Assembly: GCA_016845365.1 (NCBI GenBank)
Contig: JAERST010000024.1
Location: forward strand, 160,461 to 224,460
Direction of reading: 5' to 3'
Length of the DNA: 64,000 nt
DNA from: Methanobacteriota archaeon
GTDB lineage: Archaea; Thermoplasmatota; Poseidoniia; Poseidoniales; Thalassarchaeaceae
Both the position numbers and the translations under genes were made by a program. This document shows positions 1 to 64,000 of this stretch, piece by piece. Positions within the stretch are counted from its first letter, which is position 1; the number at the start of each line of letters is the position of its first letter. The notes beneath the pieces are model-generated. The model worked only from the letters and a program-made list of their open reading frames with translations, did not search any database and was not told the origin of the DNA.

Positions 1-1826
1 GGAATACGCTGCTCAAGACCGAATGTATCGACGAAAACCAACTCTCCTTCGGCCACCATCCCCGGAGTCAGCAAACCGGCTGGTTCGATGTCGAGAACGA
101 TAATCGGACAGGCTTCTAACTCTCCTTGAGATCGAATCGTTGCGATGCGTGAAAGCGCCCCTTCTACCGCGATTGAGTAAGTCCGCGAACCGCTTCCAGA
201 GCACGAAGTCACAAGAGAAATTCTCGAGTTTTCATCCCACGCAATTACTTCGGTTAAGCGCTCGCCATCGAGTCTGTGACCGATTGAATACCAGTCGAGG
301 TCGATATCCCATTGATGCTCGCCTTCGCACCCCACGGTCCCTCTGACGTAACCTGCTGAACCGTCGACTTCACTGGCGGGAAGTAACTCGAAACTCGATT
401 CTCCCTCGGTTATTTCGACAACGCGCGGGCCACCCTGTGCTGAAGCCGCAGAAGAGTGTACATCAACCAGCAAATCGCAAGATTGGTCGGCGCTGATGGT
501 TGCGATTATTGGTTCAGCGCCGAGAATCTCTAGAGGCCCTCTCGGAGATAAAACGTCAACTGAGGAGGGGGTTTCTGGGAAATCGAATGAGATTGTTGCT
601 TGAGTTCCTGTGAGATTATCGATTGTTGCGGTCCATGGCACGAGGCGGCCTCGGCTATCGCGGATTTCCATCCCCGAGGCGCCTAATTGGCCGCCCTCGC
701 TGAAGACGTCCCCCGCCGCTCCTGTATCGCGAGCACGCTCGAGGGCGGCATCACCATCGGCTTCGATGATTTTCACCCAAGCCGTGCCCGGGTCGGTATT
801 GACCAGATTATCATCCTCATTTCCGTTGTTGCGGTCTTGCTGCTCGACAAGGACGCCGTGGCCAGGGAGGGCTGAGTCGAAGCCGGAATCTGTTCGTAAA
901 GTGAAGCGAATCCATTCATTCGGCGCGATGGCGATTTCGAGTGATGAACCGCCATCGGTTATCCCGTTGATACTGTGTGTTGAGTCGATGTTCGGCGCGA
1001 TGATCGTGCTTCGCTCAATTCCGATGAGATCCATCGTCGAAGCCGCCGGCATCGCAGGAGATTTGCCATTGTCATTCCAATTACCGCTGGCCATCAGTCC
1101 CCAATCTCCGATGCCGTTCCAATTACTGCTCGGCAATTCGCTGTGAACATCGTAGAGGTCGAGAGCTCCCATTTGATGGAGCATCTCGTGAACAACAGTC
1201 CCTAAACCGGAGTCTATCGAAGCGATTGTGAAGTGTTCAATTGTCCATTCTCCCAGAGTTAGAGATTCTTGCATTGATGTAAAATGACTCCAAAATGAAT
1301 TGGCACCGCCGCCCTTTTCTTGCGGTTGGGCAGAATGCAGGATGAGTATACGGTCGACTGTGCCATCATTATCGAGGTCCCAGCGACTGAGGTCTTCACC
1401 GTCCAGCAAGTCGCTGGCGACCTCGGCCAGTAGCGTCTCAGCCCCATTACCATCAGCGCCAGCGTCTCGCTTACCGTCGACATCCTCTCCCCATCGCTTG
1501 ACTCCGTGAGGAGATTGCCAAACCTCGTCGAAGAGGGTGGCGCTGAGTGTGGACTGGTCAGCGGTGAGTTGGGCGATGTAATCCTCGGCCGAGTCTGCAC
1601 CTGTCAACAGAGCCCTCGCCTTGCTGTGAGCGAAGTTACTGCCGGGAAATTCAACCTGCAAAACTAGCCATTCTTCTGAGGCTTGAATTCCGAGCAAAGC
1701 CAATGGCTCTGGCTCATCACGAGGAGCCTGTTTCGAAGCCCAGTCGTCGACCAAATCGGCATTCATTTGGACGAAGAGAGCGCTGATGAGAAGAAGGGTC
1801 GCAATGACCGCTCTAAGCGCTCTCAT
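1..1826 (-). CDS. Secreted M6-family (InhA-like) zinc metalloprotease, partial. The gene runs off the window start, so the C-terminus is missing.
   Basis: Reverse-strand reading frame starts at the ATG whose complement is at 1824-1826 (MRALRAVIATLLLISALFVQMNA... is a signal peptide) and continues to position 1 without a stop, which is why it is absent from the ORF track. It contains HEMLHQMGALDLYD, matching the HEXXHXXGXXD zinc-binding signature of M6 peptidases. The listed ORFs 610..1146 and 1259..1600 are other frames of this gene. Confidence 0.55.
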   Translation of the reverse strand, partial: MRALRAVIATLLLISALFVQMNADLVDDWASKQAPRDEPEPLALLGIQASEEWLVLQVEFPGSNFAHSKARALLTGADSAEDYIAQLTADQSTLSATLFDEVWQSPHGVKRWGEDVDGKRDAGADGNGAETLLAEVASDLLDGEDLSRWDLDNDGTVDRILILHSAQPQEKGGGANSFWSHFTSMQESLTLGEWTIEHFTIASIDSGLGTVVHEMLHQMGALDLYDVHSELPSSNWNGIGDWGLMASGNWNDNGKSPAMPAASTMDLIGIERSTIIAPNIDSTHSINGITDGGSSLEIAIAPNEWIRFTLRTDSGFDSALPGHGVLVEQQDRNNGNEDDNLVNTDPGTAWVKIIEADGDAALERARDTGAAGDVFSEGGQLGASGMEIRDSRGRLVPWTATIDNLTGTQATISFDFPETPSSVDVLSPRGPLEILGAEPIIATISADQSCDLLVDVHSSAASAQGGPRVVEITEGESSFELLPASEVDGSAGYVRGTVGCEGEHQWDIDLDWYSIGHRLDGERLTEVIAWDENSRISLVTSCSGSGSRTYSIAVEGALSRIATIRSQGELEACPIIVLDIEPAGLLTPGMVAEGELVFVDTFGLEQRI

Positions 1827-1891
1827 GCCATCGACGGGGCTTTCCGTTCCCTTGAAGGGAACGGATTGTCGAATCCTCCAGAAGTCGTTTC

Positions 1892-3019
1892 CTACTGATT
1901 GGAGGATTCGTCAGAAGATGCACGATATTGAGATGTGTGCATCTGCACCGATTGCCGGCGCCACAGTTGGGAGTCAGAACGTGGATCATCAAGCCATCCG
2001 AGTCCAATGACCTGCGTCCCAGCCGACGTGAGAGCGTTCGTGAGGTAGTTGGGGATTGGAGTGCCATCACAACCTGTTACCGCCAAACGAGTGAGTCCGG
2101 TTCTGCGAGCGGTTTCGAGTAATTCTTCTTGCTCTCTCTGCTCAAGACATAATGCCCCTGCCTGAACTACTCCGATACCTCGCCCCGCCCACTGCCGGTT
2201 CATGCTCGGACAGGCTCCCTCACACGAACAATCCAGCATCAAAACTCGCTGAGTGTCCCCATCTCTGTCACGCAGGGTCGGAAGTCGAATAATTCGTGCT
2301 CCCAATGGTCCAGTCGGTGTGCTTCGGGACAGAATTTCCGTGAGGCAAGCAACCGTGACTGCAATCAAAACTCGGACTCCCTCGAAGGTGGCAGGTAATG
2401 TCAGGATTAGCGTGCCCGCGCAAATTGCGAGAATTCGGTTGCGGAATCGGCTGTGGCCACCTTCGACCAGGCCAAAAATCCGTGAGAGTGAAAGGAATAA
2501 GCTGCTGATGAAGAGGAGGATTAGGATCCAGGAAAGGCCGCTGGCTAGAGCGAATAATTCCGCTGCGTCGTAATGGGCAGATACTCCAGATATCGTATCC
2601 AGTTCTAGACCGATTTCGACGAAATATGGAATCATCTCGAACCATACCCAATAGAGAGTCAGAGGCACGAGGATAGCGCTTAGCAGAAGGAAGGAGTCAA
2701 ACCAGCGCTTTTCTGCCAAGGATAGGCCTGGGCGTGCAAATTTTCGGATATCGAGAGAAAGGAATGGTAGTGTCAACGTTGCAGCGATAATGAAAACTGC
2801 AACAATTCTCATCTCGACCCAATCGTAAGGGCCGTAAACCGAAAGCGCTCCTGCTGGAGATTGGGTCGATGCCCAATCGAATACGATTGATTCTATCCAA
2901 ATCGAAGTAATCGCGGCTATGATAACGAAGACGAGTGCCGCTCTTCGAATCACCGAATGAAGCTGTGCAAGGTGATTCGCAACCGGAACTGGCCGGTCGC
3001 CGAAAGAAGTTGATTCCAT
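1892..3019 (-). CDS. tatC: TatC-like twin-arginine translocase membrane subunit with a ~110-aa Cys-rich C-terminal extension
   Basis: Polytopic membrane protein. The N-terminal HLAQLHSVIRRAALVFVII and the LSLAEKRWFDSFLLLSAILVPLTLYWVWF region follow the TatC pattern (HLxELRxRL ... LxxxEKRxxxxxxSxxLF). The C-terminal tail contains LDCSCEGACPSM. Confidence 0.5.
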   Translation of the reverse strand: MESTSFGDRPVPVANHLAQLHSVIRRAALVFVIIAAITSIWIESIVFDWASTQSPAGALSVYGPYDWVEMRIVAVFIIAATLTLPFLSLDIRKFARPGLSLAEKRWFDSFLLLSAILVPLTLYWVWFEMIPYFVEIGLELDTISGVSAHYDAAELFALASGLSWILILLFISSLFLSLSRIFGLVEGGHSRFRNRILAICAGTLILTLPATFEGVRVLIAVTVACLTEILSRSTPTGPLGARIIRLPTLRDRDGDTQRVLMLDCSCEGACPSMNRQWAGRGIGVVQAGALCLEQREQEELLETARRTGLTRLAVTGCDGTPIPNYLTNALTSAGTQVIGLGWLDDPRSDSQLWRRQSVQMHTSQYRASSDESSNQ

Positions 3020-3020
3020 C

Positions 3021-4019
3021 TCACATCACATCGTGAACGGTGGGCTCGGCCTTCGCGGACCGTACCGTTCGATAGACACCGTAAGATGCCCATGCCGCGA
3101 TGAACCAAGCGCAGCCGATGATGAAATCACCTTGACCGCCATTTGCGGTCCAATCGACTGCTAAGTAGAATGCGAGAAGGGCGACGAGACCTCGACGAAT
3201 TCCTTGTGGGTAGGCCAATTCCATGGCCAAGTGCTCTGGCCCTGTTTGGTAACGGCGCTCCAAAATTTCGCGTTGGTAAACAGCGCCGACGAGGAGAGCG
3301 GTTAGAGAGGTCCAGTAGAATAGATTGCCTTTCTCGAAGATTCTGTCAGAGAGAGCTTCTTGGCGCTTAGCTTCCTTTTGTGCCTCGCTCTCCTCGAGAA
3401 CAAAGAGCGTGTCATAATCGCCAACGGCTATGGTGCGGGTTTGCAATGTTGCGGGGCTGTCTCCATAGGTAATCGTGCCTGGTGCATTGATTGAGAAGGT
3501 CAAGACATTCCAGTAATCGCCCTCATCAGGTAGACCACTAGAATCAACCGAGTTCCCTACGAGGCTGAAGTGAACAGCACCAGAATCCTCGCTCGGGGCT
3601 GTCCAAGTGAATGTCCAGACACCATTGCCAGTGTGAGCGTGGGAAATCGCATCTGGGTCATCTTCAGCCTCGCGGATATCTTCACTTGAATCCCAAGAAA
3701 AAGCCCCGACTCCGTTAGCAGTCAGGATGAATCCAGCCTTGGTATTACCATCGGAGCCGGCTAGGGTTACCGAGTCGGCGACGGTGATGATCATCTCGTA
3801 GGCTGCACCAGCATCGTACATCACCGGAACTCCAGAGATCATCACGACCGCGCGATCAGCAGTTGCACCATTACCGTGGCAGGAGCAACCGTATTTCACG
3901 GTCTCGTCATTATCTCCATTCAGTTGAGGAGGGCCTTGGCTATTACCGAAGGCCGGCAGAGCGAGTAGGCCAATGAGAATCAAAGCGACCAGAAGTCTTG
4001 GAGAACGACCCATCAGCAC
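3021..4019 (-). CDS. Exported, membrane-anchored protein with a conserved GCSCH (Cys-X-Cys-His) beta-rich domain; paralog of 49723..50538
   Basis: Sec-type signal peptide (RLLVALILIGLLALPAFG). Domain motifs GCSCHGNG ... SHAHTGNGVWTFTWTAPSEDSGAVHFSLVGNSV ... DYWNVLT are shared with the ORF at 49723..50538. Three C-terminal TM helices. Confidence 0.6.
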   Translation of the reverse strand: MLMGRSPRLLVALILIGLLALPAFGNSQGPPQLNGDNDETVKYGCSCHGNGATADRAVVMISGVPVMYDAGAAYEMIITVADSVTLAGSDGNTKAGFILTANGVGAFSWDSSEDIREAEDDPDAISHAHTGNGVWTFTWTAPSEDSGAVHFSLVGNSVDSSGLPDEGDYWNVLTFSINAPGTITYGDSPATLQTRTIAVGDYDTLFVLEESEAQKEAKRQEALSDRIFEKGNLFYWTSLTALLVGAVYQREILERRYQTGPEHLAMELAYPQGIRRGLVALLAFYLAVDWTANGGQGDFIIGCAWFIAAWASYGVYRTVRSAKAEPTVHDVM

Positions 4020-4093
4020 TCACCCTCAACTTTCTGCGGCCTCGTCGAACACATAACCATTGCTCGCTCGCCTCCCATGGGGAGGCGGAGAAA

Positions 4094-5524
4094 TCAGAGC
4101 TCCTTAACGGCGGCATTGAGTTCGTTCATCATCTTCTTGCCGTCTCCGAAGAGCATCATCGTCTTGTCTTCGTAGAAGAGGTCGTTATCGACTCCAGCAT
4201 AACCTACTGAGAGACTGCGCTTGATGATGACAACGGTGCGTGCCATGTCAGCATCGATGATTGGCATACCAGCCAGAGGACCCTCTCCCGTGCGGGCTGC
4301 AGGGTTGCAGGTATCGTTGGCTCCGATGATGAGAGCGATGTCTGCCTCAGGCATCTCTGGATTGATTTCATCCATCTCGATGAGTTGCTCGTACGGCACA
4401 TTTGCCTCAGCTAGTAAGACATTCATGTGACCGGGCATACGACCTGCGACAGGGTGGATTGCGTACTTGACCTCGGTGTCGAATTTCTCGGCGACGAGGT
4501 CGGCGAATTCCTTGACTTGGTGCTGGCACTGGCTAACCGCCATTCCATATCCTGGAACGATGATGATCTTCTGAGCCCCATCGACCATCATCGCAACCTC
4601 GTCAGCATCACTACCGACCTTGGTGCGTGTCAATTGCTCCTTATCCGAGCCTCCGAATGCCTTGAAGAGGACATCCTTGAGCTCGCGATTCATAGCCTTG
4701 CACATGATGAAAGTGAGGATTAATCCGCTCGCTCCGACCAGCGAACCAGCGACGATTAGTACGCTGTTGGAGATGATGAAGCCGGTGAAGGCGGCGGCGA
4801 TTCCGGACAGCGAGTTGAGTAGCGACACAACTACTGGCATATCGGCGCCGCCGATCGGAAGAACGAGCAGAACACCGAGGAGACATGAAATTCCGATGAT
4901 TGCGAATAGGTAATCGGTATTGGTTGGCTCCTCGATTGCCAAGATGATTAACGCCAAAGTTCCGAAGAAAAGTAGGGCCTTGATTGGATTAAGCCATTCA
5001 GGCCCCCAAGTCGGCGTGCGAATCCACTTGCCGAAGATTTCGACGCCGCCCTTGAGTTTGAGCATGGCGAGGAGAGAGCCGGTTAGGGTCATCCAGCCAA
5101 CTAGCGCGGAGAGTCCGGCGGCGACGACCATGACTTGCAATTCGAGCCCAGCAGGAAGTTCTAGGCTCGCATCCTCGATGTATTTCCACGACTCCGAGAG
5201 AGCGACGAGAGCTGATGCAGCCCCTCCAAATCCATTGAACAGAGCGACCAATTCAGGCATTCCCGTCATCTCGACGCGAACTGCCATGATCCAGCCGATT
5301 GCTCCACCAATCAGCAAACCACTGCCAATCAATGTCCAACCGACGATTCCTTCGCCGAGTTCCATTTGCAGAATCGTCGTCAACACAGCGACGAGCATTC
5401 CCATCGCACCGAGTTGGTTTCCGCGAGGTGCGGTGCGAGGGTGAGAGAGCTTCTTCAATCCGAAGATAAAGAGAGCAGCAGAAAGTAAGTAGCCAAGAGC
5501 CACCCAATCTGAGTCAAACATCAC
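4094..5524 (-). CDS. pntB: NAD(P) transhydrogenase subunit beta
   Basis: N-terminal polytopic membrane domain followed by the canonical C-terminal NADP(H)-binding domain (IIVPGYGMAVSQCQH ... HPVAGRMPGHMNVLLAEANVPY ... GANDTCNPAA). Confidence 0.9.
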   Translation of the reverse strand: MMFDSDWVALGYLLSAALFIFGLKKLSHPRTAPRGNQLGAMGMLVAVLTTILQMELGEGIVGWTLIGSGLLIGGAIGWIMAVRVEMTGMPELVALFNGFGGAASALVALSESWKYIEDASLELPAGLELQVMVVAAGLSALVGWMTLTGSLLAMLKLKGGVEIFGKWIRTPTWGPEWLNPIKALLFFGTLALIILAIEEPTNTDYLFAIIGISCLLGVLLVLPIGGADMPVVVSLLNSLSGIAAAFTGFIISNSVLIVAGSLVGASGLILTFIMCKAMNRELKDVLFKAFGGSDKEQLTRTKVGSDADEVAMMVDGAQKIIIVPGYGMAVSQCQHQVKEFADLVAEKFDTEVKYAIHPVAGRMPGHMNVLLAEANVPYEQLIEMDEINPEMPEADIALIIGANDTCNPAARTGEGPLAGMPIIDADMARTVVIIKRSLSVGYAGVDNDLFYEDKTMMLFGDGKKMMNELNAAVKEL

Positions 5525-5832
5525 TGACCACCTCGCTTCTTACCTGCAATCATGTTCAGCATACGATTTGTCACAGCAAATCCGCCAACTACGTTGATCA
5601 TTGCTAGAACAACTGCGATGAATGCGAGAATACCACTGACCATCGTGTCCCCACCGGAGTAAGCGACGTTAGCTCCGACAAGGGCACCGACGATACTGAT
5701 TCCCGAGATTGCATTTGCACCGCTCATAAGTGGTGTGTGCAGAGTCGCTGGCACCTTCGTGATCAGTTCGAACCCGAGGAAAATCGACAGTGCGAAGAGT
5801 GTGATTGAGCCGATTAGCATTGTTGGATCCAT
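5521..5832 (-). CDS. pntA: NAD(P) transhydrogenase alpha subunit, membrane part (PntAA2)
   Basis: 103-aa, 3-4 TM protein lying between pntA1 and pntB with translational coupling (overlapping stop/start). Typical split-PntA arrangement. Confidence 0.8.
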   Translation of the reverse strand: MDPTMLIGSITLFALSIFLGFELITKVPATLHTPLMSGANAISGISIVGALVGANVAYSGGDTMVSGILAFIAVVLAMINVVGGFAVTNRMLNMIAGKKRGGQ

Positions 5833-6992
5833 CAGAGAACACCTCCTAACCTAGTCTGCTTTGGGTGCATTTTCCCGTCAGAACAGATGAGGACGCCGCC
5901 CATTCCTGGGACGTGGAAATCGTTACCCTCGGGCGCACCGACGAGGACATCATCTTCCTCCGAGAGGACTAGTTCACCCTCCTTGGTGATTGAAGTGATG
6001 AACGTTGTAAGATTGTTTGAGTAAAGCATTGAAGCGGTATTAGCGAGAGTTCCGGGCAAGTTCTTCGTTCCGATGATTGTTACACCATTCTCGGTAGTGA
6101 TGACTTCGCCGGCCACGGTATCCTCGCAATTACCACCAACATCCGCGTTCATATCGACTATTACTGCGCCTGACTTGAACGCGGCGACCGCGCTGCTCGG
6201 CACTGTGATCGGTGCAGGACGCCCGAAGATTCGCGCGGTCGTGACAATGATGTCAGCGTCTTTGGCGACACCGCAAACGGTGTCGTTGACCTTTTGGATG
6301 AATTCGGGAGTGAGAGGCTTGGCGTAGCCGGATTCATCCTCGAAATCATCCATTCCATCAACTTCGATGAAGCGCCCGCCGACCGATTCAATTTGCTCGG
6401 CGGCTGACTTGCGAACATCCGATGCGTATACGACAGCACCCAAGCGCTTGGCGGTGGCGATGGCTTGCAGGCCAGCGACACCGCTTCCCATGATTACCGC
6501 CTTTGCAGGACGTACTGTTCCTGCAGAAGTCGTCATCATCGGTATGCCCTTTGCGACTGCTGCTGCACCGAGCAGGACAGCCTTGTATCCGGCTAGATTG
6601 TCCTGACTCGAATTAACATCCATCGATTGAGCTCGAGAGAGACGACGCGGAATCATATCCATCGAAAGCAGAGTTACCTCCGCGTCGAGGCACGCCTGAA
6701 CCTTCTCAGGGTGCCGGAAAGGATCTGCAACACAAGCGACGACCTGTCCGGAGTGGAGGTCTGAGACATCGGGAAGGTGTATCGAAATGATTAGCGGGGC
6801 AGCCAGAACATCGGAACGACTTGTCACCGTAGCACCGGCATCTGAGTACTCTGCGTCGGAGTGATTTGCAGAGATTCCAGCGCCGGATTCGACAACGACC
6901 TCAAAGCCAGACTTGCCGAGTTTGCGCAACGATTTCGGGACGATTGCGACCCTGTTCTCTCCCTCTGGCTCCTTCAAAACACCCAGTATCAT
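5832..6992 (-). CDS. pntA: NAD(P) transhydrogenase alpha subunit, soluble NAD(H)-binding part (PntAA1)
   Basis: Alanine-dehydrogenase/PNT fold with Rossmann motif VIMGSGVAGLQAIATAKRLGAVV. The likely true start is MILGVLKEPEG (6992) rather than the ORF-track start at 7091. Confidence 0.85.
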   Translation of the reverse strand: MILGVLKEPEGENRVAIVPKSLRKLGKSGFEVVVESGAGISANHSDAEYSDAGATVTSRSDVLAAPLIISIHLPDVSDLHSGQVVACVADPFRHPEKVQACLDAEVTLLSMDMIPRRLSRAQSMDVNSSQDNLAGYKAVLLGAAAVAKGIPMMTTSAGTVRPAKAVIMGSGVAGLQAIATAKRLGAVVYASDVRKSAAEQIESVGGRFIEVDGMDDFEDESGYAKPLTPEFIQKVNDTVCGVAKDADIIVTTARIFGRPAPITVPSSAVAAFKSGAVIVDMNADVGGNCEDTVAGEVITTENGVTIIGTKNLPGTLANTASMLYSNNLTTFITSITKEGELVLSEEDDVLVGAPEGNDFHVPGMGGVLICSDGKMHPKQTRLGGVL

Positions 6993-7130
6993 CAACAACA
7001 CGCTCGCCCCGATGAGCCGTAGGCTCAAGTCAGGTAAGGTGAGCGACCGACACTCGATTATTGAATCAAACGGATGGTGTGGTTCCTGCACCGACTCGGG
7101 CGAGCGAGAAATTGTCGTTTTCTTGCGACT

Positions 7131-7853
7131 TCAGAAGAGCAGGAAATAGGCCACGCCAAAGACTGCAACGTCTGCGATTGCGTGGGAGACCCAACAGGCT
7201 GCGAGAGAGCGGTGCCGGAGCCAAAGAATTGACCAAATTGCTCCTGCACCGAGGATGGCGATGGTTGCCAAAGCATTCTGCCAGAGTGCGAAATAATAGG
7301 TCAGAGCAACTGTGTGATGCAGAGTGAAAATCACAGCTGAACCGGCGACTGAGGCTGCATTATTTCCGGTCAATTCGAAGAGGCGGTCGCCGATGAATTG
7401 CCTGAAGACAAATTCTTCGATTAGGCTATTGATGAAAATCCAGTAAAAGGCGCCAAGAAAAAATGTGGTTGGATTAAGCAGGCCAGTGGCGCCGATTTCA
7501 TCCCGCATCAGATCGATATCAACCGAGTCACCGAGTACAAAGTAAGTTGCAGCAATAACCGCAAACATCCCAAGTCCCGAAACTATCGATTCGTTACGTG
7601 CCTGCACGGAAAATTTGTCGAGGCCAAGCAAGTCTCGAATTGAAAATGCCTTGACCTCGAGGCGATACAGCCACCACAAGGGAATTCCGATTATCCACAA
7701 TTTTGCAAAGACGAAAAAGGCCTGTCCGGCAAGTTCGCTCGAGGACCAAGAGTAGGCGAATAGAATCGAAGTGGTCGGCATCAAGGCTACAAGAAGTAGC
7801 GAGAGAAATGCCGCTGTGCGCCTCTCCATGCAAATAGCAGAAGCATCGCACAA
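7131..7853 (-). CDS. CPBP-family (CAAX protease/Abi-like) intramembrane metalloprotease
   Basis: Polytopic membrane protein carrying the three CPBP motifs: EEFVFRQ (EExxxR), FTLHH (FxxxH) and HAIAD (HxxxD/N). Confidence 0.7.
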   Translation of the reverse strand: MCDASAICMERRTAAFLSLLLVALMPTTSILFAYSWSSSELAGQAFFVFAKLWIIGIPLWWLYRLEVKAFSIRDLLGLDKFSVQARNESIVSGLGMFAVIAATYFVLGDSVDIDLMRDEIGATGLLNPTTFFLGAFYWIFINSLIEEFVFRQFIGDRLFELTGNNAASVAGSAVIFTLHHTVALTYYFALWQNALATIAILGAGAIWSILWLRHRSLAACWVSHAIADVAVFGVAYFLLF

Positions 7854-7938
7854 TTGAGGTTGTTGCAGTCATGGATTGAACGAACCTCTCGCCAAAGGCT
7901 AAGGATGGATTGCAGACCGGCCGGAACGAGGGAACCTC

Positions 7939-8877
7939 ATGGCACGCGGAGCAAGAAAGGTAGCAGTCATCGGAGCGGGGAATGTCGGCGCGACTTGCGC
8001 ATTCGTTTTGGCGGAGCGCAAGGTCGGAGAAATCGTACTACTGGATATCTTCGAGGGCTTTGCAAAGGGTAAGGCCCTCGACATGAGCCAAGGTGGTCAG
8101 ATTCTCAATTACGATGGTAAGATTACTGGCACTGCAGACTACGCAGATATCGCTGGAGCAGATGTTGTTGTGGTTACTTCTGGATTCCCGCGAAAGCCGG
8201 GAATGACTCGCGAAGACCTCATCGGCAAGAATGCTGAGATCATCTCCCAAGTTGGAGCAGGAATTCGCGAGCACGCACCAGACGCTGTAGTTGTCATGGT
8301 CACCAATCCGCTCGACCTGATGACCTACCACATGCAGAAGGTCACAGGCTTCCCACCAAAGCGCGTGGTTGGTCAAGCCGGAATCTTGGATTCGGCACGA
8401 ATGACCCACTTCATCGCCGAAGCTGTTGGATGCTCCAACGAAGATGTTCAGGCGATGGTCCTCGGTGGCCACGGAGATACCATGGTCCCACTACCACGTT
8501 ACACAACAGTTGGTGGAATTCCAATCACTCAACTGCTCGATGAAGAGACCATCGATGCGATTTGCAAGCGCACCGCCGGAGGCGGCGGAGAGATTGTCAA
8601 ATTGCTCGAGCGCGGCAGCGCTTTCTACGCTCCCGGTTCAGCTGCCGCAATCATGGCTGAATCGGTCCTCAACGACCGAAAGCGAGCCCTTCCCTGCAGT
8701 GCTTACCTGACCGGACAGTACGGACTCGATGATGTTTACATCGGTGTACCTGTTGTGCTCGGTTCAAACGGAGTCGAGCGCATCATCGAGTTAGAACTCG
8801 AGGCGCCTGAATTGGAGAGTCTGCAAGGCTCGGCCAACTTCTACAAGAGTCAATTGAGTGAATTGCTCGGCTACTGA
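7939..8877 (+). CDS. mdh: Malate dehydrogenase (LDH-like, archaeal type)
   Basis: N-terminal Rossmann motif VAVIGAGNVGATCAF plus LDH/MDH family catalytic region; 312 aa. Confidence 0.85.
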   Translation: MARGARKVAVIGAGNVGATCAFVLAERKVGEIVLLDIFEGFAKGKALDMSQGGQILNYDGKITGTADYADIAGADVVVVTSGFPRKPGMTREDLIGKNAEIISQVGAGIREHAPDAVVVMVTNPLDLMTYHMQKVTGFPPKRVVGQAGILDSARMTHFIAEAVGCSNEDVQAMVLGGHGDTMVPLPRYTTVGGIPITQLLDEETIDAICKRTAGGGGEIVKLLERGSAFYAPGSAAAIMAESVLNDRKRALPCSAYLTGQYGLDDVYIGVPVVLGSNGVERIIELELEAPELESLQGSANFYKSQLSELLGY

Positions 8878-8917
8878 GCCGTCGCATTCATGCGCTTTGC
8901 GCTGCACAGAACCCACG

Positions 8918-9679
8918 ATGAGTGAGATGCGACGCCACATCCATCTCGAGCATGATGGCAAATTGCTACTCGTCGATTTGGACGGCAACGGCCCTGCCAT
9001 CCCGCAAATGGGACGGGCCGGTTCCGGCGGCTTCTCGATTCGCCTACCAACCCCCGAAGAAGCCGAAGCAATGGGACTAACCTGGAAATCAAAACGCACC
9101 AATCGCTTCCGCCTCGGCCAAGATATGCACGAAGTCATCGTCGCCACACCTGAGATAGATTGGCCCGGAGAATGGGCTTGGAAAGATGCGGTAATCAGCG
9201 ATAGTGAGGTCGACCCGGTGGCCCGAGAGTCAGTCTATCGAACGCTCCACCGGGTCGTAAGCAAAGTCGTAGTAATCAATCCGCGCGGCGAGGTCCTGAT
9301 GGGCAAAGTAACGCGCGGATTCTTCACCGGTTGTTGGACCCTGCCAGGAGGTTTCGTCGATTATGATGAGCACCCACGTATTGGGGCTGAACGTGAGGCT
9401 TTGGAAGAATTAGGAATCAATATCCGAATCGCAGACCCACTAGGCGAGTCAAGCCAAGGCAGCGAAGGCGAAGGAACACCAATCGTCAGGCAAGAAATAT
9501 TCACACCCGACGGAATATGTTGGCTCTCATTCACATATCGATGCCAAGCGGACATTCCAGCAGAGGACATCGTGCCGAAAGACGATGAAATCGAAGAGGC
9601 GCGATGGTTCTCAAAAGAAGAAGCCCTCCAGGTCGCAGTCTCTCTTTTCGACATTGAAGCCATCCAGAAATTCCTCTAA
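8918..9679 (+). CDS. Nudix hydrolase with ~110-aa N-terminal domain of unknown function
   Basis: Nudix box GGFVDYDEHPRIGAEREALEELGI (GX5EX7REUXEEXGU). The ORF-track start at 8858 overlaps the mdh end, so the start more likely lies at MSEMRR (8918). Confidence 0.75.
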   Translation: MSEMRRHIHLEHDGKLLLVDLDGNGPAIPQMGRAGSGGFSIRLPTPEEAEAMGLTWKSKRTNRFRLGQDMHEVIVATPEIDWPGEWAWKDAVISDSEVDPVARESVYRTLHRVVSKVVVINPRGEVLMGKVTRGFFTGCWTLPGGFVDYDEHPRIGAEREALEELGINIRIADPLGESSQGSEGEGTPIVRQEIFTPDGICWLSFTYRCQADIPAEDIVPKDDEIEEARWFSKEEALQVAVSLFDIEAIQKFL

Positions 9680-9825
9680 CAGAAAATACCCAGTAAGAGC
9701 AGAAAAATGCGCTCCGAGTTTCTGACTATGAATCCAAGCGGGAGCAAAAATAGTCGGCGACAAAGTCGCCAAAATTGAGCGCAGTCGCGCTCTAGAGAGC
9801 GCGATATCTCAGAAACGAGGAGAAG

Positions 9826-9850
9826 TGGTGGGTCCGCCAGGATTTGACCT
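9826..9850 (-). repeat. 24-25 nt direct repeat of the 3' end (T-arm/acceptor/CCA) of the adjacent tRNA-Pro
   Basis: ggtggtgggtccgccaggatttga occurs at both 9826-9850 and 10005-10029. The copy at 9826 lacks a matching 5' acceptor strand and a pairing T-stem, so it is a fragment rather than a tRNA. Confidence 0.5.
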
Positions 9851-10006
9851 TCGAACTGTCTGAAATTGGGATTCATGTTCGAAGGCGCAGCGCGAATTAA
9901 TTCGCGCAAGCGACCAAGCGACTAGATTCAATCCGTTGTCATGTCGCGTAGTTCTTCAATCAAAATTCAGCGGCCCACCACCGCTTGCATAAGCTGGAAT
10001 CTAAGG

Positions 10007-10084
10007 TGGTGGGTCCGCCAGGATTTGAACCTGGGTCAAATGGTCCCAAACCATCTAGCATAGGCCAGACTAACCCACGGACCC
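10007..10084 (-). tRNA. tRNA-Pro (anticodon UGG), CCA encoded
   Basis: Manual fold of the reverse complement: acceptor GGGUCCG/CGGACCC, T-arm CCAGG-UUCAAAU-CCUGG, anticodon loop UUUGGGA (UGG), discriminator A, genomic CCA. Confidence 0.8.
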
Positions 10085-10122
10085 TGTGAGTGTGCCGGCC
10101 ACCGACGCCCCCCTTATGGATT

Positions 10123-10587
10123 TCACGCTAGCCACTTCCACTGCTCTTGCCCGGTACGCTGGACTGCACCCTGCACCTCAGCCATACCCATGACCTGCTC
10201 CGCGGTTGGTTCGGTAATGCCTTCGAGGGACAATTTTGACCTTAGGCTCTCGAGGGTCAAGATTCCCTCTGAATCTGTTGCATCTCTGAGGATTCGGTGA
10301 ATGGTATCGACGCCGGCGCGTTCGCGAGAGGCTTGCCGGCGTCGACTCTCTTGGTTCAATTTCTTCTCGACTTGGTCGCGGATTTCTGCAGGTAAATTTG
10401 CTCTTGCTACCGCGTCTGCGAGTTGAGATGAATCGTTGAAGACGGCGCTTGTCGTGATGTTGTCGGCAGCGCCGCAGCGACTGCAAGTTGCTCTATTGCC
10501 GCGGCGAGCGCCGAATGCGTGGCCGCACTTGCACTTGAGCAGCAGCCATTCGGCTTCCATCGGCGGGTGTTTGCGCTCGCGGTTCAA
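10123..10587 (-). CDS. Hypothetical zinc-ribbon protein
   Basis: N-terminal C-x-C...C-x2-C ribbon (LKCKCGHAF...CSRCG) followed by a charged alpha-helical region. No recognisable family. Confidence 0.4.
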   Translation of the reverse strand: MNRERKHPPMEAEWLLLKCKCGHAFGARRGNRATCSRCGAADNITTSAVFNDSSQLADAVARANLPAEIRDQVEKKLNQESRRRQASRERAGVDTIHRILRDATDSEGILTLESLRSKLSLEGITEPTAEQVMGMAEVQGAVQRTGQEQWKWLA

Positions 10588-10680
10588 GAGGTTGTCTCAT
10601 CGGCGAAGTGTATCTGCGGTCTCGGACTCAGCGAATCTTTGCATGACCAGCCTAATGCGTGGGGTGGACGTCGGGAGAGT

Positions 10681-10962
10681 ATGGCTCAGCCTCGGGTGAT
10701 ACTCGGTTGGTTGGCCTTTGTGGGTTTGATTGCGATGTCGGTCAAGTGCCTGATTCGTGATGGGGCGCTGACACTTGAGGCGTGGACTTACCTGCTGATG
10801 ACTCCACTTGCTTTGGCTCTGGCACTTACACCAGATTCTGTTTGGTCGCGTGAAAGTGACGACCCGGTCGAGCTCTTCGAAGAGGATGAGGAGAGTGAAG
10901 TAGTTGGTACGAAGGAGGCGCCGGATCCTATCGAGGATGGATTCGATGTGCCGGTCCTCTGA
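10681..10962 (+). CDS. Small hypothetical membrane protein with acidic C-terminus
   Basis: Two predicted TM helices after MAQPRVILGWLAF. The start was chosen to avoid overlap with the converging gene. Confidence 0.3.
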   Translation: MAQPRVILGWLAFVGLIAMSVKCLIRDGALTLEAWTYLLMTPLALALALTPDSVWSRESDDPVELFEEDEESEVVGTKEAPDPIEDGFDVPVL

Positions 10963-11013
10963 TTTTTGGCTTCGATCGCCAACTTGCTGAGTCAGCGCTT
11001 GCTGAGTCTGCGC

Positions 11014-12930
11014 TCACTTGAGTCGAAGGGTCTCAAGATTGGCTGGAGCATAGGTTTGGACGCGGAATTCGTCGCGCAGTCCTTGCCTAAACGCATTGCA
11101 GGTTTTTGGATCTCCGTGATGGCAGATGATTTTGCGCGGCGTCGGGTTCAGCGCCTTGACGTAGTCCATCAATTGGCGGCGGTCTGAGTGGCCGCTGAAC
11201 CCGTCGATGGTTACCACATTGCAAGAGACTGGGACCATGTGCGTCTTTCCTTTGTCCATCAAAGGAACCTCGGCGTGACCTTGTTGTAGACGACGACCGA
11301 GGGTTCCCGAGGCTTGGTAACCGACGAAGCACAGAGTGTTGTTAATCTCAGGCGCCCAGTGCTTGAAGTACTCAATAATCGGGCCGCCTGTCATCATTCC
11401 CGAAGTCGCGAGCACGATGCAAGGTGAGGGGTCATAGAGGATTGATTCGCGTTGCTCGCGACTGTCGACTTGGCGGAACCAATTGGAATTGAACGGATTT
11501 TCATCGCCTCCTTTCAGCACCTTTGAGCGCAAGTCACGATTAAGGAAATCAGGATGACTTGCGTGAATCGCTGTTGCTTCGGAAATCATTCCGTCGAGCC
11601 AAACAGTAACCGGTTTGATCTCGCCGGATTTGAATAATTGGTCGATTGCAATCATGACTTCTTGGGAACGGCCCACTGCGAAAACCGGACAGAAGATTTT
11701 GCCACCTTTGGCGAGTGCTAATTTGATTAGATCCTGCAATTCTTGTGTTGCATCCTGTCGGTTTGGTTGGAAATCTTGTGGGCCTCCGTAGGTCGATTCG
11801 ATAACCAATGTCTCGACCTTCGGGAATCGAACGGTCGCCGCATCGAATAGCCACGACCGTTCGTACTTGATATCCCCCGAGAACAGCAGACGGTGTTCGG
11901 AATTGCCCTCGCCAATCTGCATGTAGACACTCGATGAACCGAGGATGTGTCCTGCGTTCTCGAGGGTGATCTTGACGTCCGGAGCGATATCGGTTTTGTC
12001 GCCCCAGCGGAGGTCGACGACGTGTTTGATGCACTCTTGGATATCGGCCTTAGAGTATGGAGGGTCGGCCCCCTCAGCCTGTGAGACCTTGATGTAATCC
12101 ATCTGAAGAAGCGTCATCAAATCTCGCGTCGGAGGCGTGCAGTACACCGGTCCGCGGTAGCCGTAGCGGAATAGAACAGGCAGCATGGCGATGTGGTCGA
12201 CGTGTGCGTGAGTAAGGACGATGGCGTCGAGATTGTCGAGCGGAAGAAGCTCTGGGGCGTTGAAGAAAGGTTGGACTTCGCTGCGGTTCATCGTCGGCTT
12301 AGCACCGCAATCGACGAGGACTCTCGACTCATTGGTCGTCACGAGATGCATGGCTCGCCCAACCTCGCGGTAAGATCCGAGTGCAGTGATGCGCACCCAA
12401 GGCTCTCCTGCGCGCTTAGGTCGGTAGATTCGAGTGCCGAATTTTCGCAATAGGGATTTTCTTTCGTCAGCGAGTTCCTTTCGATAACGGCGAATATCAT
12501 GCTGGGTGCGGCTCTCGAAAGCGGGGGCGCGCTCGACCGAGATGAGCCAACCGATTTCGTCTCTGAGATTCTTGATGTTGATTCCCTTTGGACCGACCGC
12601 AGCAGCTGGATCGTCACACTCGAGCGTGACTTCTGAGAGAGCTGGGTCGAGCCAGATATTGCGAACTTCTGCCTCTGGCGGGATTATCTCTGTGACCTTT
12701 TGGCGAACAGTTGCCTCATCTGAGAGAATATCTGGGTGCGGTCTGACGATGACTCGGCGCTTGACTGTCTTGGCGATTTTCACCGTCAATGATTGGCCAG
12801 CGCCGCCGAATGCCTCGGGTTCTTTGGTGATGATGGCGATGGAACCCGCTTCTAGGTCGACCTCGTATTCGATGTCGCTGGGCACGAGTTTCGATACTCT
12901 CTGCTTCACTTCTGCTAATGTCAATCTCAT
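11014..12930 (-). CDS. aCPSF1/FttA: KH-domain beta-CASP metallo-beta-lactamase ribonuclease (archaeal transcription termination factor)
   Basis: 638 aa with two N-terminal KH domains, an MBL motif (THAHVDHIAMLP) and beta-CASP/RMMBL C-terminal domains. Architecture and length are diagnostic. Confidence 0.9.
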   Translation of the reverse strand: MRLTLAEVKQRVSKLVPSDIEYEVDLEAGSIAIITKEPEAFGGAGQSLTVKIAKTVKRRVIVRPHPDILSDEATVRQKVTEIIPPEAEVRNIWLDPALSEVTLECDDPAAAVGPKGINIKNLRDEIGWLISVERAPAFESRTQHDIRRYRKELADERKSLLRKFGTRIYRPKRAGEPWVRITALGSYREVGRAMHLVTTNESRVLVDCGAKPTMNRSEVQPFFNAPELLPLDNLDAIVLTHAHVDHIAMLPVLFRYGYRGPVYCTPPTRDLMTLLQMDYIKVSQAEGADPPYSKADIQECIKHVVDLRWGDKTDIAPDVKITLENAGHILGSSSVYMQIGEGNSEHRLLFSGDIKYERSWLFDAATVRFPKVETLVIESTYGGPQDFQPNRQDATQELQDLIKLALAKGGKIFCPVFAVGRSQEVMIAIDQLFKSGEIKPVTVWLDGMISEATAIHASHPDFLNRDLRSKVLKGGDENPFNSNWFRQVDSREQRESILYDPSPCIVLATSGMMTGGPIIEYFKHWAPEINNTLCFVGYQASGTLGRRLQQGHAEVPLMDKGKTHMVPVSCNVVTIDGFSGHSDRRQLMDYVKALNPTPRKIICHHGDPKTCNAFRQGLRDEFRVQTYAPANLETLRLK

Positions 12931-13014
12931 TCAGAACACCTCGTGTGAGGAACTCCACCCTCGACCTTGATTCCCCAAGAATGGGGAGGTTCGGCACGAT
13001 GCCGTGGAGTGTAA

Positions 13015-13656
13015 TCACATGTTCGAGAGCAGGTCGGCGACCGCGCTCTCTGACAATTGCTGGAAGCCCTTCTCTTTGGTTATAACGGCTAAATCCATTC
13101 CATTTCCGCTGGCTGCATCACGCTGCGCGGAGGCCAAGAGGGCCTTTGCGGCAACCTTGAGAGCTTGCTTTTCGTTCATGCCCTCTTGGTATTGGTCTTC
13201 GAGAACACCGTACATGAATGGGCTTCCAGAACCGGTGGCGCAGTAAACGTCTGGAATCGAGCCACCGGCGGAATCGATGGAGTAGACACTTGGGCCATCC
13301 TCATCGGTTCCGACAATCAAGAGTTGAACATAATGTGGGCGACCGACGAGAATATTCGCCGTCAAGGTCGCAGCGCCGCGGACAGTCATTGGCTGCTTGC
13401 GTTTCAATTCGTAAAGTCGCAATTCCGCGGCGAGGGTGCGAGAGAGTGATTGAGCGTGGCCTACGAGGCCAGCGGTTGTCAGAGCGACATTGTCCGAAAT
13501 TCGGAATAATTTCTGGACGCTCTTGTTGGCGATGAAGTGTCCCATCGTCGCTCTGTGGTCAGCACCGACGACAACTCCACCATCGAAGGTGATGCCTACG
13601 GTGCTTGTTCCGGTCTTGACGGCGTCGCTGACTGCATCCATCTGAATCACCTGCAC
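13015..13656 (-). CDS. psmB: Proteasome subunit beta
   Basis: Propeptide followed by GTSTVGITFDGGVVVGADHRATMG, the Ntn-hydrolase proteasome beta signature. Confidence 0.9.
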   Translation of the reverse strand: MQVIQMDAVSDAVKTGTSTVGITFDGGVVVGADHRATMGHFIANKSVQKLFRISDNVALTTAGLVGHAQSLSRTLAAELRLYELKRKQPMTVRGAATLTANILVGRPHYVQLLIVGTDEDGPSVYSIDSAGGSIPDVYCATGSGSPFMYGVLEDQYQEGMNEKQALKVAAKALLASAQRDAASGNGMDLAVITKEKGFQQLSESAVADLLSNM

Positions 13657-13821
13657 GGAGAGTTCCCTGCGGAGACGACTCTAATCCGGCCCCTTATCAA
13701 TCCGACGGGGTGCTACCGAGCGATTGTCGCAGATGTGGAGTGGAGTCAAGGGTCACGAATGCTTCAATCAGTTGTGATTCTTACCGTATTGCTCAAAGAG
13801 CCCGCGACTCCGGATGCGTTC

Positions 13822-14229
13822 ATGGCGAAGGAGTCGCGACCCGAGCCGCGTTGGATTGAGATGCCGAGCCTGCCTGCGCAGGCATCTCGACCAGCAATCG
13901 ACCCAGGCCAAGATTACCACGATCTAGGTGAGCTGTACGCAGATGCTCCGGTGGCTCGAGGCACGGGTGATGTGATTGTTCACCGTGCGGTTTTGGACGA
14001 TATTACGGGCATTCCGAAAATTCTCGATTGGTTATCCGACGGCGATATCGTAATTCTCGAGATGAGCCGTCTGTTAGCAGCCGAAACTGAGTTGAGGGTG
14101 GCAGTTGACAATATCCAATCATTTGTCGAGAAAGATTTGGTCGGTGAAGTAATCCGCCTCGGCCAATCTCGATTGTTACTACTTCCGCGAACGTTCGAAA
14201 TCTCGGAAGGAGATGTATTCGCTTACTGA
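13822..14229 (+). CDS. sepF: SepF-like cell-division protein (FtsZ anchor)
   Basis: The C-terminal ~80 aa (DVIVHRAVLDDITGIPKILDWLSDGDIVILEMSRLL...LLLPRTFEI) match the SepF/DUF552 pattern. The upstream part of the listed ORF overlaps psmB, so the start is set at MAKESR (alternative 13759). Confidence 0.55.
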   Translation: MAKESRPEPRWIEMPSLPAQASRPAIDPGQDYHDLGELYADAPVARGTGDVIVHRAVLDDITGIPKILDWLSDGDIVILEMSRLLAAETELRVAVDNIQSFVEKDLVGEVIRLGQSRLLLLPRTFEISEGDVFAY

Positions 14230-14238
14230 GGTGAACAC

Positions 14239-14844
14239 TTGGAAAGCACTGTTGAACAGCCATGTCCGATTTGTCGGTCTGAAGCAGGGCTGACGCTAAT
14301 CGTCCACACCTCAGAAATCGCCTATTTCGGAGAACACACTGAGATGACTTTGGTTTGCGAGTCCTGCGGCTGGCGCCACACCGATTTCATTCCAGCCGAA
14401 GGGCGAAAACCGAGTGTTTGGTCGCTAATCATCGATTCGAGCGAACACCTCTCAACACGTGTAGTTCGCTCGTCTTCGTGCACCGTTCGAATCGTCGAAT
14501 TGGGATTAGAAGTCGAACCTGGAGACAATGCGACAGGTTACATCTCCAACGTAGAAGGAGTCCTCAATCGCTTCGAAGATGCGATTGGAATTATCTTGCG
14601 CTCCGCATTGAGCGAAGGCGAAGAAGGAGCGCCACAAGCAGAAGCCTGTCAAGACCTCATTTCGCAAATTGCCCGAGTTCGTTCCGGCGAAGAATCGGTC
14701 GAACTCGTCCTACTCGACCCGATGGGGCACTCCCAGATTCTTCACGAGGACGCGACCTCTGAAGAATTGAGCCCAGAAGAGGTCGAAGCTCTCGCGACCG
14801 GGCCGCAAATACCCGTTTTTGACTCGCAAGACCTGAGCGAATAA
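14239..14844 (+). CDS. ZPR1-type zinc-finger protein (archaeal single-module ZPR1, COG1779-like)
   Basis: CPICRSE...CESCGWRH four-Cys zinc finger followed by a beta-rich module and an acidic C-terminal tail. Confidence 0.6.
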   Translation: MESTVEQPCPICRSEAGLTLIVHTSEIAYFGEHTEMTLVCESCGWRHTDFIPAEGRKPSVWSLIIDSSEHLSTRVVRSSSCTVRIVELGLEVEPGDNATGYISNVEGVLNRFEDAIGIILRSALSEGEEGAPQAEACQDLISQIARVRSGEESVELVLLDPMGHSQILHEDATSEELSPEEVEALATGPQIPVFDSQDLSE

Positions 14845-16227
14845 TCACAGCGCATCGGGAGCGAGGAACTCATCCAAGCGCCCTTCCCACATATCGCGCT
14901 TTTCGGCCAAATCGGTTAGCCACTCGCCTGCGCGGTCAATGCAAATCTGCTTTATTTCACCAGCCAGCAGGCGTCCTGATTCGTATTCGCGCGCGATGCG
15001 AGCCAATTCATTATCATCCGATTCAAAGAAGAATTGTAGGTATTGGAAAGCGACGTCCTTGGAACAATCTCCACCGAGGCGGCGGTGCTCCTCTACGGTT
15101 GGTTGACCGCCGCTGAAAGCACGCTTGACCTTCTTCGACATCACTTCGATTGAATCATCCATGAAAATCGTCGTTTCGGGCTTGGAGGATGACATTTTGT
15201 CGCCGGTCATTCCGACTGCGAAGCGGTGGTAGGTTGAGCACGGCGGCATCAGACCCATTCCACCCATTTCGCGCTCAAGGCCTAGAACGCACATCCTAAC
15301 CTGCGCAAGGTCACCCTGATTCGCCCCCGGGATGTCCAAGGTTCCGTGCTTGGGGTTTGCTACGAAGTCAGCGTATCCGAGTGGGGCGAGGCTGGCTTTG
15401 AGTCGCTGGAAGATAGCCTCGCGGGTGGCCCTGTCAACTCGACCGTTAGCGGCCACCCCGAAGGCCTCAGCGTTGTGCTCTTGGACGGATAGGGCAACGG
15501 TGAGGCCACCGTTTTTCCGTGGTTTCACGTTGAACCAGTGAGTTTTGCCAGCGATTCCCCGAGTTAGGCGAAGGTGAGGGTCTTGGTCAACTCCGACGGG
15601 GACGATGATCGGACGGAGTCCGCCATATTCGTCGAGTTGCGGGTGAATGATATCGCCCGCTTGAACCAGCGGGGCTTGAACGTGGGCGAGGTTTGTATCT
15701 CCTTTGAAGCCGTAAATCGCCTCAAATTCTGAGAGATTTGTGCGCCGTCCAAGGGTGAAAGCGAGGCGTTGGACGGCGGGGCGTCCGCTTTGGAAGTAGA
15801 CGTTTGTGGATTCTGGGTTTAGGCCCAAAGCGGCGTAATTGTGGACGTATTCTTTGATTGCATTCTCGCGGCCCTCGGCAAGGCTCGTGCCGCGAGTTGC
15901 TAATGCCTCGAGGTCAGCGACCGTGACGGTGATGTCACCGCCCTGCTCTTGGAACCAGCGAACTTGGTCGATGACCATCGAGTGGCCGAGGTGCATTCGC
16001 CCGCTCGGCATCAGGCCAGTTAGCACACCAAATGGGTCAGAGCGGGCCATGCATCCGAGGACGACATCGAGGTCACGATGGGCGAAGACGATGCCTCTTC
16101 GGTGCAGCATTCCGGGGTTAGGGAGCTTGGAGACATCGACGCCTTCGAGGCCGAATTGGTCGCGGATGCGAGCATAGTCGGTCGACTGCTCCGAAGACCA
16201 AGGGTCGATGCGTGCGGCGTCGTCCAC
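14845..16227 (-). CDS. trpS: Tryptophanyl-tRNA synthetase (archaeal/eukaryotic type)
   Basis: Class I motifs PSGRMHLGH (HIGH), KMSSSKP (KMSKS), and VGVDQDPHLRL resembling the AIDQDPYFR motif of eukaryotic/archaeal TrpRS. Confidence 0.85.
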   Translation of the reverse strand: MDDAARIDPWSSEQSTDYARIRDQFGLEGVDVSKLPNPGMLHRRGIVFAHRDLDVVLGCMARSDPFGVLTGLMPSGRMHLGHSMVIDQVRWFQEQGGDITVTVADLEALATRGTSLAEGRENAIKEYVHNYAALGLNPESTNVYFQSGRPAVQRLAFTLGRRTNLSEFEAIYGFKGDTNLAHVQAPLVQAGDIIHPQLDEYGGLRPIIVPVGVDQDPHLRLTRGIAGKTHWFNVKPRKNGGLTVALSVQEHNAEAFGVAANGRVDRATREAIFQRLKASLAPLGYADFVANPKHGTLDIPGANQGDLAQVRMCVLGLEREMGGMGLMPPCSTYHRFAVGMTGDKMSSSKPETTIFMDDSIEVMSKKVKRAFSGGQPTVEEHRRLGGDCSKDVAFQYLQFFFESDDNELARIAREYESGRLLAGEIKQICIDRAGEWLTDLAEKRDMWEGRLDEFLAPDAL

Positions 16228-16357
16228 GCTTCGACGCGAGTCCTCTCCTCAATCAACTAATCGCCGCGGATAGGCGACAATTTCAGAAAACTGCAGTCGG
16301 ATTGTTAGATGCGGAAGCCTGCAACCAATCAAGAACTCCAGAGCACCTGCCTCGGTC

Positions 16358-17413
16358 ATGGCAACAATCCATTGTCTGGGAACTGGATTGGTTGGGGCCT
16401 TTGTGGTTAAGCGGCTGGCTGCGGCAGGTCACGAGGTTCACGCCTACGATATTCACCCTCATGCAGTGCTAGGCGTCGAGGGTGTGACGGTTCACGCCAG
16501 AGATATCCTCGATGATTTGCAGTCATTGCACACAAATGGCCCAATCGACATGGTCGTCAATATGCTACCCGGGTCAATCGGCCATGTCGCGACGACCGAA
16601 TTAGCTGAGTCGAGTTATCGAGTCGTCGACCTAAGTTTTAGCGCCAAGACACCTGATAGAGACGATGGTAAAGCCAAGGATCACGGTGCACGAATCCTTT
16701 GGGATGTTGGCATCGCTCCCGGTCTCTCAAACATGCTCTTATCCGTCGCGCATAACAGAATTGGCCCACTCGCCAAGGCAGAAGTCTGGGTCGGAGGAAA
16801 TCCTACAGGTCCAGTTGGCGAGTGGAAATACATGGCTCCATTCTCCCCAATTGACGTGATAGCAGAGTACACACGCCCAGCCAGAGTTATTCGAGATGGT
16901 GAGCAAGTAAGCCTGCCCGCATTGTCACAAAGGCACGCGGTCGATACCGGAGAACACGGCGAGATGGAGGCATTCCTAACCGATGGACTACGCTCCGTTC
17001 TCAACTCCATTCCCGCCGTTGAAATGTCTGAATTCACAGTTCGTTGGCCAGGCCATATCCAGAAATTCATCGATACGCGCGAGGCTGGTAAGATCAACGA
17101 AAATGAATTGCTTCACGCATGGCAATACAATGACAAGATTCCCGAATTCACTTGGATGAAAGTGCGCGCCGAGAGTCACGATGGCGAGGTTCTGGAGTGG
17201 GAGGTAGAGGACCACGGTGGCGATGATGGTCACTCGATGGCACGTAGCACTGGAATGGTTACGGCACTCTGTGTCGAGGCTTGGTTGGCCGACCCCGAGA
17301 TGCTTCCACCTGGAGTTCACGCGCCTGAGGCGCTGAGCGAGAATGTGGTAGCGGGGATTGTTGAGACTATGCGCTCAGAGCGAGTCCGAATCGACGGCCC
17401 CGCCATCCTCTGA
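16358..17413 (+). CDS. Saccharopine dehydrogenase-family NAD(P)-dependent oxidoreductase
   Basis: N-terminal Rossmann HCLGTGLVGAFVVKRLAAAGHEV plus a C-terminal region typical of the saccharopine/carboxynorspermidine dehydrogenase family. Substrate unknown. Confidence 0.5.
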   Translation: MATIHCLGTGLVGAFVVKRLAAAGHEVHAYDIHPHAVLGVEGVTVHARDILDDLQSLHTNGPIDMVVNMLPGSIGHVATTELAESSYRVVDLSFSAKTPDRDDGKAKDHGARILWDVGIAPGLSNMLLSVAHNRIGPLAKAEVWVGGNPTGPVGEWKYMAPFSPIDVIAEYTRPARVIRDGEQVSLPALSQRHAVDTGEHGEMEAFLTDGLRSVLNSIPAVEMSEFTVRWPGHIQKFIDTREAGKINENELLHAWQYNDKIPEFTWMKVRAESHDGEVLEWEVEDHGGDDGHSMARSTGMVTALCVEAWLADPEMLPPGVHAPEALSENVVAGIVETMRSERVRIDGPAIL

Positions 17414-18535
17414 AGATTTGACTTGAGCATCTTGGTCCCGTGCGACCAACCACTTGATCGATACCGGTGTGGCGATTAGAACAATCACCGCGATAACGGG
17501 CAGTCGCCAATCCATCTCGAGCGTCGCTGGACGCTCAACCAGCCAAGTGAAGCGAAGAGGAGATTCGTGAAAATCTGATGACCATTCATGCAGATTGGTC
17601 ACATGATGGCCGACCACAGCGACCGAATGATGTAATCCGTTGAAAGTCGATTGAGGCGTCAATTCGACGGAGACATCCGCTCGCTCGAAAACCAGGTCGA
17701 TGATTGCACTCGGCGCCGCAGTGATGTACGCGCCACCCTCAACAGGCCGTATTCCCACCTCGAGATGGCGCTGATCCGCGTCGATTAGAAGGGCCGATTC
17801 ACCATCGATGAACACATCCGAAGGCGCTTCTCCCCACTCAAAAAACGCAGTACCAGGGACTTGCCATCCACTTTGGCCGAGATTCGATATCTGCCAAGAT
17901 TGAACCGTCGGTTCGGAATTCAGAATGCGTAGGAATGATTCCGAAGAATCTCGATGCCCATGCCATTCACCCCATGTGGTGAACCAGACGTCTTGGGATT
18001 CGAGTAGAGCGATTGCAGACTTGTCTTCGCGGATTTTGACATCGTGCCAGCGCGCGACCCAATAGAGGCTCAGTATGCTGTCTTCCTCGGCATTCTCGAG
18101 CAAGTCCAAATCGGCCTGACCCTTCTCAAGACTCGTCGACCGTCGCACCACGTCGAATAGTGCGTCTTCTTCGCTCGGGCCCTCGTCGAGCATATCACCG
18201 ATTATCGAGAAGCCAGCAGCGTCGAGCGCATCGCTGGTATTCGCAGCCAAGGCACCCGCAGGCAAGCCGAATGAGACGGGTGCCTCACCCCAGCGCGAAG
18301 CCTCGGTGAAATCCATCAAGTAATCACGGCAGGCTTCGATAACCCACGGCTCCTCACCAACATCAACCCCTTCGTAGCCGTGGCAACCAAATTCATCGCC
18401 CAGCGCCAAGCGCTCCGGGCCGATGATATTCCACAACCAATTATCATCATCCCATTCTGCGAGCGCAGGGCTCGCGGTCGCCGGCACCAGGAGGAGGGCG
18501 ACCAGGGTGAGTGAGATGACCCTGCGGGTGTGCAC
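17375..18535 (-). CDS. Hypothetical exported protein with C-terminal membrane anchor
   Basis: Signal peptide (LTLVALLLVPATASPALA), acidic soluble region, C-terminal TM (LPVIAVIVLIATPVSI). Confidence 0.4.
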   Translation of the reverse strand: MHTRRVISLTLVALLLVPATASPALAEWDDDNWLWNIIGPERLALGDEFGCHGYEGVDVGEEPWVIEACRDYLMDFTEASRWGEAPVSFGLPAGALAANTSDALDAAGFSIIGDMLDEGPSEEDALFDVVRRSTSLEKGQADLDLLENAEEDSILSLYWVARWHDVKIREDKSAIALLESQDVWFTTWGEWHGHRDSSESFLRILNSEPTVQSWQISNLGQSGWQVPGTAFFEWGEAPSDVFIDGESALLIDADQRHLEVGIRPVEGGAYITAAPSAIIDLVFERADVSVELTPQSTFNGLHHSVAVVGHHVTNLHEWSSDFHESPLRFTWLVERPATLEMDWRLPVIAVIVLIATPVSIKWLVARDQDAQVKSSEDGGAVDSDSL

Positions 18536-18635
18536 AAATGAGGGGCGGAGTCAGCATTTGAAGAAATCATCGTAGTGGTACGAAGAAATTATCGAGTGGA
18601 GCAAAGCAATAACTCCGGCCGCTATCGCGAGGTCG

Positions 18636-19412
18636 ATGGCCGTTCTCTCCTCCGAATCGCTATCGAGTATTTCCGACATGGTTGGGCTTGAAGGGACGGG
18701 GGACAATTACACAACTCCAATCTTCTATTCGATGCTGATGAAAGTTGTACCGCCGGTAGTTCGCTCATTCACAAATGTGCGTTACGAGGGGCTTGAGCGA
18801 ATACCGGGGCAAGGGCCTGCGATTCTTGCTGGAAATCACACTTCTCACATAGACCCGGTTGTGAAAATCATGGGTGCTCGCAGACCTGTTCAGTATTTGG
18901 CGAAAGCAGAACATTTTGAGGATAAGAAATTCCAGAAATTGATGACTTCCACCGGTCAAATCGAGACTGTTCGAGAGACCGGTGGTGCAGATGCGCTGGC
19001 CAAGGCAGTCGATGTCTTGGCCGGCGGAGGAGTGATGGGGATTTTTCCCGAGGGGACTCGGTCACGCAGGACCGAGGCTCCGTTTTTGTCGCGCGGCAAG
19101 ACGGGTGTCGCTCGTTTGGCCGCGCGTTTTCCTGAGATTCCTGTTGTGCCGATGGCGATTATTGGCGCGAGAGGTTTCCTCGCGCCAGGTTCCGCCATCG
19201 TCAATCCATTCGCTCGCGTCGATGTTCGTGTCGATGAGCCGATTAGCTTCGGCGAATGGTTGGCAGACCCACAAGGTGCGGGATTGACCGACGAGGATAT
19301 TGAGAATTTTACCAAACTTGACCAGCATGGTCAGCGCTCGATCATGAAATCTCTCTATCGAGATTTTACCGATCAATTGATTGAGAATTTACGAGCGCTG
19401 GGCGCACCTTGA
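18636..19412 (+). CDS. plsC: 1-acyl-sn-glycerol-3-phosphate acyltransferase (PlsC/LPLAT family, bacterial type)
   Basis: Acyltransferase motif I NHTSHIDP (HX4D) and motif III FPEGTRS. Confidence 0.75.
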   Translation: MAVLSSESLSSISDMVGLEGTGDNYTTPIFYSMLMKVVPPVVRSFTNVRYEGLERIPGQGPAILAGNHTSHIDPVVKIMGARRPVQYLAKAEHFEDKKFQKLMTSTGQIETVRETGGADALAKAVDVLAGGGVMGIFPEGTRSRRTEAPFLSRGKTGVARLAARFPEIPVVPMAIIGARGFLAPGSAIVNPFARVDVRVDEPISFGEWLADPQGAGLTDEDIENFTKLDQHGQRSIMKSLYRDFTDQLIENLRALGAP

Positions 19413-19459
19413 CTGAGTAAACGAGAGCATTGTTCAAAGACTGCCTCATCTGAGCCTTA

Positions 19460-28684: not shown

Positions 28685-30334
28685 TCACAATCCTAAGACG
28701 GAACCGACGAATGGTAAAATCGGCGATAGAATGGCAATTATCGCTCCGACGATGAAGGCTGCGCCGGTTGTCATTCTTAATCGCGTGAATAGGTCGGCGC
28801 GAATCTGTACGGTTAGGACTCGTCCAGAAATCAGGTTTCCATCCGGGTCTTCGAGGCGAATTGTCACAGTCGATTCGCCTGTGCCAGCGGGCAATAGGCT
28901 CTGCCAAATGATTCGGGTCGATGCGAGCAGATTAGGGAGTGTTTGAGTCAATGAAGGCTGCTCGAGACCATCGAATGCAATTGCTTGGTGTGGTTCAACA
29001 CGCAATTTATACTCGCATTCGTTTGGTCGAAAATCTGGGGTTTGAACGCGCAGAATCAAGTCCTGAGCTTCTTCGGTCTGGTTCAGAATGAAAGCGAATA
29101 GGTTCGCCGGTCCGACGACGAGATTTTCCATATCAACATCGAACCAGACCGTACCACTGCGCCCCGTTTGATGGCGCATGTTGAGTCTATCGTGTAGGCG
29201 GAAAAACGGGGTGCAATCAGTCATCGCCCGCGAAAGCAATCTATCCCAGGTCTCCTCTCCTAATTCGGGATGGTCGAATAATCGGTCGATGGCGTCAGAG
29301 TCAATCATCGACGAAAGAGCGGTGCGGAATTGCTGCTCGTCGATTAGCGAGTTGCGTCGCAGATGCAGCAAGTGCAGGAGTGTCTCCTGCATCTGCGTCC
29401 GAGAATGACCTTCTTTCACCTCTGCTTCGACCGTTCGCAAATACTCAGAAATCCGCACCGCCAGCAGAGGGTCAATGTGCGCCTTAATCACATCAGAAAA
29501 CGGTCGGCGCAACAATGCCGGATGAATCGGTGGGGAGAAGGCATTCAGCATCCCCCACGGTTCATTGGCATTGAACCGGGCCTGGTTAGAGACCAGAAAT
29601 GTCCCATGCCCGGCAAGTAAAGTCCCCGTCGACAGCGCAACCAACCTAGGAGACAGGTCTCCATCCGGCGCCAAGCGCAAGGCGACGGAAAGGAAGATGA
29701 CGGCGAGAACGAGAAACGTCAGCGTCGCCGTCAATTGTCGGCGGGACCCATTAATCGTCGCTCGCATCTCAGCATATCCATGCGAGCTCTTGAACGTCAG
29801 TCCCGCCGTCGTCAACGATTCAGCCTCATGCCTGAAAATAGTGCGTGTAACGGTCAGCAGACGGAACAGGAGGAGAAGCAAGGCGATGTCCGCAACGAGT
29901 ATGAAAAGAGACAGAAAATGAATCCCCAAATGCATCTCAACAGGCGCGACGTCCTGCATATGCAGCAACCACCATTCCGGCGTCGAGTTGCGATAAGACT
30001 GAGCCAATCCGAAGTTCACAATCACGATCAAAGGCAAAAATAGCACGAAGCGAGCCCCGCCGCTAATCAGCAATCGATCGATGCGCAGCAGCGTCCTTTC
30101 CTGCATCCGAAGGCCGTCTATTGGATCACTCGGTTTTGCTCTGGAGGCGGGTTTGGCTGCGTTCGATTCACCCGAGCGAATTATTTTCTCAATGGAAGAA
30201 TCGAGGGTCGAGTCGAGAGGAGCATCATTCAGCACCTCCTCTGCTAGGGCGGAAAGTGCCTCATCGAGAGTCGATGGATCTTCATCGAAAGACGATTGAT
30301 GCGCGTCCTGCGAATTTGAATCTTCATTCAACAT
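28685..30334 (-). CDS. Hypothetical large membrane protein (acidic N-terminal cytoplasmic region, ~6 TM, large C-terminal domain, terminal TM)
   Basis: Hydropathy pattern only. Start placed at MLNEDSNS so that the overlap with the upstream dtxR-like gene is 11 nt. Confidence 0.45.
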   Translation of the reverse strand: MLNEDSNSQDAHQSSFDEDPSTLDEALSALAEEVLNDAPLDSTLDSSIEKIIRSGESNAAKPASRAKPSDPIDGLRMQERTLLRIDRLLISGGARFVLFLPLIVIVNFGLAQSYRNSTPEWWLLHMQDVAPVEMHLGIHFLSLFILVADIALLLLLFRLLTVTRTIFRHEAESLTTAGLTFKSSHGYAEMRATINGSRRQLTATLTFLVLAVIFLSVALRLAPDGDLSPRLVALSTGTLLAGHGTFLVSNQARFNANEPWGMLNAFSPPIHPALLRRPFSDVIKAHIDPLLAVRISEYLRTVEAEVKEGHSRTQMQETLLHLLHLRRNSLIDEQQFRTALSSMIDSDAIDRLFDHPELGEETWDRLLSRAMTDCTPFFRLHDRLNMRHQTGRSGTVWFDVDMENLVVGPANLFAFILNQTEEAQDLILRVQTPDFRPNECEYKLRVEPHQAIAFDGLEQPSLTQTLPNLLASTRIIWQSLLPAGTGESTVTIRLEDPDGNLISGRVLTVQIRADLFTRLRMTTGAAFIVGAIIAILSPILPFVGSVLGL

Positions 30335-30992
30335 CGAGTAAAACCTCCAATCGAACCAAAATTTGGTTTGCGAGAGTCTGGGATATTGAAAACGAATTGT
30401 CGCCAACGACTATCGCGCCATTTTCCACAGTAATTCGCTCACCGATGACTAATCCTTGTCTCTCCAAAGTTTGAGAATCTTGACCGTCGAGGGCGATGAA
30501 TTCGATTATGCCCGAACTGCCCTCGGGAAGATTGGAAATTGGCAACAAAGATGCTGTCACCGCTGGATCCACTCGCCGCGATACCTGTGGAACCCGTTCG
30601 CCAGAGTGAGTTCTCTCGGGATAACCAAGCAGCCTATCGATAGCAGCCTCTAGGTCGTCATCGATTGAATGTTCCATTTCGCAAGCGGCGGCGTAAACGT
30701 CTCCCTCGTATCCAATAATGTCTGAGAGGAGCATCTCCAAGAGCAATTGCCGCCGCTTGATTCGAGAGGCTCGGGCAAATCCGTCCGGAGTTAAGCGCGA
30801 GCCTTTGTATGGAATATAGGTGACAAGGTCGCGCCCAGCTAATCTCTGAATCATCTCGGTGGTCGATGCCGCGCTTACACCCATGGATTCGGCTAACATC
30901 GAGGTTTTGACGATGGCATCGGGTTGCTCAGCGTGAATCTCAAACATTCGCTTGAGATACATTTCTTCGAATTCGCTTAGTTCGCTCATCAC
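30324..30992 (-). CDS. DtxR/MntR-family metal-dependent transcriptional regulator with C-terminal FeoA/SH3-like domain
   Basis: N-terminal wHTH (TSMLAESMGVSAASTTEMIQRL), DtxR dimerisation/metal-binding region, and a C-terminal FeoA-like domain (GSSGIIEFIALDGQDSQTLERQGLVIGERITV). Confidence 0.85.
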   Translation of the reverse strand: MMSELSEFEEMYLKRMFEIHAEQPDAIVKTSMLAESMGVSAASTTEMIQRLAGRDLVTYIPYKGSRLTPDGFARASRIKRRQLLLEMLLSDIIGYEGDVYAAACEMEHSIDDDLEAAIDRLLGYPERTHSGERVPQVSRRVDPAVTASLLPISNLPEGSSGIIEFIALDGQDSQTLERQGLVIGERITVENGAIVVGDNSFSISQTLANQILVRLEVLLDVE

Positions 30993-31014
30993 CGAGCCAC
31001 CCCCGAGAGCTCGA

Positions 31015-32949
31015 TCATTCCTGACCGACCTCCGCGATGAATTCCGAGCGACAGGCAGGACATCGAGCCTTGACTGGCCTGCGCTCGAGTGGCACCTTGA
31101 GAGTCTGGTCGCACGCGGGACAAGAGAGTAAGTCGGTCATTGAGAGGGCGACAGAAGGCGCATCGCTAGCCGGCGGAGGAGCGGGTTCAGATTCGCTCGG
31201 AACCGAGGGGCCGCCGGACGATTCGGTCTGAGGAGGGGCTGGCTGTGCAGATTGGTCAACCCCGACACCGTCCTCGTTCACGGTGGCCTCGACGGTAAAC
31301 CGCGAGGTGCAAGCAGGACATTTGACCGCACCAGAATGAGTCGCGGGAATGCTGAGGTCCTGCGCGCACTGAGGACAGGCAATCTGCCTTTTTTCAGCCG
31401 CTGCTGCTTTCTTGCGCTCGCCTCGGGTCTCGCGCAAACGATTGAACCTCGACTCGCCAGTATCGGCGACGCGTTCTGATACGGTGCGGTAGAGTACGAG
31501 TATGAACAGAACGAGAACCAATCCCGATACCGCACCATAAATCGCCGCGCTGAGATCGAATGGTAATTCCGCGCCCGACTCGGCATCAGAGTACGAGACA
31601 ATTTCGAGCAATTTGTTCTCTGAGATGCCGCTCGTAACCCATTGAATTTCGACTTCGACAACCTTTGAATCGGGCCAAGAAGCAATCGTCAGTGAGCCCG
31701 AAATCGACCCGCCCGCGTTGACTTGTGAAGTGCTCTTCGAATCCAAAACCATGCCGTCGGAGGTTCGGACAACTCGGACTTCGCCGGACAAAGTTGGGGT
31801 ATTGCCCTCGTTGCTCAGGACATAGGGAATGACCACTTGCTCACCTGTTCGTGGCGGGTTTGCCACACCGGAAGATTCCACATCAAGGTCCAGGACTGGA
31901 GGGCTGAGGGTATGATGCAACTCCAGATCCTGCGAGGCAGTCCAATCGACTGCCTCGACGGTAATGATGAGAGAGTCGGCGGAGGGATGTCCGAGCGAGA
32001 GCGTGAGTTGACGACGACCGGGGTCGATGATTAGTTCGAATGATTGCAGGAGGGATTCAATTGTCTGGTCTAGAATTGAAACTTCAACATTGACTAAGCG
32101 AGAACGACCATCGCTGAGGTAGAGAGAAATGTCCGCATCAAGCCCATTTGTCAGGTCCCAATTCGTCGAGTCGATCACCAGAGTCATCGTTTGAGAGTCC
32201 AAGATTTCTACCGAAGCGCTACCGTTCAGTTCGCGCGCTACGCCTCCATTGGGCGAGTGAAGACGCCAATCGATGTCCATTGGACCGGCGGTGCTTGGAA
32301 TGAATGAGGCAGATACCTCTCTGCTCGAACCCGGGTTGATCGTGATTGGTTCACCGAGAACTGAAGGCGAGTTTTCGGGGGTCAATTCCAGCTGCACCGT
32401 CTGCTGAGATGTCCCTTGGTTGTGGACGAGAATTGATGCGGTCAGTGTGTCGCCGACGTGGGCGGGCTCTCCGATTAAGGCGATTTCAGGCGAGCCGGCG
32501 GCGGTGAGATTTAGCGGATTGGGTTCAACGGGCAGAACTCGGGTTGAACTCTGAGTGCTGGAATCGATTGAGAAGACGAGGTGGAGCTCTCCTTCGGGTA
32601 GTGGTCCAAAGGAGATATTGACTGTGATGACTTCCTCTGAACCATCGAGGAATCCGGTCAAATCAGGAGATGATTCCTCGCCAAAAATTGTCTTGAATGA
32701 CCATTCGTCATGACCTGCGCTGGTGTCGGAATTTGTGATTTCGATTGAGAGTTGAATCTGGTATCCGGCGAATGCTGAAGCATTCCCAGATGGTTGGCCA
32801 GTTGAGCCGTCGACGAACACTATCTCCCAATCGCTTGATGCTTCAATCGTGAAGCGGTCCTGGGCCTCGGCAGATGTGGCGAATCCGAGGGCGATGATAC
32901 TCACGAGGCAAATCATGAGGATGTTGTGAAGGCTTCGCCTAGCCACCAT
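31015..32949 (-). CDS. Exported multi-domain beta-rich protein with a single TM and a cytoplasmic tandem zinc-ribbon tail
   Basis: Signal peptide (ILMICLVSIIALGFATSAEA), ~430 aa of Ser/Thr/Asp-rich Ig/CARDB-like repeats, TM (AVSGLVLVLFILVLY), then CPQCAQDL...CPACTSRF and CPACDQTL...CPACRSEF. Confidence 0.5.
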   Translation of the reverse strand: MVARRSLHNILMICLVSIIALGFATSAEAQDRFTIEASSDWEIVFVDGSTGQPSGNASAFAGYQIQLSIEITNSDTSAGHDEWSFKTIFGEESSPDLTGFLDGSEEVITVNISFGPLPEGELHLVFSIDSSTQSSTRVLPVEPNPLNLTAAGSPEIALIGEPAHVGDTLTASILVHNQGTSQQTVQLELTPENSPSVLGEPITINPGSSREVSASFIPSTAGPMDIDWRLHSPNGGVARELNGSASVEILDSQTMTLVIDSTNWDLTNGLDADISLYLSDGRSRLVNVEVSILDQTIESLLQSFELIIDPGRRQLTLSLGHPSADSLIITVEAVDWTASQDLELHHTLSPPVLDLDVESSGVANPPRTGEQVVIPYVLSNEGNTPTLSGEVRVVRTSDGMVLDSKSTSQVNAGGSISGSLTIASWPDSKVVEVEIQWVTSGISENKLLEIVSYSDAESGAELPFDLSAAIYGAVSGLVLVLFILVLYRTVSERVADTGESRFNRLRETRGERKKAAAAEKRQIACPQCAQDLSIPATHSGAVKCPACTSRFTVEATVNEDGVGVDQSAQPAPPQTESSGGPSVPSESEPAPPPASDAPSVALSMTDLLSCPACDQTLKVPLERRPVKARCPACRSEFIAEVGQE

Positions 32950-33045
32950 CGGCTGCGCCTCGGTGCTGTGAAGCGTATCAAGGAAACCCTAGTTCAAGGT
33001 CACGTAGTGACCTTTATTGCAGATTCCAATTTGGGCCGGACACCC

Positions 33046-33969
33046 ATGGACGCTGAGGCTCTGATGCAGGTCACGCCGGAGCATCTGGCGAAGGCTTTGT
33101 TGGACCGTCGGCGCCTCTTGAAGGACCAATTGCCGACGGTCATTAGAACCCTCGAAGCCGAGGAGCAGAGCCTCGCTCCTAAGGTGGCAAAAGTCGTCGA
33201 AAACCACACTCGGGCGAACGAGATTGTAGCCTCGCTAAAGGGTGGGCGCGATGAAGCACAACGCGAGGCTCGAAAATTACTGCCGACGGTTCGAGGACAT
33301 CGCGATACACTCGTCGAGTCTGGAGGGATGGTGAATCTTGACCCTGATTGGAAGAAAGAGAAACTATTCGAGGAACTCGACGAGATTGAAGAGAGCATTC
33401 AGACTTCTGCCCTCGACCATAAGGCCGAGAAGAAAATGATCGATCGGCGCAAGAAATTAATCGAACAGAACGAGAAGTGGTTGAAACAGCGCCGTGACTC
33501 TAATCCTGAGATGGCTGATTACATCGACTCTCGCCGCGAAATGTCTCATCTGTTCAAGACTGCAGATAGGTCTCACCTTGAGATGTTGAAGGCTGTTGAG
33601 AAGGCTCAACCTCTGCACGAGAAGAAAGTCGCGCTACAAAGCGAACTACGCGAAGTGCGCCGACAATTAGACCGAGCGAAAGAATTGCTTTCCCAATCTG
33701 ACGATGCAATCAACCATTGGGAGCGCCGCCTCGTCGATGGATACGGCGCTTTGGGAATGGGCTTCCCAGATTTGATGGCAGCCAAGCAAAAAGTCGCTGA
33801 GGGCGGCGATTCATCCTTCGCTCGAAAAACTCCCGTGAAGGGAAAGAAATCTGACAAGGGCTCAAATCAATCCAACAAGCGCTCCAAGAAGTCGGCTAAG
33901 AAATCTGATTCTGGCGACTCTGGCGAGAAGACAACTCCATCACCACCAGAAGGAGGTGAGGAGGAATGA
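33046..33969 (+). CDS. COG1340-like coiled-coil protein with Lys/Ser-rich basic tail (paralog 2)
   Basis: Charged coiled coil (RANEIVASLKGGRDEAQREARKLL...KKMIDRRKKLIEQNEKWLKQRR). Tail KGKKSDKGSNQSNKRSKKSAKKSD. The ORF-track start overlaps the upstream gene, so the start is set at MDAEAL. Confidence 0.55.
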   Translation: MDAEALMQVTPEHLAKALLDRRRLLKDQLPTVIRTLEAEEQSLAPKVAKVVENHTRANEIVASLKGGRDEAQREARKLLPTVRGHRDTLVESGGMVNLDPDWKKEKLFEELDEIEESIQTSALDHKAEKKMIDRRKKLIEQNEKWLKQRRDSNPEMADYIDSRREMSHLFKTADRSHLEMLKAVEKAQPLHEKKVALQSELREVRRQLDRAKELLSQSDDAINHWERRLVDGYGALGMGFPDLMAAKQKVAEGGDSSFARKTPVKGKKSDKGSNQSNKRSKKSAKKSDSGDSGEKTTPSPPEGGEEE

Positions 33970-34931
33970 GCGAAGGGCTCTTCGAAGATTTGGAGGCACT
34001 TCCTCACAACGAAATCGAGGAGGCTTCGGCTGACCTTGAGCGGCAATTGCGCTCCTTTGAGGACGAATTCAAATCTCTACGCGAGGAGCGCAGAACCCAA
34101 GTCGATCTGGTCAAATCTCTGCGCTCAGCAGTCGGAGATATCGAAGAGGCGAGTTCTGAGCGCAAAGCCTTGCTAAACCAATTTCACAAAGTCAAGAAAG
34201 ATGCTGATAAAAATCGCGAAATTCGCGACCGAGTAAATCGCTCGATTCCACCGCCAGCCGCAGTACTCGAGGAATGGCTGGCGGACACCTACACCAAATT
34301 GACAACTATTGACAACGATTTGACAGCGGTTCCAACCCTCAACAGGGAACTCGACTCATTTCGGCGATTCTTCGAGTTGCAAGCCGCTGTCGTGCGCAAG
34401 CGAGAAGCAGAGGATGCGCACGCGGTTTACGTCAAAGAAGTCGATAAATTGCGAAAGATTACCAGTGAACTCGATGCCACTCGTAAATCACAAGAGACCA
34501 GCGCTGAGTCCGCAACCGAAGGAAGCGAACTCAGCACTGACAAGGTTACCCGAAGCGAGATTCGCAAAATCAGCAAAGCGATTAGCGCAATCGACAAGCG
34601 GCTCGATGCGATCAAATCCCAGCGAAAAGACGCACGAAGAGAAGCCGGTCGATTGCGCTCATACCTGAAAATAACCGGAGGACGCGGTTCAAGAATCCGC
34701 ATCGCAGATGTCAAGGATAGGGCGAGCAGCGGCGGTTCTCTGAACGCCAACGAATTGACCGCACTGCTCGACTCTGGAGGCCTCTCAAATCTGACCTCAG
34801 AGAGTAAGAAAGAGAGTGCCGAGCAAGCAGCATCACCCAAGCGAGGTCGCGGTGGTAAGAAGGGAAAGCGAAGACTTGGTGTGACCCGCGGTGGACCAAG
34901 GCGCGGCAACTCGGCCACACGGAGAGAATGA
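33966..34931 (+). CDS. COG1340-like coiled-coil protein with RGG/KKG-type basic tail (paralog 3)
   Basis: Charged coiled coil. Tail PKRGRGGKKGKRRLGVTRGGPRRGNSATRRE is similar to the tail of paralog 1. Start overlaps the stop of paralog 2 (ATGA). Confidence 0.55.
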   Translation: MSEGLFEDLEALPHNEIEEASADLERQLRSFEDEFKSLREERRTQVDLVKSLRSAVGDIEEASSERKALLNQFHKVKKDADKNREIRDRVNRSIPPPAAVLEEWLADTYTKLTTIDNDLTAVPTLNRELDSFRRFFELQAAVVRKREAEDAHAVYVKEVDKLRKITSELDATRKSQETSAESATEGSELSTDKVTRSEIRKISKAISAIDKRLDAIKSQRKDARREAGRLRSYLKITGGRGSRIRIADVKDRASSGGSLNANELTALLDSGGLSNLTSESKKESAEQAASPKRGRGGKKGKRRLGVTRGGPRRGNSATRRE

Positions 34932-34971
34932 GTGGAGAATATCTGCATCTTTGATTCTCCTATGCGCTTAT

Positions 34972-35892
34972 ATGGAAAACTCAGGACGAGAGGCCGCAGG
35001 AGGCGATTACATGGAAATGGAGGGTGCCGAAATTCGCGGACTTCTTCAGCCTCGTTGCGACGATATCCAGGAGCAGATTTCCTTCAATCGCGAGGAGCGC
35101 GATCAATGGAATGCCAAGGTTCGTACTCTCCTAGACGAGAGAAATGAACTCAATCGTCAAGTCAAGGAACTCATCACCGAGGTCCAAAATCAGAAGTCTC
35201 TGCGTGACGAAGCAAATCAAACGGTTCGCGATTTGAAGGACCACCGTGCGGAAAAGACCGAGGAACTCAAAGTCATCCGCACGAATTTCCGTGAGAAACT
35301 TGCTCAGCAGGGCGAGGAAGAAATCCAGCGTGAGAGAAATGACAGGAGTCGCTCTCCGGCACGAATTAAAACCGAGATGGACAAACTCGATCGCCTATAC
35401 CAACATGGTGGAGTTTCACCCAAGAAGGAACGAGAGCATATGATGAAAATGAAGCGGCTCTCACAGGAACTTCGAGAGGCAAAAGAGCGCAAATCAGATG
35501 GTGGCATTCGCGACCTCAAGATGCAATTGAGAGATGCTGAAAAGCAGCAGGAAGAAGCTCACAAGAATGTCAAGAAAGCGGTCTCCAGCGCCCAAGAAGC
35601 CCACGATTTGATGGCTGAACTCTCTGAAGAAGTCGATCGACTTCGCGAGAAAGCAAATTCAGCCCAATCTGGCGTAACCCGCGCAAAGCGCGAAGCCGAT
35701 TCGCTTCACGGACGCTACATCGTCTCGCTACGCTGCATTCACTCGATGCAAGACCTGTTGAAGGCATTGGATGCACGCGAGAAGGGTGGAGGCGATGATG
35801 ATGAGCAGGTTGAAGTCGCTGACTTGATGACTCGATTGATGTCTGGTGACACGCTTTCAACCGACGAAATCATGGCCCTTCAGCGGAATTGA
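34972..35892 (+). CDS. COG1340-like coiled-coil protein (paralog 4; acidic tail)
   Basis: ERDQWNAKVRTLLDERNELNRQVKELITEVQNQKSLRDEANQTVRDLKDHRAEKTEELK is the archetypal COG1340 repeat style. Start ambiguous (34891, 34972 or 35011). Confidence 0.5.
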   Translation: MENSGREAAGGDYMEMEGAEIRGLLQPRCDDIQEQISFNREERDQWNAKVRTLLDERNELNRQVKELITEVQNQKSLRDEANQTVRDLKDHRAEKTEELKVIRTNFREKLAQQGEEEIQRERNDRSRSPARIKTEMDKLDRLYQHGGVSPKKEREHMMKMKRLSQELREAKERKSDGGIRDLKMQLRDAEKQQEEAHKNVKKAVSSAQEAHDLMAELSEEVDRLREKANSAQSGVTRAKREADSLHGRYIVSLRCIHSMQDLLKALDAREKGGGDDDEQVEVADLMTRLMSGDTLSTDEIMALQRN

Positions 35893-36835
35893 TTTCGTAA
35901 GTTCGACCATTTCTCGAATGAAGAATTTCTCGACCTCTGTCGTGGTCGATTATCCAAGCTGGAATCGCTGTCGGCATTTTCTCAAGGACTGCATCATCCG
36001 AGTCAAAGATCCATCGCTCTAGCATCGTACTTCTGACAGTGCTACCTTCCTTGGCTTCCTGTTGTTTTTGTCGTCGAGTTTCGAGAATTCCGACGAGCAT
36101 GGTTCGCAAGTCGTTTTCGGGCAGCCAAGAAGAGGATTCGACCCAAATTAATCTCAGTGAAGGAGTGGTTGCGAGCATATTTGATTCCTCATACATCTCC
36201 AATCTGCCTGCCCAAGGATCCTCCAAAACATTCCACGTTCCGTTCTCCCTAACTCCTTCTGGGCTAACCAAAGACCCCTCGATACGCCATATATTCGCCT
36301 CGAGTAATACCGGCGAGGCTTCGACGAATTCGAGGCCTCGCTGAATCAACCACTCGTCCAAATCGACGAGTGGTTGCAAGACCACTCTCGATACTGGTTG
36401 AGAGTGGTCTTGACCCGCAATTGAATCATCAATTTGATCGGATTCAGGTTGGGTTTGGCGAGGAATTCCCGCTTGCAAGTCTCCTCGAAGAACCGCTTCT
36501 CCAATCCAGCGGCTAAGCGTGTCAGGATTCCACAATTCAAGCCTCAGACGCGAGGCGAGCAATTCGCTGGCCGCTGGTTCGAACTCCCGCTCACTCAGAA
36601 TCCAGTGAGCGCCCGTGGGAGCATCTACCAACCATCGCTCAGCCTCGGCCACACTAATCGGCAATAATCCAGAACTAATGTGCCAAACATGGACTGAGCC
36701 TCCACTTTCATCTTCAAATTCTGGGATGCGTTCGGCCACGCCCAGGCATCGGAAACCGATCGACTGAACGATGCCGCTGGCTTCGATAAGTCGAACACCA
36801 CGGAGATTCAACAGATCCCCGACGAGGTCATCCAT
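35870..36835 (-). CDS. Hypothetical acidic protein occupying the position downstream of rpl30e where nusA normally lies
   Basis: 321-aa ORF in the same orientation as the RNAP operon. No KH domains or other recognisable motifs. Confidence 0.45.
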   Translation of the reverse strand: MDDLVGDLLNLRGVRLIEASGIVQSIGFRCLGVAERIPEFEDESGGSVHVWHISSGLLPISVAEAERWLVDAPTGAHWILSEREFEPAASELLASRLRLELWNPDTLSRWIGEAVLRGDLQAGIPRQTQPESDQIDDSIAGQDHSQPVSRVVLQPLVDLDEWLIQRGLEFVEASPVLLEANIWRIEGSLVSPEGVRENGTWNVLEDPWAGRLEMYEESNMLATTPSLRLIWVESSSWLPENDLRTMLVGILETRRQKQQEAKEGSTVRSTMLERWIFDSDDAVLEKMPTAIPAWIIDHDRGREILHSRNGRTYEINSAEGP

Positions 36836-36926
36836 GACTCGTGGTGGTCGCTCGCCCCTTCAAGGGCACCCCTGTTGAGTGGATATTCGCCCTCGAAGGG
36901 CGAGGTAATCCGAATTTTCGAACAAC

Positions 36927-37223
36927 TCAGAGGTTCGAGTTCAGAGTCAACAAGTCTGACTGACCAGGGTCGACGACGCACAGAGCGCTAACCGGGAATG
37001 GCTTTGCACAGGCAGCGCCGAGTTGGCGGTTGACCATTGTTACTCGGTGGACTGGAACATCGGGGTGGCTTGCGGTGAGGTTAGTGACGTAGTCAGTTGG
37101 GCAATTTGCTGCGACGAGAACGAGTCGAGCATCTCCCTTATTGCACGCACTTATTGTCTGACGCTGTCCAAAAAGGACGGTGCCGGTTGTGATTCCTTGC
37201 TTCAATTGTCTTGCCAAATCCAT
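36927..37223 (-). CDS. rpl30e: Ribosomal protein L30e
   Basis: MDLARQLKQGITTGTVLFGQRQTISACNKGDARLVLVAANCP...VPVHRVTMVNRQLGAACAKPF is the L30e/L7Ae fold. Canonical position after rpoA''. Confidence 0.85.
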   Translation of the reverse strand: MDLARQLKQGITTGTVLFGQRQTISACNKGDARLVLVAANCPTDYVTNLTASHPDVPVHRVTMVNRQLGAACAKPFPVSALCVVDPGQSDLLTLNSNL

Positions 37224-37236
37224 TTGAATTCCTCCT

Positions 37237-38823
37237 TCAGGCCTCTGCCTCTTCTGGGATGTAGAATAATTCCACACTTCCAGTTCCGAGCGCGACTGGT
37301 TGACCGACGATGATGTTCTCAGTAACACCACGTAGCTCGTCGCGCTCGCCGATTACACCCGCGCGTAGCAGGTGATTGACTGTGACTTCGAAAGCAGACC
37401 GCGCTAGGATACTGTGCTTGGTTCCGCTGACACCGTGTCGTCCGATAGCTCGGACTTCGCCCTCGCTTGTCATTACATCAGCAACGGTTAGCAAGTGGCG
37501 GACATCGACATCGAGACCGGCTCCTTCCAAGGTATCCTTCATCTCATTGATGATTGCTTGACGAGCGGCCTCGACACCAAGATATCCGTAGATTTCGTTG
37601 ATGTTATTGGTGTAAGTTCGACCGCGGTCGACTCCAGCGAACTCGCTGACCTTAGCTAGGTTGGAACCGATAGTTGCGATGTAATACTCGCCAGTGTCTC
37701 GGTTTGGCCCTTGCACATTCGCACGGACGATGTCTGGAAGACCCTTCAAGCGCAATTTCTTCACCTTGTCCTCAAGTTGTAGGAGCGCAGTGTAGGTTGG
37801 AGGGTCGTTTGCGAGTTCAGCAAGGTCATCTTCCTTGGTAACGCCTGGAATGACCTTGAGCACCTTGGGACGGTCCTCGTCATCCGCTTGGATGTAAAGG
37901 CGGAGAGCGCGCGAAAGCTTGTCGCGGACCTCAGCGCCTGTCATCTTCTTGAGGCGTAGATTTGCTCGGTTCAACTCAAGATTGAGGTGACGCTGAGCAA
38001 CATCGACGTCGATTGAAGCGATATCGCGAGTTGTCGTTGTTTCGAGTGAAGCAGCGATCTCCTGAACCTTCTTCTCCTCGGTGCGCAGAGGCTTGCCCTT
38101 TGCATCGGTCTCTTCGAGGTAGACCTTCATCGTCGGAGTCTTTGGGACCTTTCGCGCGTCTACAATCTCGATTACACGAGGTAGACCCTGAGTAACGTTG
38201 ACCGTTGCCACACCAGCATAGTGGAAAGTACGCATGGTCATCTGAGTTCCAGGTTCTCCGATCGATTGAGCGGTGGTGATTCCAACTGCTTCGTGTGGGT
38301 CGACGCGTGAGTAAGTCATGTCAGCAGCGGCGCAGCTGACGACTTTTCGGGCCTCGGCTGCGGTTAGCTTCTTCTTTCCACGGGAGAGCAATCCTTCGAC
38401 GAGGTCGTTGATTGTCTTCGGTGAAATTCTGACGTTCTCTGATACAGCTGCATCCGAGAGACTGATGAACATCGGATTGTGGATGTCGAGGTCGCGGTGG
38501 ATTTGCACCATCTTGTCCTCAGCATCGTATGCCTGTAGAGGCAAGATGCTCTTGGTTCGGCGGCGTGAAGCGGTTGAGCGCTGGCGTCGAATCATTGTCT
38601 TCTCGGCTTTCTTCTCCTTCTGAGCAGCCTTCGTCGATCCTTGGATGACTTCGGTGATGTTCTGAGCCATTCCCGAATCTGTCGCACAGATTTGAGCGAT
38701 CTCGCCCGCTGCGAGAATCTTGACGTCATCCCACTTTCGGTCATCGGCAAGTCGGTGAGCGAATTCCTCAGCGATGCCCAAATCCATGAGCTTCTTCTTG
38801 GTTGCACTCTTGACTACCATCAC
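37237..38823 (-). CDS. rpoA2: DNA-directed RNA polymerase subunit A'' carrying a ~125-aa N-terminal extension (HhH-like domain plus basic linker)
   Basis: The core carries [22 protein letters not shown] and the conserved C-terminal half. The N-terminal [42 protein letters not shown] region is homologous to the rpoH N-terminus. Start overlaps the rpoA1 stop (ATGA). Confidence 0.9.
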
Positions 38824-41800
38824 TCATCACCCCCTAGAGCGTCATCGAGAACCTTGGTGATGTCGAATGGTAGACCCTTGCGGCTTCGCGCTGGGTCGAT
38901 TCCGTCCTCACCATACTCGAATTGGATGATGCGGTCTGCGGTATTGCGGACCGAGCCATTGCCGTCGTCTGAGACCTTTAGGTCGTCCATTGCGTTGATC
39001 AGACGGCGCTGCATGTATCCCGACTTCGAAGTACGAACCGCTGTATCGACCAGCGACTCACGTCCGGAGACTGAGAGCATGAAGAACTCGGTCGGTTCTA
39101 GTCCCTTCTTGAAGGAGGAAGCGACGAATCCCTTCTCCTCAGCACCCTTTACTCCGCGAGGGAAGTGAGAAAGAACGCGGTCTTGGTAACCGCGTTCGAG
39201 GCGCTTTCCACGAACCTTTGGTTGACCGATTGAACCTGCCATCATCGCGAGGTTATCCATCGAACCACGGGCACCAGAGGTCGCCATGATAACGGCCGAG
39301 TTATCGTCTCCGAGGTATGACTTAGCCACATTTCCGGACTCGGCCTTGGCCGAGTCTAGAATCTGCAGGATGTTCTCCTCGAGGGTTTCTTGTGGGGTTC
39401 GTCCCGGACGAGTTTCGTAGCGTCGTCCGTCATTACCGAACTTTGCTAGTTCTGCATCTACCTCTTGGCTGGCTCGAGCGTTGATCTCAACAATCTCTGC
39501 CTTAGCAGCGAGAGGCAAGTCCTCGTCATCGATTCCTGTTGTGAATCCGCTCGAGGTGCAGATAGCGATGGTCATCTTCGTCATGCGGTTCAGGAATTCT
39601 GCACCTTGGTCTGTGCCGTGAGTCTGGACAACTGCGTCTAGTAGACGGCCGTCCTCAGCTCCGATTCCTCTCTTGTCAATGGTGCCGCTAACTGCGCCAC
39701 CCGATGTGACCTTGACTTCGTCGCCGCTTCGGCTAGTGTATTGCAACTTGAAGCCGGCTGGGACGATTAGGCTGAGAAGGTCGCTGCCGCGGAATCCAAC
39801 GACTCCGTCCTTGCTTGTGACCTCGTCAGGTAGTTCTCCATCCCATCCGACTGAACCCAGAATTTCCATTGCTAGGGCCGTTGGTAGAACACGCTCGCCG
39901 TGAGTCAAAAGGTAGGCTCCTGAGATGTGGTCGTGGATTCCGCCGATGACAGATCCTCCGTATCGCGGTGTGATGATGTGCTCTTGCACGCGCATCAGAA
40001 TCTTGGCTTCAGCGCGTGCTTCTTCGGATTGAATGACGTGAAGGTTCATCTCGTCTCCGTCGAAGTCAGCGTTGTAAGGAGTACAATCTGCTAGATTGAA
40101 GCGGAATGTCTTGCCGGGCATAACGCGGACTTCGTGAACCAACATCGACATGCGGTGAAGCGAAGGTTGTCGGTTGAAGATAGCAACATCACCATCGATT
40201 AGGTGACGCTCGACGATTACACCTGGGCGAGGGTTTCCGTCTCGATCGTATGTCGAAAGGCGGTCCTCAACCTCAGTTCGGTAGGTCTCGCCGTACTCAT
40301 CCTCAATGGACGGACTACCACAGTGAGGGCAGTTCACCTCAAGGTGTTCTGGCAGGTACTCGTCAGGGTTGTTCTGCTCCCAAACCCATCGGTTGTGGAT
40401 GACAGCTCGTGGGTCATCCTCCGCTAGAGGTCGACCGTTCTCATCCTCTCCACGTAGGTTAGCGAGAGTAGTGTCGAGGTCGACCGACCAAACGTCTTCC
40501 AACTCACCCATTGCTGTTCGGCGCATCTGCTTCTTCAGTTCAAGGCCGGGTAGGAAGTTAGGTGCTGGAAGCACCGTGTTTAGGTCAGGGCGGTAGCCAG
40601 CGTATGGTTCGTCATCGCTGCCCGCGTGACACTCAGCATTGAGGCAGCGGAAACCGGCCCAGATGTACTTCGTGCGGTCGGTGATACGAACGCGGAAGTT
40701 GTCTCCACGGATGATGTAGTTAACACCAGGGTGGACGTCTGGTCCGCGTAGAATCATGCGGCGAAGTTGTTCACGGTTCCTGCTAGTAGCGCGGATTGGA
40801 ACCGTGAGTTCCTTTGCAGTTTGTACAGGTACTCCGACCTCGTTGATTCCGAGGTTCGGGTCGGGACTAATCACGGTTCGAGCGCAGAAGTTAACGCGCT
40901 TTCCGGAAAGGTTGCTGCGGAAGCGACCCTCCTTACCCTTGAGACGCTGTGAGAGCGTCTTCAACGGGCGACCAGAGCGGTGTCGAGCAGGTGGGATTCC
41001 GCTCGTCTGATTGTCGAAGTAAGTCGTGACGTGGTACTGCAATAGTTCCCACAAGTCTTCGACGATAAGTTGCGGAGCACCTGCGTCGCGGTTCTCGCGA
41101 AGACGCTGGTTGATTCGAAGTACATCGACCAACTTGTGGGTCAAATCGTCTTCGGATCGGTCGCCACTATCGAGGGTAATCGAAGGGCGAACGGTGATCG
41201 GCGGAACTGGTAGAACCTTCATGATCGACCATTCTGGGCGGCTTGAAGCCGAATCCATTCCGAGGAAAATTAGGTGCTGGTCTGGAATCTTCTCCAACCA
41301 TTCGCGGATATCACGAGCGTTGAGCTTGTGCTCACCCTTGTCAGCCTTCTTTTCCTTGAAGGTGGTTGGCTTGTCGAGCATGATCTTGCCTTGCTCTGAA
41401 CCGCAGTGCATGCAGATTGCACGCTTTGCGCTCGAACATTCCTTCTCGATTTCCTTGATGATCTTCTTGAATTCCGTCGAGCCGACGCCGTGCTTGCGCA
41501 TAACATCGTGAACTCGGTCGCGGTAGTAATCCTGCTCGGACTTCTCTGGGTCCAGAGGGTGGGTGTCGGAGGCACTGTGTAGGAGAATCTGGCTGCACTC
41601 GTTGCAGGTAGACTTCAGTGAGGTCTTGATTAGCGCAGTGAATCCAATGTGCATCACAGGCAATTCAAGGGCGATGTGACCGAAGTGACTCGGGCACTCA
41701 TCGTGCTTGTTTCCGCAGGTTTCACAGCGAATTCCGGGGTCGATAACTCCCATCTTCGGGTCCATCAGACCCTGCTTGTAGGCGTGACCATCGTCCTTGT

Positions 41801-41918
41801 AGGTGTCAGCAGTCTTGACTTCGACAGCGGACATCTTGCGGATCTCGTTTGGATCCATTAGGCTGAATTTGATCGAATCGATCCGCTTTGGGATCTTGGC
41901 TACTCCGCGGGCGCTCAT
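38820..41918 (-). CDS. rpoA1: DNA-directed RNA polymerase subunit A' (1032 aa; contains a ~140-aa lineage-specific insertion)
   Basis: Zinc-binding [27 protein letters not shown] catalytic loop, and [13 protein letters not shown]. The insertion lies between YIIRGDNF and VERHLIDGD (approx. aa 423-565). Confidence 0.95.
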
Positions 41919-44900
41919 CTTTGGTCCTCCAGCTCAAGTCTCATGGCAACTCCAAGACTCTTCATTTCGTCCAGAAGCAATTTGAAAGCGTAGGAAGTTT
42001 GCACCGAATGCACATCTGCTCGGTCACCACAAACTGGGCACACCGGAGTGCGCCTCTTCCAATCATAGTAAGCGATGTGGCCGCAACCACTGTTGTTACA
42101 GACCATGAGCGGCCAGCCGTCAGACTCGTCCAAGAGACGGTCCTTGATGACCATCGAGGCTCCGTGCGCGATCAAACAATCACGCTCCATCTCACCGAAT
42201 CGCAGACCACCCTGTCGCGCACGACCCTCCGTTGGTTGGCGGGTCAGAATTTGCACGCGACCGCGGCTGCGGGCGTGCAACTTGCTGCTCACCAGGTGGT
42301 GCAATCGCTGGTAGAAGATGACTCCAGTGAAGATTTCAGCTTGGAATGCTTCACCGGTCTCACCGCTAATCATTCCCTCGCGACCGGTGTGGGCGAAGCC
42401 GTTGCGTAGTAGACCAGAGCGAAGCGAATCTTCCTTCTCTCCGCTGAAAGCGGTTCCGTCAATCTTGCGTCCTTCCATCGCTCCGACCTTGCCGCCAATC
42501 ATTTCGAGAACGTGGGCGACGGTCATTCGCGATGGAATCGCGTGTGGGTTGATGATTAGGTCAGGTACTACACCGTCGACGGTGAAAGGCATGTCCTTCT
42601 CGTCGACGAGGCGACCGATGACTCCCTTCTGACCGTGGCGGCTGGCGAACTTGTCGCCGAGTTCTGGAATCTTCTCTGTGCGCAGAGTGATGCGGCAGAG
42701 TAGACCGGAATCGAGGGACTCGGTGACGTAGACATTGTCGACCCAGCCGGCCTCTCCATTTCGAACCATCATCGAAGACTCACGGCGCTCCTGAGCTTGC
42801 AAGAAGTGGCCGTGTGATTCCTCGAGGAAGCGCGGTGGGCTGGTCTTGCCGACTAGTACGCTGGTGTCTCCACCGACGCTTGAGAGGTAGGTCTCAGGTG
42901 TTGGCAGACCATCGCGCTCGAGGTGAGTATAACTCTCCCATGACTTCAGGCCCTTGATTTCGTCAAGGCCTGTGCCTGGGATTTCGATGCGCTCCTCCTG
43001 TCCACCAGGGAAGCGCTTGTTCTCTGCGTTGTAAGTACGGATGAAGGAGGAGCGGGCGAGCGAGCGCTCGACTGCTGCGCGGTTCATGATGACCGCGTCC
43101 TGCATATTGTACCCGTGGTGGCTGAGGATAGCTACTACGAAATTCTGGCCACCAGGGCGCTGTGCGAAGTTCGTCGTCTTCATCGAGCGAGTGCCGACGA
43201 TCGACTGCTGAGGGTAATGCATCACGTGCATGCGTGTGTCCGGGCGCAGTCGGTAATTGGCGGAAGGTAGGCCGAGACTCTGCTTGACCATCGCTGTTCC
43301 ACCAGTAACTCTCGGAGTTGAGTTGTGCTCAGGGTATGGAACCAAGGAAGCACAAACTCCCAGAATCAACTGAGGGTCGATTTCCACGTGCGTGTATACG
43401 AGAATTGTGTTCTGCCTCTTCTGCTTGCGCTTTAGACTGTCAAGGTCCTCTTGGTGATACTTCAATGGGACCTTGAACTCCTCAATCACGGCCTCGCCGT
43501 TTGGCAAATTGACTTCGACCTTGAGATGAGCCTCAGTAATCTGCTCTTCACCCAAGTTGACCCAGTCAACCTTTGCAGGATTGATCGGTCGGTTGTGCTT
43601 AGGCGAATATGGCGGTAGGTCGAATGGACGAGGAGCGATTAGGAGATCCTCTTCTTCCTCAGCGTCGACCCATTCAACGACTCCTTGTGAGACAAGGTCG
43701 TTGAATGTCCACTCTCCAGAGCGCACCGATTCGAGGTGCTGTGCGGAGAGCTTCAAGTCGCCATCTTCGAGGACGAGGAGTGGTCGTAGGATTCGTCCGC
43801 GGTCGGTGTTGATGAAGATATCACGGTTTGCCGAATCGTGGCGAATGCTGACCTCAGGTCGGATTCTGCCTTGGCGGCGGCGGCGCTTGAATTGACTTAC
43901 CAACTTAGCCGCATTCTTGTGAAGTCCGAAGATATCTCCGTTAACGTGGACGCGAGAGCCTTCTGCCCATCCCGATGGGGATGAGTCGACGCCAGCCTCG
44001 CGTAGCAATTCCTTGACGTCTCCTTCGTGGACTTCTTCTGATACGTCGATCATCTGAGCGGCGTTCTTCACTAGTCCACAATTCTGACCTTCAGGAGTCT
44101 CGTTCGGGCACAGTCGACCCCACTGAGTTGGGTGAAGGTCACGAGCCTCGAAGTGAGGTTGACTGCGGACTAGTGGACTGGTCACGCGTCGCATGTGAGA
44201 GAGGGCTGCGAGGTAGGTGGTTCGGTCGAGCAGTTGGCTGACTCCACTGCGTCCGCCGACCCAGTTTCCTGTTGCAAGCGCGTGCATGATTTTCTGAGTT
44301 AGAACGTCAGGGCGAAGGCAAGCGGTGATGCGTAGTTCGCGCTTGCGGTTGTGGTGTCGCTCGAGTTGGTACTTTAGGTCACGAGCGAGTTGTTGTAGAC
44401 TGACTCGGAAGAGGTCCTCGACTAGATCTCCGGCTAGACGGACACGCTTGTTTGCGTAGTGGTCCTTGTCGTTAGGGTCACGGTCAGTGATTGCCATCTC
44501 GAGAACTTGGCGGACGATTCTTCCGAGGAAGATTGCCTTCTTCTCACGGTGCTCCGGAGCTGAGCCAAGGTGAGGGAGAAGTTCCTTGTCGAGGAGATTT
44601 TGGATGCGGGCCTCACGGTACTCTTTCTGCTGGCCCGCAGCGAACTTCTTCTCAAGCCACTGAAGTGCTTCTTCAGAGGTTTCGACATTGTATTCCTCGT
44701 TGTCCTTGACATCGTTTAGGTTAGCAACAGTGTACTTCATCGCCTCTGCAGGTCCAGCGATTGCAGTGAAAATCTCCTTGTCGTTCTCCATACCAAGAGA
44801 GCGCATTAGAAGAACGACTGGAATCGGAGTTGTTCCAGCGCTTGGAATCTTGACCATGAGCATTCCATCACGGCGCTTCTCGATGTTCAGTGGCTTGCGC

Positions 44901-45601
44901 ACACCGTCCTTCTGCGAGAAAATCTTGGCGACTTCTGTCTCGTGAGCGTACTTCTTGTTCTTCTCAACAGTAACTCGGTTTGGAGCGAGGTCTTCCATCG
45001 AGATGAGAACTCGCTCAGTTCCGTTGATGATGAAGTAGCCACCAGGGTCGAGAGGGTCTTCACCGGCGCGGCGAAGCAACTCTGTCAATCGGTCAGCGTC
45101 TTCCGCTGAGGACTGAGGTGTTAGTTTGCGGTCAGCGTCGCCGCAGAGGTGAGAAATGTGATTGGCGTGCAGATTGCACTGGCCTGAGCGGACCATAATC
45201 GGAAGGTTTCCGATGTGGACGCGCTCCTCGATATCCGGAGTTGGCTTGTCGTCGCGGATAATCTTGAAGTCCAAGTGGACTGGTGAGAAATAAGTGAGCT
45301 TTCGAAGGCGACACTCGAGTGGAGTCGCTGGGTGTTCTGCTCCATTGGCCTCCTTGATGGTTGGGCGGCCGAGGTGAATATTCTTCATTCGAATGATGAT
45401 TTCTTTGTCGAGAACGTCGAGTTTGATGATTCCACCATCATCGTCTTCGACGGGCTCGTCGGTTCCGATGCGGATGTTGCGGACGATCTTCTCCATCCGG
45501 CTGAGGTTCCCATCGGTGGATGGGATACAATCGTTATACGATGCAAGTTGGTGATTTACCAGGCTTCTTTGTTGAAAGTAACTCTCTACGATTTCCTTCA
45601 T
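41915..45601 (-). CDS. rpoB: DNA-directed RNA polymerase subunit B, unsplit (1228 aa)
   Basis: Full-length Rpb2 homolog (GDKFASRHGQKGV, C-terminal zinc ribbon CNNSGCGHIAYYDWKRRTPVCPVCG). B' and B'' are fused, as in Thermoplasmata/Crenarchaeota. Confidence 0.95.
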   Translation of the reverse strand: MKEIVESYFQQRSLVNHQLASYNDCIPSTDGNLSRMEKIVRNIRIGTDEPVEDDDGGIIKLDVLDKEIIIRMKNIHLGRPTIKEANGAEHPATPLECRLRKLTYFSPVHLDFKIIRDDKPTPDIEERVHIGNLPIMVRSGQCNLHANHISHLCGDADRKLTPQSSAEDADRLTELLRRAGEDPLDPGGYFIINGTERVLISMEDLAPNRVTVEKNKKYAHETEVAKIFSQKDGVRKPLNIEKRRDGMLMVKIPSAGTTPIPVVLLMRSLGMENDKEIFTAIAGPAEAMKYTVANLNDVKDNEEYNVETSEEALQWLEKKFAAGQQKEYREARIQNLLDKELLPHLGSAPEHREKKAIFLGRIVRQVLEMAITDRDPNDKDHYANKRVRLAGDLVEDLFRVSLQQLARDLKYQLERHHNRKRELRITACLRPDVLTQKIMHALATGNWVGGRSGVSQLLDRTTYLAALSHMRRVTSPLVRSQPHFEARDLHPTQWGRLCPNETPEGQNCGLVKNAAQMIDVSEEVHEGDVKELLREAGVDSSPSGWAEGSRVHVNGDIFGLHKNAAKLVSQFKRRRRQGRIRPEVSIRHDSANRDIFINTDRGRILRPLLVLEDGDLKLSAQHLESVRSGEWTFNDLVSQGVVEWVDAEEEEDLLIAPRPFDLPPYSPKHNRPINPAKVDWVNLGEEQITEAHLKVEVNLPNGEAVIEEFKVPLKYHQEDLDSLKRKQKRQNTILVYTHVEIDPQLILGVCASLVPYPEHNSTPRVTGGTAMVKQSLGLPSANYRLRPDTRMHVMHYPQQSIVGTRSMKTTNFAQRPGGQNFVVAILSHHGYNMQDAVIMNRAAVERSLARSSFIRTYNAENKRFPGGQEERIEIPGTGLDEIKGLKSWESYTHLERDGLPTPETYLSSVGGDTSVLVGKTSPPRFLEESHGHFLQAQERRESSMMVRNGEAGWVDNVYVTESLDSGLLCRITLRTEKIPELGDKFASRHGQKGVIGRLVDEKDMPFTVDGVVPDLIINPHAIPSRMTVAHVLEMIGGKVGAMEGRKIDGTAFSGEKEDSLRSGLLRNGFAHTGREGMISGETGEAFQAEIFTGVIFYQRLHHLVSSKLHARSRGRVQILTRQPTEGRARQGGLRFGEMERDCLIAHGASMVIKDRLLDESDGWPLMVCNNSGCGHIAYYDWKRRTPVCPVCGDRADVHSVQTSYAFKLLLDEMKSLGVAMRLELEDQR

Positions 45602-45613
45602 GATACCAACTCC

Positions 45614-46201
45614 TCAAGCGCTCTCCACTATCAATCGGTAAGCGGTGCTCGACCCAGCAGCTCTGCTGTATCGTACGACTCGAACGACCCTATTGGTCAA
45701 CCATCCAGCAGGAAGGTCGTCGGCTTCTGCCTCGACCTGCTCCTTGATCGCTTGGACCGCAGGGTCGGTGATGAGAATCTTGGGTAGTAATTCCTTGGCG
45801 ATACGAGTGCCGCCTTCATCGTCTGGGACTTCGAGGCCCCATGGGGCAAGAGATGATGCTTCGGAATCAACATCGACCAACTCATGGTGAGGGACCAAGA
45901 TGTGGTTGAGGACGTTGAATCGGTCATCGCCTTGAGGAATGTCATCGAGCTCAAGGGCCTTTCGTGAAATCGTGATTCGGCCTGAGCGGCTTCGGCGACG
46001 GGAAGTGTTGTGTTCCCTGATGATTGACATGATACTCTCGAGTGTTGCATCACTGCTTGAGAGGCCGGTCTTCTCTGCGACCTCTTCGACTGTCATTCTC
46101 TTGATTGCATCCATATTTGCGTCGTCGGCGAGCTTGTGAGCATGCTCCGTTGCAATACCCAACTCGACGAGACGCTTCTTGGTTGAACTCTTCACTGCCA
46201 T
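45614..46201 (-). CDS. rpoH: DNA-directed RNA polymerase subunit H (Rpb5 C-domain homolog) with ~90-aa N-terminal HhH-like extension
   Basis: The C-terminal FNVLNHILVPHHELV...ITDPAVQAIK...VVRVVRYSRAAGSSTAYRLIV is the RpoH fold. The N-terminal MAVKSSTKKRLVELGIATEHAHKLADD is homologous to the rpoA2 N-terminus. Lies upstream of rpoB as in the canonical operon. Confidence 0.8.
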   Translation of the reverse strand: MAVKSSTKKRLVELGIATEHAHKLADDANMDAIKRMTVEEVAEKTGLSSSDATLESIMSIIREHNTSRRRSRSGRITISRKALELDDIPQGDDRFNVLNHILVPHHELVDVDSEASSLAPWGLEVPDDEGGTRIAKELLPKILITDPAVQAIKEQVEAEADDLPAGWLTNRVVRVVRYSRAAGSSTAYRLIVESA

Positions 46202-46252
46202 TTTGCGCCGCCCCCGGACCCAGAAAAACCGCAAGCCTGCGGCTTAGTCAGG

Positions 46253-46326
46253 CGGGCCTGGAGGGATTCGAACCCCCGGCCACCGGATTAAAAGCCCGGC
46301 GCTCTACCTGACTAAGCTACAGGCCC
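46253..46326 (-). tRNA. tRNA-Lys (anticodon UUU)
   Basis: Manual fold of the reverse complement: acceptor GGGCCUG/CAGGCCC, T-arm GGGGG-UUCGAAU-CCCUC, anticodon stem CCGGG/UCCGG with loop CUUUUAA. Lies immediately upstream of rpoH. Confidence 0.8.
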
Positions 46327-46491
46327 ATGGCTGATGCTGGGCTATCCGCCGACCGAGGGGGTGTTTAAGAAAGTGACGGTCTATGCGTAGCATAGGCACG
46401 GCTGGACCGGTTGCCCTCCTCGGGGGGCGGGAGAACTAATCCCAAGTCTAGGCATGCATGAATAAAGGTTTGCGAAATCTGAGGGAATTGA

Positions 46492-47868
46492 ATGGGATTT
46501 GACGAAATCGAAAGAGAGGTTGAGTTCTCAGCCACCTCCAATAGTCGATTGGTCCAATTCGAAATCGCTGCCGACAAATCGGTTGAGTTAATCGTTCCAC
46601 CAACGGTTTACCCCCCACGCCGAGATACGAAATTGATGTTGGCCGCACTTGGCAAATTGACTTGCGAACCGGGCCACTTAGTTGAGATTGGAACCGGCTC
46701 GGGAGCCATCGCAATCGCGATGGCGAAACGAGGCTGGGATGTCTCAGCCTTTGACGTCAATCCCCTCGCTGTCGCAGCAGCCCGTGGCAATGCGGAGCAG
46801 CAGGGTGTGAGTGAACGGATCACAGTGGAGGAGGGTGGTGTAGGCGAAGAGAGGTGGGCAATTCCACGAGAGGCTGAACTCGTCATCTGGAACTTACCAT
46901 ACCTCGAACCTGCTCTTGGCGATGAATCTCCGCTGGGTCCGATGGAGGAGGCAGCCCTTGGCGACGAGATAGGCTCGAATTGGTCGCTAAGTTTGCTGAA
47001 CTCGATTGACGCGCGACAATTCGACTCGAGGTTATTCGTTCTGCTTTTCCGCATCGACCCTACCAGCCCTAGTCGGCCCCGAGATTGGATTGAAGCTGGC
47101 TGGGCTTCTCGGTCGCTGGCGAAAGAGAGAATTGGAGACGATACCCTCGAAGCCGTTGCCTTTTGGAGACCAGATTCCGGGCGGCCTGCGCTATTCATCG
47201 AAGAGTGTGAATCGACGATGGATGCCGCACGAAATCTCTCTGGCGAAGGTTGGTTGAGAGTTCGTGCGGGATTCCAATCCGCAGGCCGAGGTCGCCGCGA
47301 TTCAACATGGGCCTCTAACGCAGAAGATATGACCGCGACCTGGAGCCTTGATGCGAGCGTTCTCGAACGTCATCCGCCCGGCTTGCTGCAGACCGCGGTG
47401 GGAGCCAGAATTGCCGACATTCTCGGAATGCAAATGAAGTGGCCAAATGACTTGCTTATCGAGCGGCGAAAGGCTGGCGGAATTCTGGTCGAATCTAGTT
47501 CGTTAGATGGAAGAGTAAGAATTGGCGTTGGACTAAATCGTAACCCTGGGGAATTGGAATCTGAAGCAACCGCAGGCTGGTCAGAAACTATTGGTGAAGT
47601 AGAGGCCAGCGAGGTCTTTGCTCAGATAGATTCCTCGATGGCCTCTCTCTTCGATCCATCACCACCAATCCCTCAGTCGAAATCGTCCGATTTGTGCCGA
47701 GATTCATGGCGGGTGATGGCCCAATCTATCTCGCGAGGAATTGTCTGCGCGCGAGGAGATAATCCTGTGCAAATCGTTGGATTGCAAGAGACCGGAACGT
47801 TGCGCTTGATCGAGAGTGAGCATCTGCTCGACCTCGATGAGGTCGGAAGCGTAGTCATCTCTTTCTGA
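46492..47868 (+). CDS. birA: Fusion protein: HemK/Mtq2-like SAM-dependent methyltransferase (N-terminal) + biotin--protein ligase BirA catalytic domain (C-terminal)
   Basis: N-terminal EIGTGSGAIAIAMAKRGWDVSAFDVNPLAVAAAR (SAM motif I) and NLPYLE (NPPY-like motif IV). C-terminal GRGRRDSTW (BPL GRGRxGRxW motif) and KWPNDLLIERRKAGGILVE. Confidence 0.75.
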   Translation: MGFDEIEREVEFSATSNSRLVQFEIAADKSVELIVPPTVYPPRRDTKLMLAALGKLTCEPGHLVEIGTGSGAIAIAMAKRGWDVSAFDVNPLAVAAARGNAEQQGVSERITVEEGGVGEERWAIPREAELVIWNLPYLEPALGDESPLGPMEEAALGDEIGSNWSLSLLNSIDARQFDSRLFVLLFRIDPTSPSRPRDWIEAGWASRSLAKERIGDDTLEAVAFWRPDSGRPALFIEECESTMDAARNLSGEGWLRVRAGFQSAGRGRRDSTWASNAEDMTATWSLDASVLERHPPGLLQTAVGARIADILGMQMKWPNDLLIERRKAGGILVESSSLDGRVRIGVGLNRNPGELESEATAGWSETIGEVEASEVFAQIDSSMASLFDPSPPIPQSKSSDLCRDSWRVMAQSISRGIVCARGDNPVQIVGLQETGTLRLIESEHLLDLDEVGSVVISF

Positions 47869-48169
47869 CTGGACGGGGGAGATTGAGCCTCTCGCGCACG
47901 AGTCGGATTTTCCCCGATGATGTTCGAGATTCAATTCCGGATGCAGATTCTATTGAATCTCGCGCGAACTGGTAATCTGCAAGCCCTACTTTGATAATTG
48001 CAAGGGTCGATTCCGAAGATGATTTACAATCGAATAAACGGAATTCGATAGTTGGAAGAATCTTGCTCAACTCATTTTGAACTTCTTTTCGCCCAAGTGA
48101 AGCAAGTTCGATCTCGATGCCTATCCATCGATGCTTACCGCGAGCGGCCTTGCGCTGCTTCGGCATGGT
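47855..48169 (-). CDS. Probable RNase P protein subunit Pop5 (aRpp14)
   Basis: MPKQRKAARGKHRWIGIEIE resembles the Pop5 N-terminus (KKRYIAFEV). Size ~105 aa. The start was chosen at the internal Met. Confidence 0.4.
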   Translation of the reverse strand, partial: TMPKQRKAARGKHRWIGIEIELASLGRKEVQNELSKILPTIEFRLFDCKSSSESTLAIIKVGLADYQFARDSIESASGIESRTSSGKIRLVRERLNLPRPVRKR

Positions 48170-48251
48170 CGCGCGACAAGGTGCCAGTATAACGAATTCT
48201 CGCTCGTTGGCCTGACTTCGGAACAATCTGCACGGTGACCAATTTTCTACA

Positions 48252-49157
48252 TCAAAGCCCGCTGACAACGGCAACGAGCCTCAATCTACCGACCATTTCA
48301 TCGCTCGCTCGCGCGCCTAGAATTACTTGGCAGTCGGGATGAAGGCTGCTGACTAGAGATTCGCTCAATAAATTGAGATGGGCCAAGGTCATATCGGGTC
48401 CGCCCTCGACTTGAATTAGACAACCCCTCGCTCCAGAGACATCGATTTCTGCAAGTGGTGAGCGTCGAGCCACCTCAACCACTCCGGATGGATCCACAAC
48501 AGTCCCTGTCCCTACGATCAAAGTGGCTTCACCGGAATGCTCCACAACAGTTCGTAAATCCATCAGATCAAGATTCAATTTACCTACCTTCGCGAGGGTC
48601 GTTACCAGACCCTCGACCAAGTCTTGAATCCAGCCCGAGCCTTGCTGCCAATCAGCATCTCTGGCTCGGGCGTACCAAGCCAATCTTTCCATGCTTACGC
48701 GTATGCAGACATGAGATTGCTCCTCTAATGCTGGTAGCGCCGCATTGGCGATCGCACAGCGCAGCGGTTGTTCGGCAAATGGTAGACCAGCGATGCTGAG
48801 GACGAGGCAGTTACGGGCGCGTGCTAGGCGTGCTAATTCGTTAGCCGCGCCAGAGCCGGTGCCCCCGCCCAAGCCTGCCATGATGAAGACTAATTCGGCC
48901 TTTTCCAAGAGCGGGTCGAGCGAATGCAAACCCTCACTCAATCGGTGGGCGGCAAGTGTCGGTAAAGCGGCGGCACCGCTACCATCTCCAACCGCGTCGA
49001 GGTGCAGACAATGAGCTTGCCCAGAACCACGAAATGAAGATTCATCTGCATCGATAAGGAGAAGGTCGGCGAGCCCATCGCACTCGCGATGTGCGGCGTC
49101 GGCCCAGATGCAGCCGAGCCCTCCAACTCCCGCAATCAGTATCGCGCCCTCGTGCAC
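48252..49157 (-). CDS. Divergent short FtsZ/tubulin-family GTPase (301 aa; altered T1 loop, no C-terminal tail)
   Basis: FtsZ motifs present: IAGVGGLGCIW (T1-like, degenerate), GLGGGTGSGAANELARLAR (T4 GGGTGSG), LNLDLMDLRTV (T7-like). Confidence 0.7.
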   Translation of the reverse strand: MHEGAILIAGVGGLGCIWADAAHRECDGLADLLLIDADESSFRGSGQAHCLHLDAVGDGSGAAALPTLAAHRLSEGLHSLDPLLEKAELVFIMAGLGGGTGSGAANELARLARARNCLVLSIAGLPFAEQPLRCAIANAALPALEEQSHVCIRVSMERLAWYARARDADWQQGSGWIQDLVEGLVTTLAKVGKLNLDLMDLRTVVEHSGEATLIVGTGTVVDPSGVVEVARRSPLAEIDVSGARGCLIQVEGGPDMTLAHLNLLSESLVSSLHPDCQVILGARASDEMVGRLRLVAVVSGL

Positions 49158-49266
49158 GAGCGAAGGCTCATCGCGGGCGCGCCTTGAAACTGAGGGTTGA
49201 GTCCCAGGCTCAAAGAAGCGATTGAAGACTCATCAAATGAGCACGAAGAGAAGAAGGAACCCCCCC

Positions 49267-49572
49267 TCAATCGTAGGTCAGATATCGCTGGTATCTACGG
49301 CGCTCATCGCGAGCCCAAGCATTGTCCGGTTCAATCTCCAGAACCTTATCGTAATACTCGACAGCCTTCTCAAAATCAGAGAGGTATCGCCCGTTCATGT
49401 GAGCGAGGTTGTTCAGAACAGGAACACAGCGCGAATCGGCTTCCAACATCTCGAGGAGAATCTTCTCCGCCCCATTGATGTCCATCATCTCCATCTTATC
49501 CTCGGCTTCATCGAGGCTGGCGATTTGCTCATCGCTCAAGCGGTAGATATTCTTCCACACCGGACCTGCCAT
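49267..49572 (-). CDS. Small TPR-repeat protein
   Basis: LEMLEADSRCVPVLNNLAHMNGRYLSDFEKAVEYYDKVLEIEPDNAWARDERRRY contains two or three TPR-like helical repeats. The ORF-track 5' extension, which would overlap the divergent gene, is unlikely to be real. Confidence 0.45.
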   Translation of the reverse strand: MAGPVWKNIYRLSDEQIASLDEAEDKMEMMDINGAEKILLEMLEADSRCVPVLNNLAHMNGRYLSDFEKAVEYYDKVLEIEPDNAWARDERRRYQRYLTYD

Positions 49573-49722
49573 TACACCATCGAGAGCGCTGATTCGTATG
49601 AGGTTTCGCAGGTTCCGAACGCTCGGCCTCAAAGGCGCTTGAGACGGGGACCCCGTAGGGGTCAAACTGAAACCTTGATATCCCGATGTCGGGTGGAATG
49701 CTTCGTCGTAAGAGGTCAAAAG

Positions 49723-50538
49723 ATGAAGACGCATCACTCGACCTCGCACAGGCTGCTAGTACTGGCCTGTTTCGCATTACTTCTAGCGGGTTCGAGTCAA
49801 GCCTACTCCACCGGCATCGGTGGCGACGAGGATGACAAGGGAGATGTCGCTCTTGCTGGCTGCACCTGCCACACCGAACTCCCCGACAATTCGGTAACGG
49901 TCATCCTCGACCAATTGCCTTACCATTACACAGCAGGCACCACCTACGCCATGAAGATTCAACTCATCGGCGGCCCTGAAATAGACACTTCCTCGACCAC
50001 CGGCGGATTCGCCATGCGCGTGAGCGCAGGAAGCCTCGCCGGTGGCGAAGGTTACGAGAACCAAGTTCAGAATTGGGAGGACGACCCGACCAGTCTAACA
50101 CACGCCGGATCAGGTGGGTCAACTGCCGACCGCATTTGGCTCATCACTTGGACCGCGCCAGAGGAAGGCACTGGCGTAGTGACATTTTCACTCTCTGGTA
50201 ACGCAGTTAACGGAGACCACGCTCCATCTGAGCTCGACCGATGGAATCGCCTGACCACCTCGGTCGACGAAGGCACAGACAATGGCGATACTCGAACTAT
50301 CTTCAGCGGAAATGGAGAGATCGAGCCCCCCGCGCCAGCGGAGACTCACATCGACCTCCACCACATGGGAGCAGCGCTTCGAGCCCACTGGCTCGGCCTG
50401 CTCGGCTTCGGCGCAGTAATCCTTGTGATCCTATTCTGCGGACTATTCCTCCGCTACGGATTCTCTCGTCATTACGAAGGCCGAAGCAACCTTCTCAAAC
50501 TACGAATCAAGCATCTTCGAAGGGGTGACCAACTGTGA
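49723..50538 (+). CDS. Exported membrane-anchored Cys-X-Cys-His domain protein (paralog of 3021..4019), first gene of the Rieske/cyt b cluster
   Basis: Signal peptide MKTHHSTSHRLLVLACFALLLAGSSQA, domain GCTCHTEL...THAGSGGSTADRIWLITWTAPEEGTGVVTFSLSGNAV...DRWNRLT, C-terminal TM. The ORF-track start at 49222 is an upstream artefact. Confidence 0.6.
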   Translation: MKTHHSTSHRLLVLACFALLLAGSSQAYSTGIGGDEDDKGDVALAGCTCHTELPDNSVTVILDQLPYHYTAGTTYAMKIQLIGGPEIDTSSTTGGFAMRVSAGSLAGGEGYENQVQNWEDDPTSLTHAGSGGSTADRIWLITWTAPEEGTGVVTFSLSGNAVNGDHAPSELDRWNRLTTSVDEGTDNGDTRTIFSGNGEIEPPAPAETHIDLHHMGAALRAHWLGLLGFGAVILVILFCGLFLRYGFSRHYEGRSNLLKLRIKHLRRGDQL

Positions 50539-50984
50539 AAGACGACGTCGTCATGAAACTCCTGCGCGAGGTTAAGTCCGGCAAGGTCAGCGTTGAGGAC
50601 GCACGCGAAGCATTGACCGGAGTAGACCTGAGCGAGGAGAATTACGTTGCTGCGGTGGACCACGGAGTATTCAACGAACCCGAGCCAGGAACAATCGTTC
50701 GAGCGAGCCTCTCCCCAACAGGCGAGTCCGCCCTCGTAATCGTCTTCGCACTCTGGGGTATTCTCTGGACACTTTACTGGGCTGGATCTCTCTCATACGG
50801 ACTCTACAATCACTGGGACCAGCAGCGTCTTTCATTCCACTTGGGTATGACGCTGCTGACTGTCATAATGATGGGAATCGTATACATGCGATTCGTCATG
50901 CCGGATGTAGTCGTCGTCAAGCACAGGCGAAATAAGTACATCCCGCCAAATGATACGGAAGGTTGGCAACAATACGAGGTGTGA
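50535..50984 (+). CDS. Small membrane protein (soluble N-terminal helical domain + 2 TM)
   Basis: Translationally coupled between the CxCH protein and the Rieske gene. Confidence 0.45.
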   Translation: MKDDVVMKLLREVKSGKVSVEDAREALTGVDLSEENYVAAVDHGVFNEPEPGTIVRASLSPTGESALVIVFALWGILWTLYWAGSLSYGLYNHWDQQRLSFHLGMTLLTVIMMGIVYMRFVMPDVVVVKHRRNKYIPPNDTEGWQQYEV

Positions 50985-50987
50985 TGT

Positions 50988-51842
50988 ATGGCGCGAAGAT
51001 TCCGATTACGCCCACTTCCTGGTGCCGATGAGCAGGTAACTGAATCGAATCCGGTCATCGACCGCCGTGAATTCATGCGGCACTCATTCAACACGGCTGC
51101 TGGAGTCATCACGATGGCTAGCCTCGGCAGCATCGGCTTTGCTTCACTTCTGATGGGAACCGCCGATTCATCCGGCGGCGATACCGCCGTCCGCTTCTGG
51201 GTGCCGACCGGCGCAGAAGATTCTGCTTGGTACGGCGACCGTCACCTCGAACCAATGTCATACTCCGCCTTCGTCGCCGCAGCAGAGGCTAGCCCGACCG
51301 GCATGTCCGGCGCTCAGGGTGTTTGGTCCGGACTGCCGGTGAACGTAGTCTACGTACCTCATGCAGAGAATGCTAACTCAGCACCGAGCACAAACTCTCC
51401 CCGCTTCCAATTCATGGATGGCTACACCGAGAGTGGGAAGTATGTCGGAAGCGGGTTCGAGTTGGATGAGAATCCAGACTATGCAGCTCTCTCAATCCAC
51501 GACAATCTCATCGTGATTTTCTCTCGTTGCACACACTTGTGCTGCATTCCTGGCTGGCAATTGGTGCAGAACGACTTCACCAATGACCAATGGACTCCTG
51601 GTGCAGTCGACGCGGGCGGGAACAAATTGTTCTGTATTTGTCACTCGAGCCGATTTGACCCGACCGCGATCGAAAAGAATCGAAGTCGAAACCGTTCGAC
51701 AGGAGCCGAATTCGATTTCTTCGGAATCCGCCGAACCGGCGGCCCCGCTCCTGTCGGTTTACCACTCATCCCGTGGGTTATCACGGGCGATACCATTGAA
51801 GCCCTGCCCGACTTCAAAGATTGGTACACATATTGCGACTGA
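50988..51842 (+). CDS. Rieske [2Fe-2S] protein with twin-arginine signal
   Basis: Tat motif DRREFMRHSF plus TM. Rieske boxes CTHLCC and CICHSS. A long N-terminal periplasmic insertion precedes the cluster-binding domain. Confidence 0.85.
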   Translation: MARRFRLRPLPGADEQVTESNPVIDRREFMRHSFNTAAGVITMASLGSIGFASLLMGTADSSGGDTAVRFWVPTGAEDSAWYGDRHLEPMSYSAFVAAAEASPTGMSGAQGVWSGLPVNVVYVPHAENANSAPSTNSPRFQFMDGYTESGKYVGSGFELDENPDYAALSIHDNLIVIFSRCTHLCCIPGWQLVQNDFTNDQWTPGAVDAGGNKLFCICHSSRFDPTAIEKNRSRNRSTGAEFDFFGIRRTGGPAPVGLPLIPWVITGDTIEALPDFKDWYTYCD

Positions 51843-51848
51843 GGTGAG

Positions 51849-52718
51849 ATGATGCTACAATTCTGGTTCCTTTGGCTATTCATCGCCCTCATCGTCGTCC
51901 TCGTCGCATTCACACTGCGTAAGGAGCGCGACGACATGCCTCGCAAGGATATCTTGCGCGCTGTCGAAACCAGCGCAGGCAGCATGGGATTGGCTGAGAA
52001 AACCTTCCTCTGGGCTTTCTCTTGGCTCGACACGCGCTTCCGCATCCAGGATTATTGGGGCATGAGTCGGGATGCGTATTACAGCGTGCACCGTCAAATG
52101 CCTCTTACGCACGCTGAGAAGTATAAGCTTCGAATCATCTGGTATTGGTATCCACTCTACTGTTTGGGTGGAATCTCCTTCCTCGCCTTCGTGATTTTGG
52201 TCATCACCGGAACTGTCCTTGGCCTCTACTATGTCCCTGGTGGAGAAGGCGACCCAACCCCAGCTTATTCATCGATGGAATTCATCATGACGCAGCTTCC
52301 ATTCGGTTACATCATTCGCTCGATTCACCACTGGACGACACACTTCATGGTGGCTGCAGTGTTCCTTCACATGTGTCGAGTTTACTTCACCGGCGCATAC
52401 CGCAACCCTCGTGAGCTAAACTGGCTCATCGGCGTCGCTCTGATGTTCTTCACCATCTTCTTCGGCTACTCAGGCTACCTGCTTCCTTGGGACAGTTTGG
52501 CCTTCGGAGCCGCCACCATTGGCATCAACATGGCGAACTCGACCCCCCTCATCGGAGGGTGGGTCGCGACCGCGATGTTCGCAGGAACATCGCTCTCCGG
52601 CCAGACGGTTACGCGTATGTATTTCCTACACGTATTCATTCTGCCCGTCGTCGTCACAGCGCTAATTCTAGCGCATTTGTTCATCGTTTGGGTGCAGGGT
52701 ATTGCGGAGCCGCACTGA
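51849..52718 (+). CDS. Cytochrome b (b6-type N-terminal four-helix subunit)
   Basis: Heme ligands H-x13-H (IHHWTTHFMVAAVFLHM) and H-x14-H (HVFILPVVVTALILAH), plus the conserved YLLPWD motif. Confidence 0.9.
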   Translation: MMLQFWFLWLFIALIVVLVAFTLRKERDDMPRKDILRAVETSAGSMGLAEKTFLWAFSWLDTRFRIQDYWGMSRDAYYSVHRQMPLTHAEKYKLRIIWYWYPLYCLGGISFLAFVILVITGTVLGLYYVPGGEGDPTPAYSSMEFIMTQLPFGYIIRSIHHWTTHFMVAAVFLHMCRVYFTGAYRNPRELNWLIGVALMFFTIFFGYSGYLLPWDSLAFGAATIGINMANSTPLIGGWVATAMFAGTSLSGQTVTRMYFLHVFILPVVVTALILAHLFIVWVQGIAEPH

Positions 52719-52733
52719 TCGGAGGTCTTTGGC

Positions 52734-55511
52734 ATGGGAATGATCGATAGATTCGGGCGCATCGCGGATACCTACGTACGCGAGAAGAGCACTCTCCTCG
52801 AGGCTGAGCAAGAGCGCAAGCGAGTTTTCGTCGGGCACGCATTCTGGCCGACTGAAGTCTTGCGCGATTCGATTATCTTCGCCGCAATGGTGATGGTTTT
52901 GGCATTCTATTGCTGGTTGATTCCACCGCCACTTCACAGCGCGGCGGACCCATTCGCTCAGGCCGGCTTCGTTTTCCCTGACTGGTATGTTCTGTTCTCC
53001 TATGGATACCTGCGATGGGGCGAATATCTGCCGCAATTCGTTATTCCAGCCGGCCCGATTGGAGAATTCCTCGGCGCCCCTGTGATTTCATGGAACGCTG
53101 CATGGTGGGGCGCCTTCCTAACCGGAATCCCAGTCGGTATTCTCGCGCTTCCACCATTCCTCGGCGGGCGCGAGAAGAGACCTGTCGAGGACCCTTGGTT
53201 TGCTACCGCTGGTGCGGTTTACCTCGCGCACGTTTGGTTCATTTCAGTTTATTCGATCAATATCTTCCTCGAATTATACGCGAAGGATAGAACCGATTAT
53301 TGTTGGGCGAATTCTCATCATGTCCTCGATTGTGGAAGACAAGCTCCTTGGACTGCTGAAGTCTTCAATGCGATTCCTTGGATTCTGACTGGGATATTCA
53401 TATTCGCCGTGTTATTCTTCGGCGTCAGATGGTTCCTTGTCAATTCGATAGGAGCTCGACTGACGCCGGCGATCGGCAAGCAGGTTGCAATCGGCTCGCT
53501 CGTGCTTGCCGTAATGATCTCAGCAGTCACATGGCCAATCTACGAGGGAGGCTTCTGGGATTACGGCGGACTCGGCGCGATGGACGATGTCGAGGAACTC
53601 GAAACCATGCGCGGCCAGCCCGCCGACACTCTGGTCTACGATGGTAAGGGAGATGATTGGGGAGAATGGGGTGACCTCTGCATGACATTCACCGAATCCT
53701 CAGACCTCGGGGTCTGGGATAGTCTGGATGAAAGCGAAGACCCGGCTAAATGGTGTGTCCTTCCCGCCCAGCATTGGTCGAATTGGGGCTTATTCCAACC
53801 AACCCAAGCCACCATCATCGATTTCGAAGGCGTGAACGGACACGCTGATATCGACACCAGACGAAATGCCGCTGGTCAAGCAGCAGAATACAGCGGAAAT
53901 TCTGATTCATCAACCATCAGCCAAAGTTGGACTGATGTGATGCACATCGAAGACCTCGGCCTCTCCTCGGTCTTCGTCGATATCGGCTGCAACTTCCGCA
54001 CAACTGTGCGTGGAGCCGGCAGCCACACCCAAGACCTCAGCATCAGCAATGACGCAGGAAAGGTCCTGTGGTCAGCTGATGGCGAGTGTGACAGTACCAC
54101 TCTCAAACTCGCACCGGGCAATTACAATCTCGAATACAGCGTAACATCTAGCAATGTCAACGAGTCAGTGATGATGATCACCGATTTCAACGCAGTGGCC
54201 TTCCAACCATTACTCCTAGACGAAAATGGTGCTGCCCCCCTCCGAGTGAACATCCCAGCAGGCACCGACCTCGAGGCGATGACACTCGAGAATCCAACCT
54301 TCCACAAGAATCCCAAGAGCCTCGATGCGAAGTTGACCTATTCGATGTTCATTCCATGTTTAGGAATCGGAGCAATCGTCTACATGTTGATGCGCAGCAT
54401 GGCTCGTGGATACGAGTGGGAGATGAACAAGTGCTACGGCTGCGACCTTTGTGACGATGCTTGCCCAGTCCGCTTGTTCAACGCAGGTGACAAACTCAAC
54501 ATCATCTACAATACATGGAATAACGAGGACGATGGAGTTCCACTGTATTCCTGCCTAACTTGCACAGCATGTACCAATGCATGCCCACAACTCGTCGATT
54601 ACGATTCATACGTCGACATTCGCCGCAACCTAATGGTCGGCGGCCCACCAGCCGCCGAGATACCCCACACTCTCCTTCAAGCCGTCCTAGCGGCAGAGGC
54701 TGAGGAGGACGCCGATGCGGAGTTCATTCCTGTGGAGGAATACCCGATCGACTCTAGCGTGGGATACTACCCAGGATGTGTCGACTACATCGACCAAGAG
54801 ATGATTTTCAGCCATGTCAACGAGGGAGAAATGAACCTCGGCGAGACCACGACAGCAGCTTTCACAATCTTCGATGAAATGCAAAAGGACGTCACCTACC
54901 TCGGTCGAGACTTCCTGAAGTGCTGCGGCCACGACCAAAAGTGGCAAGGAATGACGGAAGTCTTCGAGAAACTCAAGGCCTACAATCAGAAGAAGCTCGG
55001 AGAAAGCGGAATCGACACTCTCGTCACATCATGCGCAGAGTGCTTCCGAACCTTTGCGATGGATTACGAACTTGAGGACATGAAGGTCATGCACACGACT
55101 GAATACCTCATCGAGAACGGCTTTGACTTCGACCTCGCTACCCCAGAGGACGTCACCGTGACCTACCACGATCCTTGCAGGCTCGGTCGCCATATGAACA
55201 TCTATGAGGAGCCGCGAGACCTTGTCCGCGGCGTCAACGGAGTGAATTTGGTGGAGATGGAACACTCCGGCGAGGATGCTCTTTGCTGCGGTGTATCGAG
55301 CATGATGTCTTGCAATGAGAATAGTCGCGCCCTACGCCTAGAGCGCTTCGATGAGGTGAAGGCGACGGGCGCAGACATCATGCTGACCAGTTGCCCAAAG
55401 TGCGTAAGCCACTTCGAGTGTCTGAAGTTCGAGGGTGACCCACGTCACGATTTCGAAATCCTCGACGTGGTCTCTTTCCTTGCACGGCAAATCGATGCGA
55501 AGCGCCAGTGA
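52734..55511 (+). CDS. Fusion: cytochrome bc subunit IV-like membrane domain (PDWY motif) + 2 extra TM + ~280-aa acidic extracytoplasmic domain + TM + cytoplasmic HdrD/GlpC-like module (2x[4Fe-4S] ferredoxin + 2 CCG domains)
   Basis: N-terminal FPDWYVLFSYGYLR (PEWY-type Qo motif). C-terminal CYGCDLCDDACP and CLTCTACTNACP. CCG domains KCCGHDQ...CAEC and DPCRLGR...CCGVSS...CPKC. Confidence 0.85.
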   Translation: MGMIDRFGRIADTYVREKSTLLEAEQERKRVFVGHAFWPTEVLRDSIIFAAMVMVLAFYCWLIPPPLHSAADPFAQAGFVFPDWYVLFSYGYLRWGEYLPQFVIPAGPIGEFLGAPVISWNAAWWGAFLTGIPVGILALPPFLGGREKRPVEDPWFATAGAVYLAHVWFISVYSINIFLELYAKDRTDYCWANSHHVLDCGRQAPWTAEVFNAIPWILTGIFIFAVLFFGVRWFLVNSIGARLTPAIGKQVAIGSLVLAVMISAVTWPIYEGGFWDYGGLGAMDDVEELETMRGQPADTLVYDGKGDDWGEWGDLCMTFTESSDLGVWDSLDESEDPAKWCVLPAQHWSNWGLFQPTQATIIDFEGVNGHADIDTRRNAAGQAAEYSGNSDSSTISQSWTDVMHIEDLGLSSVFVDIGCNFRTTVRGAGSHTQDLSISNDAGKVLWSADGECDSTTLKLAPGNYNLEYSVTSSNVNESVMMITDFNAVAFQPLLLDENGAAPLRVNIPAGTDLEAMTLENPTFHKNPKSLDAKLTYSMFIPCLGIGAIVYMLMRSMARGYEWEMNKCYGCDLCDDACPVRLFNAGDKLNIIYNTWNNEDDGVPLYSCLTCTACTNACPQLVDYDSYVDIRRNLMVGGPPAAEIPHTLLQAVLAAEAEEDADAEFIPVEEYPIDSSVGYYPGCVDYIDQEMIFSHVNEGEMNLGETTTAAFTIFDEMQKDVTYLGRDFLKCCGHDQKWQGMTEVFEKLKAYNQKKLGESGIDTLVTSCAECFRTFAMDYELEDMKVMHTTEYLIENGFDFDLATPEDVTVTYHDPCRLGRHMNIYEEPRDLVRGVNGVNLVEMEHSGEDALCCGVSSMMSCNENSRALRLERFDEVKATGADIMLTSCPKCVSHFECLKFEGDPRHDFEILDVVSFLARQIDAKRQ

Positions 55512-55666
55512 GCGTGCACCGCGCCGATGAGTGCGCGAAGAAGCAGTGATTGCGACGGCGGTTTTTGCCAACTGGCGACGCGGAACGATGACCCCATTTT
55601 TCCCGTTGTAACTCGACTTCGAATGACCGTAGCCTTGAGAAGTCAGAGCCGGCAGCATCGATTCGG

Positions 55667-55999
55667 ATGACCGATATCCCCGACCTCGCTGCTCGCCGAG
55701 CGCGCGAACAGCGTCGCATTCGCATGGTCATGAACGCCATGCGCGCGGAAGAACGCGCCAAACTCAAGGGCGGCGAGGATGCGGTAGCCTGGGTTAAGGA
55801 GGAATTGTGCATTGGTTGTGACCAGTGTACCATCGTTTGCGATGACGACGCGATCGAACTCTACGACACCCCGATGGCAAGCCCGATTATGGACGTCGAT
55901 GTCAACCGAAAAGCCCGCGTCCTGCGCGACCCATGCACCGGCTGCAAACTCTGCGTGCTAGCTTGCCCGACGGACGCGATTATCATGATTGATAGGTGA
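55667..55999 (+). CDS. 2x[4Fe-4S] ferredoxin with basic N-terminal extension
   Basis: CIGCDQCTIVCDDDA and CTGCKLCVLACPTDA, preceded by an Arg-rich leader. Confidence 0.8.
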   Translation: MTDIPDLAARRAREQRRIRMVMNAMRAEERAKLKGGEDAVAWVKEELCIGCDQCTIVCDDDAIELYDTPMASPIMDVDVNRKARVLRDPCTGCKLCVLACPTDAIIMIDR

Positions 56000-56003
56000 T
56001 TGA

Positions 56004-56333
56004 ATGGCCAAAGACGACCCTGTGAGATTTGGTGCCGAATTCGGGCCGAAAAGGACTGAGAATTCTACTGGTGTGTCTCTTGGGACATTCAAGAATTTAG
56101 TTTGGGTTTCGAATCTTGGTGGACTTCTGCTTGTTGCGATTGGCCTTGAATTGATTATGGTTCAACAGCAATTCTATCTTGGATTAGCAGCGATTGTCGG
56201 AGGAGTTGCTGTTGCACTCTTCCCGTCGAATTACGAGATTGTCGGTATGGAAGCGATTCAGGGTGGAGATGCGCCAGAAGGTGAAGATTCAGTGGCTTCT
56301 GGCGACGATAAGGTCAAGGACTCCGATTCCTAA
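56004..56333 (+). CDS. Small membrane protein with acidic C-terminus
   Basis: Two TM helices (VWVSNLGGLLLVAIGLELIM; LGLAAIVGGVAVALF). Confidence 0.35.
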   Translation: MAKDDPVRFGAEFGPKRTENSTGVSLGTFKNLVWVSNLGGLLLVAIGLELIMVQQQFYLGLAAIVGGVAVALFPSNYEIVGMEAIQGGDAPEGEDSVASGDDKVKDSDS

Positions 56334-56342
56334 TCAACCGAT

Positions 56343-56828
56343 ATGGCTCAAGATTGGGTTGTGACTCCGCTCGGTCCAATCCATTTCGAAGCGAATGATG
56401 TTGGATTGACCAAGATCGGTTGGGGCGAGGTTCCTCAGCTTGATGCGTCGAATGAACACCTCGCCGCGGCGAAGGCTTGGATGGACTCATACTTCGCCGG
56501 CTTACAAGCGCCGATTCCAAAGCTGGACGATTCGGCGCTAACAAATTTTCAATCTCGAATCCTGCACGCTTTAGTCGAACACACAGGATTCGGTCAAACG
56601 ATTTCCTATGCTGGGCTCGCTTCAAGCGCTGGACATCCGCGAGCCAGTCGAGCCGTCGGCTCGGTAATGGCGATGAATCCATGGCCGCTACTCGTCCCCT
56701 GCCATCGAGTTGTCCGCAGCGACCGTGTAATCGGAAATTACAGCGGAGCGGGCGGGCCATCAACCAAAATCCAACTATTACGTCACGAAGGCCATGATTT
56801 CGACGATGCTGGTCACATCGCGAGTTGA
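56343..56828 (+). CDS. ogt: Methylated-DNA--protein-cysteine methyltransferase (Ogt/MGMT)
   Basis: Active-site LVPCHRVV, and SYAGLASSAGHPRASRAVGSV is the HTH region. Confidence 0.85.
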   Translation: MAQDWVVTPLGPIHFEANDVGLTKIGWGEVPQLDASNEHLAAAKAWMDSYFAGLQAPIPKLDDSALTNFQSRILHALVEHTGFGQTISYAGLASSAGHPRASRAVGSVMAMNPWPLLVPCHRVVRSDRVIGNYSGAGGPSTKIQLLRHEGHDFDDAGHIAS

Positions 56829-57052
56829 AGCGAGATACTGACGCGAGCTCGCTCACCAATACGCGATGAAGATCGCAAAAGAGGCGACTGAAGCCAATGT
56901 CCAGACGAAGATGTAGAAGTTCTGCGAGAGTGGTGAGGCGATGATGCCGCCGGTTTCCTCTGACTCAGCCATCTGTATCGAACCGTCGAGGCGAAATCGG
57001 GTTGTAAATGTGACTGCTAACATCGGTGAAAGCGAACCGGGGTAATGGGTTC

Positions 57053-57688
57053 TCAGAAAAATGGATGGAGCAGTAGAAGCGCGATGAGAGGGAAGAGAAT
57101 CATCGTGGCGTTATCGTCTATCCAGTGAACTCGTGGAACCTCTCCTGCGACCGTTAGTGGAGCAAGCAGAAGTGCGGCAATGAATGGAGTCGAAAATAGG
57201 GCAGCGCTCGCCATCCAGATTGTGAATGATACAGCTAATCCGACGATTACCGCTCCGCGCATTCCGAACTTTGCTCGCTTGACCTCGCCCATGATTGGGT
57301 CGACGAATGTAAGTCCGCAGATGATTGGGATGGTGTACATGCCCGCGTCCAAACCGTCCCCCTCCTGTGGTGCGAGAATCAGGGTCAGGCAGACCGCAAT
57401 GGCTCCCCAGGCCAGCGCGCTGATTTGTTTTGCTTCGTACTCGCGCTGGCCGACGATGATGATGCCGAATTTGAGTCGAATTGCTTCGAGGACGACGAAG
57501 AATACTCCGACCGCGATGACGAATTCGCGCGGCGTCATCGACAATGTTCCGGCGATGGTATCGCCCCAGAGGTGGTAAGCGAATGGAATCACACACATCG
57601 AAACGTGGGTGAATCGACGGAACCAATGTCCACCAGAACCACCGACGGAATGTTCTGCATGGTCGATATCAACGGGTATCTCGTTCAT
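57053..57688 (-). CDS. Hypothetical polytopic membrane protein (possibly a polyprenol/dolichol kinase-like or CTP-transferase-like enzyme; unconfirmed)
   Basis: Six or seven TM helices with conserved-looking charged loops. No motif securely recognised. Confidence 0.35.
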   Translation of the reverse strand: MNEIPVDIDHAEHSVGGSGGHWFRRFTHVSMCVIPFAYHLWGDTIAGTLSMTPREFVIAVGVFFVVLEAIRLKFGIIIVGQREYEAKQISALAWGAIAVCLTLILAPQEGDGLDAGMYTIPIICGLTFVDPIMGEVKRAKFGMRGAVIVGLAVSFTIWMASAALFSTPFIAALLLAPLTVAGEVPRVHWIDDNATMILFPLIALLLLHPFF

Positions 57689-57733
57689 TCAATTCTGTCT
57701 CCTCGTCTGTGGGTTAATCCACATGTCCTTGAT

Positions 57734-58612
57734 TTAGTTCCCATTCTTGATTTGCGCGACCGCTTCTCGCAGCGTTATGCTTCCGGCTTCTAATGCCGCG
57801 AGCGTGTCATCAAAACCGCTGGAAGTCAGCAGCGCCGAATCCCACGCGGAAATTAGACGCTCGCGAACGCGTAACCGTTCTCTGTCAGGAGTTGTGGACG
57901 TCTCGGCCAAGGCGTCGATCATCTCTGCTACACCTTCTCCGGAGTGGGCCGAGACGAGAAGAACATCGGGAGTGTTCTCATCAGAGCCAACCAATAGAGC
58001 AGAAATCACCGAATTCGCTGCACGCTGAGCATCGGGCAAATCGGCCTTATTGATCGCGATAAGGTCGGCCAGTTCCATGATTCCAGCCTTCTCAGCTTGA
58101 ATGATATCGCCTCGGTCCGGCCCATCGACGAGCAAGATTCGGTCGGCAAATGCGACGACGCGAATCTCTGATTGGCCAGCGCCGACCGTCTCGATGAGGA
58201 TGTTCTGCCAGCCACAAGCGGCCAGAACATCGACCATCGGTGTCAAACAATCCATCAAGCCACCCGGATGGTTCCGAGTGGCTAGAGAGCGAACGAAGAC
58301 TAAATCTGAAGAATCCGCATTACTCATACGCATTCTATCACCCAAGAGAGCACCGCCGCTTCGCGGTGAAGAAGGGTCAACGGCTAGCACAGCAACCGAT
58401 TCACCGCGCTCAACCCAGACATCTATCATCCGCCCGATAAGCGTAGATTTTCCGACGCCGGGCGGGCCGGTGATGCCCAGAGATGAAGCCGAGCCGAATT
58501 CGACTGGGGATTCAGCCCCTTCTTCGATCAGACTGAGAAGGCGAGAGAGCGAGCGTCGTTCACCGGACTTTGCCGATTCAAACAACTCTGTGACCTCGCT
58601 CACCAATGCCAC
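57734..58612 (-). CDS. meaB: Methylmalonyl-CoA mutase-associated GTPase MeaB/ArgK
   Basis: P-loop [12 protein letters not shown] and the G3/G4 regions of the MeaB family. Overlaps the mutase small-subunit gene. Confidence 0.85.
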
Positions 58613-59034
58613 CCAGCCTCTTCTCCGACGCCGGTGGCTTCCCCAGCCTCAGCTCGGTCCTCGAGTTTAGAAAGGAAATCGAGAATTTCTCCCGTCGTCG
58701 TCCCAGGCCCGAAAACAGCTCGGACCCCCTCTGCAAACAGACGGGGCCGGTCGTGTTCCGGAATTATTCCTCCAGCGAACACGACCACATCATCCATCCC
58801 GGCCTCTCGTAATCCCTCACAAACGCGCGGAATCAAAACGCCGTGAGCACCAGAAAGCGACGAGAGGCCGACCGCAGCCGCATCCTCATCGATTACGATG
58901 CGAACTATCTCGGCTGGAGTCCTGCGCAGTCCGGTGTAGATTACCTCGTGCCCCCCATCCCGAAGTGCCCGTGCGATGACTTTGGCACCCCTATCGTGCC
59001 CGTCTAACCCGGGTTTGGCGACCACTATCCGCAT
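58600..59034 (-). CDS. Methylmalonyl-CoA mutase, cobalamin-binding small subunit
   Basis: B12-binding DxHxxG motif (LDGHDRGAK) and Rossmann-like fold. 144 aa. Confidence 0.85.
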
Positions 59035-59152
59035 GTCTCAGTCGCTTGTGCCACCACTCTGATGGCCTTCAAGCAACCGATTGCGAGCAAAAGCAGACTG
59101 CTGTCTGAAAGGGAATGCTCATGGGCGGCTTATCCTCGTTGCACCGCATACG

Positions 59153-60706
59153 ATGTCTGGTGTGAAGGAACGCATCGATGACTTGCGCCGCCGCAAGGCG
59201 CAGGCTGAGGCTGGCGGCGGCCAGAAACGAATTGCTGCACAACACGCGCGCGGGAAGATGACCGCGCGCGAGAGAATCGAACAATTGTTGGATGAGGACT
59301 CCTTTGTCGAGGTCGATGGGCTAGTCGAACACCGTTGCCGAGATTTCGATATGGACCGCAACGTGATTCCGGGTGATGGGGTCGTTTGCGGGCACGGAAC
59401 AATCGGTGGTCGCACCGTGTATTGCTTCGCCCAGGATTTCACCGTTTACGGAGGTTCATTGGGCGAAATGCACGGTTTGAAGATCTGCAAAATACTCGAT
59501 ATGGCTCTCAAAACGGGCGCTCCTGTGATCGGTCTGAACGATAGCGGAGGCGCCCGAATCCAAGAGGGCGTAGCGAGCCTTGGATCCTACGCTGAGATAT
59601 TCTTCCGTAATGTGCGCGCCAGCGGTGTGATTCCACAAATTTCTGTAATTATGGGTCCATGCGCTGGCGGAGCGGTCTATTCACCAGCCATTACCGACTT
59701 TGTGGTGATGGTTGACCAGACAGCACACATGTTCATCACGGGCCCTGAGGTAATCAAGACGGTGACCAATGAGGAGGTCACATTCGAAGACCTCGGCGGA
59801 GCAGGAACGCATGCGAGCCGCTCCGGAGTGACTCATTTTACCGCCGAGGACGACGAGGAGGCATTGGATCTAGTTCGCGACCTCGTCGATATGCTTCCTC
59901 TCAACAACTTAGAGAAACCTCCAACCAAAGACTCGGCAGACCCCTTCGACAGGGTCTGCGAGTCCCTAGACGACCTAATCCCCGACGATTCGACAACTCC
60001 GTACGATATCGTCGATGCAATCGAAGCTACTCTCGACGATGGTGCATTCCTTGAAGTCCAAGCCGATTTCGCAGGAAATATCGTCGTCGGCTTCGGGCGA
60101 CTCGGCGGACACACAGTCGGAATCGTCGCCAACCAACCAAAGGTATTGGCGGGCTGCCTCGATATCGACGCCTCGGTCAAGGCAGCCCGATTCGTCCGCT
60201 TCTGCGACGCTTTCAACATCCCACTCCTGACCTTTGTCGACGTTCCCGGATTCCTACCCGGCGCCAGCCAGGAGTGGGGCGGTATCATCCGCCACGGTGC
60301 GAAGTTACTCTACGCCTACGCAGAAGCGACAGTCCCCAAACTCACGGTAATCACTCGCAAAGCCTACGGAGGCGCATACGATGTGATGAGCAGTAAGCAC
60401 ATCCGCGGCGATTACAATATTGCTTGGCCTACCGCCCAGTTAGCGGTAATGGGAGCAGAGGGCGCAGTGCAAATCATCCACAGGCGAAGAATCGGCGCGG
60501 CAGGAGACCCCGATGGTGAGCGTACTCGTCTCATCGACGATTACGAGGACACATTCGCAAATCCATACCGAGCAGCATCTTTGGGCTACCTAGACGATGT
60601 AATCCAGCCAAGAGAAACACGAGAAAAGCTCACCAAGGCGCTGGGCGCTCTCCTCGAGAAAGAGGAGATTCGCCCAGCACGAAAACACGGCAATATTCCA
60701 TTGTGA
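59153..60706 (+). CDS. pccB: Propionyl-CoA/methylmalonyl-CoA carboxyltransferase (biotin-dependent carboxylase beta subunit)
   Basis: Two crotonase-like carboxyltransferase domains, highly conserved throughout (e.g. [21 protein letters not shown]). Start set at MSGVKERI. Confidence 0.9.
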
Positions 60707-61009
60707 GGCAAACGGCATGGCGCGGAAGAAAGACAAGTATCTCGCTGCTGCGATTCTTGCAGTAATGCTGGAGGAAGCAAGCGGAGAATCGCTTGCTCCC
60801 AGCGAAGGTCGCGAGGGTGGCGATGCTTGGTCTCGCGACCACCGCCGTTCACTCATCGGCCGCAGAAATCTATTCCGCGCGCGCACACGAAGAAGCACCA
60901 CTAGGTGAATCGATAAGAGCCAAAAAGAAGCACACCGAGGTGAAACGATGAATCCCAGCAAAAAGTGTAGATCATCTGATCACATCCAGAAGGTTACAGA
61001 GGTGGCAAA

Positions 61010-61417
61010 ATGGTAACTCGCAAGGTGAAGGTCGACGGTGAAGAATTCGAGGTCGAACTCGAAATATCCGAAGGCGTCTGGAACGTCACCGTCGCTGGCA
61101 AAGAATTCCAGATAGAAGTCGAAGGAGGGTCCGCTACCGAACAGGGTGCGAAAAAGCGCAAGCGAAGCGGGCGAGGCAAGAAGTCAGGAACAATCTCCTC
61201 GTCAATTCCAGGAAAAATCGTCTCAATTTCAGTCGAAGAAGGCCAAACCGTCGCAGAAGGCGATGTAGTCATGATTCTGGAAGCGATGAAAATGCAAAAC
61301 GAAATTCACGCTCCACTATCGGGAACAGTCTCTGCGGTCAATTGCCAACCGGGCGATAGTGTCGAAGCGAATACCCCTCTGGTGGTCATTACGCCCGAAG
61401 AAGACAAAACTGAGTAA
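61010..61417 (+). CDS. Biotin carboxyl carrier protein (biotinyl domain)
   Basis: C-terminal biotinyl domain with EAMKMQNEI (biotinyl-lysine in AMKM). Ala/Lys-rich linker. Confidence 0.85.
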   Translation: MVTRKVKVDGEEFEVELEISEGVWNVTVAGKEFQIEVEGGSATEQGAKKRKRSGRGKKSGTISSSIPGKIVSISVEEGQTVAEGDVVMILEAMKMQNEIHAPLSGTVSAVNCQPGDSVEANTPLVVITPEEDKTE

Positions 61418-61430
61418 GTATTGAGGTGAG

Positions 61431-61664
61431 ATGATGGCGACCTGCGACTACCCAGAATGTGAGGTTGAAGGAGAGAAAATCAGTCGGCTTTCTCCTGAGG
61501 GATTCCTCGTCGCGACGGGAAAAAAAGCCTACTCTTTCCGTGAGGCATACCGACGATTCCACTACTGCAAGGAGCATCACGACGAATTGATGACGAATGT
61601 TTGGAATCGCGTTCGTTCGAAGGATGACAAAGAGGACGACCACGTCGCTCCGACCGCAATCTGA
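61431..61664 (+). CDS. Small Cys/His-rich hypothetical protein
   Basis: 77 aa with CDYPECEVEG...HYCKEHHDE, possibly zinc-binding. Between BCCP and thrC. Confidence 0.3.
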   Translation: MMATCDYPECEVEGEKISRLSPEGFLVATGKKAYSFREAYRRFHYCKEHHDELMTNVWNRVRSKDDKEDDHVAPTAI

Positions 61665-61696
61665 GTTCGTCTGGCTCGACATATTGATGGGGCTGT

Positions 61697-62941
61697 TTGG
61701 CGAGAGCGGGCTCGATGCCGACCGACTTTGTGACCCACCTCGAATGTGCTTACACAGGGGAAGTGCTTGAGAAAGGGCAAGTCTACACCCTATCCTCGGC
61801 GGGGAAACCACTGCTCGTGAGGTACGACCTCGCCCGAATGCGGGATGAGGTGAGCCGGGATTCGATTGAGGGTTCTGGTGAGGCGGGGTTTTGGCGGTAT
61901 TCGCCGCTATTGCCTGTTGTCGATGAGGCGAATCGAGTTAGTTTGGGCGAGGTTATCACTCCGCTCATTGGGTTGGAGCGGAGTGTCGAGCACCTTGGCG
62001 TGAGTGCATGGAAGGTGCTCGTCAAGGATGAGTCGCGCCTACCTACCGGTTCGTTCAAGGCGCGAGGATTGTGTTTGGCAGTCTCGATGGCGAAAGAATT
62101 CGGTTTGGGGCATTTGGCGATTCCAACCAATGGGAATGCTGGGTCTGCCCTCGCCGCTTACGCTGCTCGCGCGGGAATGCGAACAACTGTGCTTTGTCCG
62201 GATAATACACCGGTGATCAACACCTCAGAGACTTTGGCTCAGGGAGGTGACACCTACCTTGTCAACGGCTTGATTGGGGATTGCGGGAAGATAATCGCCG
62301 AGGGCAAGGAATCGCTTGGTTGGTTTGCTGTTTCGACTCTGAAAGAGCCTTATCGTATCGAGGGCAAGAAAACCATGGGGCTTGAATTGGCCGAGCAACT
62401 CGGTTGGGATTTGCCGGACGTAATCTTCTATCCCACGGGTGGTGGGACTGGATTGATTGGCATGTGGAAGGCATTTCACGAGTTGCTCGAATTGGGATGG
62501 ATCGATTGTGCGCTGCCGCGGATGGTTGCTGTACAATCGACGGGCTGCGCCCCGATGGTTAAGGCATGGGAGGATGGTGTTGAGCATGCTGATTTCTGGG
62601 AGGATGCTGAGACTGAGGCGAGTGGGATTCGCGTTCCGGCGGCGATTGGAGATTTCTTGATTTTGCGAGCTGTACGCGAATCGAATGGTTTCGCCATCGC
62701 GGTTTCTGATGAGGATTTGATGGATGCTCGCGACCGCATCGGTCGCGAGGACGGCCTGCTTCTGTGTCCGGAAGGTGCAGCCACCTTCGCTGCCTATGAG
62801 CAGGCTCTCGAACGAGGACTCGTCTTGAAGGAAGACCGAGTCGTCCTGTTCAATACGGCGACCGGACTGAAATATCCAATGCCAGAGGTCACCGAGCGCA
62901 TCGATAAGGATGCGCCATTCAACGCCGATAGATTCCGCTGA
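61697..62941 (+). CDS. thrC: Threonine synthase (PLP-dependent, fold type II)
   Basis: PLP-lysine region FKARGLCLAVSMAKEFG, glycine loop, and the TS-specific N-terminal domain. Confidence 0.75.
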   Translation: MARAGSMPTDFVTHLECAYTGEVLEKGQVYTLSSAGKPLLVRYDLARMRDEVSRDSIEGSGEAGFWRYSPLLPVVDEANRVSLGEVITPLIGLERSVEHLGVSAWKVLVKDESRLPTGSFKARGLCLAVSMAKEFGLGHLAIPTNGNAGSALAAYAARAGMRTTVLCPDNTPVINTSETLAQGGDTYLVNGLIGDCGKIIAEGKESLGWFAVSTLKEPYRIEGKKTMGLELAEQLGWDLPDVIFYPTGGGTGLIGMWKAFHELLELGWIDCALPRMVAVQSTGCAPMVKAWEDGVEHADFWEDAETEASGIRVPAAIGDFLILRAVRESNGFAIAVSDEDLMDARDRIGREDGLLLCPEGAATFAAYEQALERGLVLKEDRVVLFNTATGLKYPMPEVTERIDKDAPFNADRFR

Positions 62942-62956
62942 CTAGCTCAAACGGGC

Positions 62957-63619
62957 TCAGATCAATCCAAGCGCATCTTCGATGCGATTCAATTCGGGTC
63001 CGGTAGAACCCGACCCCACTAGAGCATGTGTGTCGCTGGCGACACACCCGGCACCGACGTAAGGAGAACCGAAGCAGACGGTGCCGACCATAACCGGCGC
63101 CTGCATCACCTCAGCAATCTTCTCAGCCTCCTCGGCTGAGATGTCTGGATGAGCGAGAATTCCCTTGTTATTCGCGACGGTCAGTGACCCCACCGTCTCC
63201 TGTCCAGCGATTTTCGAGCGAACGGCGTCAACCTTCAGGACCTCACCAATCATCTCGGCCCCTGGACCTGGAATCACAGGACTGACTATCGCACCATGGT
63301 CATTACAACTCAACAGATTACCAGCAGCGTTGACTCCACTCTCAAGAACCACGAGGTCGCCAAAGCTGCTCAATTCGTCCAAATCAGCCTCGGTTGCAAT
63401 ATCGGCCACTGCCAACCCTTTGGAATTGCCACGAACCAGCGAGCCGAGCAAAGCCGAACCGCCGATCAAGCATGGATGCATTTCCATCTCAAAGGCTGCA
63501 GCCAACTCGTCAATAGCCGGCTGGTCCAGCGAAGATGGATGGAATAGAACATCACCGACGACGCTCAAATAGACGCCAACTTGGGCGTGTCCGAGTATGT
63601 CGCCGGTCGAGATTCCCAT
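62957..63619 (-). CDS. Translation initiation factor 6 (aIF6/eIF6)
   Basis: Five-fold pseudo-repeat with recurring G(S/N)x(V/L)xxN(N/D)xG(A/I)(L/I)(V/A)xP units (VGSLTVANNKGILAHPDIS, AAGNLLSCNDHGAIVSPVI, LLGSLVRGNSKGLAVADI). Confidence 0.8.
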   Translation of the reverse strand: MGISTGDILGHAQVGVYLSVVGDVLFHPSSLDQPAIDELAAAFEMEMHPCLIGGSALLGSLVRGNSKGLAVADIATEADLDELSSFGDLVVLESGVNAAGNLLSCNDHGAIVSPVIPGPGAEMIGEVLKVDAVRSKIAGQETVGSLTVANNKGILAHPDISAEEAEKIAEVMQAPVMVGTVCFGSPYVGAGCVASDTHALVGSGSTGPELNRIEDALGLI

Positions 63620-63691
63620 GGGCTCACCTATGTCGGTCTGTATGGATGGCTTCGCCCATGGTGGATGAATGTTGATGCGGGGAGGTGAAGG

Positions 63692-63818
63692 AGAGTGGCA
63701 CAGCGACGCAAGTTCCCGTGGGCTCTCGCACCACAGTACAGAATACGACGCAGGAGGACTTGACTTCCGGGTTCGATATGGGACCGGGTATTACCCCTCC
63801 GCTCTGGCCGTGCACAAC
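63692..63818 (-). rRNA. 5S ribosomal RNA
   Basis: The reverse complement reads ...CCCGGUCCCAUAUCGAACCCGGAAGUCAAGUCCUCCUGCGUCGUAUUCUGUACUGUGGUGCGAGAGCCCACGGGAACUUGCGUCGCUGUGCC..., which aligns along its length with archaeal 5S rRNA (loop C CCCAUxCCGAACxCGGAAGUxAAG; helix IV/V GUACUGxxGUGCGxGAGCC). The terminal helix I pairs GGAGAGUUGUGCAC with GUGCCACUCUCC. The ends are approximate. Confidence 0.75.
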
Positions 63819-64000
63819 TCTCCTTCGAATGTAATTGGTGATAGAATCGAATCTGCCTATTGGACAGAGGCCCACACAAAATTGGTGTGGGCAAGTAGAA
63901 AGATGAATGCTCGGGGGGTTAGTGCAGCTGGGCTGAACACCTCGGCGAACCTCGGTGCTTACACCCGCTGTCTATCAAACTCGTCTTCTACGAGTCCCCT

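What the first reader, a model, noticed from the sequence alone, without database searches (positions are those of the whole stretch)
3021..4019. Paralogous secreted Cys-X-Cys-His beta-rich domain proteins: one next to tatC, one heading the Rieske/cyt b cluster
Seen in sequence: ORFs 3021..4019 and 49723..50538 share a ~150-aa domain after Sec signal peptides, and both end in TM anchors. Conserved blocks:
- GC(S/T)CH
- Y..G..Y.M.I
- (S/T)HA(H/G)(T/S)G(N/G)G..(V/I)W.(F/I)TWTAP.E..G.V.FSL.GN.V
- D.WN.LT

The invariant CxCH is one residue too short for a canonical c-type heme attachment site (CXXCH), and it is not a cupredoxin ligand set. Invariant His residues in a second block suggest a metal or cofactor site.

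Inference: the domain's position as first gene of the bc-type operon (where a cytochrome c or blue-copper partner usually lies) suggests a novel extracytoplasmic electron-carrier or metallochaperone domain.
Basis: partly seen in the sequence, partly recalled or inferred. Interest (0 to 1): 0.6.

Follow-up and report, generated by a model that had tools for sequence, protein, structure and literature searches.

The report
Reeler-like CxCH domain in archaeal respiration
Two related membrane-anchored surface proteins of a marine archaeon carry a small beta-sandwich domain with an invariant Cys-x-Cys-His site, and the same domain is built into both its Rieske/cytochrome b gene cluster and its oxygen-reducing oxidase, so it is probably the unidentified electron-passing part of this abundant group's respiratory chain.

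Summary
ORFs 3021..4019 (-) and 49723..50538 (+) are paralogs (34% identity over 179 aa, E 5e-22). Each has a signal peptide, a ~145-aa domain with G-C-x-C-H, and C-terminal membrane helices.

The domain is catalogued but functionally uncharacterised: NCBIfam NF041895, "choice-of-anchor V". Its predicted fold is that of the Reeler domain of F-spondin. The organism is a Marine Group II archaeon (Thalassarchaeaceae).

New evidence comes from 179 domain copies in related loci:
- 22 head the same five-gene Rieske/cytochrome b cluster.
- 55 are fused to the N-terminus of oxidase subunit I, in two divergent oxidase operon types.
- 10 lie next to oxidase genes.
- 35 sit between pntB and a TatC-like gene.

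Other relatives are fused to a plastocyanin-like domain or to a cytochrome b561-like membrane domain. G-C-x-C-H is present in 173 of 173 complete copies. Rare distant relatives have CxxCH, Cx4CH or a single Cys, but always keep "CH".

Best reading: an extracytoplasmic redox module standing in for cytochrome c1/c, possibly with haem on a contracted CXCH site. The cofactor is unproven, no haem-attachment genes were seen, and copper handling remains a serious rival.

The parts
3021..4019 (-). Protein A (332 aa from GTG 4019; probably 330 aa from ATG 4013). Layout: signal peptide, choice-of-anchor V / Reeler-like domain, linker, three C-terminal hydrophobic helices.
   Evidence: ORF. NF041895 68.5 bits against cut-off 42. 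309 homologs, the named ones Thalassarchaeaceae. Start codon context.
3945..4019 (-). Signal peptide of A (aa 1-25, MLMGRSPRLLVALILIGLLALPAFG)
   Evidence: Hydrophobic stretch. No twin-arginine motif (sequence).
3486..3920 (-). Choice-of-anchor V / Reeler-like domain of A (aa 34-178)
   Evidence: NF041895 match aa 16-174. Weak Pfam Reeler match aa 91-152, E 0.017. Alignments.
3876..3890 (-). G-C-S-C-H motif of A (aa 44-48)
   Evidence: Invariant. Coordinates.
3639..3641 (-). Codon of His127 of A (SHAH). This position is His or Gln in A orthologs.
3054..3326 (-). C-terminal membrane region of A with three moderately hydrophobic helices. No Pfam match.
   Evidence: Conserved among A orthologs.
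1892..3019 (-). TatC-like membrane protein (375 aa) with a Cys-rich C-terminal extension. Its ATG lies 1 nt after the stop codon of A.
   Evidence: Pfam TatC 51.6 bits. NCBIfam TatC models below cut-off. Junction sequence. The A/TatC-like pair is kept in L004-L007 and in the A-type loci.
4094..7091 (-). pntA / pntA-TM / pntB (proton-translocating NAD(P) transhydrogenase), directly upstream of A on the same strand
   Evidence: PNTB E 1e-164. ORFs. Same order in L004-L007.
49723..50538 (+). Protein B (271 aa): signal peptide, choice-of-anchor V / Reeler-like domain, His/Met-rich juxtamembrane segment, one TM anchor. It is the first gene of the Rieske/cytochrome b cluster.
   Evidence: ORF. NF041895 84.8 bits. 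434 homologs. AF2 model pLDDT 82. Cluster conserved.
49828..50271 (+). Choice-of-anchor V / Reeler-like domain of B (aa 36-183)
   Evidence: Domain-only AF2 model: pLDDT 86, pTM 0.84. Best PDB match is the F-spondin reeler domain, E 2.4e-8.
49858..49872 (+). G-C-T-C-H motif of B (aa 46-50)
50101..50103 (+). Codon of His127 of B (LTHAG)
50347..50385 (+). Juxtamembrane segment HIDLHHMGAALRA of B, conserved among B orthologs (consensus DLHxMGAxxRAHW)
   Evidence: (consensus)
50371..50469 (+). Transmembrane anchor of B (aa 217-249)
   Evidence: Hydropathy. Helix 218-250 in the AF2 model.
50535..50984 (+). 149-aa membrane protein, second gene of the cluster. Its start overlaps the stop of B by 4 nt.
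   Evidence: ORF. Weak DUF7318 match, E 4.6e-5, below cut-off. Present after every B ortholog.
50988..51842 (+). Divergent Rieske iron-sulfur protein with a twin-arginine signal (DRREFMRH) and the boxes CTHLCC / CICHS
   Evidence: TIGR01416 E 2e-11, below cut-off. PDB 7yr9 E 5e-4. No Pfam hit. Sequence.
51849..52718 (+). Cytochrome b, N-terminal (b6-like) half
   Evidence: Pfam Cytochrome_B E 1e-41
52734..55511 (+). 925-aa fusion. N-terminal membrane part carries the Qo motif PDWY (subunit IV-like, inferred). It is followed by a large extracytoplasmic insert, then a 4Fe-4S dicluster domain and two CCG (HdrD-like) domains.
   Evidence: Pfam CCG and Fer4 matches. No Pfam match for aa 1-555. PDWY seen in the sequence. 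Conserved in L001-L003.

Best explanation
**What it is.** Proteins A and B are membrane-tethered, Sec-exported proteins. Their extracytoplasmic part is a Reeler-like beta-sandwich of the NCBIfam family NF041895 (choice-of-anchor V). I propose that this domain holds a redox cofactor at its invariant G-C-x-C-H site.

**Proposed role.** In Marine Group II archaea (Poseidoniales) the domain would serve as the outer-face electron-transfer module of the respiratory complexes.
- B would take the place that cytochrome c1, cytochrome f, CbsA or sulfocyanin hold in other Rieske/cytochrome b complexes, accepting the electron from the Rieske cluster.
- The copy fused to the N-terminus of oxidase subunit I, and the standalone copy encoded beside it, would pass electrons on to the CuA centre. 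This parallels the fused cytochrome c of caa3 oxidases.
- Halocyanin may act as a mobile link between the two complexes.

**Favoured cofactor.** Haem, held by His50 and thioether-linked to Cys47 and Cys49 at a contracted CXCH site, with His127 (or Gln) lining the distal side.

**Protein A.** A is a third paralog, fixed between pntAB and a TatC-like gene. Its partner is unknown.

**Shown and inferred.** Shown: paralogy, family membership, predicted fold, motif invariance, gene order and domain fusions. Inferred: redox function, the direction of electron flow and the identity of the cofactor.
For: **Operon position.**
- B is followed within 15 nt or less by a membrane protein, a Rieske protein, cytochrome b and a Qo-motif/HdrD-like fusion.
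- The same five genes follow B orthologs at 42-47% identity.
- They follow every one of 22 B-type copies, as far as each contig reaches.

**Domain fusions.**
- In L012 the oxidase subunit I ORF reads: signal peptide, NF041895 domain (92.8 bits), one TM helix, then the COX1 core (Pfam COX1 aa 224-665). It sits behind COX3 and a COX2 with a CuA motif, and a second standalone copy follows.
- 55 of 179 domain copies are such COX1 fusions. They occur in two oxidase operon types whose COX1 cores are only ~38-45% identical. Ten more copies lie beside oxidase genes.
- P0256 is the domain plus CARDB repeats plus a plastocyanin/halocyanin-like domain with CEPHATSGM.
- P0312 is the domain plus Ig repeats plus a four-helix DUF4079 with four His and sub-threshold similarity to cytochrome b561. 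This parallels eukaryotic Reeler-DOMON-cytochrome b561 proteins.

**Site conservation.**
- G-C-x-C-H is present in 173 of 173 copies.
- Of 145 distant representatives that cover the site, 135 have CxCH, 3 CxxCH, 4 Cx4CH, 1 Cx6CH, 1 Cx8CH and 1 has only the second Cys. 'CH' is never lost.
- Variable Cys spacing with a fixed Cys-His is the pattern known for haem c sites, and a CKCH site is reported as a haem-binding site (PMC7096707).

**Topology.** Signal peptide, beta-sandwich, N-terminal Cys/His site and C-terminal TM anchor. From my own knowledge, this matches cytochrome f.
Against: - No cofactor can be seen by sequence, and the structure tools return no coordinates. The geometry of Cys47, Cys49, His50 and His127 is therefore untested. 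Only weak covariation places the N-terminal Gly-Cys near the Trp139 strand.
- No haem-handling protein with a WWD motif occurs in the window or in about 1.3 Mb of related loci. A 2015 survey found Ccm to be the only cytochrome c maturation system in archaea, and found cytochromes c in Thermoplasmatales only in two single-cell genomes (PMC4429474).
- No cytochrome is among the 50 best PDB fold matches. The best are cofactor-free Reeler domains, and copper-binding YcnI appears at rank 42.
- His127 is Gln in 13 of 35 A orthologs and 4 of 22 B orthologs, so it is not an obligatory ligand.
- Many family members are N-terminal heads of large surface proteins with CARDB, PKD, fn3 or TSP3-like repeats, or are standalone PGF-CTERM proteins with no respiratory neighbours. 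That fits a binding module as well.
- Thalassarchaeaceae highly transcribe halocyanin (PMC9723583), so a blue-copper carrier already exists.
Confidence: 0.5

Rival explanations
1. Copper-handling domain. The Cys-x-Cys-His site, with His127, binds Cu(I)/Cu(II). The domain captures copper or delivers it to CuA/CuB of the oxidase and to cupredoxins. It would be a functional analog of Cox11 (Ig-like fold, CFCF motif), Sco (CxxxC plus His), PCuAC or YcnI.
For: - The domain is fused to or encoded beside the copper-containing oxidase in 65 loci and fused to a plastocyanin-like domain in P0256.
- Copper-bound YcnI, a membrane-anchored beta-sandwich, is among the fold matches (E ~1e-3, 18-19% identity).
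- From my own knowledge, a two-Cys plus His ligand set resembles that of Sco, and the CxC motif resembles Cox11.
- Export by Sec fits metal loading outside the cell.
- His/Gln exchange at position 127 is known for weak copper ligands (stellacyanin, own knowledge).
- Some relatives carry a His/Met-rich insert, HDMTGGGH.
Against: - It gives no reason for a paralog to be the fixed first gene of a Rieske/cytochrome b cluster that contains no recognisable copper protein.
- Chaperones act transiently and are rarely fused permanently to their client.
- The type-2 oxidase operon already encodes a Sco-like protein with a CPDVCP motif.
- Adjacent Cys-His, and variable Cys spacing of 1, 2, 4, 6 or 8 residues, are unusual for a defined copper site.
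- There is no sequence match to any known copper-chaperone family.
Confidence: 0.2
2. Non-redox Reeler-like surface module. The two Cys form a small disulfide loop that staples the N-terminal segment, and the domain binds a ligand or a partner protein. Candidates are S-layer, glycan, a metal ion, or another copy of itself that tethers the bc-like complex to the oxidase.
For: - The best structural relatives are cofactor-free adhesion-type Reeler domains.
- It is a 'choice-of-anchor' family of surface proteins.
- Many members are distal heads of large multi-domain surface proteins, or are standalone with no respiratory context in other archaea.
- Variable loop length between two Cys is normal for disulfide loops.
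- The conserved N160, N163 and D172 could form a calcium or sugar site.
Against: - Such strict invariance of Gly-Cys-x-Cys-His across more than 300 sequences is unusual for a structural staple.
- The second Cys and the His are never lost, while the first Cys can be. This is the opposite of what a disulfide predicts.
- Repeated independent fusion to redox modules is not expected for an adhesin: COX1 in two oxidase lineages, a cupredoxin, and a b561-like domain.
- The Rieske/cytochrome b cluster would then lack any outer-face acceptor of its own.
Confidence: 0.15
3. Redox-active dithiol/disulfide domain. Cys47-x-Cys49 cycles between dithiol and disulfide and relays reducing equivalents outside the cell, like the Ig-like N-terminal domain of DsbD.
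For: - From my own knowledge, CxC disulfides are strained and redox-active.
- The DsbD N-terminal domain appears among weak fold matches (rank 26).
- The B cluster ends with a heterodisulfide-reductase-like CCG domain.
Against: - The CCG domain follows the last TM segment together with cytoplasmic-type 4Fe-4S motifs, so by inference it lies on the other side of the membrane.
- One-electron carriers (Rieske, CuA) do not pair naturally with a two-electron dithiol.
- The invariant His next to the second Cys and the single-Cys variant are not explained.
Confidence: 0.05

Closest known systems
NCBIfam NF041895, choice-of-anchor V domain (and NF041894, the MXAN_6652 family)
   Same: Both window proteins, the COX1-fused copy, P0448, P0256 and P0312 all score above the curated cut-off. 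NCBI already names some orthologs this way. The layout is signal peptide, domain, then a variable C-terminal anchor.
   Different: The family name describes sorting-signal variety only, and no function is attached. I found no paper on it in the library. The respiratory contexts reported here are not part of the family description as far as I could see.
Reeler domain (Pfam PF02014; F-spondin structures 3COO, 2ZOT, 2ZOU)
   Same: It is the best fold match (Foldseek E 2.4e-8, TM 0.55-0.60, ~18% identity). There are weak sequence matches (A E 0.017; P0331 20.8 bits against cut-off 21; PDB 2zou E 1.6). Eukaryotic Reeler domains also sit N-terminal to DOMON plus cytochrome b561 in CYBDOM proteins, where their function is unknown.
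   Different: The match is below Pfam's threshold. F-spondin's Reeler domain is an extracellular-matrix adhesion module without a known cofactor. The G-C-x-C-H site is a feature of the prokaryotic family.
Cytochrome c1 / cytochrome f, and CbsA of the Sulfolobus SoxNL-CbsAB complex
   Same: It holds the same place in the system: an extracytoplasmic, membrane-anchored protein encoded with Rieske and cytochrome b genes. SoxNL-CbsAB is named in PMC4122944. From my own knowledge, cytochrome f is likewise a beta-sandwich with its haem site near the N-terminus and one C-terminal TM helix.
   Different: There is no sequence or fold match to any of them in the searches run. The motif is CxCH, not CxxCH. 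Homology to CbsA was not tested because no sequence was at hand.
Fused cytochrome c domain of caa3-type haem-copper oxidases
   Same: An electron-entry module covalently built into the oxidase on the outer face (own knowledge), as proposed here for the COX1 fusions.
   Different: In caa3 oxidases the module is a class I cytochrome c at the C-terminus of subunit II. Here it is a Reeler-like domain plus an extra TM helix at the N-terminus of subunit I.
Contracted CKCH haem-binding site of the Kuenenia stuttgartiensis tetrahaem cytochrome (Ferousi et al. 2019)
   Same: A Cys-x-Cys-His site reported to bind haem c (as cited in PMC7096707).
   Different: That site is one of four in an all-alpha multihaem cytochrome of a bacterium that has a maturation system. 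Here it would be the only site, in a beta-sandwich, in archaea for which no maturation system was found.
Copper chaperones Cox11, Sco, PCuAC and YcnI
   Same: They are membrane-tethered extracytoplasmic small domains that serve haem-copper oxidases. Cox11 has an Ig-like fold with a CFCF motif and Sco uses two Cys plus one His (own knowledge). YcnI is a weak fold match.
   Different: No sequence match. These chaperones are not found fused to subunit I or heading Rieske/cytochrome b clusters. A separate Sco-like gene is present in the type-2 oxidase operon.

Membership tests
NCBIfam NF041895 choice-of-anchor V domain | Score above the curated cut-off of the family model (42 bits) | tested here: met
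   A 68.5 bits and B 84.8 bits. COX1-fused copy 92.8, P0448 75.5, P0256 97.1, P0312 106 bits.
NCBIfam NF041895 choice-of-anchor V domain | N-terminal signal peptide and, across members, alternative C-terminal anchors | tested here: met
   Hydrophobic N-termini. TM anchors in A and B. PGF-CTERM-like tails in P0256 and L173. Por_Secre_tail in P0334.
Pfam PF02014 Reeler domain | Score above Pfam's gathering threshold (21 bits) | tested here: not met
   A 16.1 bits (E 0.017). B has no hit at E<=1. Relative P0331 scores 20.8 bits.
Pfam PF02014 Reeler domain | Reeler beta-sandwich fold | tested here: met
   Foldseek against the PDB: the eight best matches are all F-spondin reeler chains, E 2.4e-8 to 1.6e-6, TM 0.54-0.60. 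Same result with the full-length model.
c-type cytochrome | CXXCH (or accepted variant) haem-attachment motif | tested here: inconclusive
   The canonical CXXCH is absent and CXCH is invariant. 3 of 145 distant relatives have CXXCH at the same place. CKCH is a reported haem-binding variant.
c-type cytochrome | Extracytoplasmic location of the motif | tested here: met
   Signal peptide before the domain and TM anchor after it. In the COX1 fusions one extra TM helix returns the chain to the cytoplasmic side before the COX1 core.
c-type cytochrome | Cytochrome c maturation system (Ccm or Ccs) in the same genome | not testable with these tools
   Only neighbourhoods could be read. No WWD-motif protein occurs in the window or in ~1.3 Mb of related loci. 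A 2015 survey found cytochromes c in Thermoplasmatales only in two single-cell genomes. Whole Poseidoniales genomes could not be scanned.
c-type cytochrome | Covalently bound haem | not testable with these tools
   Needs biochemistry.
Cupredoxin (blue copper protein) | Ligand set His ... Cys-x(2-4)-His-x(2-4)-Met in a C-terminal loop | tested here: not met
   No such pattern in A or B. No Pfam Copper-bind hit. By contrast, the fused C-terminal domain of P0256 has CEPHATSGM and hits Copper-bind.
DOMON / haem-binding DOMON-like domains | Match to a DOMON-family profile | tested here: not met
   No DOMON-type Pfam family at E<=1 for A or B. None among the 50 best PDB fold matches. A profile-profile comparison was not possible.
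Copper chaperones (Cox11, Sco, PCuAC, YcnI/DUF1775) | Sequence match to the family model | tested here: not met
   No such family in the Pfam or NCBIfam scans. YcnI is only a weak fold match (E ~1e-3).
Third (c1/f-like) subunit of a Rieske/cytochrome b complex (functional class, not a homologous family) | Encoded in one tight operon with Rieske and cytochrome b genes, conserved across relatives, and exposed on the outer face | tested here: met
   Gene spacing from -4 to 15 nt. Conserved in L001-L003 and in all 22 B-type loci.

The most novel reading that the evidence does not exclude
The choice-of-anchor V / Reeler-like domain is a previously unrecognised class of beta-sandwich cytochrome. Its single haem would be covalently held on a contracted Cys-x-Cys-His site and attached by a pathway other than Ccm or Ccs. 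The always-paired protein A and its TatC-like neighbour might be part of that pathway. In Marine Group II archaea this domain would supply the 'missing' cytochrome c1 and the oxidase's electron-entry haem. [quoted passage not shown]
Probability: 0.25. Interest if true: 0.9.

Novelty: new variant of a known kind. Interest (0 to 1): 0.72.

Why it matters
Marine Group II archaea are described as the most abundant planktonic archaea of the surface ocean (PMC6461757). Their respiratory chain has an acknowledged gap: genome surveys report a Rieske protein and cytochrome b but no canonical bc1 complex (PMC6336850).

The data here identify one small domain that sits in both the Rieske/cytochrome b cluster and, as a fusion, in the terminal oxidase. 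This turns 'MGII-specific complex III' into a testable model of how electrons reach oxygen in these uncultured organisms.

If the cofactor is haem on a CXCH site, three things follow:
- The repertoire of cytochrome folds and attachment motifs would grow.
- An unknown haem-attachment route in archaea would be implied.
- Pattern searches for CXXCH, on which surveys of archaeal cytochromes rest, would be shown to miss a family with thousands of members.

It may also shed light on the unexplained Reeler domain of eukaryotic Reeler-DOMON-cytochrome b561 ferric reductases.

Tried and rejected
- The Ferousi 2019 paper itself is not held. I cite it through PMC7096707.

**Searches that returned nothing useful**
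- The search for related loci with the broad alignment A3 failed for lack of a conserved stretch. The narrower A4, and a hand-built DNA pattern, reached only Poseidoniales and marine contigs. Contexts in bacteria therefore remain unsampled.
- tblastn of a family member against plasmids gave no match.
- The listing of cluster members gave almost no taxonomy for distant members.
- The third word-indexed protein search returned mostly close relatives.
- Literature searches for 'choice-of-anchor V', 'CXCH', Reeler plus haem, and MGII plus cytochrome c maturation found nothing on this family.
- A regex scan for WWD-type haem-handling proteins in the window and all loci found none. This covers neighbourhoods only.
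- A Pfam scan of twenty further window genes (8.8-33 kb) found no haem- or copper-related genes.

**Weak result**
- Mean-field DCA on 549 domain sequences (Meff 296) gave only weak, subfamily-dominated couplings. I do not lean on it.

**Ideas considered and dropped**
- A Rieske-type or other Fe-S site on Cys47/Cys49/His50/His127. The proteins lack consistent twin-arginine signals, and by established knowledge Fe-S proteins are exported folded by Tat.
- Protein A as a TatA/TatB-like partner of TatC. I saw no TatA-type hinge/amphipathic-helix signature in its sequence.
Full report
**1. The observation**

The window holds both ORFs as described. Protein A is 3021..4019 on the minus strand (332 aa) and protein B is 49723..50538 on the plus strand (271 aa).

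- They align over 179 residues at 34% identity, E 5e-22.
- Both have a hydrophobic N-terminal signal sequence.
- B has one strong C-terminal transmembrane helix (aa 217-249). A has three weaker hydrophobic helices in its last 100 residues.
- Close homologs of A are 330 aa, and an ATG lies two codons into the ORF, so 4013 is the likelier start.
- The named hits are Candidatus Thalassarchaeaceae / Poseidoniales, i.e. Marine Group II archaea.

**2. What the domain is**

Pfam gives only a sub-threshold Reeler match for A. NCBIfam places both proteins above the curated cut-off of NF041895, 'choice-of-anchor V domain' (68.5 and 84.8 bits; cut-off 42). NCBI already labels some orthologs this way.

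AlphaFold2 models are confident: pLDDT 82 for full-length B, and pLDDT 86 with pTM 0.84 for the domain alone. Foldseek against the PDB returns the Reeler domain of F-spondin as the eight best matches (E 2.4e-8, TM 0.55-0.60). After these come generic Ig-like modules. Copper-bound YcnI appears at rank 42, and no cytochrome is in the top 50.

A profile of the domain finds 3,574 cluster representatives at E<=1e-3 among 1.84 billion proteins, so the family is large. I found no paper on it.

**3. The conserved site**

- In 74 orthologs of A and B, G46, C47, C49 and H50 (B numbering) are invariant.
- In 144 distant representatives they are 96-98% conserved. P66, Y75, G95-F96, G103, W139, W143, P146, N160, V162, G164, D172 and W174 are also conserved. 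His127 is 88% conserved.
- Among 145 distant representatives that cover the site, 135 read C-x-C-H. Three read C-x-x-C-H (CMPCH, CTPCH, CSTCH), four C-x4-C-H, one C-x6-C-H, one C-x8-C-H, and one has only the second Cys (ATCH). The Cys-His pair is never lost.
- In 179 Poseidoniales copies collected later, G-C-x-C-H is present in all 173 whose N-terminal part is on the contig. Position 127 is His in 155, Gln in 19 (13 of 35 A-type, 4 of 22 B-type), Asp in 2 and Ala in 1.

**4. Surroundings in the window**

*Protein B.* B is the first of five tightly packed genes (overlap of 4 nt to a gap of 15 nt):
1. B itself.
2. A 149-aa membrane protein.
3. A divergent Rieske protein with a twin-arginine signal and the boxes CTHLCC / CICHS. 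It has no Pfam hit but matches TIGR01416 (E 2e-11) and PDB 7yr9 (E 5e-4).
4. A b6-like cytochrome b.
5. A 925-aa fusion. Its membrane part carries the Qo motif PDWY, and it is followed by a large outer insert, a 4Fe-4S dicluster domain and two CCG (HdrD-like) domains.

*Protein A.* A lies directly after pntA-pntA'-pntB. One nucleotide after its stop codon begins a TatC-like gene. That gene passes Pfam's TatC threshold but is far below the NCBIfam TatC cut-offs.

**5. Related loci**

- B orthologs at 42-47% identity keep the same five genes (L001-L003).
- A orthologs at 55-57% identity keep pntAB - A - TatC-like with the same 1-nt spacing (L004-L007).
- Looking up a more distant paralog (P0448) gave the key result. 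In L012 an operon COX3 - COX2 (with a CuA motif) - COX1 encodes a 732-aa subunit I. That protein begins with a signal peptide, an NF041895 domain (GCTCH; 92.8 bits) and one extra TM helix before the COX1 core (Pfam COX1 aa 224-665). P0448, a standalone anchored copy, follows.
- A scan of species-representative genomes gave 38 loci, nearly all labelled Poseidoniales, Thalassarchaeaceae or Poseidoniaceae; the others carry only generic archaeal MAG labels.

Classifying all 179 domain copies with BLAST and the domain HMM gave:

| Context | Copies |
|---|---|
| Fused to the N-terminus of COX1 | 55 |
| Standalone beside oxidase genes | 10 |
| B-type | 22 |
| A-type | 35 |
| Other or unknown context (often short contigs) | 57 |

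The COX1 fusions occur in two operon types whose COX1 cores are only ~38-45% identical. One type has the order COX3-COX2-COX1. The other has COX2-COX1-COX3-COX4 followed by a Sco-like gene.

Two further architectures among distant members:
- P0256 is the domain plus CARDB repeats plus a plastocyanin/halocyanin-like domain with a complete type-1 copper ligand loop.
- P0312 is the domain plus Ig repeats plus a four-helix, four-His DUF4079 with sub-threshold similarity to cytochrome b561 families.

**6. Evidence that cuts the other way**

- Many members are the N-terminal heads of large surface proteins with CARDB, PKD, fn3 or thrombospondin-type-3-like repeats.
- In other, GC-rich archaea the domain is a standalone PGF-CTERM protein without respiratory neighbours.
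- No haem-handling (WWD-motif) protein is encoded in the window or in about 1.3 Mb of related loci.
- The 2015 survey of archaeal cytochromes c found Ccm to be the only maturation system. It found cytochromes c in Thermoplasmatales only in two single-cell genomes (PMC4429474).
- Thalassarchaeaceae transcribe a halocyanin gene at high level (PMC9723583), so a blue-copper carrier is available.
- The structure tools return no coordinates, so I could not measure whether Cys47, Cys49, His50 and His127 meet. A covariation analysis gave only a weak hint that the Gly-Cys segment packs on the Trp139 strand next to the His127 strand.

**7. How it most likely works**

These steps are shown:
- A secreted, membrane-tethered Reeler-like domain with an invariant Cys-x-Cys-His.
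- One paralog fixed at the head of the Rieske/cytochrome b cluster.
- Another built into oxidase subunit I on the outer face, in two oxidase lineages.
- Others fused to a cupredoxin or to a b561-like membrane domain.

From these I infer that the domain carries a redox cofactor and passes electrons on the outer face of the membrane. B would take them from the Rieske cluster. The COX1-fused copy and its neighbour would hand them to CuA. Halocyanin may act as a mobile link.

I favour haem as the cofactor for three reasons:
- An always-adjacent Cys-His with a variable, sometimes dispensable first Cys is the signature of haem c sites.
- Three relatives have the canonical CXXCH at the same position.
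- A contracted CKCH site is reported as a haem-binding site (PMC7096707).

Gln at position 127 in some copies suggests a distal-pocket residue rather than a fixed sixth ligand.

This cofactor assignment is inference. I put about 0.5 on the electron-transfer module in general and about half of that on covalent haem.

**8. Rivals**

- *Copper-handling domain (0.2).* It explains the oxidase and cupredoxin links and the Cys2His chemistry. It does not explain the fixed place in a Rieske/cytochrome b cluster, the permanent fusion, or the separate Sco-like gene.
- *Non-redox Reeler-type binding or tethering module with a disulfide loop (0.15).* It fits the fold and the surface-protein members. It does not fit the asymmetric conservation of the two Cys or the repeated fusion to redox modules.
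- *Redox-active dithiol (0.05).* It fits least.
- *Protein A.* Its role is the least clear. Its strict pairing with a divergent TatC-like gene across 35 loci is unexplained.

**9. Comparison with what is known, and novelty**

By membership the proteins belong to NF041895 (tested, met). They have the Reeler fold (tested, met) but fall below Pfam's Reeler threshold. They are not cupredoxins, DOMON domains or known copper chaperones by any test I could run.

By function they resemble cytochrome c1, cytochrome f or CbsA in B, and the fused cytochrome c of caa3 oxidases in the COX1 fusions. These are resemblances in role and topology, not in sequence.

The family is catalogued. Its tie to respiratory complexes, and the reading of CxCH as a cofactor site, appear to be new. 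I rate it a new variant of a known kind: an outer-face electron-carrier subunit in a new fold with a new motif.

**10. Verdict**

Interest 0.72.

Noticed in passing
window 52734..55511 (+); also L001 11006-13822 and L002 11011-13836: The last gene of the Rieske/cytochrome b cluster is a ~925-940-aa fusion. Its membrane part carries the Qo motif PDWY. It is followed by a ~300-aa extracytoplasmic insert with four Cys and no Pfam match, then a cytoplasmic 4Fe-4S dicluster plus two CCG (HdrD-like) domains. A bc-type complex wired to a heterodisulfide-reductase-like module is unusual in itself.
   Followed up: partly
window 1892..3019 (-): The TatC-like protein is 375 aa and has a ~140-aa Cys-rich C-terminal extension (CSCEGACP...). 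That extension is absent from some orthologs (239 aa in L006). It scores far below the NCBIfam TatC equivalog cut-offs, and orthologs are only 24-40% identical to each other. It is always paired with protein A.
   Followed up: partly
window 50988..51842 (+): The Rieske protein of the cluster is so divergent that Pfam's Rieske model does not detect it. The boxes CTHLCC and CICHS and a twin-arginine signal are nevertheless present.
   Followed up: yes
L012 3493-5691; L018, L019, L022, L023, L025, L026, L036 (type 1); L029, L042, L045-L047 (type 2): Haem-copper oxidase subunit I of Poseidoniales carries an N-terminal signal peptide, an NF041895 domain and an extra TM helix. This holds in two divergent oxidase operon types. 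Type 1 is followed by a second standalone copy and two HTH_10 regulators. Type 2 is followed by COX3, a COX4-like gene and a Sco-like gene.
   Followed up: yes
P0256 (647 aa) and P0312 (798 aa), distant family members: P0256 is the domain plus three CARDB repeats plus a plastocyanin/halocyanin-like domain plus a PGF-CTERM-like tail. P0312 is the domain plus Big_7 Ig repeats plus a four-helix, four-His DUF4079 with weak similarity to cytochrome b561. P0312 mirrors eukaryotic Reeler-DOMON-cytochrome b561 proteins.
   Followed up: partly
P0303, P0348, P0339 (family members): Some members have a 25-30-aa insert before the His127 strand that is rich in His and Met (for example ...LHDMTGGGHGNVPFAEETWGEL...). 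It looks like an additional metal-binding loop.
   Followed up: no
window 50347..50385 (+): B orthologs share a conserved His/Met-rich juxtamembrane segment (DLHxMGAxxRAHW) just before the TM anchor. A lacks it. It could supply a ligand or a contact to the cytochrome b/Rieske core.
   Followed up: no
L014, L016, L017, L024, L034, L035 (e.g. L034 9997-10914, minus strand): An FTR1/EfeU-type iron permease (REAVE and REGSE motifs) lies 2-4 kb from one class of standalone ~220-aa paralog in six loci. It is on the other strand with unrelated genes in between, so the proximity is probably plain synteny.
   Followed up: no
window 49267..49749 (-) and 49222..50538 (+): The mechanical ORF list extends B upstream to 49222 (438 aa). 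That extension overlaps a TPR-like gene on the opposite strand, which is called in the same place in L001-L003. The 271-aa form starting at 49723 matches all homologs.
   Followed up: yes
window 55667..55999 (+): A 110-aa 2x[4Fe-4S] ferredoxin follows the cluster. It is also found within a few kb of the cluster in L001-L003, though on the other strand in L002 and L003.
   Followed up: no

Follow-up and report, generated by a model that had tools for sequence, protein, structure and literature searches.

Related helical head domains on basic tethers at the N-termini of RNA polymerase subunits A'' and H of Poseidoniales, and their relatives on virus-like contigs

The jaw of eukaryotic Rpb5 (RNA_pol_Rpb5_N) is an additional domain that comes before the conserved Rpb5/H assembly domain in the chain and lies on the lower jaw of the polymerase, near downstream DNA. 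It provides a precedent for a lower-jaw site that tolerates and uses an added module (PMC2675907, PMC2847245). Crenarchaeal Rpo13 is a lineage-specific small helical element with a highly basic tail, which docks beside Rpo5/H on its N-terminal side and extends into the channel by which DNA enters (PMC2675907). It is a separate polypeptide with a helix-turn-helix and is limited to Sulfolobales and Desulfurococcales. In bacteria, the C-terminal domains of the two alpha subunits (alpha-CTD) offer DNA and regulators a platform on which to dock, and the association of NusA AR2 with alpha-CTD is a pairing of two such domains. Archaeal RpoH has been described as lacking an N-terminal extension.

The locus analysed here lies in a 64,000-nt stretch of a Thalassarchaeaceae genome (the window), in which subunits H and A'' both begin with a 63-residue bundle of predicted (HhH)2/SAM-like fold (HhH, helix-hairpin-helix) on a basic tether, predicted to be disordered in H. 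As in Rpb5, the extra domain of H precedes the assembly domain. The head shows no sequence or fold match to the Rpb5 jaw, however: Pfam gives no match to RNA_pol_Rpb5_N at E ≤ 1, and no Rpb5 chain is among the structural matches listed. The head is, moreover, also found on A''. Rpo13, set beside the head by description, is the closest match in position and in its logic of helices plus a basic tail, but the Poseidoniales element is fused to H and A'', has another predicted fold and occurs in two copies. Its resemblance to alpha-CTD and NusA AR2 lies in two small HhH-type helical domains per enzyme on linkers that are flexible or, for the heads, predicted to be so. Whereas alpha-CTD sits at the C-terminus of alpha, the homologue of D/Rpo3, the heads form the N-terminal ends of H and A''. 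No alpha-CTD is among the top structural matches listed, nor does it have sequence similarity to the heads. On this comparison the resemblance is taken as convergent in logic, an analogy rather than membership.

All features located below are on the minus strand. The first gene of the rpoH-B-A'-A'' operon, rpoH (RNA polymerase subunit H/Rpo5; 45614..46201, 195 aa, ATG at 46201), begins 49 nt downstream of a tRNA-Lys(UUU) gene (46251..46326, ARAGORN), which is its nearest 5' neighbour and limits the upstream reach of its start. The N-terminal module of H comprises residues 1-65 (46007..46201), with a predicted five-helix head as in A'', and is followed by a basic, predicted-disordered linker at residues 66-94 (45920..46006), which includes SRRRSRSGRITISRK. 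Residues 95-195 (45617..45919) form the assembly domain, homologous to the C-terminal domain of Rpb5; it exceeds the Pfam profile (73 positions) by about 25 residues. Together with the gene order, this domain identifies the protein as H/Rpo5: Pfam Rpb5_C (PF01191) matches residues 95-191 with E 3e-11 (43.3 bits, cutoff 23.5), and NCBIfam PRK09570 (80 positions) matches with E 4.5e-12, confined to the region of residues 94/95-193. The insertion and the extension bring the PRK09570 score, 45.6 bits, below its cutoff of 83.

The gene for subunit A''/Rpo1C, rpoA'' (37237..38820, 527 aa, within an open reading frame at 37237..38823), ends in a stop codon at 37237-37239 and probably starts at the ATG at 38820. 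It follows rpoA' (38820..41918, 1032 aa), assigned by size and gene order, whose TGA stop (38820-38822) has one base in common with the ATG of A'' (TGATG). A Shine-Dalgarno-like GGGGGTG (38828..38834) is found 8-14 nt 5' of that ATG, within the last codons of rpoA'. The module occupies A'' residues 1-63 (38632..38820) and is a predicted five-helix (HhH)2/SAM-like head; a Lys/Arg-rich linker spans residues 64-92 (38545..38631). The canonical core, residues 138-527 (37240..38409), corresponds to TIGR02389 model positions 6-365, with E 2e-125 over residues 138-520, and to Pfam RNA_pol_Rpb1_5 with E 2e-48. Against the 367-position TIGR02389 equivalog the protein scores 418.5 bits, marginally under the cutoff of 420.65; its identity as A'' is established by this match, by the trigger-loop motif, including GEPGTQMT, at residues 184-195, and by its place after rpoA'. 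An earlier note, made from the sequence of the window, had put the A'' start about 125 aa ahead of the usual N-terminus, the trigger-loop motif near residue 185, and the length of RpoH at about 195 aa instead of about 80. All three readings hold, with an A'' extension of about 130 aa, a motif that begins at residue 184 and family matches that cover only residues 94/95-193 of H. Its further remark that both genes overlap the stop codon of the preceding gene is true of A'' and not of rpoH, which has the tRNA upstream.

Both extensions are, to judge from codon-level patterns, translated and under strong purifying selection. Across 149 A'' and 37 H DNA versions, synonymous sites vary freely at invariant residues, which rules out an RNA- or DNA-level cause of the N-terminal conservation. 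A GG[A/G]GGTG element is nearly invariant 8-14 nt 5' of the A'' ATG among 136 distinct upstream sequences, and this invariance extends to the third positions of two Gly codons. The A'' reading frame runs unbroken from module into core in 78 of 81 species genomes, and most of the 81 species loci have a TGATG or TAATG junction between A' and A''. Residues 1-10 are conserved as strongly as the trigger loop, and K4, S5, T7, K8, K9, H22, D26, D27, K29, W30, D31 and K34 are near-invariant surface residues across one order and in viral copies; conservation of residues 1-9 and 27-35 is inflated because the loci were found by peptide patterns from those stretches. Were the true starts at internal Met residues, the in-frame sequence ahead of them would go untranslated or would belong to a small gene of its own. 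Gene callers do sometimes begin RpoH at Met12 (205-aa versions P0376 and P0387), and many database entries are shortened fragments. The fragments, however, have out-of-frame tails and so appear to stem from low-quality assemblies with frameshifts, and fixed amino acids beside variable synonymous sites, a properly spaced Shine-Dalgarno sequence, overlapping A' stop and A'' start codons, the continuous frame and a confident fold prediction for the domain all speak for the extended starts proposed in the earlier note. An annotation artefact is thus effectively refuted already and retains almost no probability.

The two N-termini are clearly related. Pairwise BLASTP aligns them with 23 of 43 residues identical (E 2e-13), and six-frame tblastn of the whole window recovers no copies other than this pair (an alignment of 81 aa at 36% identity, E 1e-12), the next match having E 0.3. 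A profile-profile alignment of 42 A'' with 9 H extensions (hhalign) gives a probability of 99.7% and E 1.7e-25, pairing A'' residues 1-63 with H residues 1-65; the alignment of the two extensions proposed earlier is thereby borne out. These sequence comparisons trace the H and A'' heads, about 63 residues each, to the ancient duplication of a single domain. Heads of the A'' type and of the H type form distinct lineages, both conserved. Homology of the two basic linkers was considered and rejected: their similarity is compositional and not demonstrably homologous, because the hhalign alignment extends no further than the end of the fifth helix.

Orthologous rpoH and rpoA2 in related genomes carry the same pair, with both modules present in 33 of 33 loci having sufficient upstream sequence, from both families of Poseidoniales (Marine Group II archaea). 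Species-representative genomes hold at least 539 relatives, and the titles of the best 80 of these loci read Poseidoniales, Thalassarchaeaceae, Poseidoniaceae or a generic archaeal MAG. The best 120 of 980 RpoH homologues are 166-203 aa long, nearly all 195-196 aa, and RpoH of Poseidoniaceae is 216 aa, with the module present. No description of such RNAP subunit extensions was found in the searched literature, in agreement with the earlier statement that paired extensions are not a described feature of archaeal RNAP. An order-wide paired head domain on two RNAP subunits thus appears to be undescribed.

Two independent AlphaFold2 models agree in topology. In A'' residues 1-68, helices are predicted at 6-13, 18-24, 30-34, 38-45 and 49-67 (pLDDT 81.5), and in full-length H the head has helices at 3-13, 18-25, 30-34, 38-45 and 52-67 (pLDDT about 83). 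The models have the five-helix (HhH)2 architecture of two HhH units and a connector helix, and superpose on solved (HhH)2 domains, with Foldseek TM scores of 0.6-0.74 to the HhH domains of FANCM, Hef, XPF and RadA; they also have the five-helix fold of SAM domains. The best structural matches include solved structures of NusA C-terminal repeats, and SAM and NusA AR domains, which bind proteins, score at least as well as DNA binders. The earlier comparison with NusA repeats is thus upheld; alpha-CTD, also named there, is absent from the matches listed. Membership in the (HhH)2 group is argued from fold alone, because the Pfam HHH, HHH_5 and RpoA-CTD profiles give no match. At E ≤ 1, Pfam recognised only Rpb1_5 and Rpb5_C in the two full-length proteins, with no HHH, HHH_5, RpoA-CTD or SAM; an NCBIfam scan gave no match within either extension, and a profile search of all PDB sequences with the extension reached a best E of 1.5. 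These searches rule out the extensions as members of a known sequence family. A BFVD structure search with the head returned nothing significant.

The hairpins are degenerate. Hairpin 1 reads L-G-I-A, with G15 in at least 90% of sequences, the second Gly replaced and D/E in the flanks; an A at +6 after G15 gives G-I-A-x-x-x-A, near the G-h-G-x-x-x-A consensus. At hairpin 2, A'' has A-T-D-S-G and H has G-L-S-S-S-D, both without G-h-G. Identity to the (HhH)2 domains of XPF/ERCC1, Hef, FANCM/FAAP24 and Topoisomerase V is 11-18%, and the head differs from these in having no HHH profile match, a net acidity and a hairpin 2 without G-h-G. It differs from SAM domains, which are mostly eukaryotic, in that no profile matches and hairpin 1 retains an HhH-like L-G-I-A-x-x-x-A. 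The earlier description as HhH-like is supported for the predicted five-helix fold.

Charge is divided between head and tether. Residues 1-12 of the head carry +4 and residues 13-62 about -6, for a net of -2 to -3 overall. Helix 1 is basic and invariant, an observation that counts against a docking-only reading of the head. As the earlier note had pointed out, each head is followed by a basic stretch. In the window its net charge is +10 in A'' (residues 63-92) and +7 in H (residues 65-82). Among A'' orthologues (n=41) the median is +6 over residues 63-100, and the A'' linker keeps its basic composition at low sequence conservation (0.4-0.55). The H linker is predicted to be disordered (pLDDT 30-35 over residues 67-103; pTM 0.38 for full-length H in AlphaFold2). 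The view of the head as a nucleic-acid-binding module, taken in the earlier note, fares poorly here: residues 13-62 are acidic, hairpin 1 is flanked by D/E and hairpin 2 lacks G-h-G. This net acidity and the degenerate hairpins make it doubtful that the head binds DNA in the classic HhH manner; the charge pattern is indirect evidence against it. The basic tether is the likelier nucleic-acid contact, and the head resembles the acidic, protein-binding NusA repeats more than DNA-binding (HhH)2 domains.

A search for the module among 1.84 billion cluster representatives yielded only 206 matches. In 65 of these the head is joined to a non-RNAP tail; the tails fall into 33 clusters, 14 of them with at least two members. 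At least 14 families of proteins that are otherwise unrelated, encoded on contigs resembling viruses or mobile elements, thus start with the head, which occurs there in A''-like and in H-like form. Long head-bearing contigs of 61-160 kb (ENA ERZ26859011 ctg146141, ERZ25069810 ctg136785 and ERZ25073868 ctg76028) encode PCNA, ribonucleotide reductase, ERCC4, a Mom-like protein and three methyltransferase genes, the rest being mostly ORFans. Smaller, syntenic head-bearing contigs carry PrimPol, TFB and a Holliday-junction-resolvase-like gene. One carrier consists of the module and a single TFIIB cyclin repeat without a Zn ribbon, others look DNA-related (an AAA/SMC-like ATPase, Zn-ribbon proteins), and metagenomic protein P0295 has two modules in tandem. 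Chimeric assembly was rejected as the source of these copies: the families have several members at 40-50% identity, all of which keep the head, and the heads are unlike any A'' or H sequence and recur on independent long contigs.

The head-bearing non-RNAP contigs are probably viral. Their status is only probable because searches of IMG/VR, GenBank phages, PHROGs and Pfam gave no confirmation. IMG/VR gave no confirmed match to the module profile, to a degenerate DNA pattern encoding MVVKSATKK[KR]L or to the 330-aa viral family, and tblastn of GenBank phages with the module, P0286 and P0325 found no real match. Neither a capsid gene nor a terminase gene is present in the contig pieces examined. 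For the TFB and PCNA encoded there, the only matches are distant genes of haloviruses and Sulfolobus viruses, and PHROGs and Pfam leave most neighbouring ORFs without assignment. Solely from the module, we infer that the hosts are Poseidoniales.

The N-terminus of A'' is placed relative to H from Pol II domain maps (Rpb1 foot/cleft and the Rpb5 assembly domain within the 'shelf' module), which presumably apply here. H and A'' together make the polymerase lower jaw beside downstream DNA (PMC2847245, PMC2675907 and PMC13257274), and both appendages would therefore leave the same face of the enzyme. The reading we favour, tentatively and at somewhat less than an even chance, is a two-part device on this lower jaw. 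The basic tethers would lie on or near downstream duplex DNA, at a site likened to that of the basic tail of crenarchaeal Rpo13 or of the eukaryotic Rpb5 jaw, and the acidic heads would be flexibly tethered protein-docking domains. Their docking logic would be analogous to that of the two alpha-CTDs of bacterial RNAP, of NusA AR2-alpha-CTD and of XPF-ERCC1 (HhH)2 pairs. The heads may bind one another and/or a conserved partner, and the viruses that infect these archaea seem to have acquired copies of the head, by which viral proteins may reach the same partner or the polymerase itself. It is possible, if rather unlikely, that the A'' and H heads form an 'RNA polymerase handle': they would pair homo- or heterotypically, in (HhH)2/SAM fashion, into a lower-jaw platform, and viruses would have copied both versions repeatedly onto at least 14 effector families, plugging viral proteins into host transcription. 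If true, this would be a modular virus-host tag system with effectors that include a TFB-like protein without Zn ribbon; we have seen no system of this type described for any cellular RNA polymerase.

The (HhH)2 fold is common to the true DNA binders XPF, Topo V, RuvA and RadA, so that DNA binding by the head is possible. The heads would then be classic nucleic-acid-binding modules whose hairpins grip the backbone of duplex DNA, downstream or upstream, non-specifically, with the linker adding affinity. Such heads could lend the enzyme more grip or processivity, perhaps salt tolerance, and the viral heads would be a generic DNA-targeting domain; Topo V HhH repeats fused to DNA polymerases by Pavlov et al. 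in 2002 reportedly gave higher processivity and salt resistance. The fold does resemble the DNA-binding domains of Topo V, XPF, FANCM, RadA, UvrC and LigA, and G15 with its near-consensus surroundings, the basic helix 1, the strongly basic linker, the DNA-related viral carriers (AAA/SMC-like ATPase, TFIIB-repeat protein, Zn-ribbon proteins) and the proximity of H and A'' to downstream DNA (PMC2847245) point the same way. We nevertheless find this explanation doubtful: the head is net acidic, D/E/S rather than K/R surround both hairpins, hairpin 2 has lost G-h-G, HHH-family profiles do not match, and protein-binding SAM and NusA AR domains match structurally as well or better. Surface residues that are near-invariant across the order and in viral copies would, moreover, be unusual for non-specific backbone contact.

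A purely internal role in assembly is improbable. Here the A'' and H heads would heterodimerise to strap the lower-jaw subunits together or regulate jaw/clamp motion, with no external partner, and viral copies would be competitive inhibitors or hitch-hikers on the head dimer. The (HhH)2 domains of XPF, ERCC1, Hef, FANCM and FAAP24 are dimerisation modules and are among the best structural matches; the two copies per enzyme always occur together (33 of 33 loci) as distinct, conserved lineages, and P0295 bears modules in tandem. Disordered tethers of about 35 residues or more would, however, be needless for subunits already touching in the core enzyme, and at least 14 viral families with the head are left unexplained unless it also gives access to RNAP, in which case this explanation merges with that of docking heads. 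The earlier note had also linked the heads to a loss of nusA. The gene is indeed missing from its canonical position downstream of rpoA''-rpl30e: it does not adjoin L30e, the nine kb downstream contain a 321-aa ORF, a DUF7121 ORF and unrelated genes, and none of ten other suitably sized ORFs in the window is NusA. The link to the heads is a positional coincidence only. That heads and basic linkers serve as an RNA-handling substitute, touching nascent RNA or recruiting termination/antitermination factors, is very unlikely, even with bacterial NusA C-terminal repeats among the closest folds. To our knowledge archaeal NusA consists of KH domains only, without AR repeats, and the head therefore resembles a part that archaeal NusA never had. 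H and the A'' N-terminus are, moreover, at the DNA-entry side, distant from the RNA exit (PMC2847245 and PMC2675907).

Poseidoniales rank with the most abundant archaea in surface waters of the ocean. As no member has ever been cultured, what is known of their transcription machinery comes from sequence alone. The paired heads would be a third, independent elaboration of the polymerase DNA-entry side, after the Rpb5 jaw in eukaryotes and Rpo13 in Crenarchaeota, and two tethered heads would parallel the bacterial alpha-CTD arrangement. Heads on virus-like genomes provide a testable lead to the means by which uncultured viruses of marine archaea may act on the transcription of their hosts, and a sequence marker ending ...DDRKWDDVK could tie uncharacterised viral contigs to Poseidoniales hosts.

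Throughout the Poseidoniales, subunits H (Rpo5) and A'' (Rpo1C) of the RNA polymerase (RNAP) share an N-terminal (HhH)2/SAM-like head that has been duplicated, is translated and strongly constrained, and is attached by a basic tether; many proteins of virus-like elements bear this head too. In the window, whose proteins and loci have named relatives in Candidatus Poseidoniales (Marine Group II), here Thalassarchaeaceae, the archaeal RNA polymerase operon region lies on the minus strand. It comprises tRNA-Lys (46251-46326), rpoH (45614-46201, 195 aa), an unsplit rpoB (41915-45601; one 1228-aa ORF with no B'/B'' division), rpoA' (38820-41918), rpoA'' (37237-38820, 527 aa) and rpl30e (~37226 down to 36927). 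The rpoH stop (45614) is separated by 13 nt from the rpoB ATG (45601), which overlaps neither rpoH nor the tRNA.

The canonical A'' model TIGR02389 (367 positions) begins to match at residue 138 of 527, and canonical H models (~73-80 positions) are confined to residues 94/95-193 of 195. Both proteins thus bear long N-terminal extensions, as the earlier note had proposed. Its alignment of the two extensions is also borne out, both by BLASTP (23/43 identities, E 2e-13) and by comparing a profile of 42 A'' extensions with one of 9 H extensions (probability 99.7%, E 1.7e-25). The latter alignment spans A'' residues 1-63 and H residues 1-65; the homology is that of one whole domain, ending there. 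A search of all six reading frames across the 64-kb window finds two copies only (81 residues, 36% identity, E 1e-12), with the next-best match at E 0.3. A basic stretch does follow each head, but the likeness of these two Arg/Lys-rich tethers is compositional only.

In 149 distinct A'' DNA versions and 37 of H, codon choice is free at many positions whose residue never changes (V2, V3, L11, H22, L24, A25, R28 and V33 among them); Leu is written with up to six codons and Arg with up to five. This pattern shows that selection acts on the protein rather than on DNA or RNA. The A'' ATG and the A' stop have one base in common (TGATG), and TGATG/TAATG is the dominant A'-A'' junction among 81 species loci. 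Located 8-14 nt upstream of the A'' ATG, GG[A/G]GGTG hardly varies among 136 distinct upstream sequences, down to the third positions of two A' Gly codons, and therefore represents a conserved Shine-Dalgarno sequence. Between module and A'' core, the reading frame is uninterrupted in 78/81 species-representative genomes (median length 525 aa). A G-rich Shine-Dalgarno-like stretch precedes rpoH in 26/35 cases, and its start cannot move much upstream because tRNA-Lys ends 49 nt before the ATG. An overlap with the preceding stop codon, previously ascribed to both genes, thus holds for A'' but not for rpoH.

A species-level scan (one genome per species) recovered at least 539 relatives; the best 80 of these are all A'' loci, labelled Poseidoniales, Thalassarchaeaceae, Poseidoniaceae or generic archaeal MAG only. 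The module is also present on Poseidoniaceae RpoH (216 aa, a length reached through two further insertions). All 33 loci of the metagenome scan that extend 7.7 kb or more upstream of A'' have an H-module gene, 7.37-7.52 kb upstream of A''. The heads fall into two distinct conserved lineages, an A'' type (KKKLMDLG...DDRKWDDVK) and an H type (KKRL.ELG...D.NM.DIK), so the duplication is older than the split of the two Poseidoniales families. Column identity in 41 non-redundant A'' sequences is 1.0 for residues 1-10, 0.91 for residues 21-30, 1.0 for the trigger loop and 0.4-0.55 for the linker, values that are inflated for residues 1-9 and 27-35 since peptide patterns drawn from these residues served to find the loci; a pattern-free HMMER search likewise shows A'' and H sequences to be nearly invariant.

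Some gene callers begin RpoH at the internal Met12 (window 46168; 'MELGV...', 205 aa; database proteins P0376 and P0387), so that the invariant first 11 residues are lost, and automatic annotation often labels RpoH 'hypothetical' because it scores only 45.6 bits with NCBIfam PRK09570 against a cutoff of 83. Many A'' entries are frameshift-truncated fragments (80-250 aa) on long MAG contigs. The H assembly domain (window 45617-45919) has ~25 residues beyond the 73-position Pfam profile, which is spanned by residues 95-191.

The transcription-translation gene cluster is interrupted at rpl30e in the window. The genes that usually follow are nusA-rps12-rps7; here a 321-aa ORF (35870-36835, minus) without a Pfam or NCBIfam match sits directly after rpl30e, in agreement with the noted absence of nusA from its canonical position, and is followed by a convergent ORF (34891-35892, plus) with a weak DUF7121 (coiled-coil) match. 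A mechanical rpl30e ORF (36927-37331, minus, GTG at 37331) covers the last 95 nt of rpoA''; the L30e profile matches only from its residue 36, so the true start is probably ~37226, directly past the A'' stop. Upstream of tRNA-Lys and rpoH, a divergent 458-aa ORF (46492-47868, plus) unusually fuses a PrmA/MTS-type methyltransferase domain (residues 46-137) to a biotin/lipoate protein ligase domain (residues 262-337). An FtsZ homologue (Tubulin and FtsZ_C domains; 48252-49157, minus) lies ~2 kb from the rpo operon, beside a 139-aa ORF that matches no family.

An exhaustive HMMER search of 1.84 billion cluster representatives, with the module as profile and E <= 1e-3 as cutoff, yielded only 206 proteins. 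The A'' and H matches include many fragments, and 65 of the 206 have tails unrelated to RNA polymerase, forming 33 clusters (14 with at least two representatives). Nearly all of these carriers open with the same sequence from residue 1, in A''-like and H-like versions, the marker in at least 14 unrelated families being [15 protein letters not shown]...DDRKWDDVK or its H-like counterpart. They include a 1292-aa protein, families of ~330, 290, 210 and 150-190 aa, Zn-ribbon proteins and an AAA_15/AAA_21 ATPase; one family member derives from a Tara size fraction of 0.1-0.22 um. Module-bearing genes lie, in the coordinates of their own loci, at 10001-10483 and 10534-11007 in both L172 and L173, and at L174 10001-10564, L081 1884-5762, L082 4519-5532, L092 3570-4574, L089 1012-3567 and L086 2244-3098. 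The Zn ribbon normally docks TFB on RNAP; P0299 (L084 314-895) joins the module to a single TFIIB cyclin repeat without this ribbon, and P0295 has two modules in tandem. Both lie on very short contigs, making this evidence thin.

On contigs of 61, 156 and 160 kb (GC 39-41%), genes are densely packed and nearly all lie on the same strand, and two head-bearing genes adjoin each other. The contigs encode PCNA, ribonucleotide reductase, an ERCC4 nuclease, a Mom-like gene, a ParA-like ATPase and three N6/N4 methyltransferases, the other genes being mostly ORFans. Two syntenic 8-11 kb contigs encode PrimPol, a full TFB and a Holliday-junction-resolvase-like nuclease. TFB and PCNA are encoded by published Poseidoniales viruses, the Aoguangviridae (PMC10768690). 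As none of the head-bearing contigs or proteins is present in IMG/VR or the GenBank phage set, and the 20-kb pieces examined have no capsid or terminase gene, their viral or mobile nature is only probable; their host is inferred from the module alone.

AlphaFold2 (33-sequence alignment of both families) predicts helices at 6-13, 18-24, 30-34, 38-45 and 49-67 (mean pLDDT 81.5). A separate model of full-length H has the same head (pLDDT ~83), a linker at 67-103 with pLDDT 30-35 and an assembly domain with pLDDT ~75; the low linker values and a pTM of 0.38 predict a head on a flexible tether. Fold matches include SAM domains (8.4-7.5), Topoisomerase V (HhH)2 repeats, XPF and NusA (4mtn; 7.8 each), FANCM (7.7), Hef (6.8) and E. 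coli NusA AR2 and AR1 (7.4 and 7.2), the last two bearing out the suggested likeness to NusA C-terminal repeats. Foldseek concurs (TM 0.6-0.74, probability up to 1.0), with E-values only 0.25 or higher. Pfam and NCBIfam scans of the extensions found no family, and the best profile match among PDB sequences had an E of 1.5. The predicted fold, with its recognisable first hairpin (L-G-I-A-x-x-x-A), therefore supports an HhH-like reading at that level, but the extensions are members of no curated sequence family.

Such a fold could suggest classic DNA binding by the heads. Their charge pattern, equal in both subunits and all orthologues checked, makes this rather unlikely: residues 1-12 carry +4, the rest about -6 and the whole head a net -2 to -3, while the tether carries +6 to +10. 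Hairpin 1 is flanked by acidic D13, E18 and E19, and hairpin 2 has no G-h-G. Conserved polar or charged residues include K4, S5, T7, K8, K9, H22, D26, D27, K29, W30, D31 and K34, position 30 being W in A'' and M in H. In these respects the heads are closer to acidic NusA AR repeats and SAM domains, both of which bind proteins, than to (HhH)2 domains of the basic kind that clamps DNA. Of the nucleic-acid-binding module proposed earlier, the basic disordered tether is the more plausible nucleic-acid contact. An RNA-handling or NusA-like role is very improbable. That the extensions are an annotation artefact is hardly credible given their codon variation and conserved A'' start.

On the Pol II domain map, the counterpart of the A'' N-terminus is presumably the end of the Rpb1 foot region; this region and the Rpb5 assembly domain belong to the same Pol II 'shelf' module. 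Rpb5/Rpo5 touches the C-terminal portion of the largest subunit at many points (PMC13257274). A purely internal strap between A'' and H is distinctly improbable. A passage in PMC2847245 has H and A'' jointly forming the lower jaw, adjoining downstream DNA. Archaeal Rpo5 lacks the Rpb5 jaw domain (~130 residues), which leaves a positively charged groove where crenarchaeal Rpo13, a helix-turn-helix with a highly basic tail into the DNA entry channel, docks (PMC2675907). The reading tentatively preferred, at somewhat short of an even chance, is that at the lower jaw the tethers would contact downstream DNA and be functional analogues of the Rpo13 tail or Rpb5 jaw. In this reading the heads would dock proteins, following the logic of the two bacterial alpha-CTDs and of (HhH)2-(HhH)2 pairs (NusA AR2-alpha-CTD, XPF-ERCC1), and viral copies of the heads may serve to engage the same partner, or else the polymerase directly.

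Full-text literature searches found such A''/H extensions nowhere described, consistent with the earlier view of a module on two subunits as undescribed for archaeal RNAP. A 2026 survey of lineage-specific domains of small archaeal RNAP subunits mentions neither Poseidoniales nor Rpo5 extensions (PMC13257274), and a passage of a 2014 paper presents archaeal RpoH as free of N-terminal extensions (PMC3906176). The fold itself and the idea of lineage-specific RNAP appendages are already known; what is surprising is the paired arrangement on H and A'' and the presence of copies on virus-like elements.

Follow-up and report, generated by a model that had tools for sequence, protein, structure and literature searches.

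Predicted b6f-type complex III of a Marine Group II archaeon with subunit IV fused to an Hdr-type Fe-S module

Can a complex III-type enzyme carry an Hdr-type Fe-S module in one polypeptide with its subunit IV and, if so, which way would electrons run through it? The question is raised by a gene set in the genome of a Marine Group II (MGII) archaeon (Poseidoniales, Thalassarchaeaceae). MGII archaea are globally abundant in the ocean, Poseidoniales have been described as aerobic heterotrophs, and the MGII respiratory chain is described, in the available portions of that report, as consisting of cytochrome b and a Rieske protein, with no canonical bc1 complex and with an orphan RnfB (Tully 2019, PMC6336850). 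We analysed a window of 64,000 nucleotides, that is, the whole stretch of contig JAERST010000024.1 (GCA_016845365.1) from position 160,461 to 224,460. As judged from sequence, profiles and comparative genomics, positions 49723–56333 of the window contain a conserved set of Rieske/cytochrome b genes of the b6f type, of which A to E are predicted to encode a complex III-type assembly.

Organisation of the gene set

All six open reading frames reported in the first-pass annotation, corresponding to genes A to F, are present in the ORF list at the same coordinates (Table 1), and a seventh conserved gene, G, follows them. The genes had been described as a translationally coupled set. This description fits A to E, which are tightly spaced (-4, +3, +6 and +15 nt, with the start codon of B overlapping the stop codon of A by 4 nt). 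By contrast, it does not hold for F, which is separated from E by a 155-nt gap containing two T5 runs. We compared the 80 best species-representative loci of E homologs. The order A-B-C-D-E is kept among these loci, as is the fusion described below. In 74 of the 80 loci, F follows E at a distance of up to about 1.5 kb, in either orientation, and G, which starts 4 nt past the stop codon of F, co-occurs and co-inverts with F in 73. Since most Poseidoniaceae loci (MGIIa) carry F and G in inverted orientation, we regard F as a conserved neighbour rather than as a translationally coupled member of the set; given the gap, its T5 runs and the inversion, we take F not to be co-transcribed with E.

The F-G pair is the sole neighbour conserved across Poseidoniales. 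Genes flanking the cluster are FtsZ-like, TPR and MGMT genes, and no GlpAB-, GlcDE-, LutBC- or SdhAB-type catalytic partner is located near the Poseidoniales cluster. We found no HdrE-like gene in the cluster or its flanks, no DsrC-, TusE- or lipoate-type disulfide carrier conserved beside the cluster in the compared loci or the flanks in the window, and no ferredoxin-producing enzyme or alternative ferredoxin sink within the window.

Table 1. Predicted features of the gene set, in window coordinates.
Feature	Length or residues	Coordinates	Strand	Description
Protein A	271 aa	49723..50538	+	signal peptide, outer-face beta-sandwich, C-terminal TM anchor, conserved cytoplasmic tail, GCxCH
Protein B	149 aa	50535..50984	+	small membrane subunit, 2 TM helices, DUF7318-related
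Protein C	284 aa	50988..51842	+	Rieske [2Fe-2S] protein, Tat-exported, TM-anchored
Protein D	289 aa	51849..52718	+	b6-type cytochrome b, four His haem ligands, CxGG
Protein E	925 aa	52734..55511	+	PetD-like part, insertion, HdrC-type and HdrB-type domains
E, membrane part	1-180	52734..53273	+	subunit IV/PetD-like; helices E, F, G; ef loop with PDWY (81-84)
E, insertion	181-552	53274..54389	+	Poseidoniales-specific insertion
E, dicluster domain	553-640	54390..54653	+	HdrC-type 2x[4Fe-4S] dicluster domain
E, CCG part	676-925	54759..55511	+	HdrB-type double CCG domain, both five-Cys sets complete
Protein F	110 aa	55667..55999	+	soluble 2x[4Fe-4S] ferredoxin, basic N-terminal helix
Protein G	109 aa	56004..56333	+	2 TM helices, acidic tail; seventh conserved gene

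Protein D matches PF00033 (E = 1.4e-41). At least 85 of 86 aligned sequences share its histidine pairs H160/H174 (H-x13-H) and H261/H276 (H-x14-H), consistent with its earlier assignment as a b6-type cytochrome b. Hydropathy indicates that D has one more TM helix at its N-terminus and a basic loop of 82 aa. Residue C105, within the CLGG version of CxGG, is a cysteine in 83 of the 86 sequences; CxGG in helix A is the motif for covalent haem cn (Dibrova 2017, PMC5600118), which it probably marks in protein D as well. The proposal of a Tat-dependent Rieske protein was borne out for protein C: its CTHLCC and CICHSS boxes align to CTHLGC and CPCHGS of the solved bc1 Rieske protein 7yr9_A (E = 5e-4), its RR motif and both cluster boxes are conserved (75 sequences), and a TM helix is present. 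The match of protein C to TIGR01416 (E = 2.2e-11) scores 44 bits against a cut-off of 97, indicating that C is a divergent Rieske member.

Protein B, annotated earlier as a small membrane protein, has two TM helices. Its match to Pfam DUF7318 is weak and below the cut-off (E = 4.6e-5); clear DUF7318 proteins hold the same position in relatives. Protein A matches the NCBIfam choice-of-anchor V family (E = 6e-24), and its G-C47-T-C49-H50 sequence is invariant among 25 aligned homologs. A had been called a secreted CxCH protein; the motif is there, but the C-terminal TM helix indicates that A is membrane-anchored rather than simply secreted. We could not recognise a cytochrome f, c1 or c in the gene set: A has CxCH rather than CxxCH, and it has no sequence similarity to cytochrome f. 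Cytochrome f carries its CxxCH haem site about 21 residues from the mature N-terminus and combines a large beta-sandwich domain with a C-terminal TM anchor. A sits in the position and has the topology of cytochrome c1/f, making it a candidate p-side subunit or electron acceptor. The two bis-His haem sites on helices B and D, the Qo motif of protein E and the Rieske protein place the set among Rieske/cytochrome b complexes, and CxGG, H-x14-H in helix D and the separate genes for D and E place it in the b6f subtype.

Fusion of subunit IV to an Hdr-type module in protein E

Protein E is a genuine fusion of a PetD/subunit IV homolog to an HdrC+HdrB (HdrD-type) module. The two Pfam families by which such a fusion should be recognisable behaved differently: PF02754 was found in E (E = 4.8e-23), whereas PF00032 was undetected in E itself and scored above the cut-off in its relatives P0222 (E = 1e-12) and P0233 (E = 2e-11). 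Profile A2, which represents nine family members, gave 52 matches in the PDB, all of them to cytochrome b C-terminal halves or b6f subunit IV, with a best E-value of 1.4e-12 and an alignment spanning the PEWY loop. Together with the relatives, this profile upholds the earlier description of the start of E as subunit IV/PetD-like with a PDWY motif. The motif is invariant, and its presence at Qo points to menaquinol as the likely substrate.

The insertion comprises two extra TM helices (residues about 206–242 and 245–272), an acidic outer beta-sandwich domain (about 266–533) with conserved C419 and C452, and a TM helix (about 527–556) that brings the chain back to the cytoplasm. It is the least conserved part of E (40% identity to MGIIa) and is missing from short-form relatives. 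In the AF2 model, residues 379–490 have pLDDT values of mostly 81–92, and the outer domain has a GOLD-domain-like fold (E = 1e-4). Hydropathy and charge, together with AF2 secondary structure, predict six TM helices with both termini inside, which agrees with the earlier deduction that the acidic domain lies outside and the HdrD-like module in the cytoplasm.

The dicluster domain begins 15 residues past the last TM helix. It has CxxCxxCxxxCP motifs at residues 567 and 607, matches Fer4 families, and matches the HdrC structures 9sfi_E (E = 5.2e-12) and 5odc_C (E = 5.7e-12). All eight of its cysteines are invariant and it is the most conserved region of E (91–99% identity); AF2 models it with low confidence. 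The CCG part contains CX47CCGX35CxxC (C682, C730, C731, C767, C770) followed by CX35CCGX34CxxC (C815, C851, C852, C887, C890), such that E has 18 cluster cysteines, all of which are invariant across Poseidoniales. Profile A4, covering the CCG part, matched EtfD (E = 1.2e-29) and HdrB 8rvv_B (E = 2.8e-11 over residues 5–264) in the PDB, and Foldseek returned EtfD (E = 5.3e-14), LutA (target TM-score 0.78) and HdrB (0.64–0.66). With its 2x[4Fe-4S] domain ahead of two CCG domains whose cysteine motifs are complete, E has the HdrD-type arrangement, as the first-pass annotation had recognised. No NCBIfam Hdr, TfrB or DsrK equivalog reached its cut-off with E, the best being TfrB with 110.6 against 385 bits; the best sub-threshold matches are of the disulfide or fumarate reductase type, e.g. 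TfrB and DsrK.

E is encoded by a single uninterrupted ORF. We identified 474 homologs, the top 120 of which are 891–929 aa long, and full-length homologs (917–942 aa) occur on hundreds of independent contigs. Among the 80 best species-representative loci, identity to E is 59–90%, and 76 match E from residue 1 to residue 921–925, the other four being cut by contig ends or gaps. Given the independent contigs and these 76 loci, the 925-aa fusion is not an assembly artefact; its conservation shows it to be under selection.

Protein F matches Fer4_21 (E = 1.4e-12), in agreement with its annotation as a 2x[4Fe-4S] ferredoxin, and has no TM helix by hydropathy. It scores 47.2 bits against the TIGR01944 rnfB profile (cut-off 68.7), through the ferredoxin-like part only (profile positions 85–163). 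We considered whether F is a true RnfB and rejected this assignment based on the sub-cut-off score, the lack of a membrane anchor and the lack of RnfACDEG in MGII, as given in the available portions of Tully 2019 (PMC6336850). The "orphan RnfB" that has been reported for MGII is probably F, which, from its conserved neighbourhood, is presumed to be the cytoplasmic redox partner of E. Protein G has conserved RFGxEFGP and ALFPSNYEI motifs and a weak match to DUF7322; it is a possible membrane tether for F.

Related complexes and the wider archaeal family

The predicted complex resembles b6f and Firmicute-type b6c (menaquinol:cytochrome c) complexes in its split cytochrome b6/subunit IV, its H-x13-H, H-x14-H and CxGG motifs, its Qo motif in the ef loop, its Tat-exported Rieske protein and its p-side beta-sandwich subunit anchored by a C-terminal TM helix. 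It differs from both in what is added to subunit IV (three TM helices, an ectodomain and, in the cytoplasm, an Fe-S module of 370 aa), and from b6f in having a DUF7318 small subunit in place of PetG/L/M/N. With HdrDE, DsrMK, HmeCD, TmcBC and QmoC it shares a cytoplasmic HdrC+HdrB-type module on a membrane b-type cytochrome which, as in HdrDE and its relatives, communicates with a quinone or phenazine pool. Where HdrDE has a NarI/HdrE-type dihaem cytochrome b as membrane partner, the module here is joined covalently to subunit IV of a Qo-containing Rieske/cytochrome b6 complex, and a CoM/CoB or DsrC context is lacking. E was rejected as the HdrD of an HdrDE, having no HdrE partner and a membrane part that corresponds to subunit IV. 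In anammox bacteria, Rieske/cytochrome b complexes reportedly include additional subunits of the NAD(P)-oxidoreductase type, again a bc-type complex wired to a cytoplasmic low-potential redox module; these are said to be bacterial systems with separate flavoprotein and multihaem cytochrome subunits and no subunit IV fusion.

The closest solved analogue of the E module is mycobacterial EtfD (PDB 9ojn; Courbon et al. 2026, PMC13083937), which is its best match in both sequence (E = 2.7e-42) and structure (Foldseek E = 5.3e-14). EtfD, the protein of an aerobe, combines membrane helices, a 2x[4Fe-4S] domain and two CCG domains in one polypeptide, and from the structure and a proton-pumping assay it was read as a wire from the cytoplasm through the CCG domains and cubane clusters to haem b/menaquinone (PMC13083937). 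Its membrane part is a 5-TM monohaem b domain, whereas that of E is PetD-like; its CCG1 has Cys-Thr and a linear [3Fe-4S] cluster, whereas E keeps Cys730-Cys731; its His583 completes the second cluster (D2), whereas E has an invariant Glu769 there; and its partner is ETF, whereas that of E is presumably a ferredoxin. The authors tie the CCG1 Thr and His583 to shielded, non-catalytic clusters (PMC13083937). The PetD-like membrane part, Cys730-Cys731 and Glu769 rule out that E is itself an EtfD.

Two earlier reports, of which we draw on the portions available, describe neighbouring designs. Kao & Hunte 2014 (PMC4122944) described a bacterial "PDWF-FeS" clade whose cytochrome b, itself bearing a Qo motif, is fused to an Fe-S module other than a Rieske protein. 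In Magnetospirillum and Turneriella this module consists of 4Fe-4S and MvhD parts, and in Alicycliphilus of ferredoxin and flavin oxidoreductase parts. MvhD/FlpD is also a recurrent partner in the archaeal family. The bacterial clade differs in having a full-length cytochrome b, PDWF rather than PDWY, clusters without a Rieske protein and, in the text available, no reported CCG domains. Diamond et al. 2022 (PMC9038741) devoted one sentence to hdrD-like and rnfB-like genes beside complex III in Ca. Angelarchaeales (Thermoplasmata) and proposed ferredoxin entry at complex III; the available text contains no domain, topology, motif or distribution analysis. That locus is from the same phylum, has the same gene combination and received the same functional guess, and, so far as its description goes, is probably a member of the subunit IV-FeS family; there, the position upstream of the Rieske gene, held here by protein A, belongs to a plastocyanin-like protein. 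The first-pass annotation had judged the architecture not to be a described one. With these two reports it is not wholly undescribed, but the available portions of Diamond 2022, Kao & Hunte 2014 and Tully 2019 do not mention that subunit IV and HdrD are covalently fused, or the wide archaeal family to which such a fusion belongs, and a complex III with a subunit fused to an Hdr-type Fe-S module is a design hardly described before.

Beyond Poseidoniales, short PetD-HdrD fusions of 539–800 aa occur in Thermoplasmata, Ca. Geothermarchaeales and others. One locus (L094) has a split form, with PetD plus dicluster followed by a separate CCG protein, a Halobacteria MAG (L093) has a dicluster-only form, and two homologs (P0173 and P0197) have lost the second cysteine of the first CC pair. 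The co-existence of dicluster-only, split and fused forms indicates that the n-side [4Fe-4S] extension is the constant element of the family. Downstream partners vary: ferredoxin in Poseidoniales; HdrC/B/A plus FlpD in L082; a flavoprotein, polyferredoxin and FlpD in L086; polyferredoxin-FlpD fusions in L089, L091 and L092; and FrhB, HdrA and FlpD in L090. In L082 and L090, the fusion adjoins complete Hdr-like cassettes. In L090, a GcvH-type gene for a lipoyl carrier also lies close to a second HdrD-like gene, and L089, L091 and L092 each encode a LUD-domain/Fer4/CCG protein about 4 kb downstream.

Direction of electron flow

Our preferred reading, in which we place middling confidence, is an Fe-S-wired complex III in which electrons would most likely run from ferredoxin to quinone. 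The Fe-S module would lie under the n-side of cytochrome b as a wire that links the haem bn/cn-Qn pocket to a partner in the cytoplasm, namely the neighbouring ferredoxin F in Poseidoniales, possibly tethered by G, and a polyferredoxin, FlpD, HdrA-like or FrhB-like protein elsewhere. From reduced ferredoxin, electrons would travel via F and the four clusters to haem cn/bn and there reduce menaquinone, with protons drawn from the cytoplasm; menaquinol would be oxidised at Qo, one electron going to the Rieske protein and an outer acceptor and the other back via the b haems. The complex would thus be both a quinol oxidase module and a ferredoxin:menaquinone entry point.

HdrA/FrhB-type flavin modules carry out flavin-based bifurcation and need a higher-potential acceptor, which the quinone pool could provide. 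The inward direction is favoured because of this comparative context, the EtfD precedent and thermodynamics, and further because Diamond 2022 (PMC9038741) independently proposed ferredoxin entry and MGII have an otherwise unexplained orphan "RnfB" (Tully 2019, PMC6336850), in each case as far as the available text goes. The first-pass annotation had suggested a quinol:ferredoxin or quinol:disulfide oxidoreductase, or, listed last, a reverse electron-flow system; context, EtfD and thermodynamics favour the opposite of the first two, and the last agrees with our reading.

A rather doubtful alternative is outward flow, in which quinol oxidised at Qo would reduce the Rieske protein and the high-potential chain and send a low-potential electron via haems bp and bn (and possibly cn) along the Fe-S wire to a disulfide at the CCG domains or to F. 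This would be a quinol-driven, bc-type bifurcation, similar to HdrDE or DsrMK but powered by Qo. In HdrDE, DsrMK and Qmo, electrons run from quinol to cytoplasmic acceptors, giving such flow a precedent. E keeps all ten HdrB-type CCG cysteines and lacks the EtfD-type substitutions, which would allow thiol/disulfide chemistry, and the sub-threshold NCBIfam matches (TfrB, DsrK) and the Hdr-like cassettes beside the fusion in L082 and L090 are consistent with it. Against these points, no DsrC-, TusE- or lipoate-type carrier is conserved beside the Poseidoniales cluster and, to our knowledge, aerobic heterotrophs such as these use no CoM or CoB. Moreover, the dicluster-only form and the loss of a CC-pair cysteine in P0173 and P0197 indicate that CCG chemistry is dispensable for the conserved core, and the reduction of a low-potential ferredoxin by haem bn, against the membrane potential, would be energetically unfavourable.

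It is unlikely that E is instead a catalytic dehydrogenase, either oxidising a thiol pair or small substrate at its CCG domains or serving as a GlpC-/GlcF-/LutA-/SdhE-type anchor, with electrons fed to Qn and F incidental. GlpC, GlcF, LutA and SdhE are CCG proteins that serve quinone-linked dehydrogenases in aerobes, the CCG domains of E resemble LutA and HdrB and have complete cysteine sets, and the lipoyl-carrier gene in L090 and the LUD-domain proteins in L089, L091 and L092 would fit such a role. By contrast, the Poseidoniales cluster has no GlpAB, GlcDE, LutBC or SdhAB type partner nearby, every NCBIfam equivalog score is far under its cut-off, and F-G is the only neighbour conserved across Poseidoniales. 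Lastly, a mis-assembly or frameshift merging two genes, or a decaying, non-functional HdrD-like relic, could be suspected from the Pfam result for PF00032, the 155-nt gap and the low-confidence model regions, but we give it practically no credence, as it is refuted by the uninterrupted ORF, by the recurrence of the full-length protein on hundreds of contigs and among the 80 best loci, and by an Fe-S part that is the best conserved, with 91–99% identity and all 18 cluster cysteines invariant.

Returning to ferredoxin-to-quinone flow, we tentatively extend it to a reading in which the Poseidoniales enzyme, along with the wider archaeal family that has DUF7318, Rieske, b6 and subunit IV-FeS genes, would resemble b6f but incorporate a ferredoxin:quinone reductase on its n-side, a hard-wired form of the ferredoxin-to-b6f (haem cn) cyclic route. 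Protein A might then be a distant cytochrome f-like subunit, and the series from dicluster-only through split and HdrD-fused forms to those with HdrA/FrhB/FlpD might trace the way in which Hdr-type cytochrome b dehydrogenases became combined with Q-cycle complexes. Whether cyclic electron flow takes the path from ferredoxin to haem cn of cytochrome b6f has long been debated.

The cytochrome b and Rieske pieces of the MGII respiratory chain belong to one conserved locus, in which subunit IV is covalently joined to an Hdr-type Fe-S module, the presumed wire, and which the orphan "RnfB" adjoins. If ferredoxin electrons do enter at Qn, this would explain ferredoxin re-oxidation in MGII archaea, would open a new route for electrons into the Q cycle and would provide a natural, genetically fixed model of the disputed ferredoxin-to-b6f route; if electrons run outward instead, the complex would be a quinol-driven bifurcating reductase. 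Whichever way they run, this archaeal bc-type family is sizeable, and it takes in anaerobes in which the fusion couples to HdrA, FrhB or FlpD modules.

The gene set and its conservation

The first-pass annotation described a set of genes for a Rieske/cytochrome b6-type complex, and the ORF table bears this out with six genes on one strand: an anchored CxCH protein (A), a small DUF7318-related protein (B), a Rieske protein (C), cytochrome b (D), a 925-aa fusion protein (E) and a ferredoxin (F). The gene for a conserved 2-TM protein (G) is the seventh, directly after F. The claimed translational coupling fits A to E, which are spaced by -4, +3, +6 and +15 nt, but not F, which is separated from E by 155 nt; the F-G gap is 4 nt. 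Two T5 runs in the E-F spacer resemble archaeal terminators.

Features of the window and their positions (genes A to F from the ORF table)
Feature	Position	Strand
PntB and PntA-like transhydrogenase genes	4094-7091	-
TatC homolog	1892-3019	-
ORF adjoining TatC	3021-4019	
DUF7121 protein	27592-28575	-
CARDB-domain protein	31015-32949	
DUF7121 protein	34891-35892	+
Methyltransferase-ligase protein	46492-47868	+
Divergent TPR gene, longest ORF	49267-49749	-
A, anchored CxCH protein	49723-50538	same as B-F
B, small DUF7318-related protein	50535-50984	same as A, C-F
C, Rieske protein (upstream neighbour of D)	50988-51842	same as other genes
D, cytochrome b	51849-52718	same as other genes
D, N-terminal helix and basic loop	51849-52160	
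E, fusion protein	52734-55511	same as other genes
E, outer domain	53529-54332	
T5 runs in E-F spacer	55562-55566, 55597-55601	
F, ferredoxin	55667-55999	same as other genes
G, 2-TM protein	56004-56333	
Biotin-dependent carboxylase genes	59081-61417	

The window is DNA of a Marine Group II (MGII) archaeon; its closest genomic match is a Candidatus Thalassarchaeaceae MAG, with an E protein 90% identical. We identified 474 homologs of E, the top 120 of which are 891-929 aa long and 85-92% identical, and 548 loci with an E relative in the GTDB species representatives. Of these 548 loci, the best 80 cover both MGII families at 59-90% identity; nearly all have Poseidoniales or unclassified archaeal MAGs as source names, and two are filed under a bacterial bin name. 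E residues 1 to 921-925 were matched in 76 of the best 80 loci, the other four ending at contig ends or gaps. With this and the 474 homologs, an assembly or frameshift artefact is excluded. The order A-B-C-D-E is kept wherever the flank suffices (65-78 of the best 80 loci). Within E, conservation is highest in the dicluster domain (91-99%), with 84-96% for the first CCG domain and 78-93% for the PetD-like part. Both the fusion and the gene order are thus conserved in related genomes, and by these comparisons the fusion is real and under selection.

F and G form a fixed pair that stays beside complex III genes (the window and L037-L080): in 73-74 of the best 80 loci they lie no more than ~1.5 kb downstream of E. 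The pair shares the strand of E in Thalassarchaeaceae, whereas most Poseidoniaceae loci have it inverted (convergent). F is a 110-aa 2x[4Fe-4S] ferredoxin whose best curated match, rnfB, scored 47 bits against a cut-off of 69; below this cut-off and without a membrane anchor, it is not a true RnfB. A passage in Tully 2019 (PMC6336850) lists cytochrome b, a Rieske protein and an orphan RnfB in MGII, and the orphan is most likely F.

Immediately upstream of the gene set is an archaeal RNA polymerase operon. A search of the flanks and all remaining parts of the window for functionally linked genes yielded only the TatC homolog (PF00902, E-value 1.4e-13), which fits Tat export of the Rieske protein; the ORF adjoining it had no Pfam match. 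The transhydrogenase genes (PntB: PF02233, E-value 1e-164) are a further proton-linked redox module in the region. The two DUF7121 proteins bracket large Pfam-less ORFs and the CARDB-domain protein, a block that may be a cell-surface gene island. A 458-aa protein joins an N-terminal SAM-methyltransferase (PrmA/MTS-like) to a biotin/lipoate protein ligase domain (PF03099), an unusual fusion encoded near biotin-dependent carboxylase genes. The divergent TPR gene, taken as its longest ORF, runs 27 nt into the start of A. Because this ORF is matched over only ~100 residues in more distant loci, the real start is probably further downstream, and a ~150-nt divergent promoter region would therefore lie upstream of A.

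Subunits and topology of the predicted complex

Cytochrome b (D) is b6-type and matched PF00033 (E-value 1.4e-41), with haem ligands H160/H174 (H-x13-H) and H261/H276 (H-x14-H) kept in at least 85 of 86 aligned sequences. The Cys of C105-L-G-G in helix A is kept in 83 of the 86; a passage in Dibrova et al. 2017 (PMC5600118) ties the CxGG motif to covalent haem cn. At its N-terminus, D has an extra hydrophobic helix (residues 5-23), and a basic loop of 82 residues (14 K+R) then leads to helix A; this loop would be cytoplasmic and could touch the Fe-S module of E. In other lineages, cytochrome b is fused instead to large Big_5 outer domains (758-878 aa). Protein C carries an RR motif as well as a TM helix, and its CTHLCC/CICHSS boxes line up with CTHLGC/CPCHGS of the solved bc1 iron-sulfur protein (7yr9_A, E-value 5e-4), making it a divergent but clear Rieske protein by motif. 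B has two TM helices and a weak DUF7318 match, and clear DUF7318 proteins occupy its position among relatives. Overall, the gene set matches a b6-subtype Rieske/cytochrome b complex in its defining sequence features, apart from a recognisable c-type cytochrome subunit.

Protein A has a signal peptide, CxCH ~20 residues past the cleavage site predicted from its sequence, a beta-sandwich and a C-terminal anchor. This layout mirrors that of cytochrome f, which has Y1 and C21xxC24H25 (sequence checked against the PDB), a likeness limited to fold and layout. With no sequence signal, sequence homology of A to cytochrome f is not supported, and CxCH is not known as a haem c motif. The C-terminal TM helix and cytoplasmic tail of A are nearly invariant and A therefore fits an integral subunit; a cytochrome f-like subunit is a lead rather than a finding.

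E comprises a subunit IV/PetD-like part (residues 1-180), an insertion (181-552), a dicluster 2x[4Fe-4S] domain (553-640) and a double CCG domain (676-925). Pfam did not detect PF00032 in E itself, and phmmer matches of residues 1-289 to b6f subunit IV in the PDB were marginal (E-value 0.12) but in register, so that the PetD homology is detectable only through the family profile and relatives. An exhaustive search with residues 1-560 gave 141 matches among 1.84 billion representatives; relatives P0222 and P0233 are above the PF00032 cut-off (E-values 1e-12 and 2e-11). A profile built from nine sequences over the N-terminal 185 residues had 52 PDB matches, every one a cytochrome b C-terminal half or b6f subunit IV, the best (E-value 1.4e-12) spanning helices E and F with the PEWY loop between them. 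A single profile of the short form (the PetD-HdrD fusion without the Poseidoniales insertion) matched EtfD (2.7e-42), cytochrome b (3.4e-13), HdrC (5.2e-12), subunit IV (7.3e-10) and HdrB (2.9e-9). Based on the PF00032-positive relatives and the two profiles, we conclude that E is, in its sequence, a subunit IV-HdrC-HdrB chimera, which settles the PetD-like N-terminus proposed earlier. The PDWY motif, also reported earlier, is at residues 81-84 and invariant; a passage in Kao & Hunte 2014 (PMC4122944) associates PDWY with menaquinol and low-potential Rieske proteins.

Hydropathy and charge agree with AF2 secondary structure on six TM helices in E: the subunit IV helices E, F and G, extra helices at ~206-242 and ~245-272 and, after a 268-aa acidic domain, a sixth at ~527-556 followed directly by basic residues and the dicluster domain. 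The subunit IV N-terminus is on the n-side (cytoplasmic) in solved b6f structures; with an even number of helices, the Fe-S module is therefore predicted to be cytoplasmic and the acidic domain outside, as originally placed. Fe-S clusters are assembled in the cytoplasm. In short-form relatives, one fourth helix does the job of the extra helices, comparable to helix H in the cytochrome b of bc1.

The outer domain (residues 266-533) is acidic and rich in beta strands, has a pLDDT mostly of 81-92 across residues 379-490, and resembles a GOLD-type beta-sandwich in fold (E-value 1e-4). It is the least conserved region of E (40% identity to MGIIa). Its only invariant residues of these types are two Cys and one His, with a conserved C419/C452 pair; given this, the GOLD-like fold and the lack of a metal-site pattern, the domain gave no indication of a redox site. 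The outer domain and the two extra helices are a Poseidoniales-specific insertion in subunit IV; one relative (P0213) has a Laminin_G_3 domain on its PetD instead.

The Fe-S module and its archaeal relatives

The two CxxCxxCxxxCP motifs (residues 567 and 607) and two CCG domains (CX47CCGX35CxxC and CX35CCGX34CxxC) of E are exactly as first annotated, and E matched PF02754 (E-value 4.8e-23). The best solved match of the module was Mycobacterium smegmatis EtfD (9ojn; E-value 1.5e-21 with a single sequence, 2.7e-42 with a profile and 5.3e-14 with Foldseek). EtfD is a continuous wire of CCG clusters, two cubane clusters, haem b and menaquinone, read as the route by which cytoplasmic ETF delivers electrons to the quinone pool (Courbon et al. 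2026, PMC13083937). Its Cys538-Thr539, in place of the first CC pair, gives a linear [3Fe-4S] cluster and His583 completes the second cluster; the substitutions and solvent shielding were linked to non-catalytic clusters suited to aerobic conditions (Courbon et al. 2026, PMC13083937). By contrast, E retains Cys730-Cys731 where EtfD has Cys538-Thr539, and has an invariant Glu769 (CAEC) at the His583 position, where HdrB has CNGC and EtfD CPHC. The CCG region of E aligns over nearly the whole of HdrB (8rvv_B residues 5-264, E-value 2.8e-11). In cysteine pattern, E is thus closer to HdrB than EtfD is. Among the short forms, P0173 and P0197 no longer have the second Cys of the first pair, and P0228 is missing one Cys of a CxxC.

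Assignment of E to a known family was unsuccessful. Scores for the curated CCG equivalogs (TfrB, LdhH, GlpC, GlcF, TmcB, DsrK) were all far under cut-off; a strict HdrD is rejected without an HdrE partner or an equivalog score above cut-off, and EtfD because membrane domain and cluster ligands differ. On the p-side (outer face) the predicted complex resembles b6f or a Firmicute-type menaquinol-oxidising complex, and on the n-side it resembles HdrDE or EtfD.

With the short form P0222 as query, dozens of clusters of 539-800 aa were found that have PF00032, Fer4 and PF02754 in one protein, confirming that Cytochrom_B_C and CCG can share a polypeptide; source names include Ca. Geothermarchaeales and Thermoplasmata. 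In one locus (L082), genes for a multihaem cytochrome c, Rieske protein, cytochrome b and the fusion are followed, in this order, by HdrC-like, HdrB-like, 1010-aa HdrA-like and FlpD genes. A Thermoplasmata MAG (L089) has DUF7318, Rieske, cytochrome b (Big_5 fused), fusion and polyferredoxin-FlpD genes, an order shared by L091 and L092. The fusion is followed by flavoprotein, polyferredoxin and FlpD genes in L086, by a polyferredoxin gene on the P0165 contig, and by FrhB-like, HdrA-like, FlpD, second HdrD-like and GcvH genes in Ca. Geothermarchaeales (L090). In this L090 stretch (3707-9710) the second HdrD-like protein is stand-alone and the GcvH-type protein is a lipoyl carrier, an arrangement recalling sulfur-oxidising Hdr-like (sHdr) systems with lipoate-binding proteins. 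A split form (L094) has PetD+dicluster (445 aa), an overlapping separate CCG protein (320 aa) and a polyferredoxin, and a Halobacteria MAG (L093) has PetD+dicluster only, with a cytochrome c upstream. The element common to all forms is, as predicted from these genes, an n-side [4Fe-4S] extension of subunit IV facing cytoplasmic electron-transfer proteins.

The closest relatives of the module in Ca. Methanoperedens (47-50% identity) are stand-alone proteins. The HdrD-like protein there heads a cassette, HdrC-HdrB-HdrA-FlpD-FrhB, that has neither a Rieske nor a cytochrome b gene close by, and the L082 operon therefore looks like a cassette of this type welded onto a Rieske/cytochrome b operon. 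One Methanoperedens locus (L087 8001-17011) has HdrD-like, HdrC, HdrB, HdrA, FlpD, HdrA, FlpD and FrhB genes, the HdrD-like protein being an extra soluble protein alongside a proposed confurcating Hdr complex. Since that gene is in a separate cassette, equating the present complex with the "unusual Rieske/cytb complex" of Methanoperedens (Arshad 2015) is not supported; the part of that paper on the complex describes only cytochrome c subunits.

The first-pass annotation held that the architecture had not been described. Partial precedents exist: the MGII genes of Tully 2019; one sentence in Diamond 2022 (PMC9038741) on hdrD-like and rnfB-like genes beside complex III; and a passage of Kao & Hunte 2014 on bacteria whose cytochrome b is joined either to 4Fe-4S/MvhD or to ferredoxin/flavin domains, the gene clusters there lacking a Rieske gene. 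The subunit IV-HdrD fusion itself was not among the passages of Dibrova 2017 and Arshad 2015 retrieved by targeted terms, and open-access literature yielded nothing further on a Rieske/HdrD fusion, PetD+CCG or hdrD+rnfB at complex III; an earlier description elsewhere is possible.

Direction of electron transfer

The analysis shows which parts the gene set comprises, that E is a conserved fusion, what topology its sequence implies and what kinds of gene lie next to it. The Fe-S module would lie beneath the n-side of cytochrome b and link the haem bn/cn-Qn region to a cytoplasmic partner. Electrons from reduced ferredoxin would pass through F, the clusters and haem cn/bn to menaquinone, with normal Qo oxidation following. 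We favour this entry of electrons, to which we give about an even chance, because of the EtfD precedent; because the quinone pool would offer the higher-potential acceptor that partners of HdrA/FrhB type in relatives require; because the CCG part is dispensable in some lineages; because MGII carry an unexplained orphan "RnfB", most likely F; and because a passage in Diamond et al. 2022 (PMC9038741) suggested the same for Ca. Angelarchaeales. Transfer from haem bn to low-potential ferredoxin against the membrane potential would also be unfavourable. The outward direction, a quinol-driven reductase, is less likely. The complete HdrB-type cysteine sets of E would permit thiol/disulfide chemistry and so speak for output and against entry, and F is tied to E by conserved neighbourhood only. 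It is improbable that the module is a catalytic dehydrogenase. The anatomy first proposed stands, and for its function, given as a quinol:ferredoxin or quinol:disulfide oxidoreductase or a reverse electron-flow system, entry from reduced ferredoxin to menaquinone is the favoured reading. The fusion occurs in a very abundant lineage, with a mechanism that would be testable.
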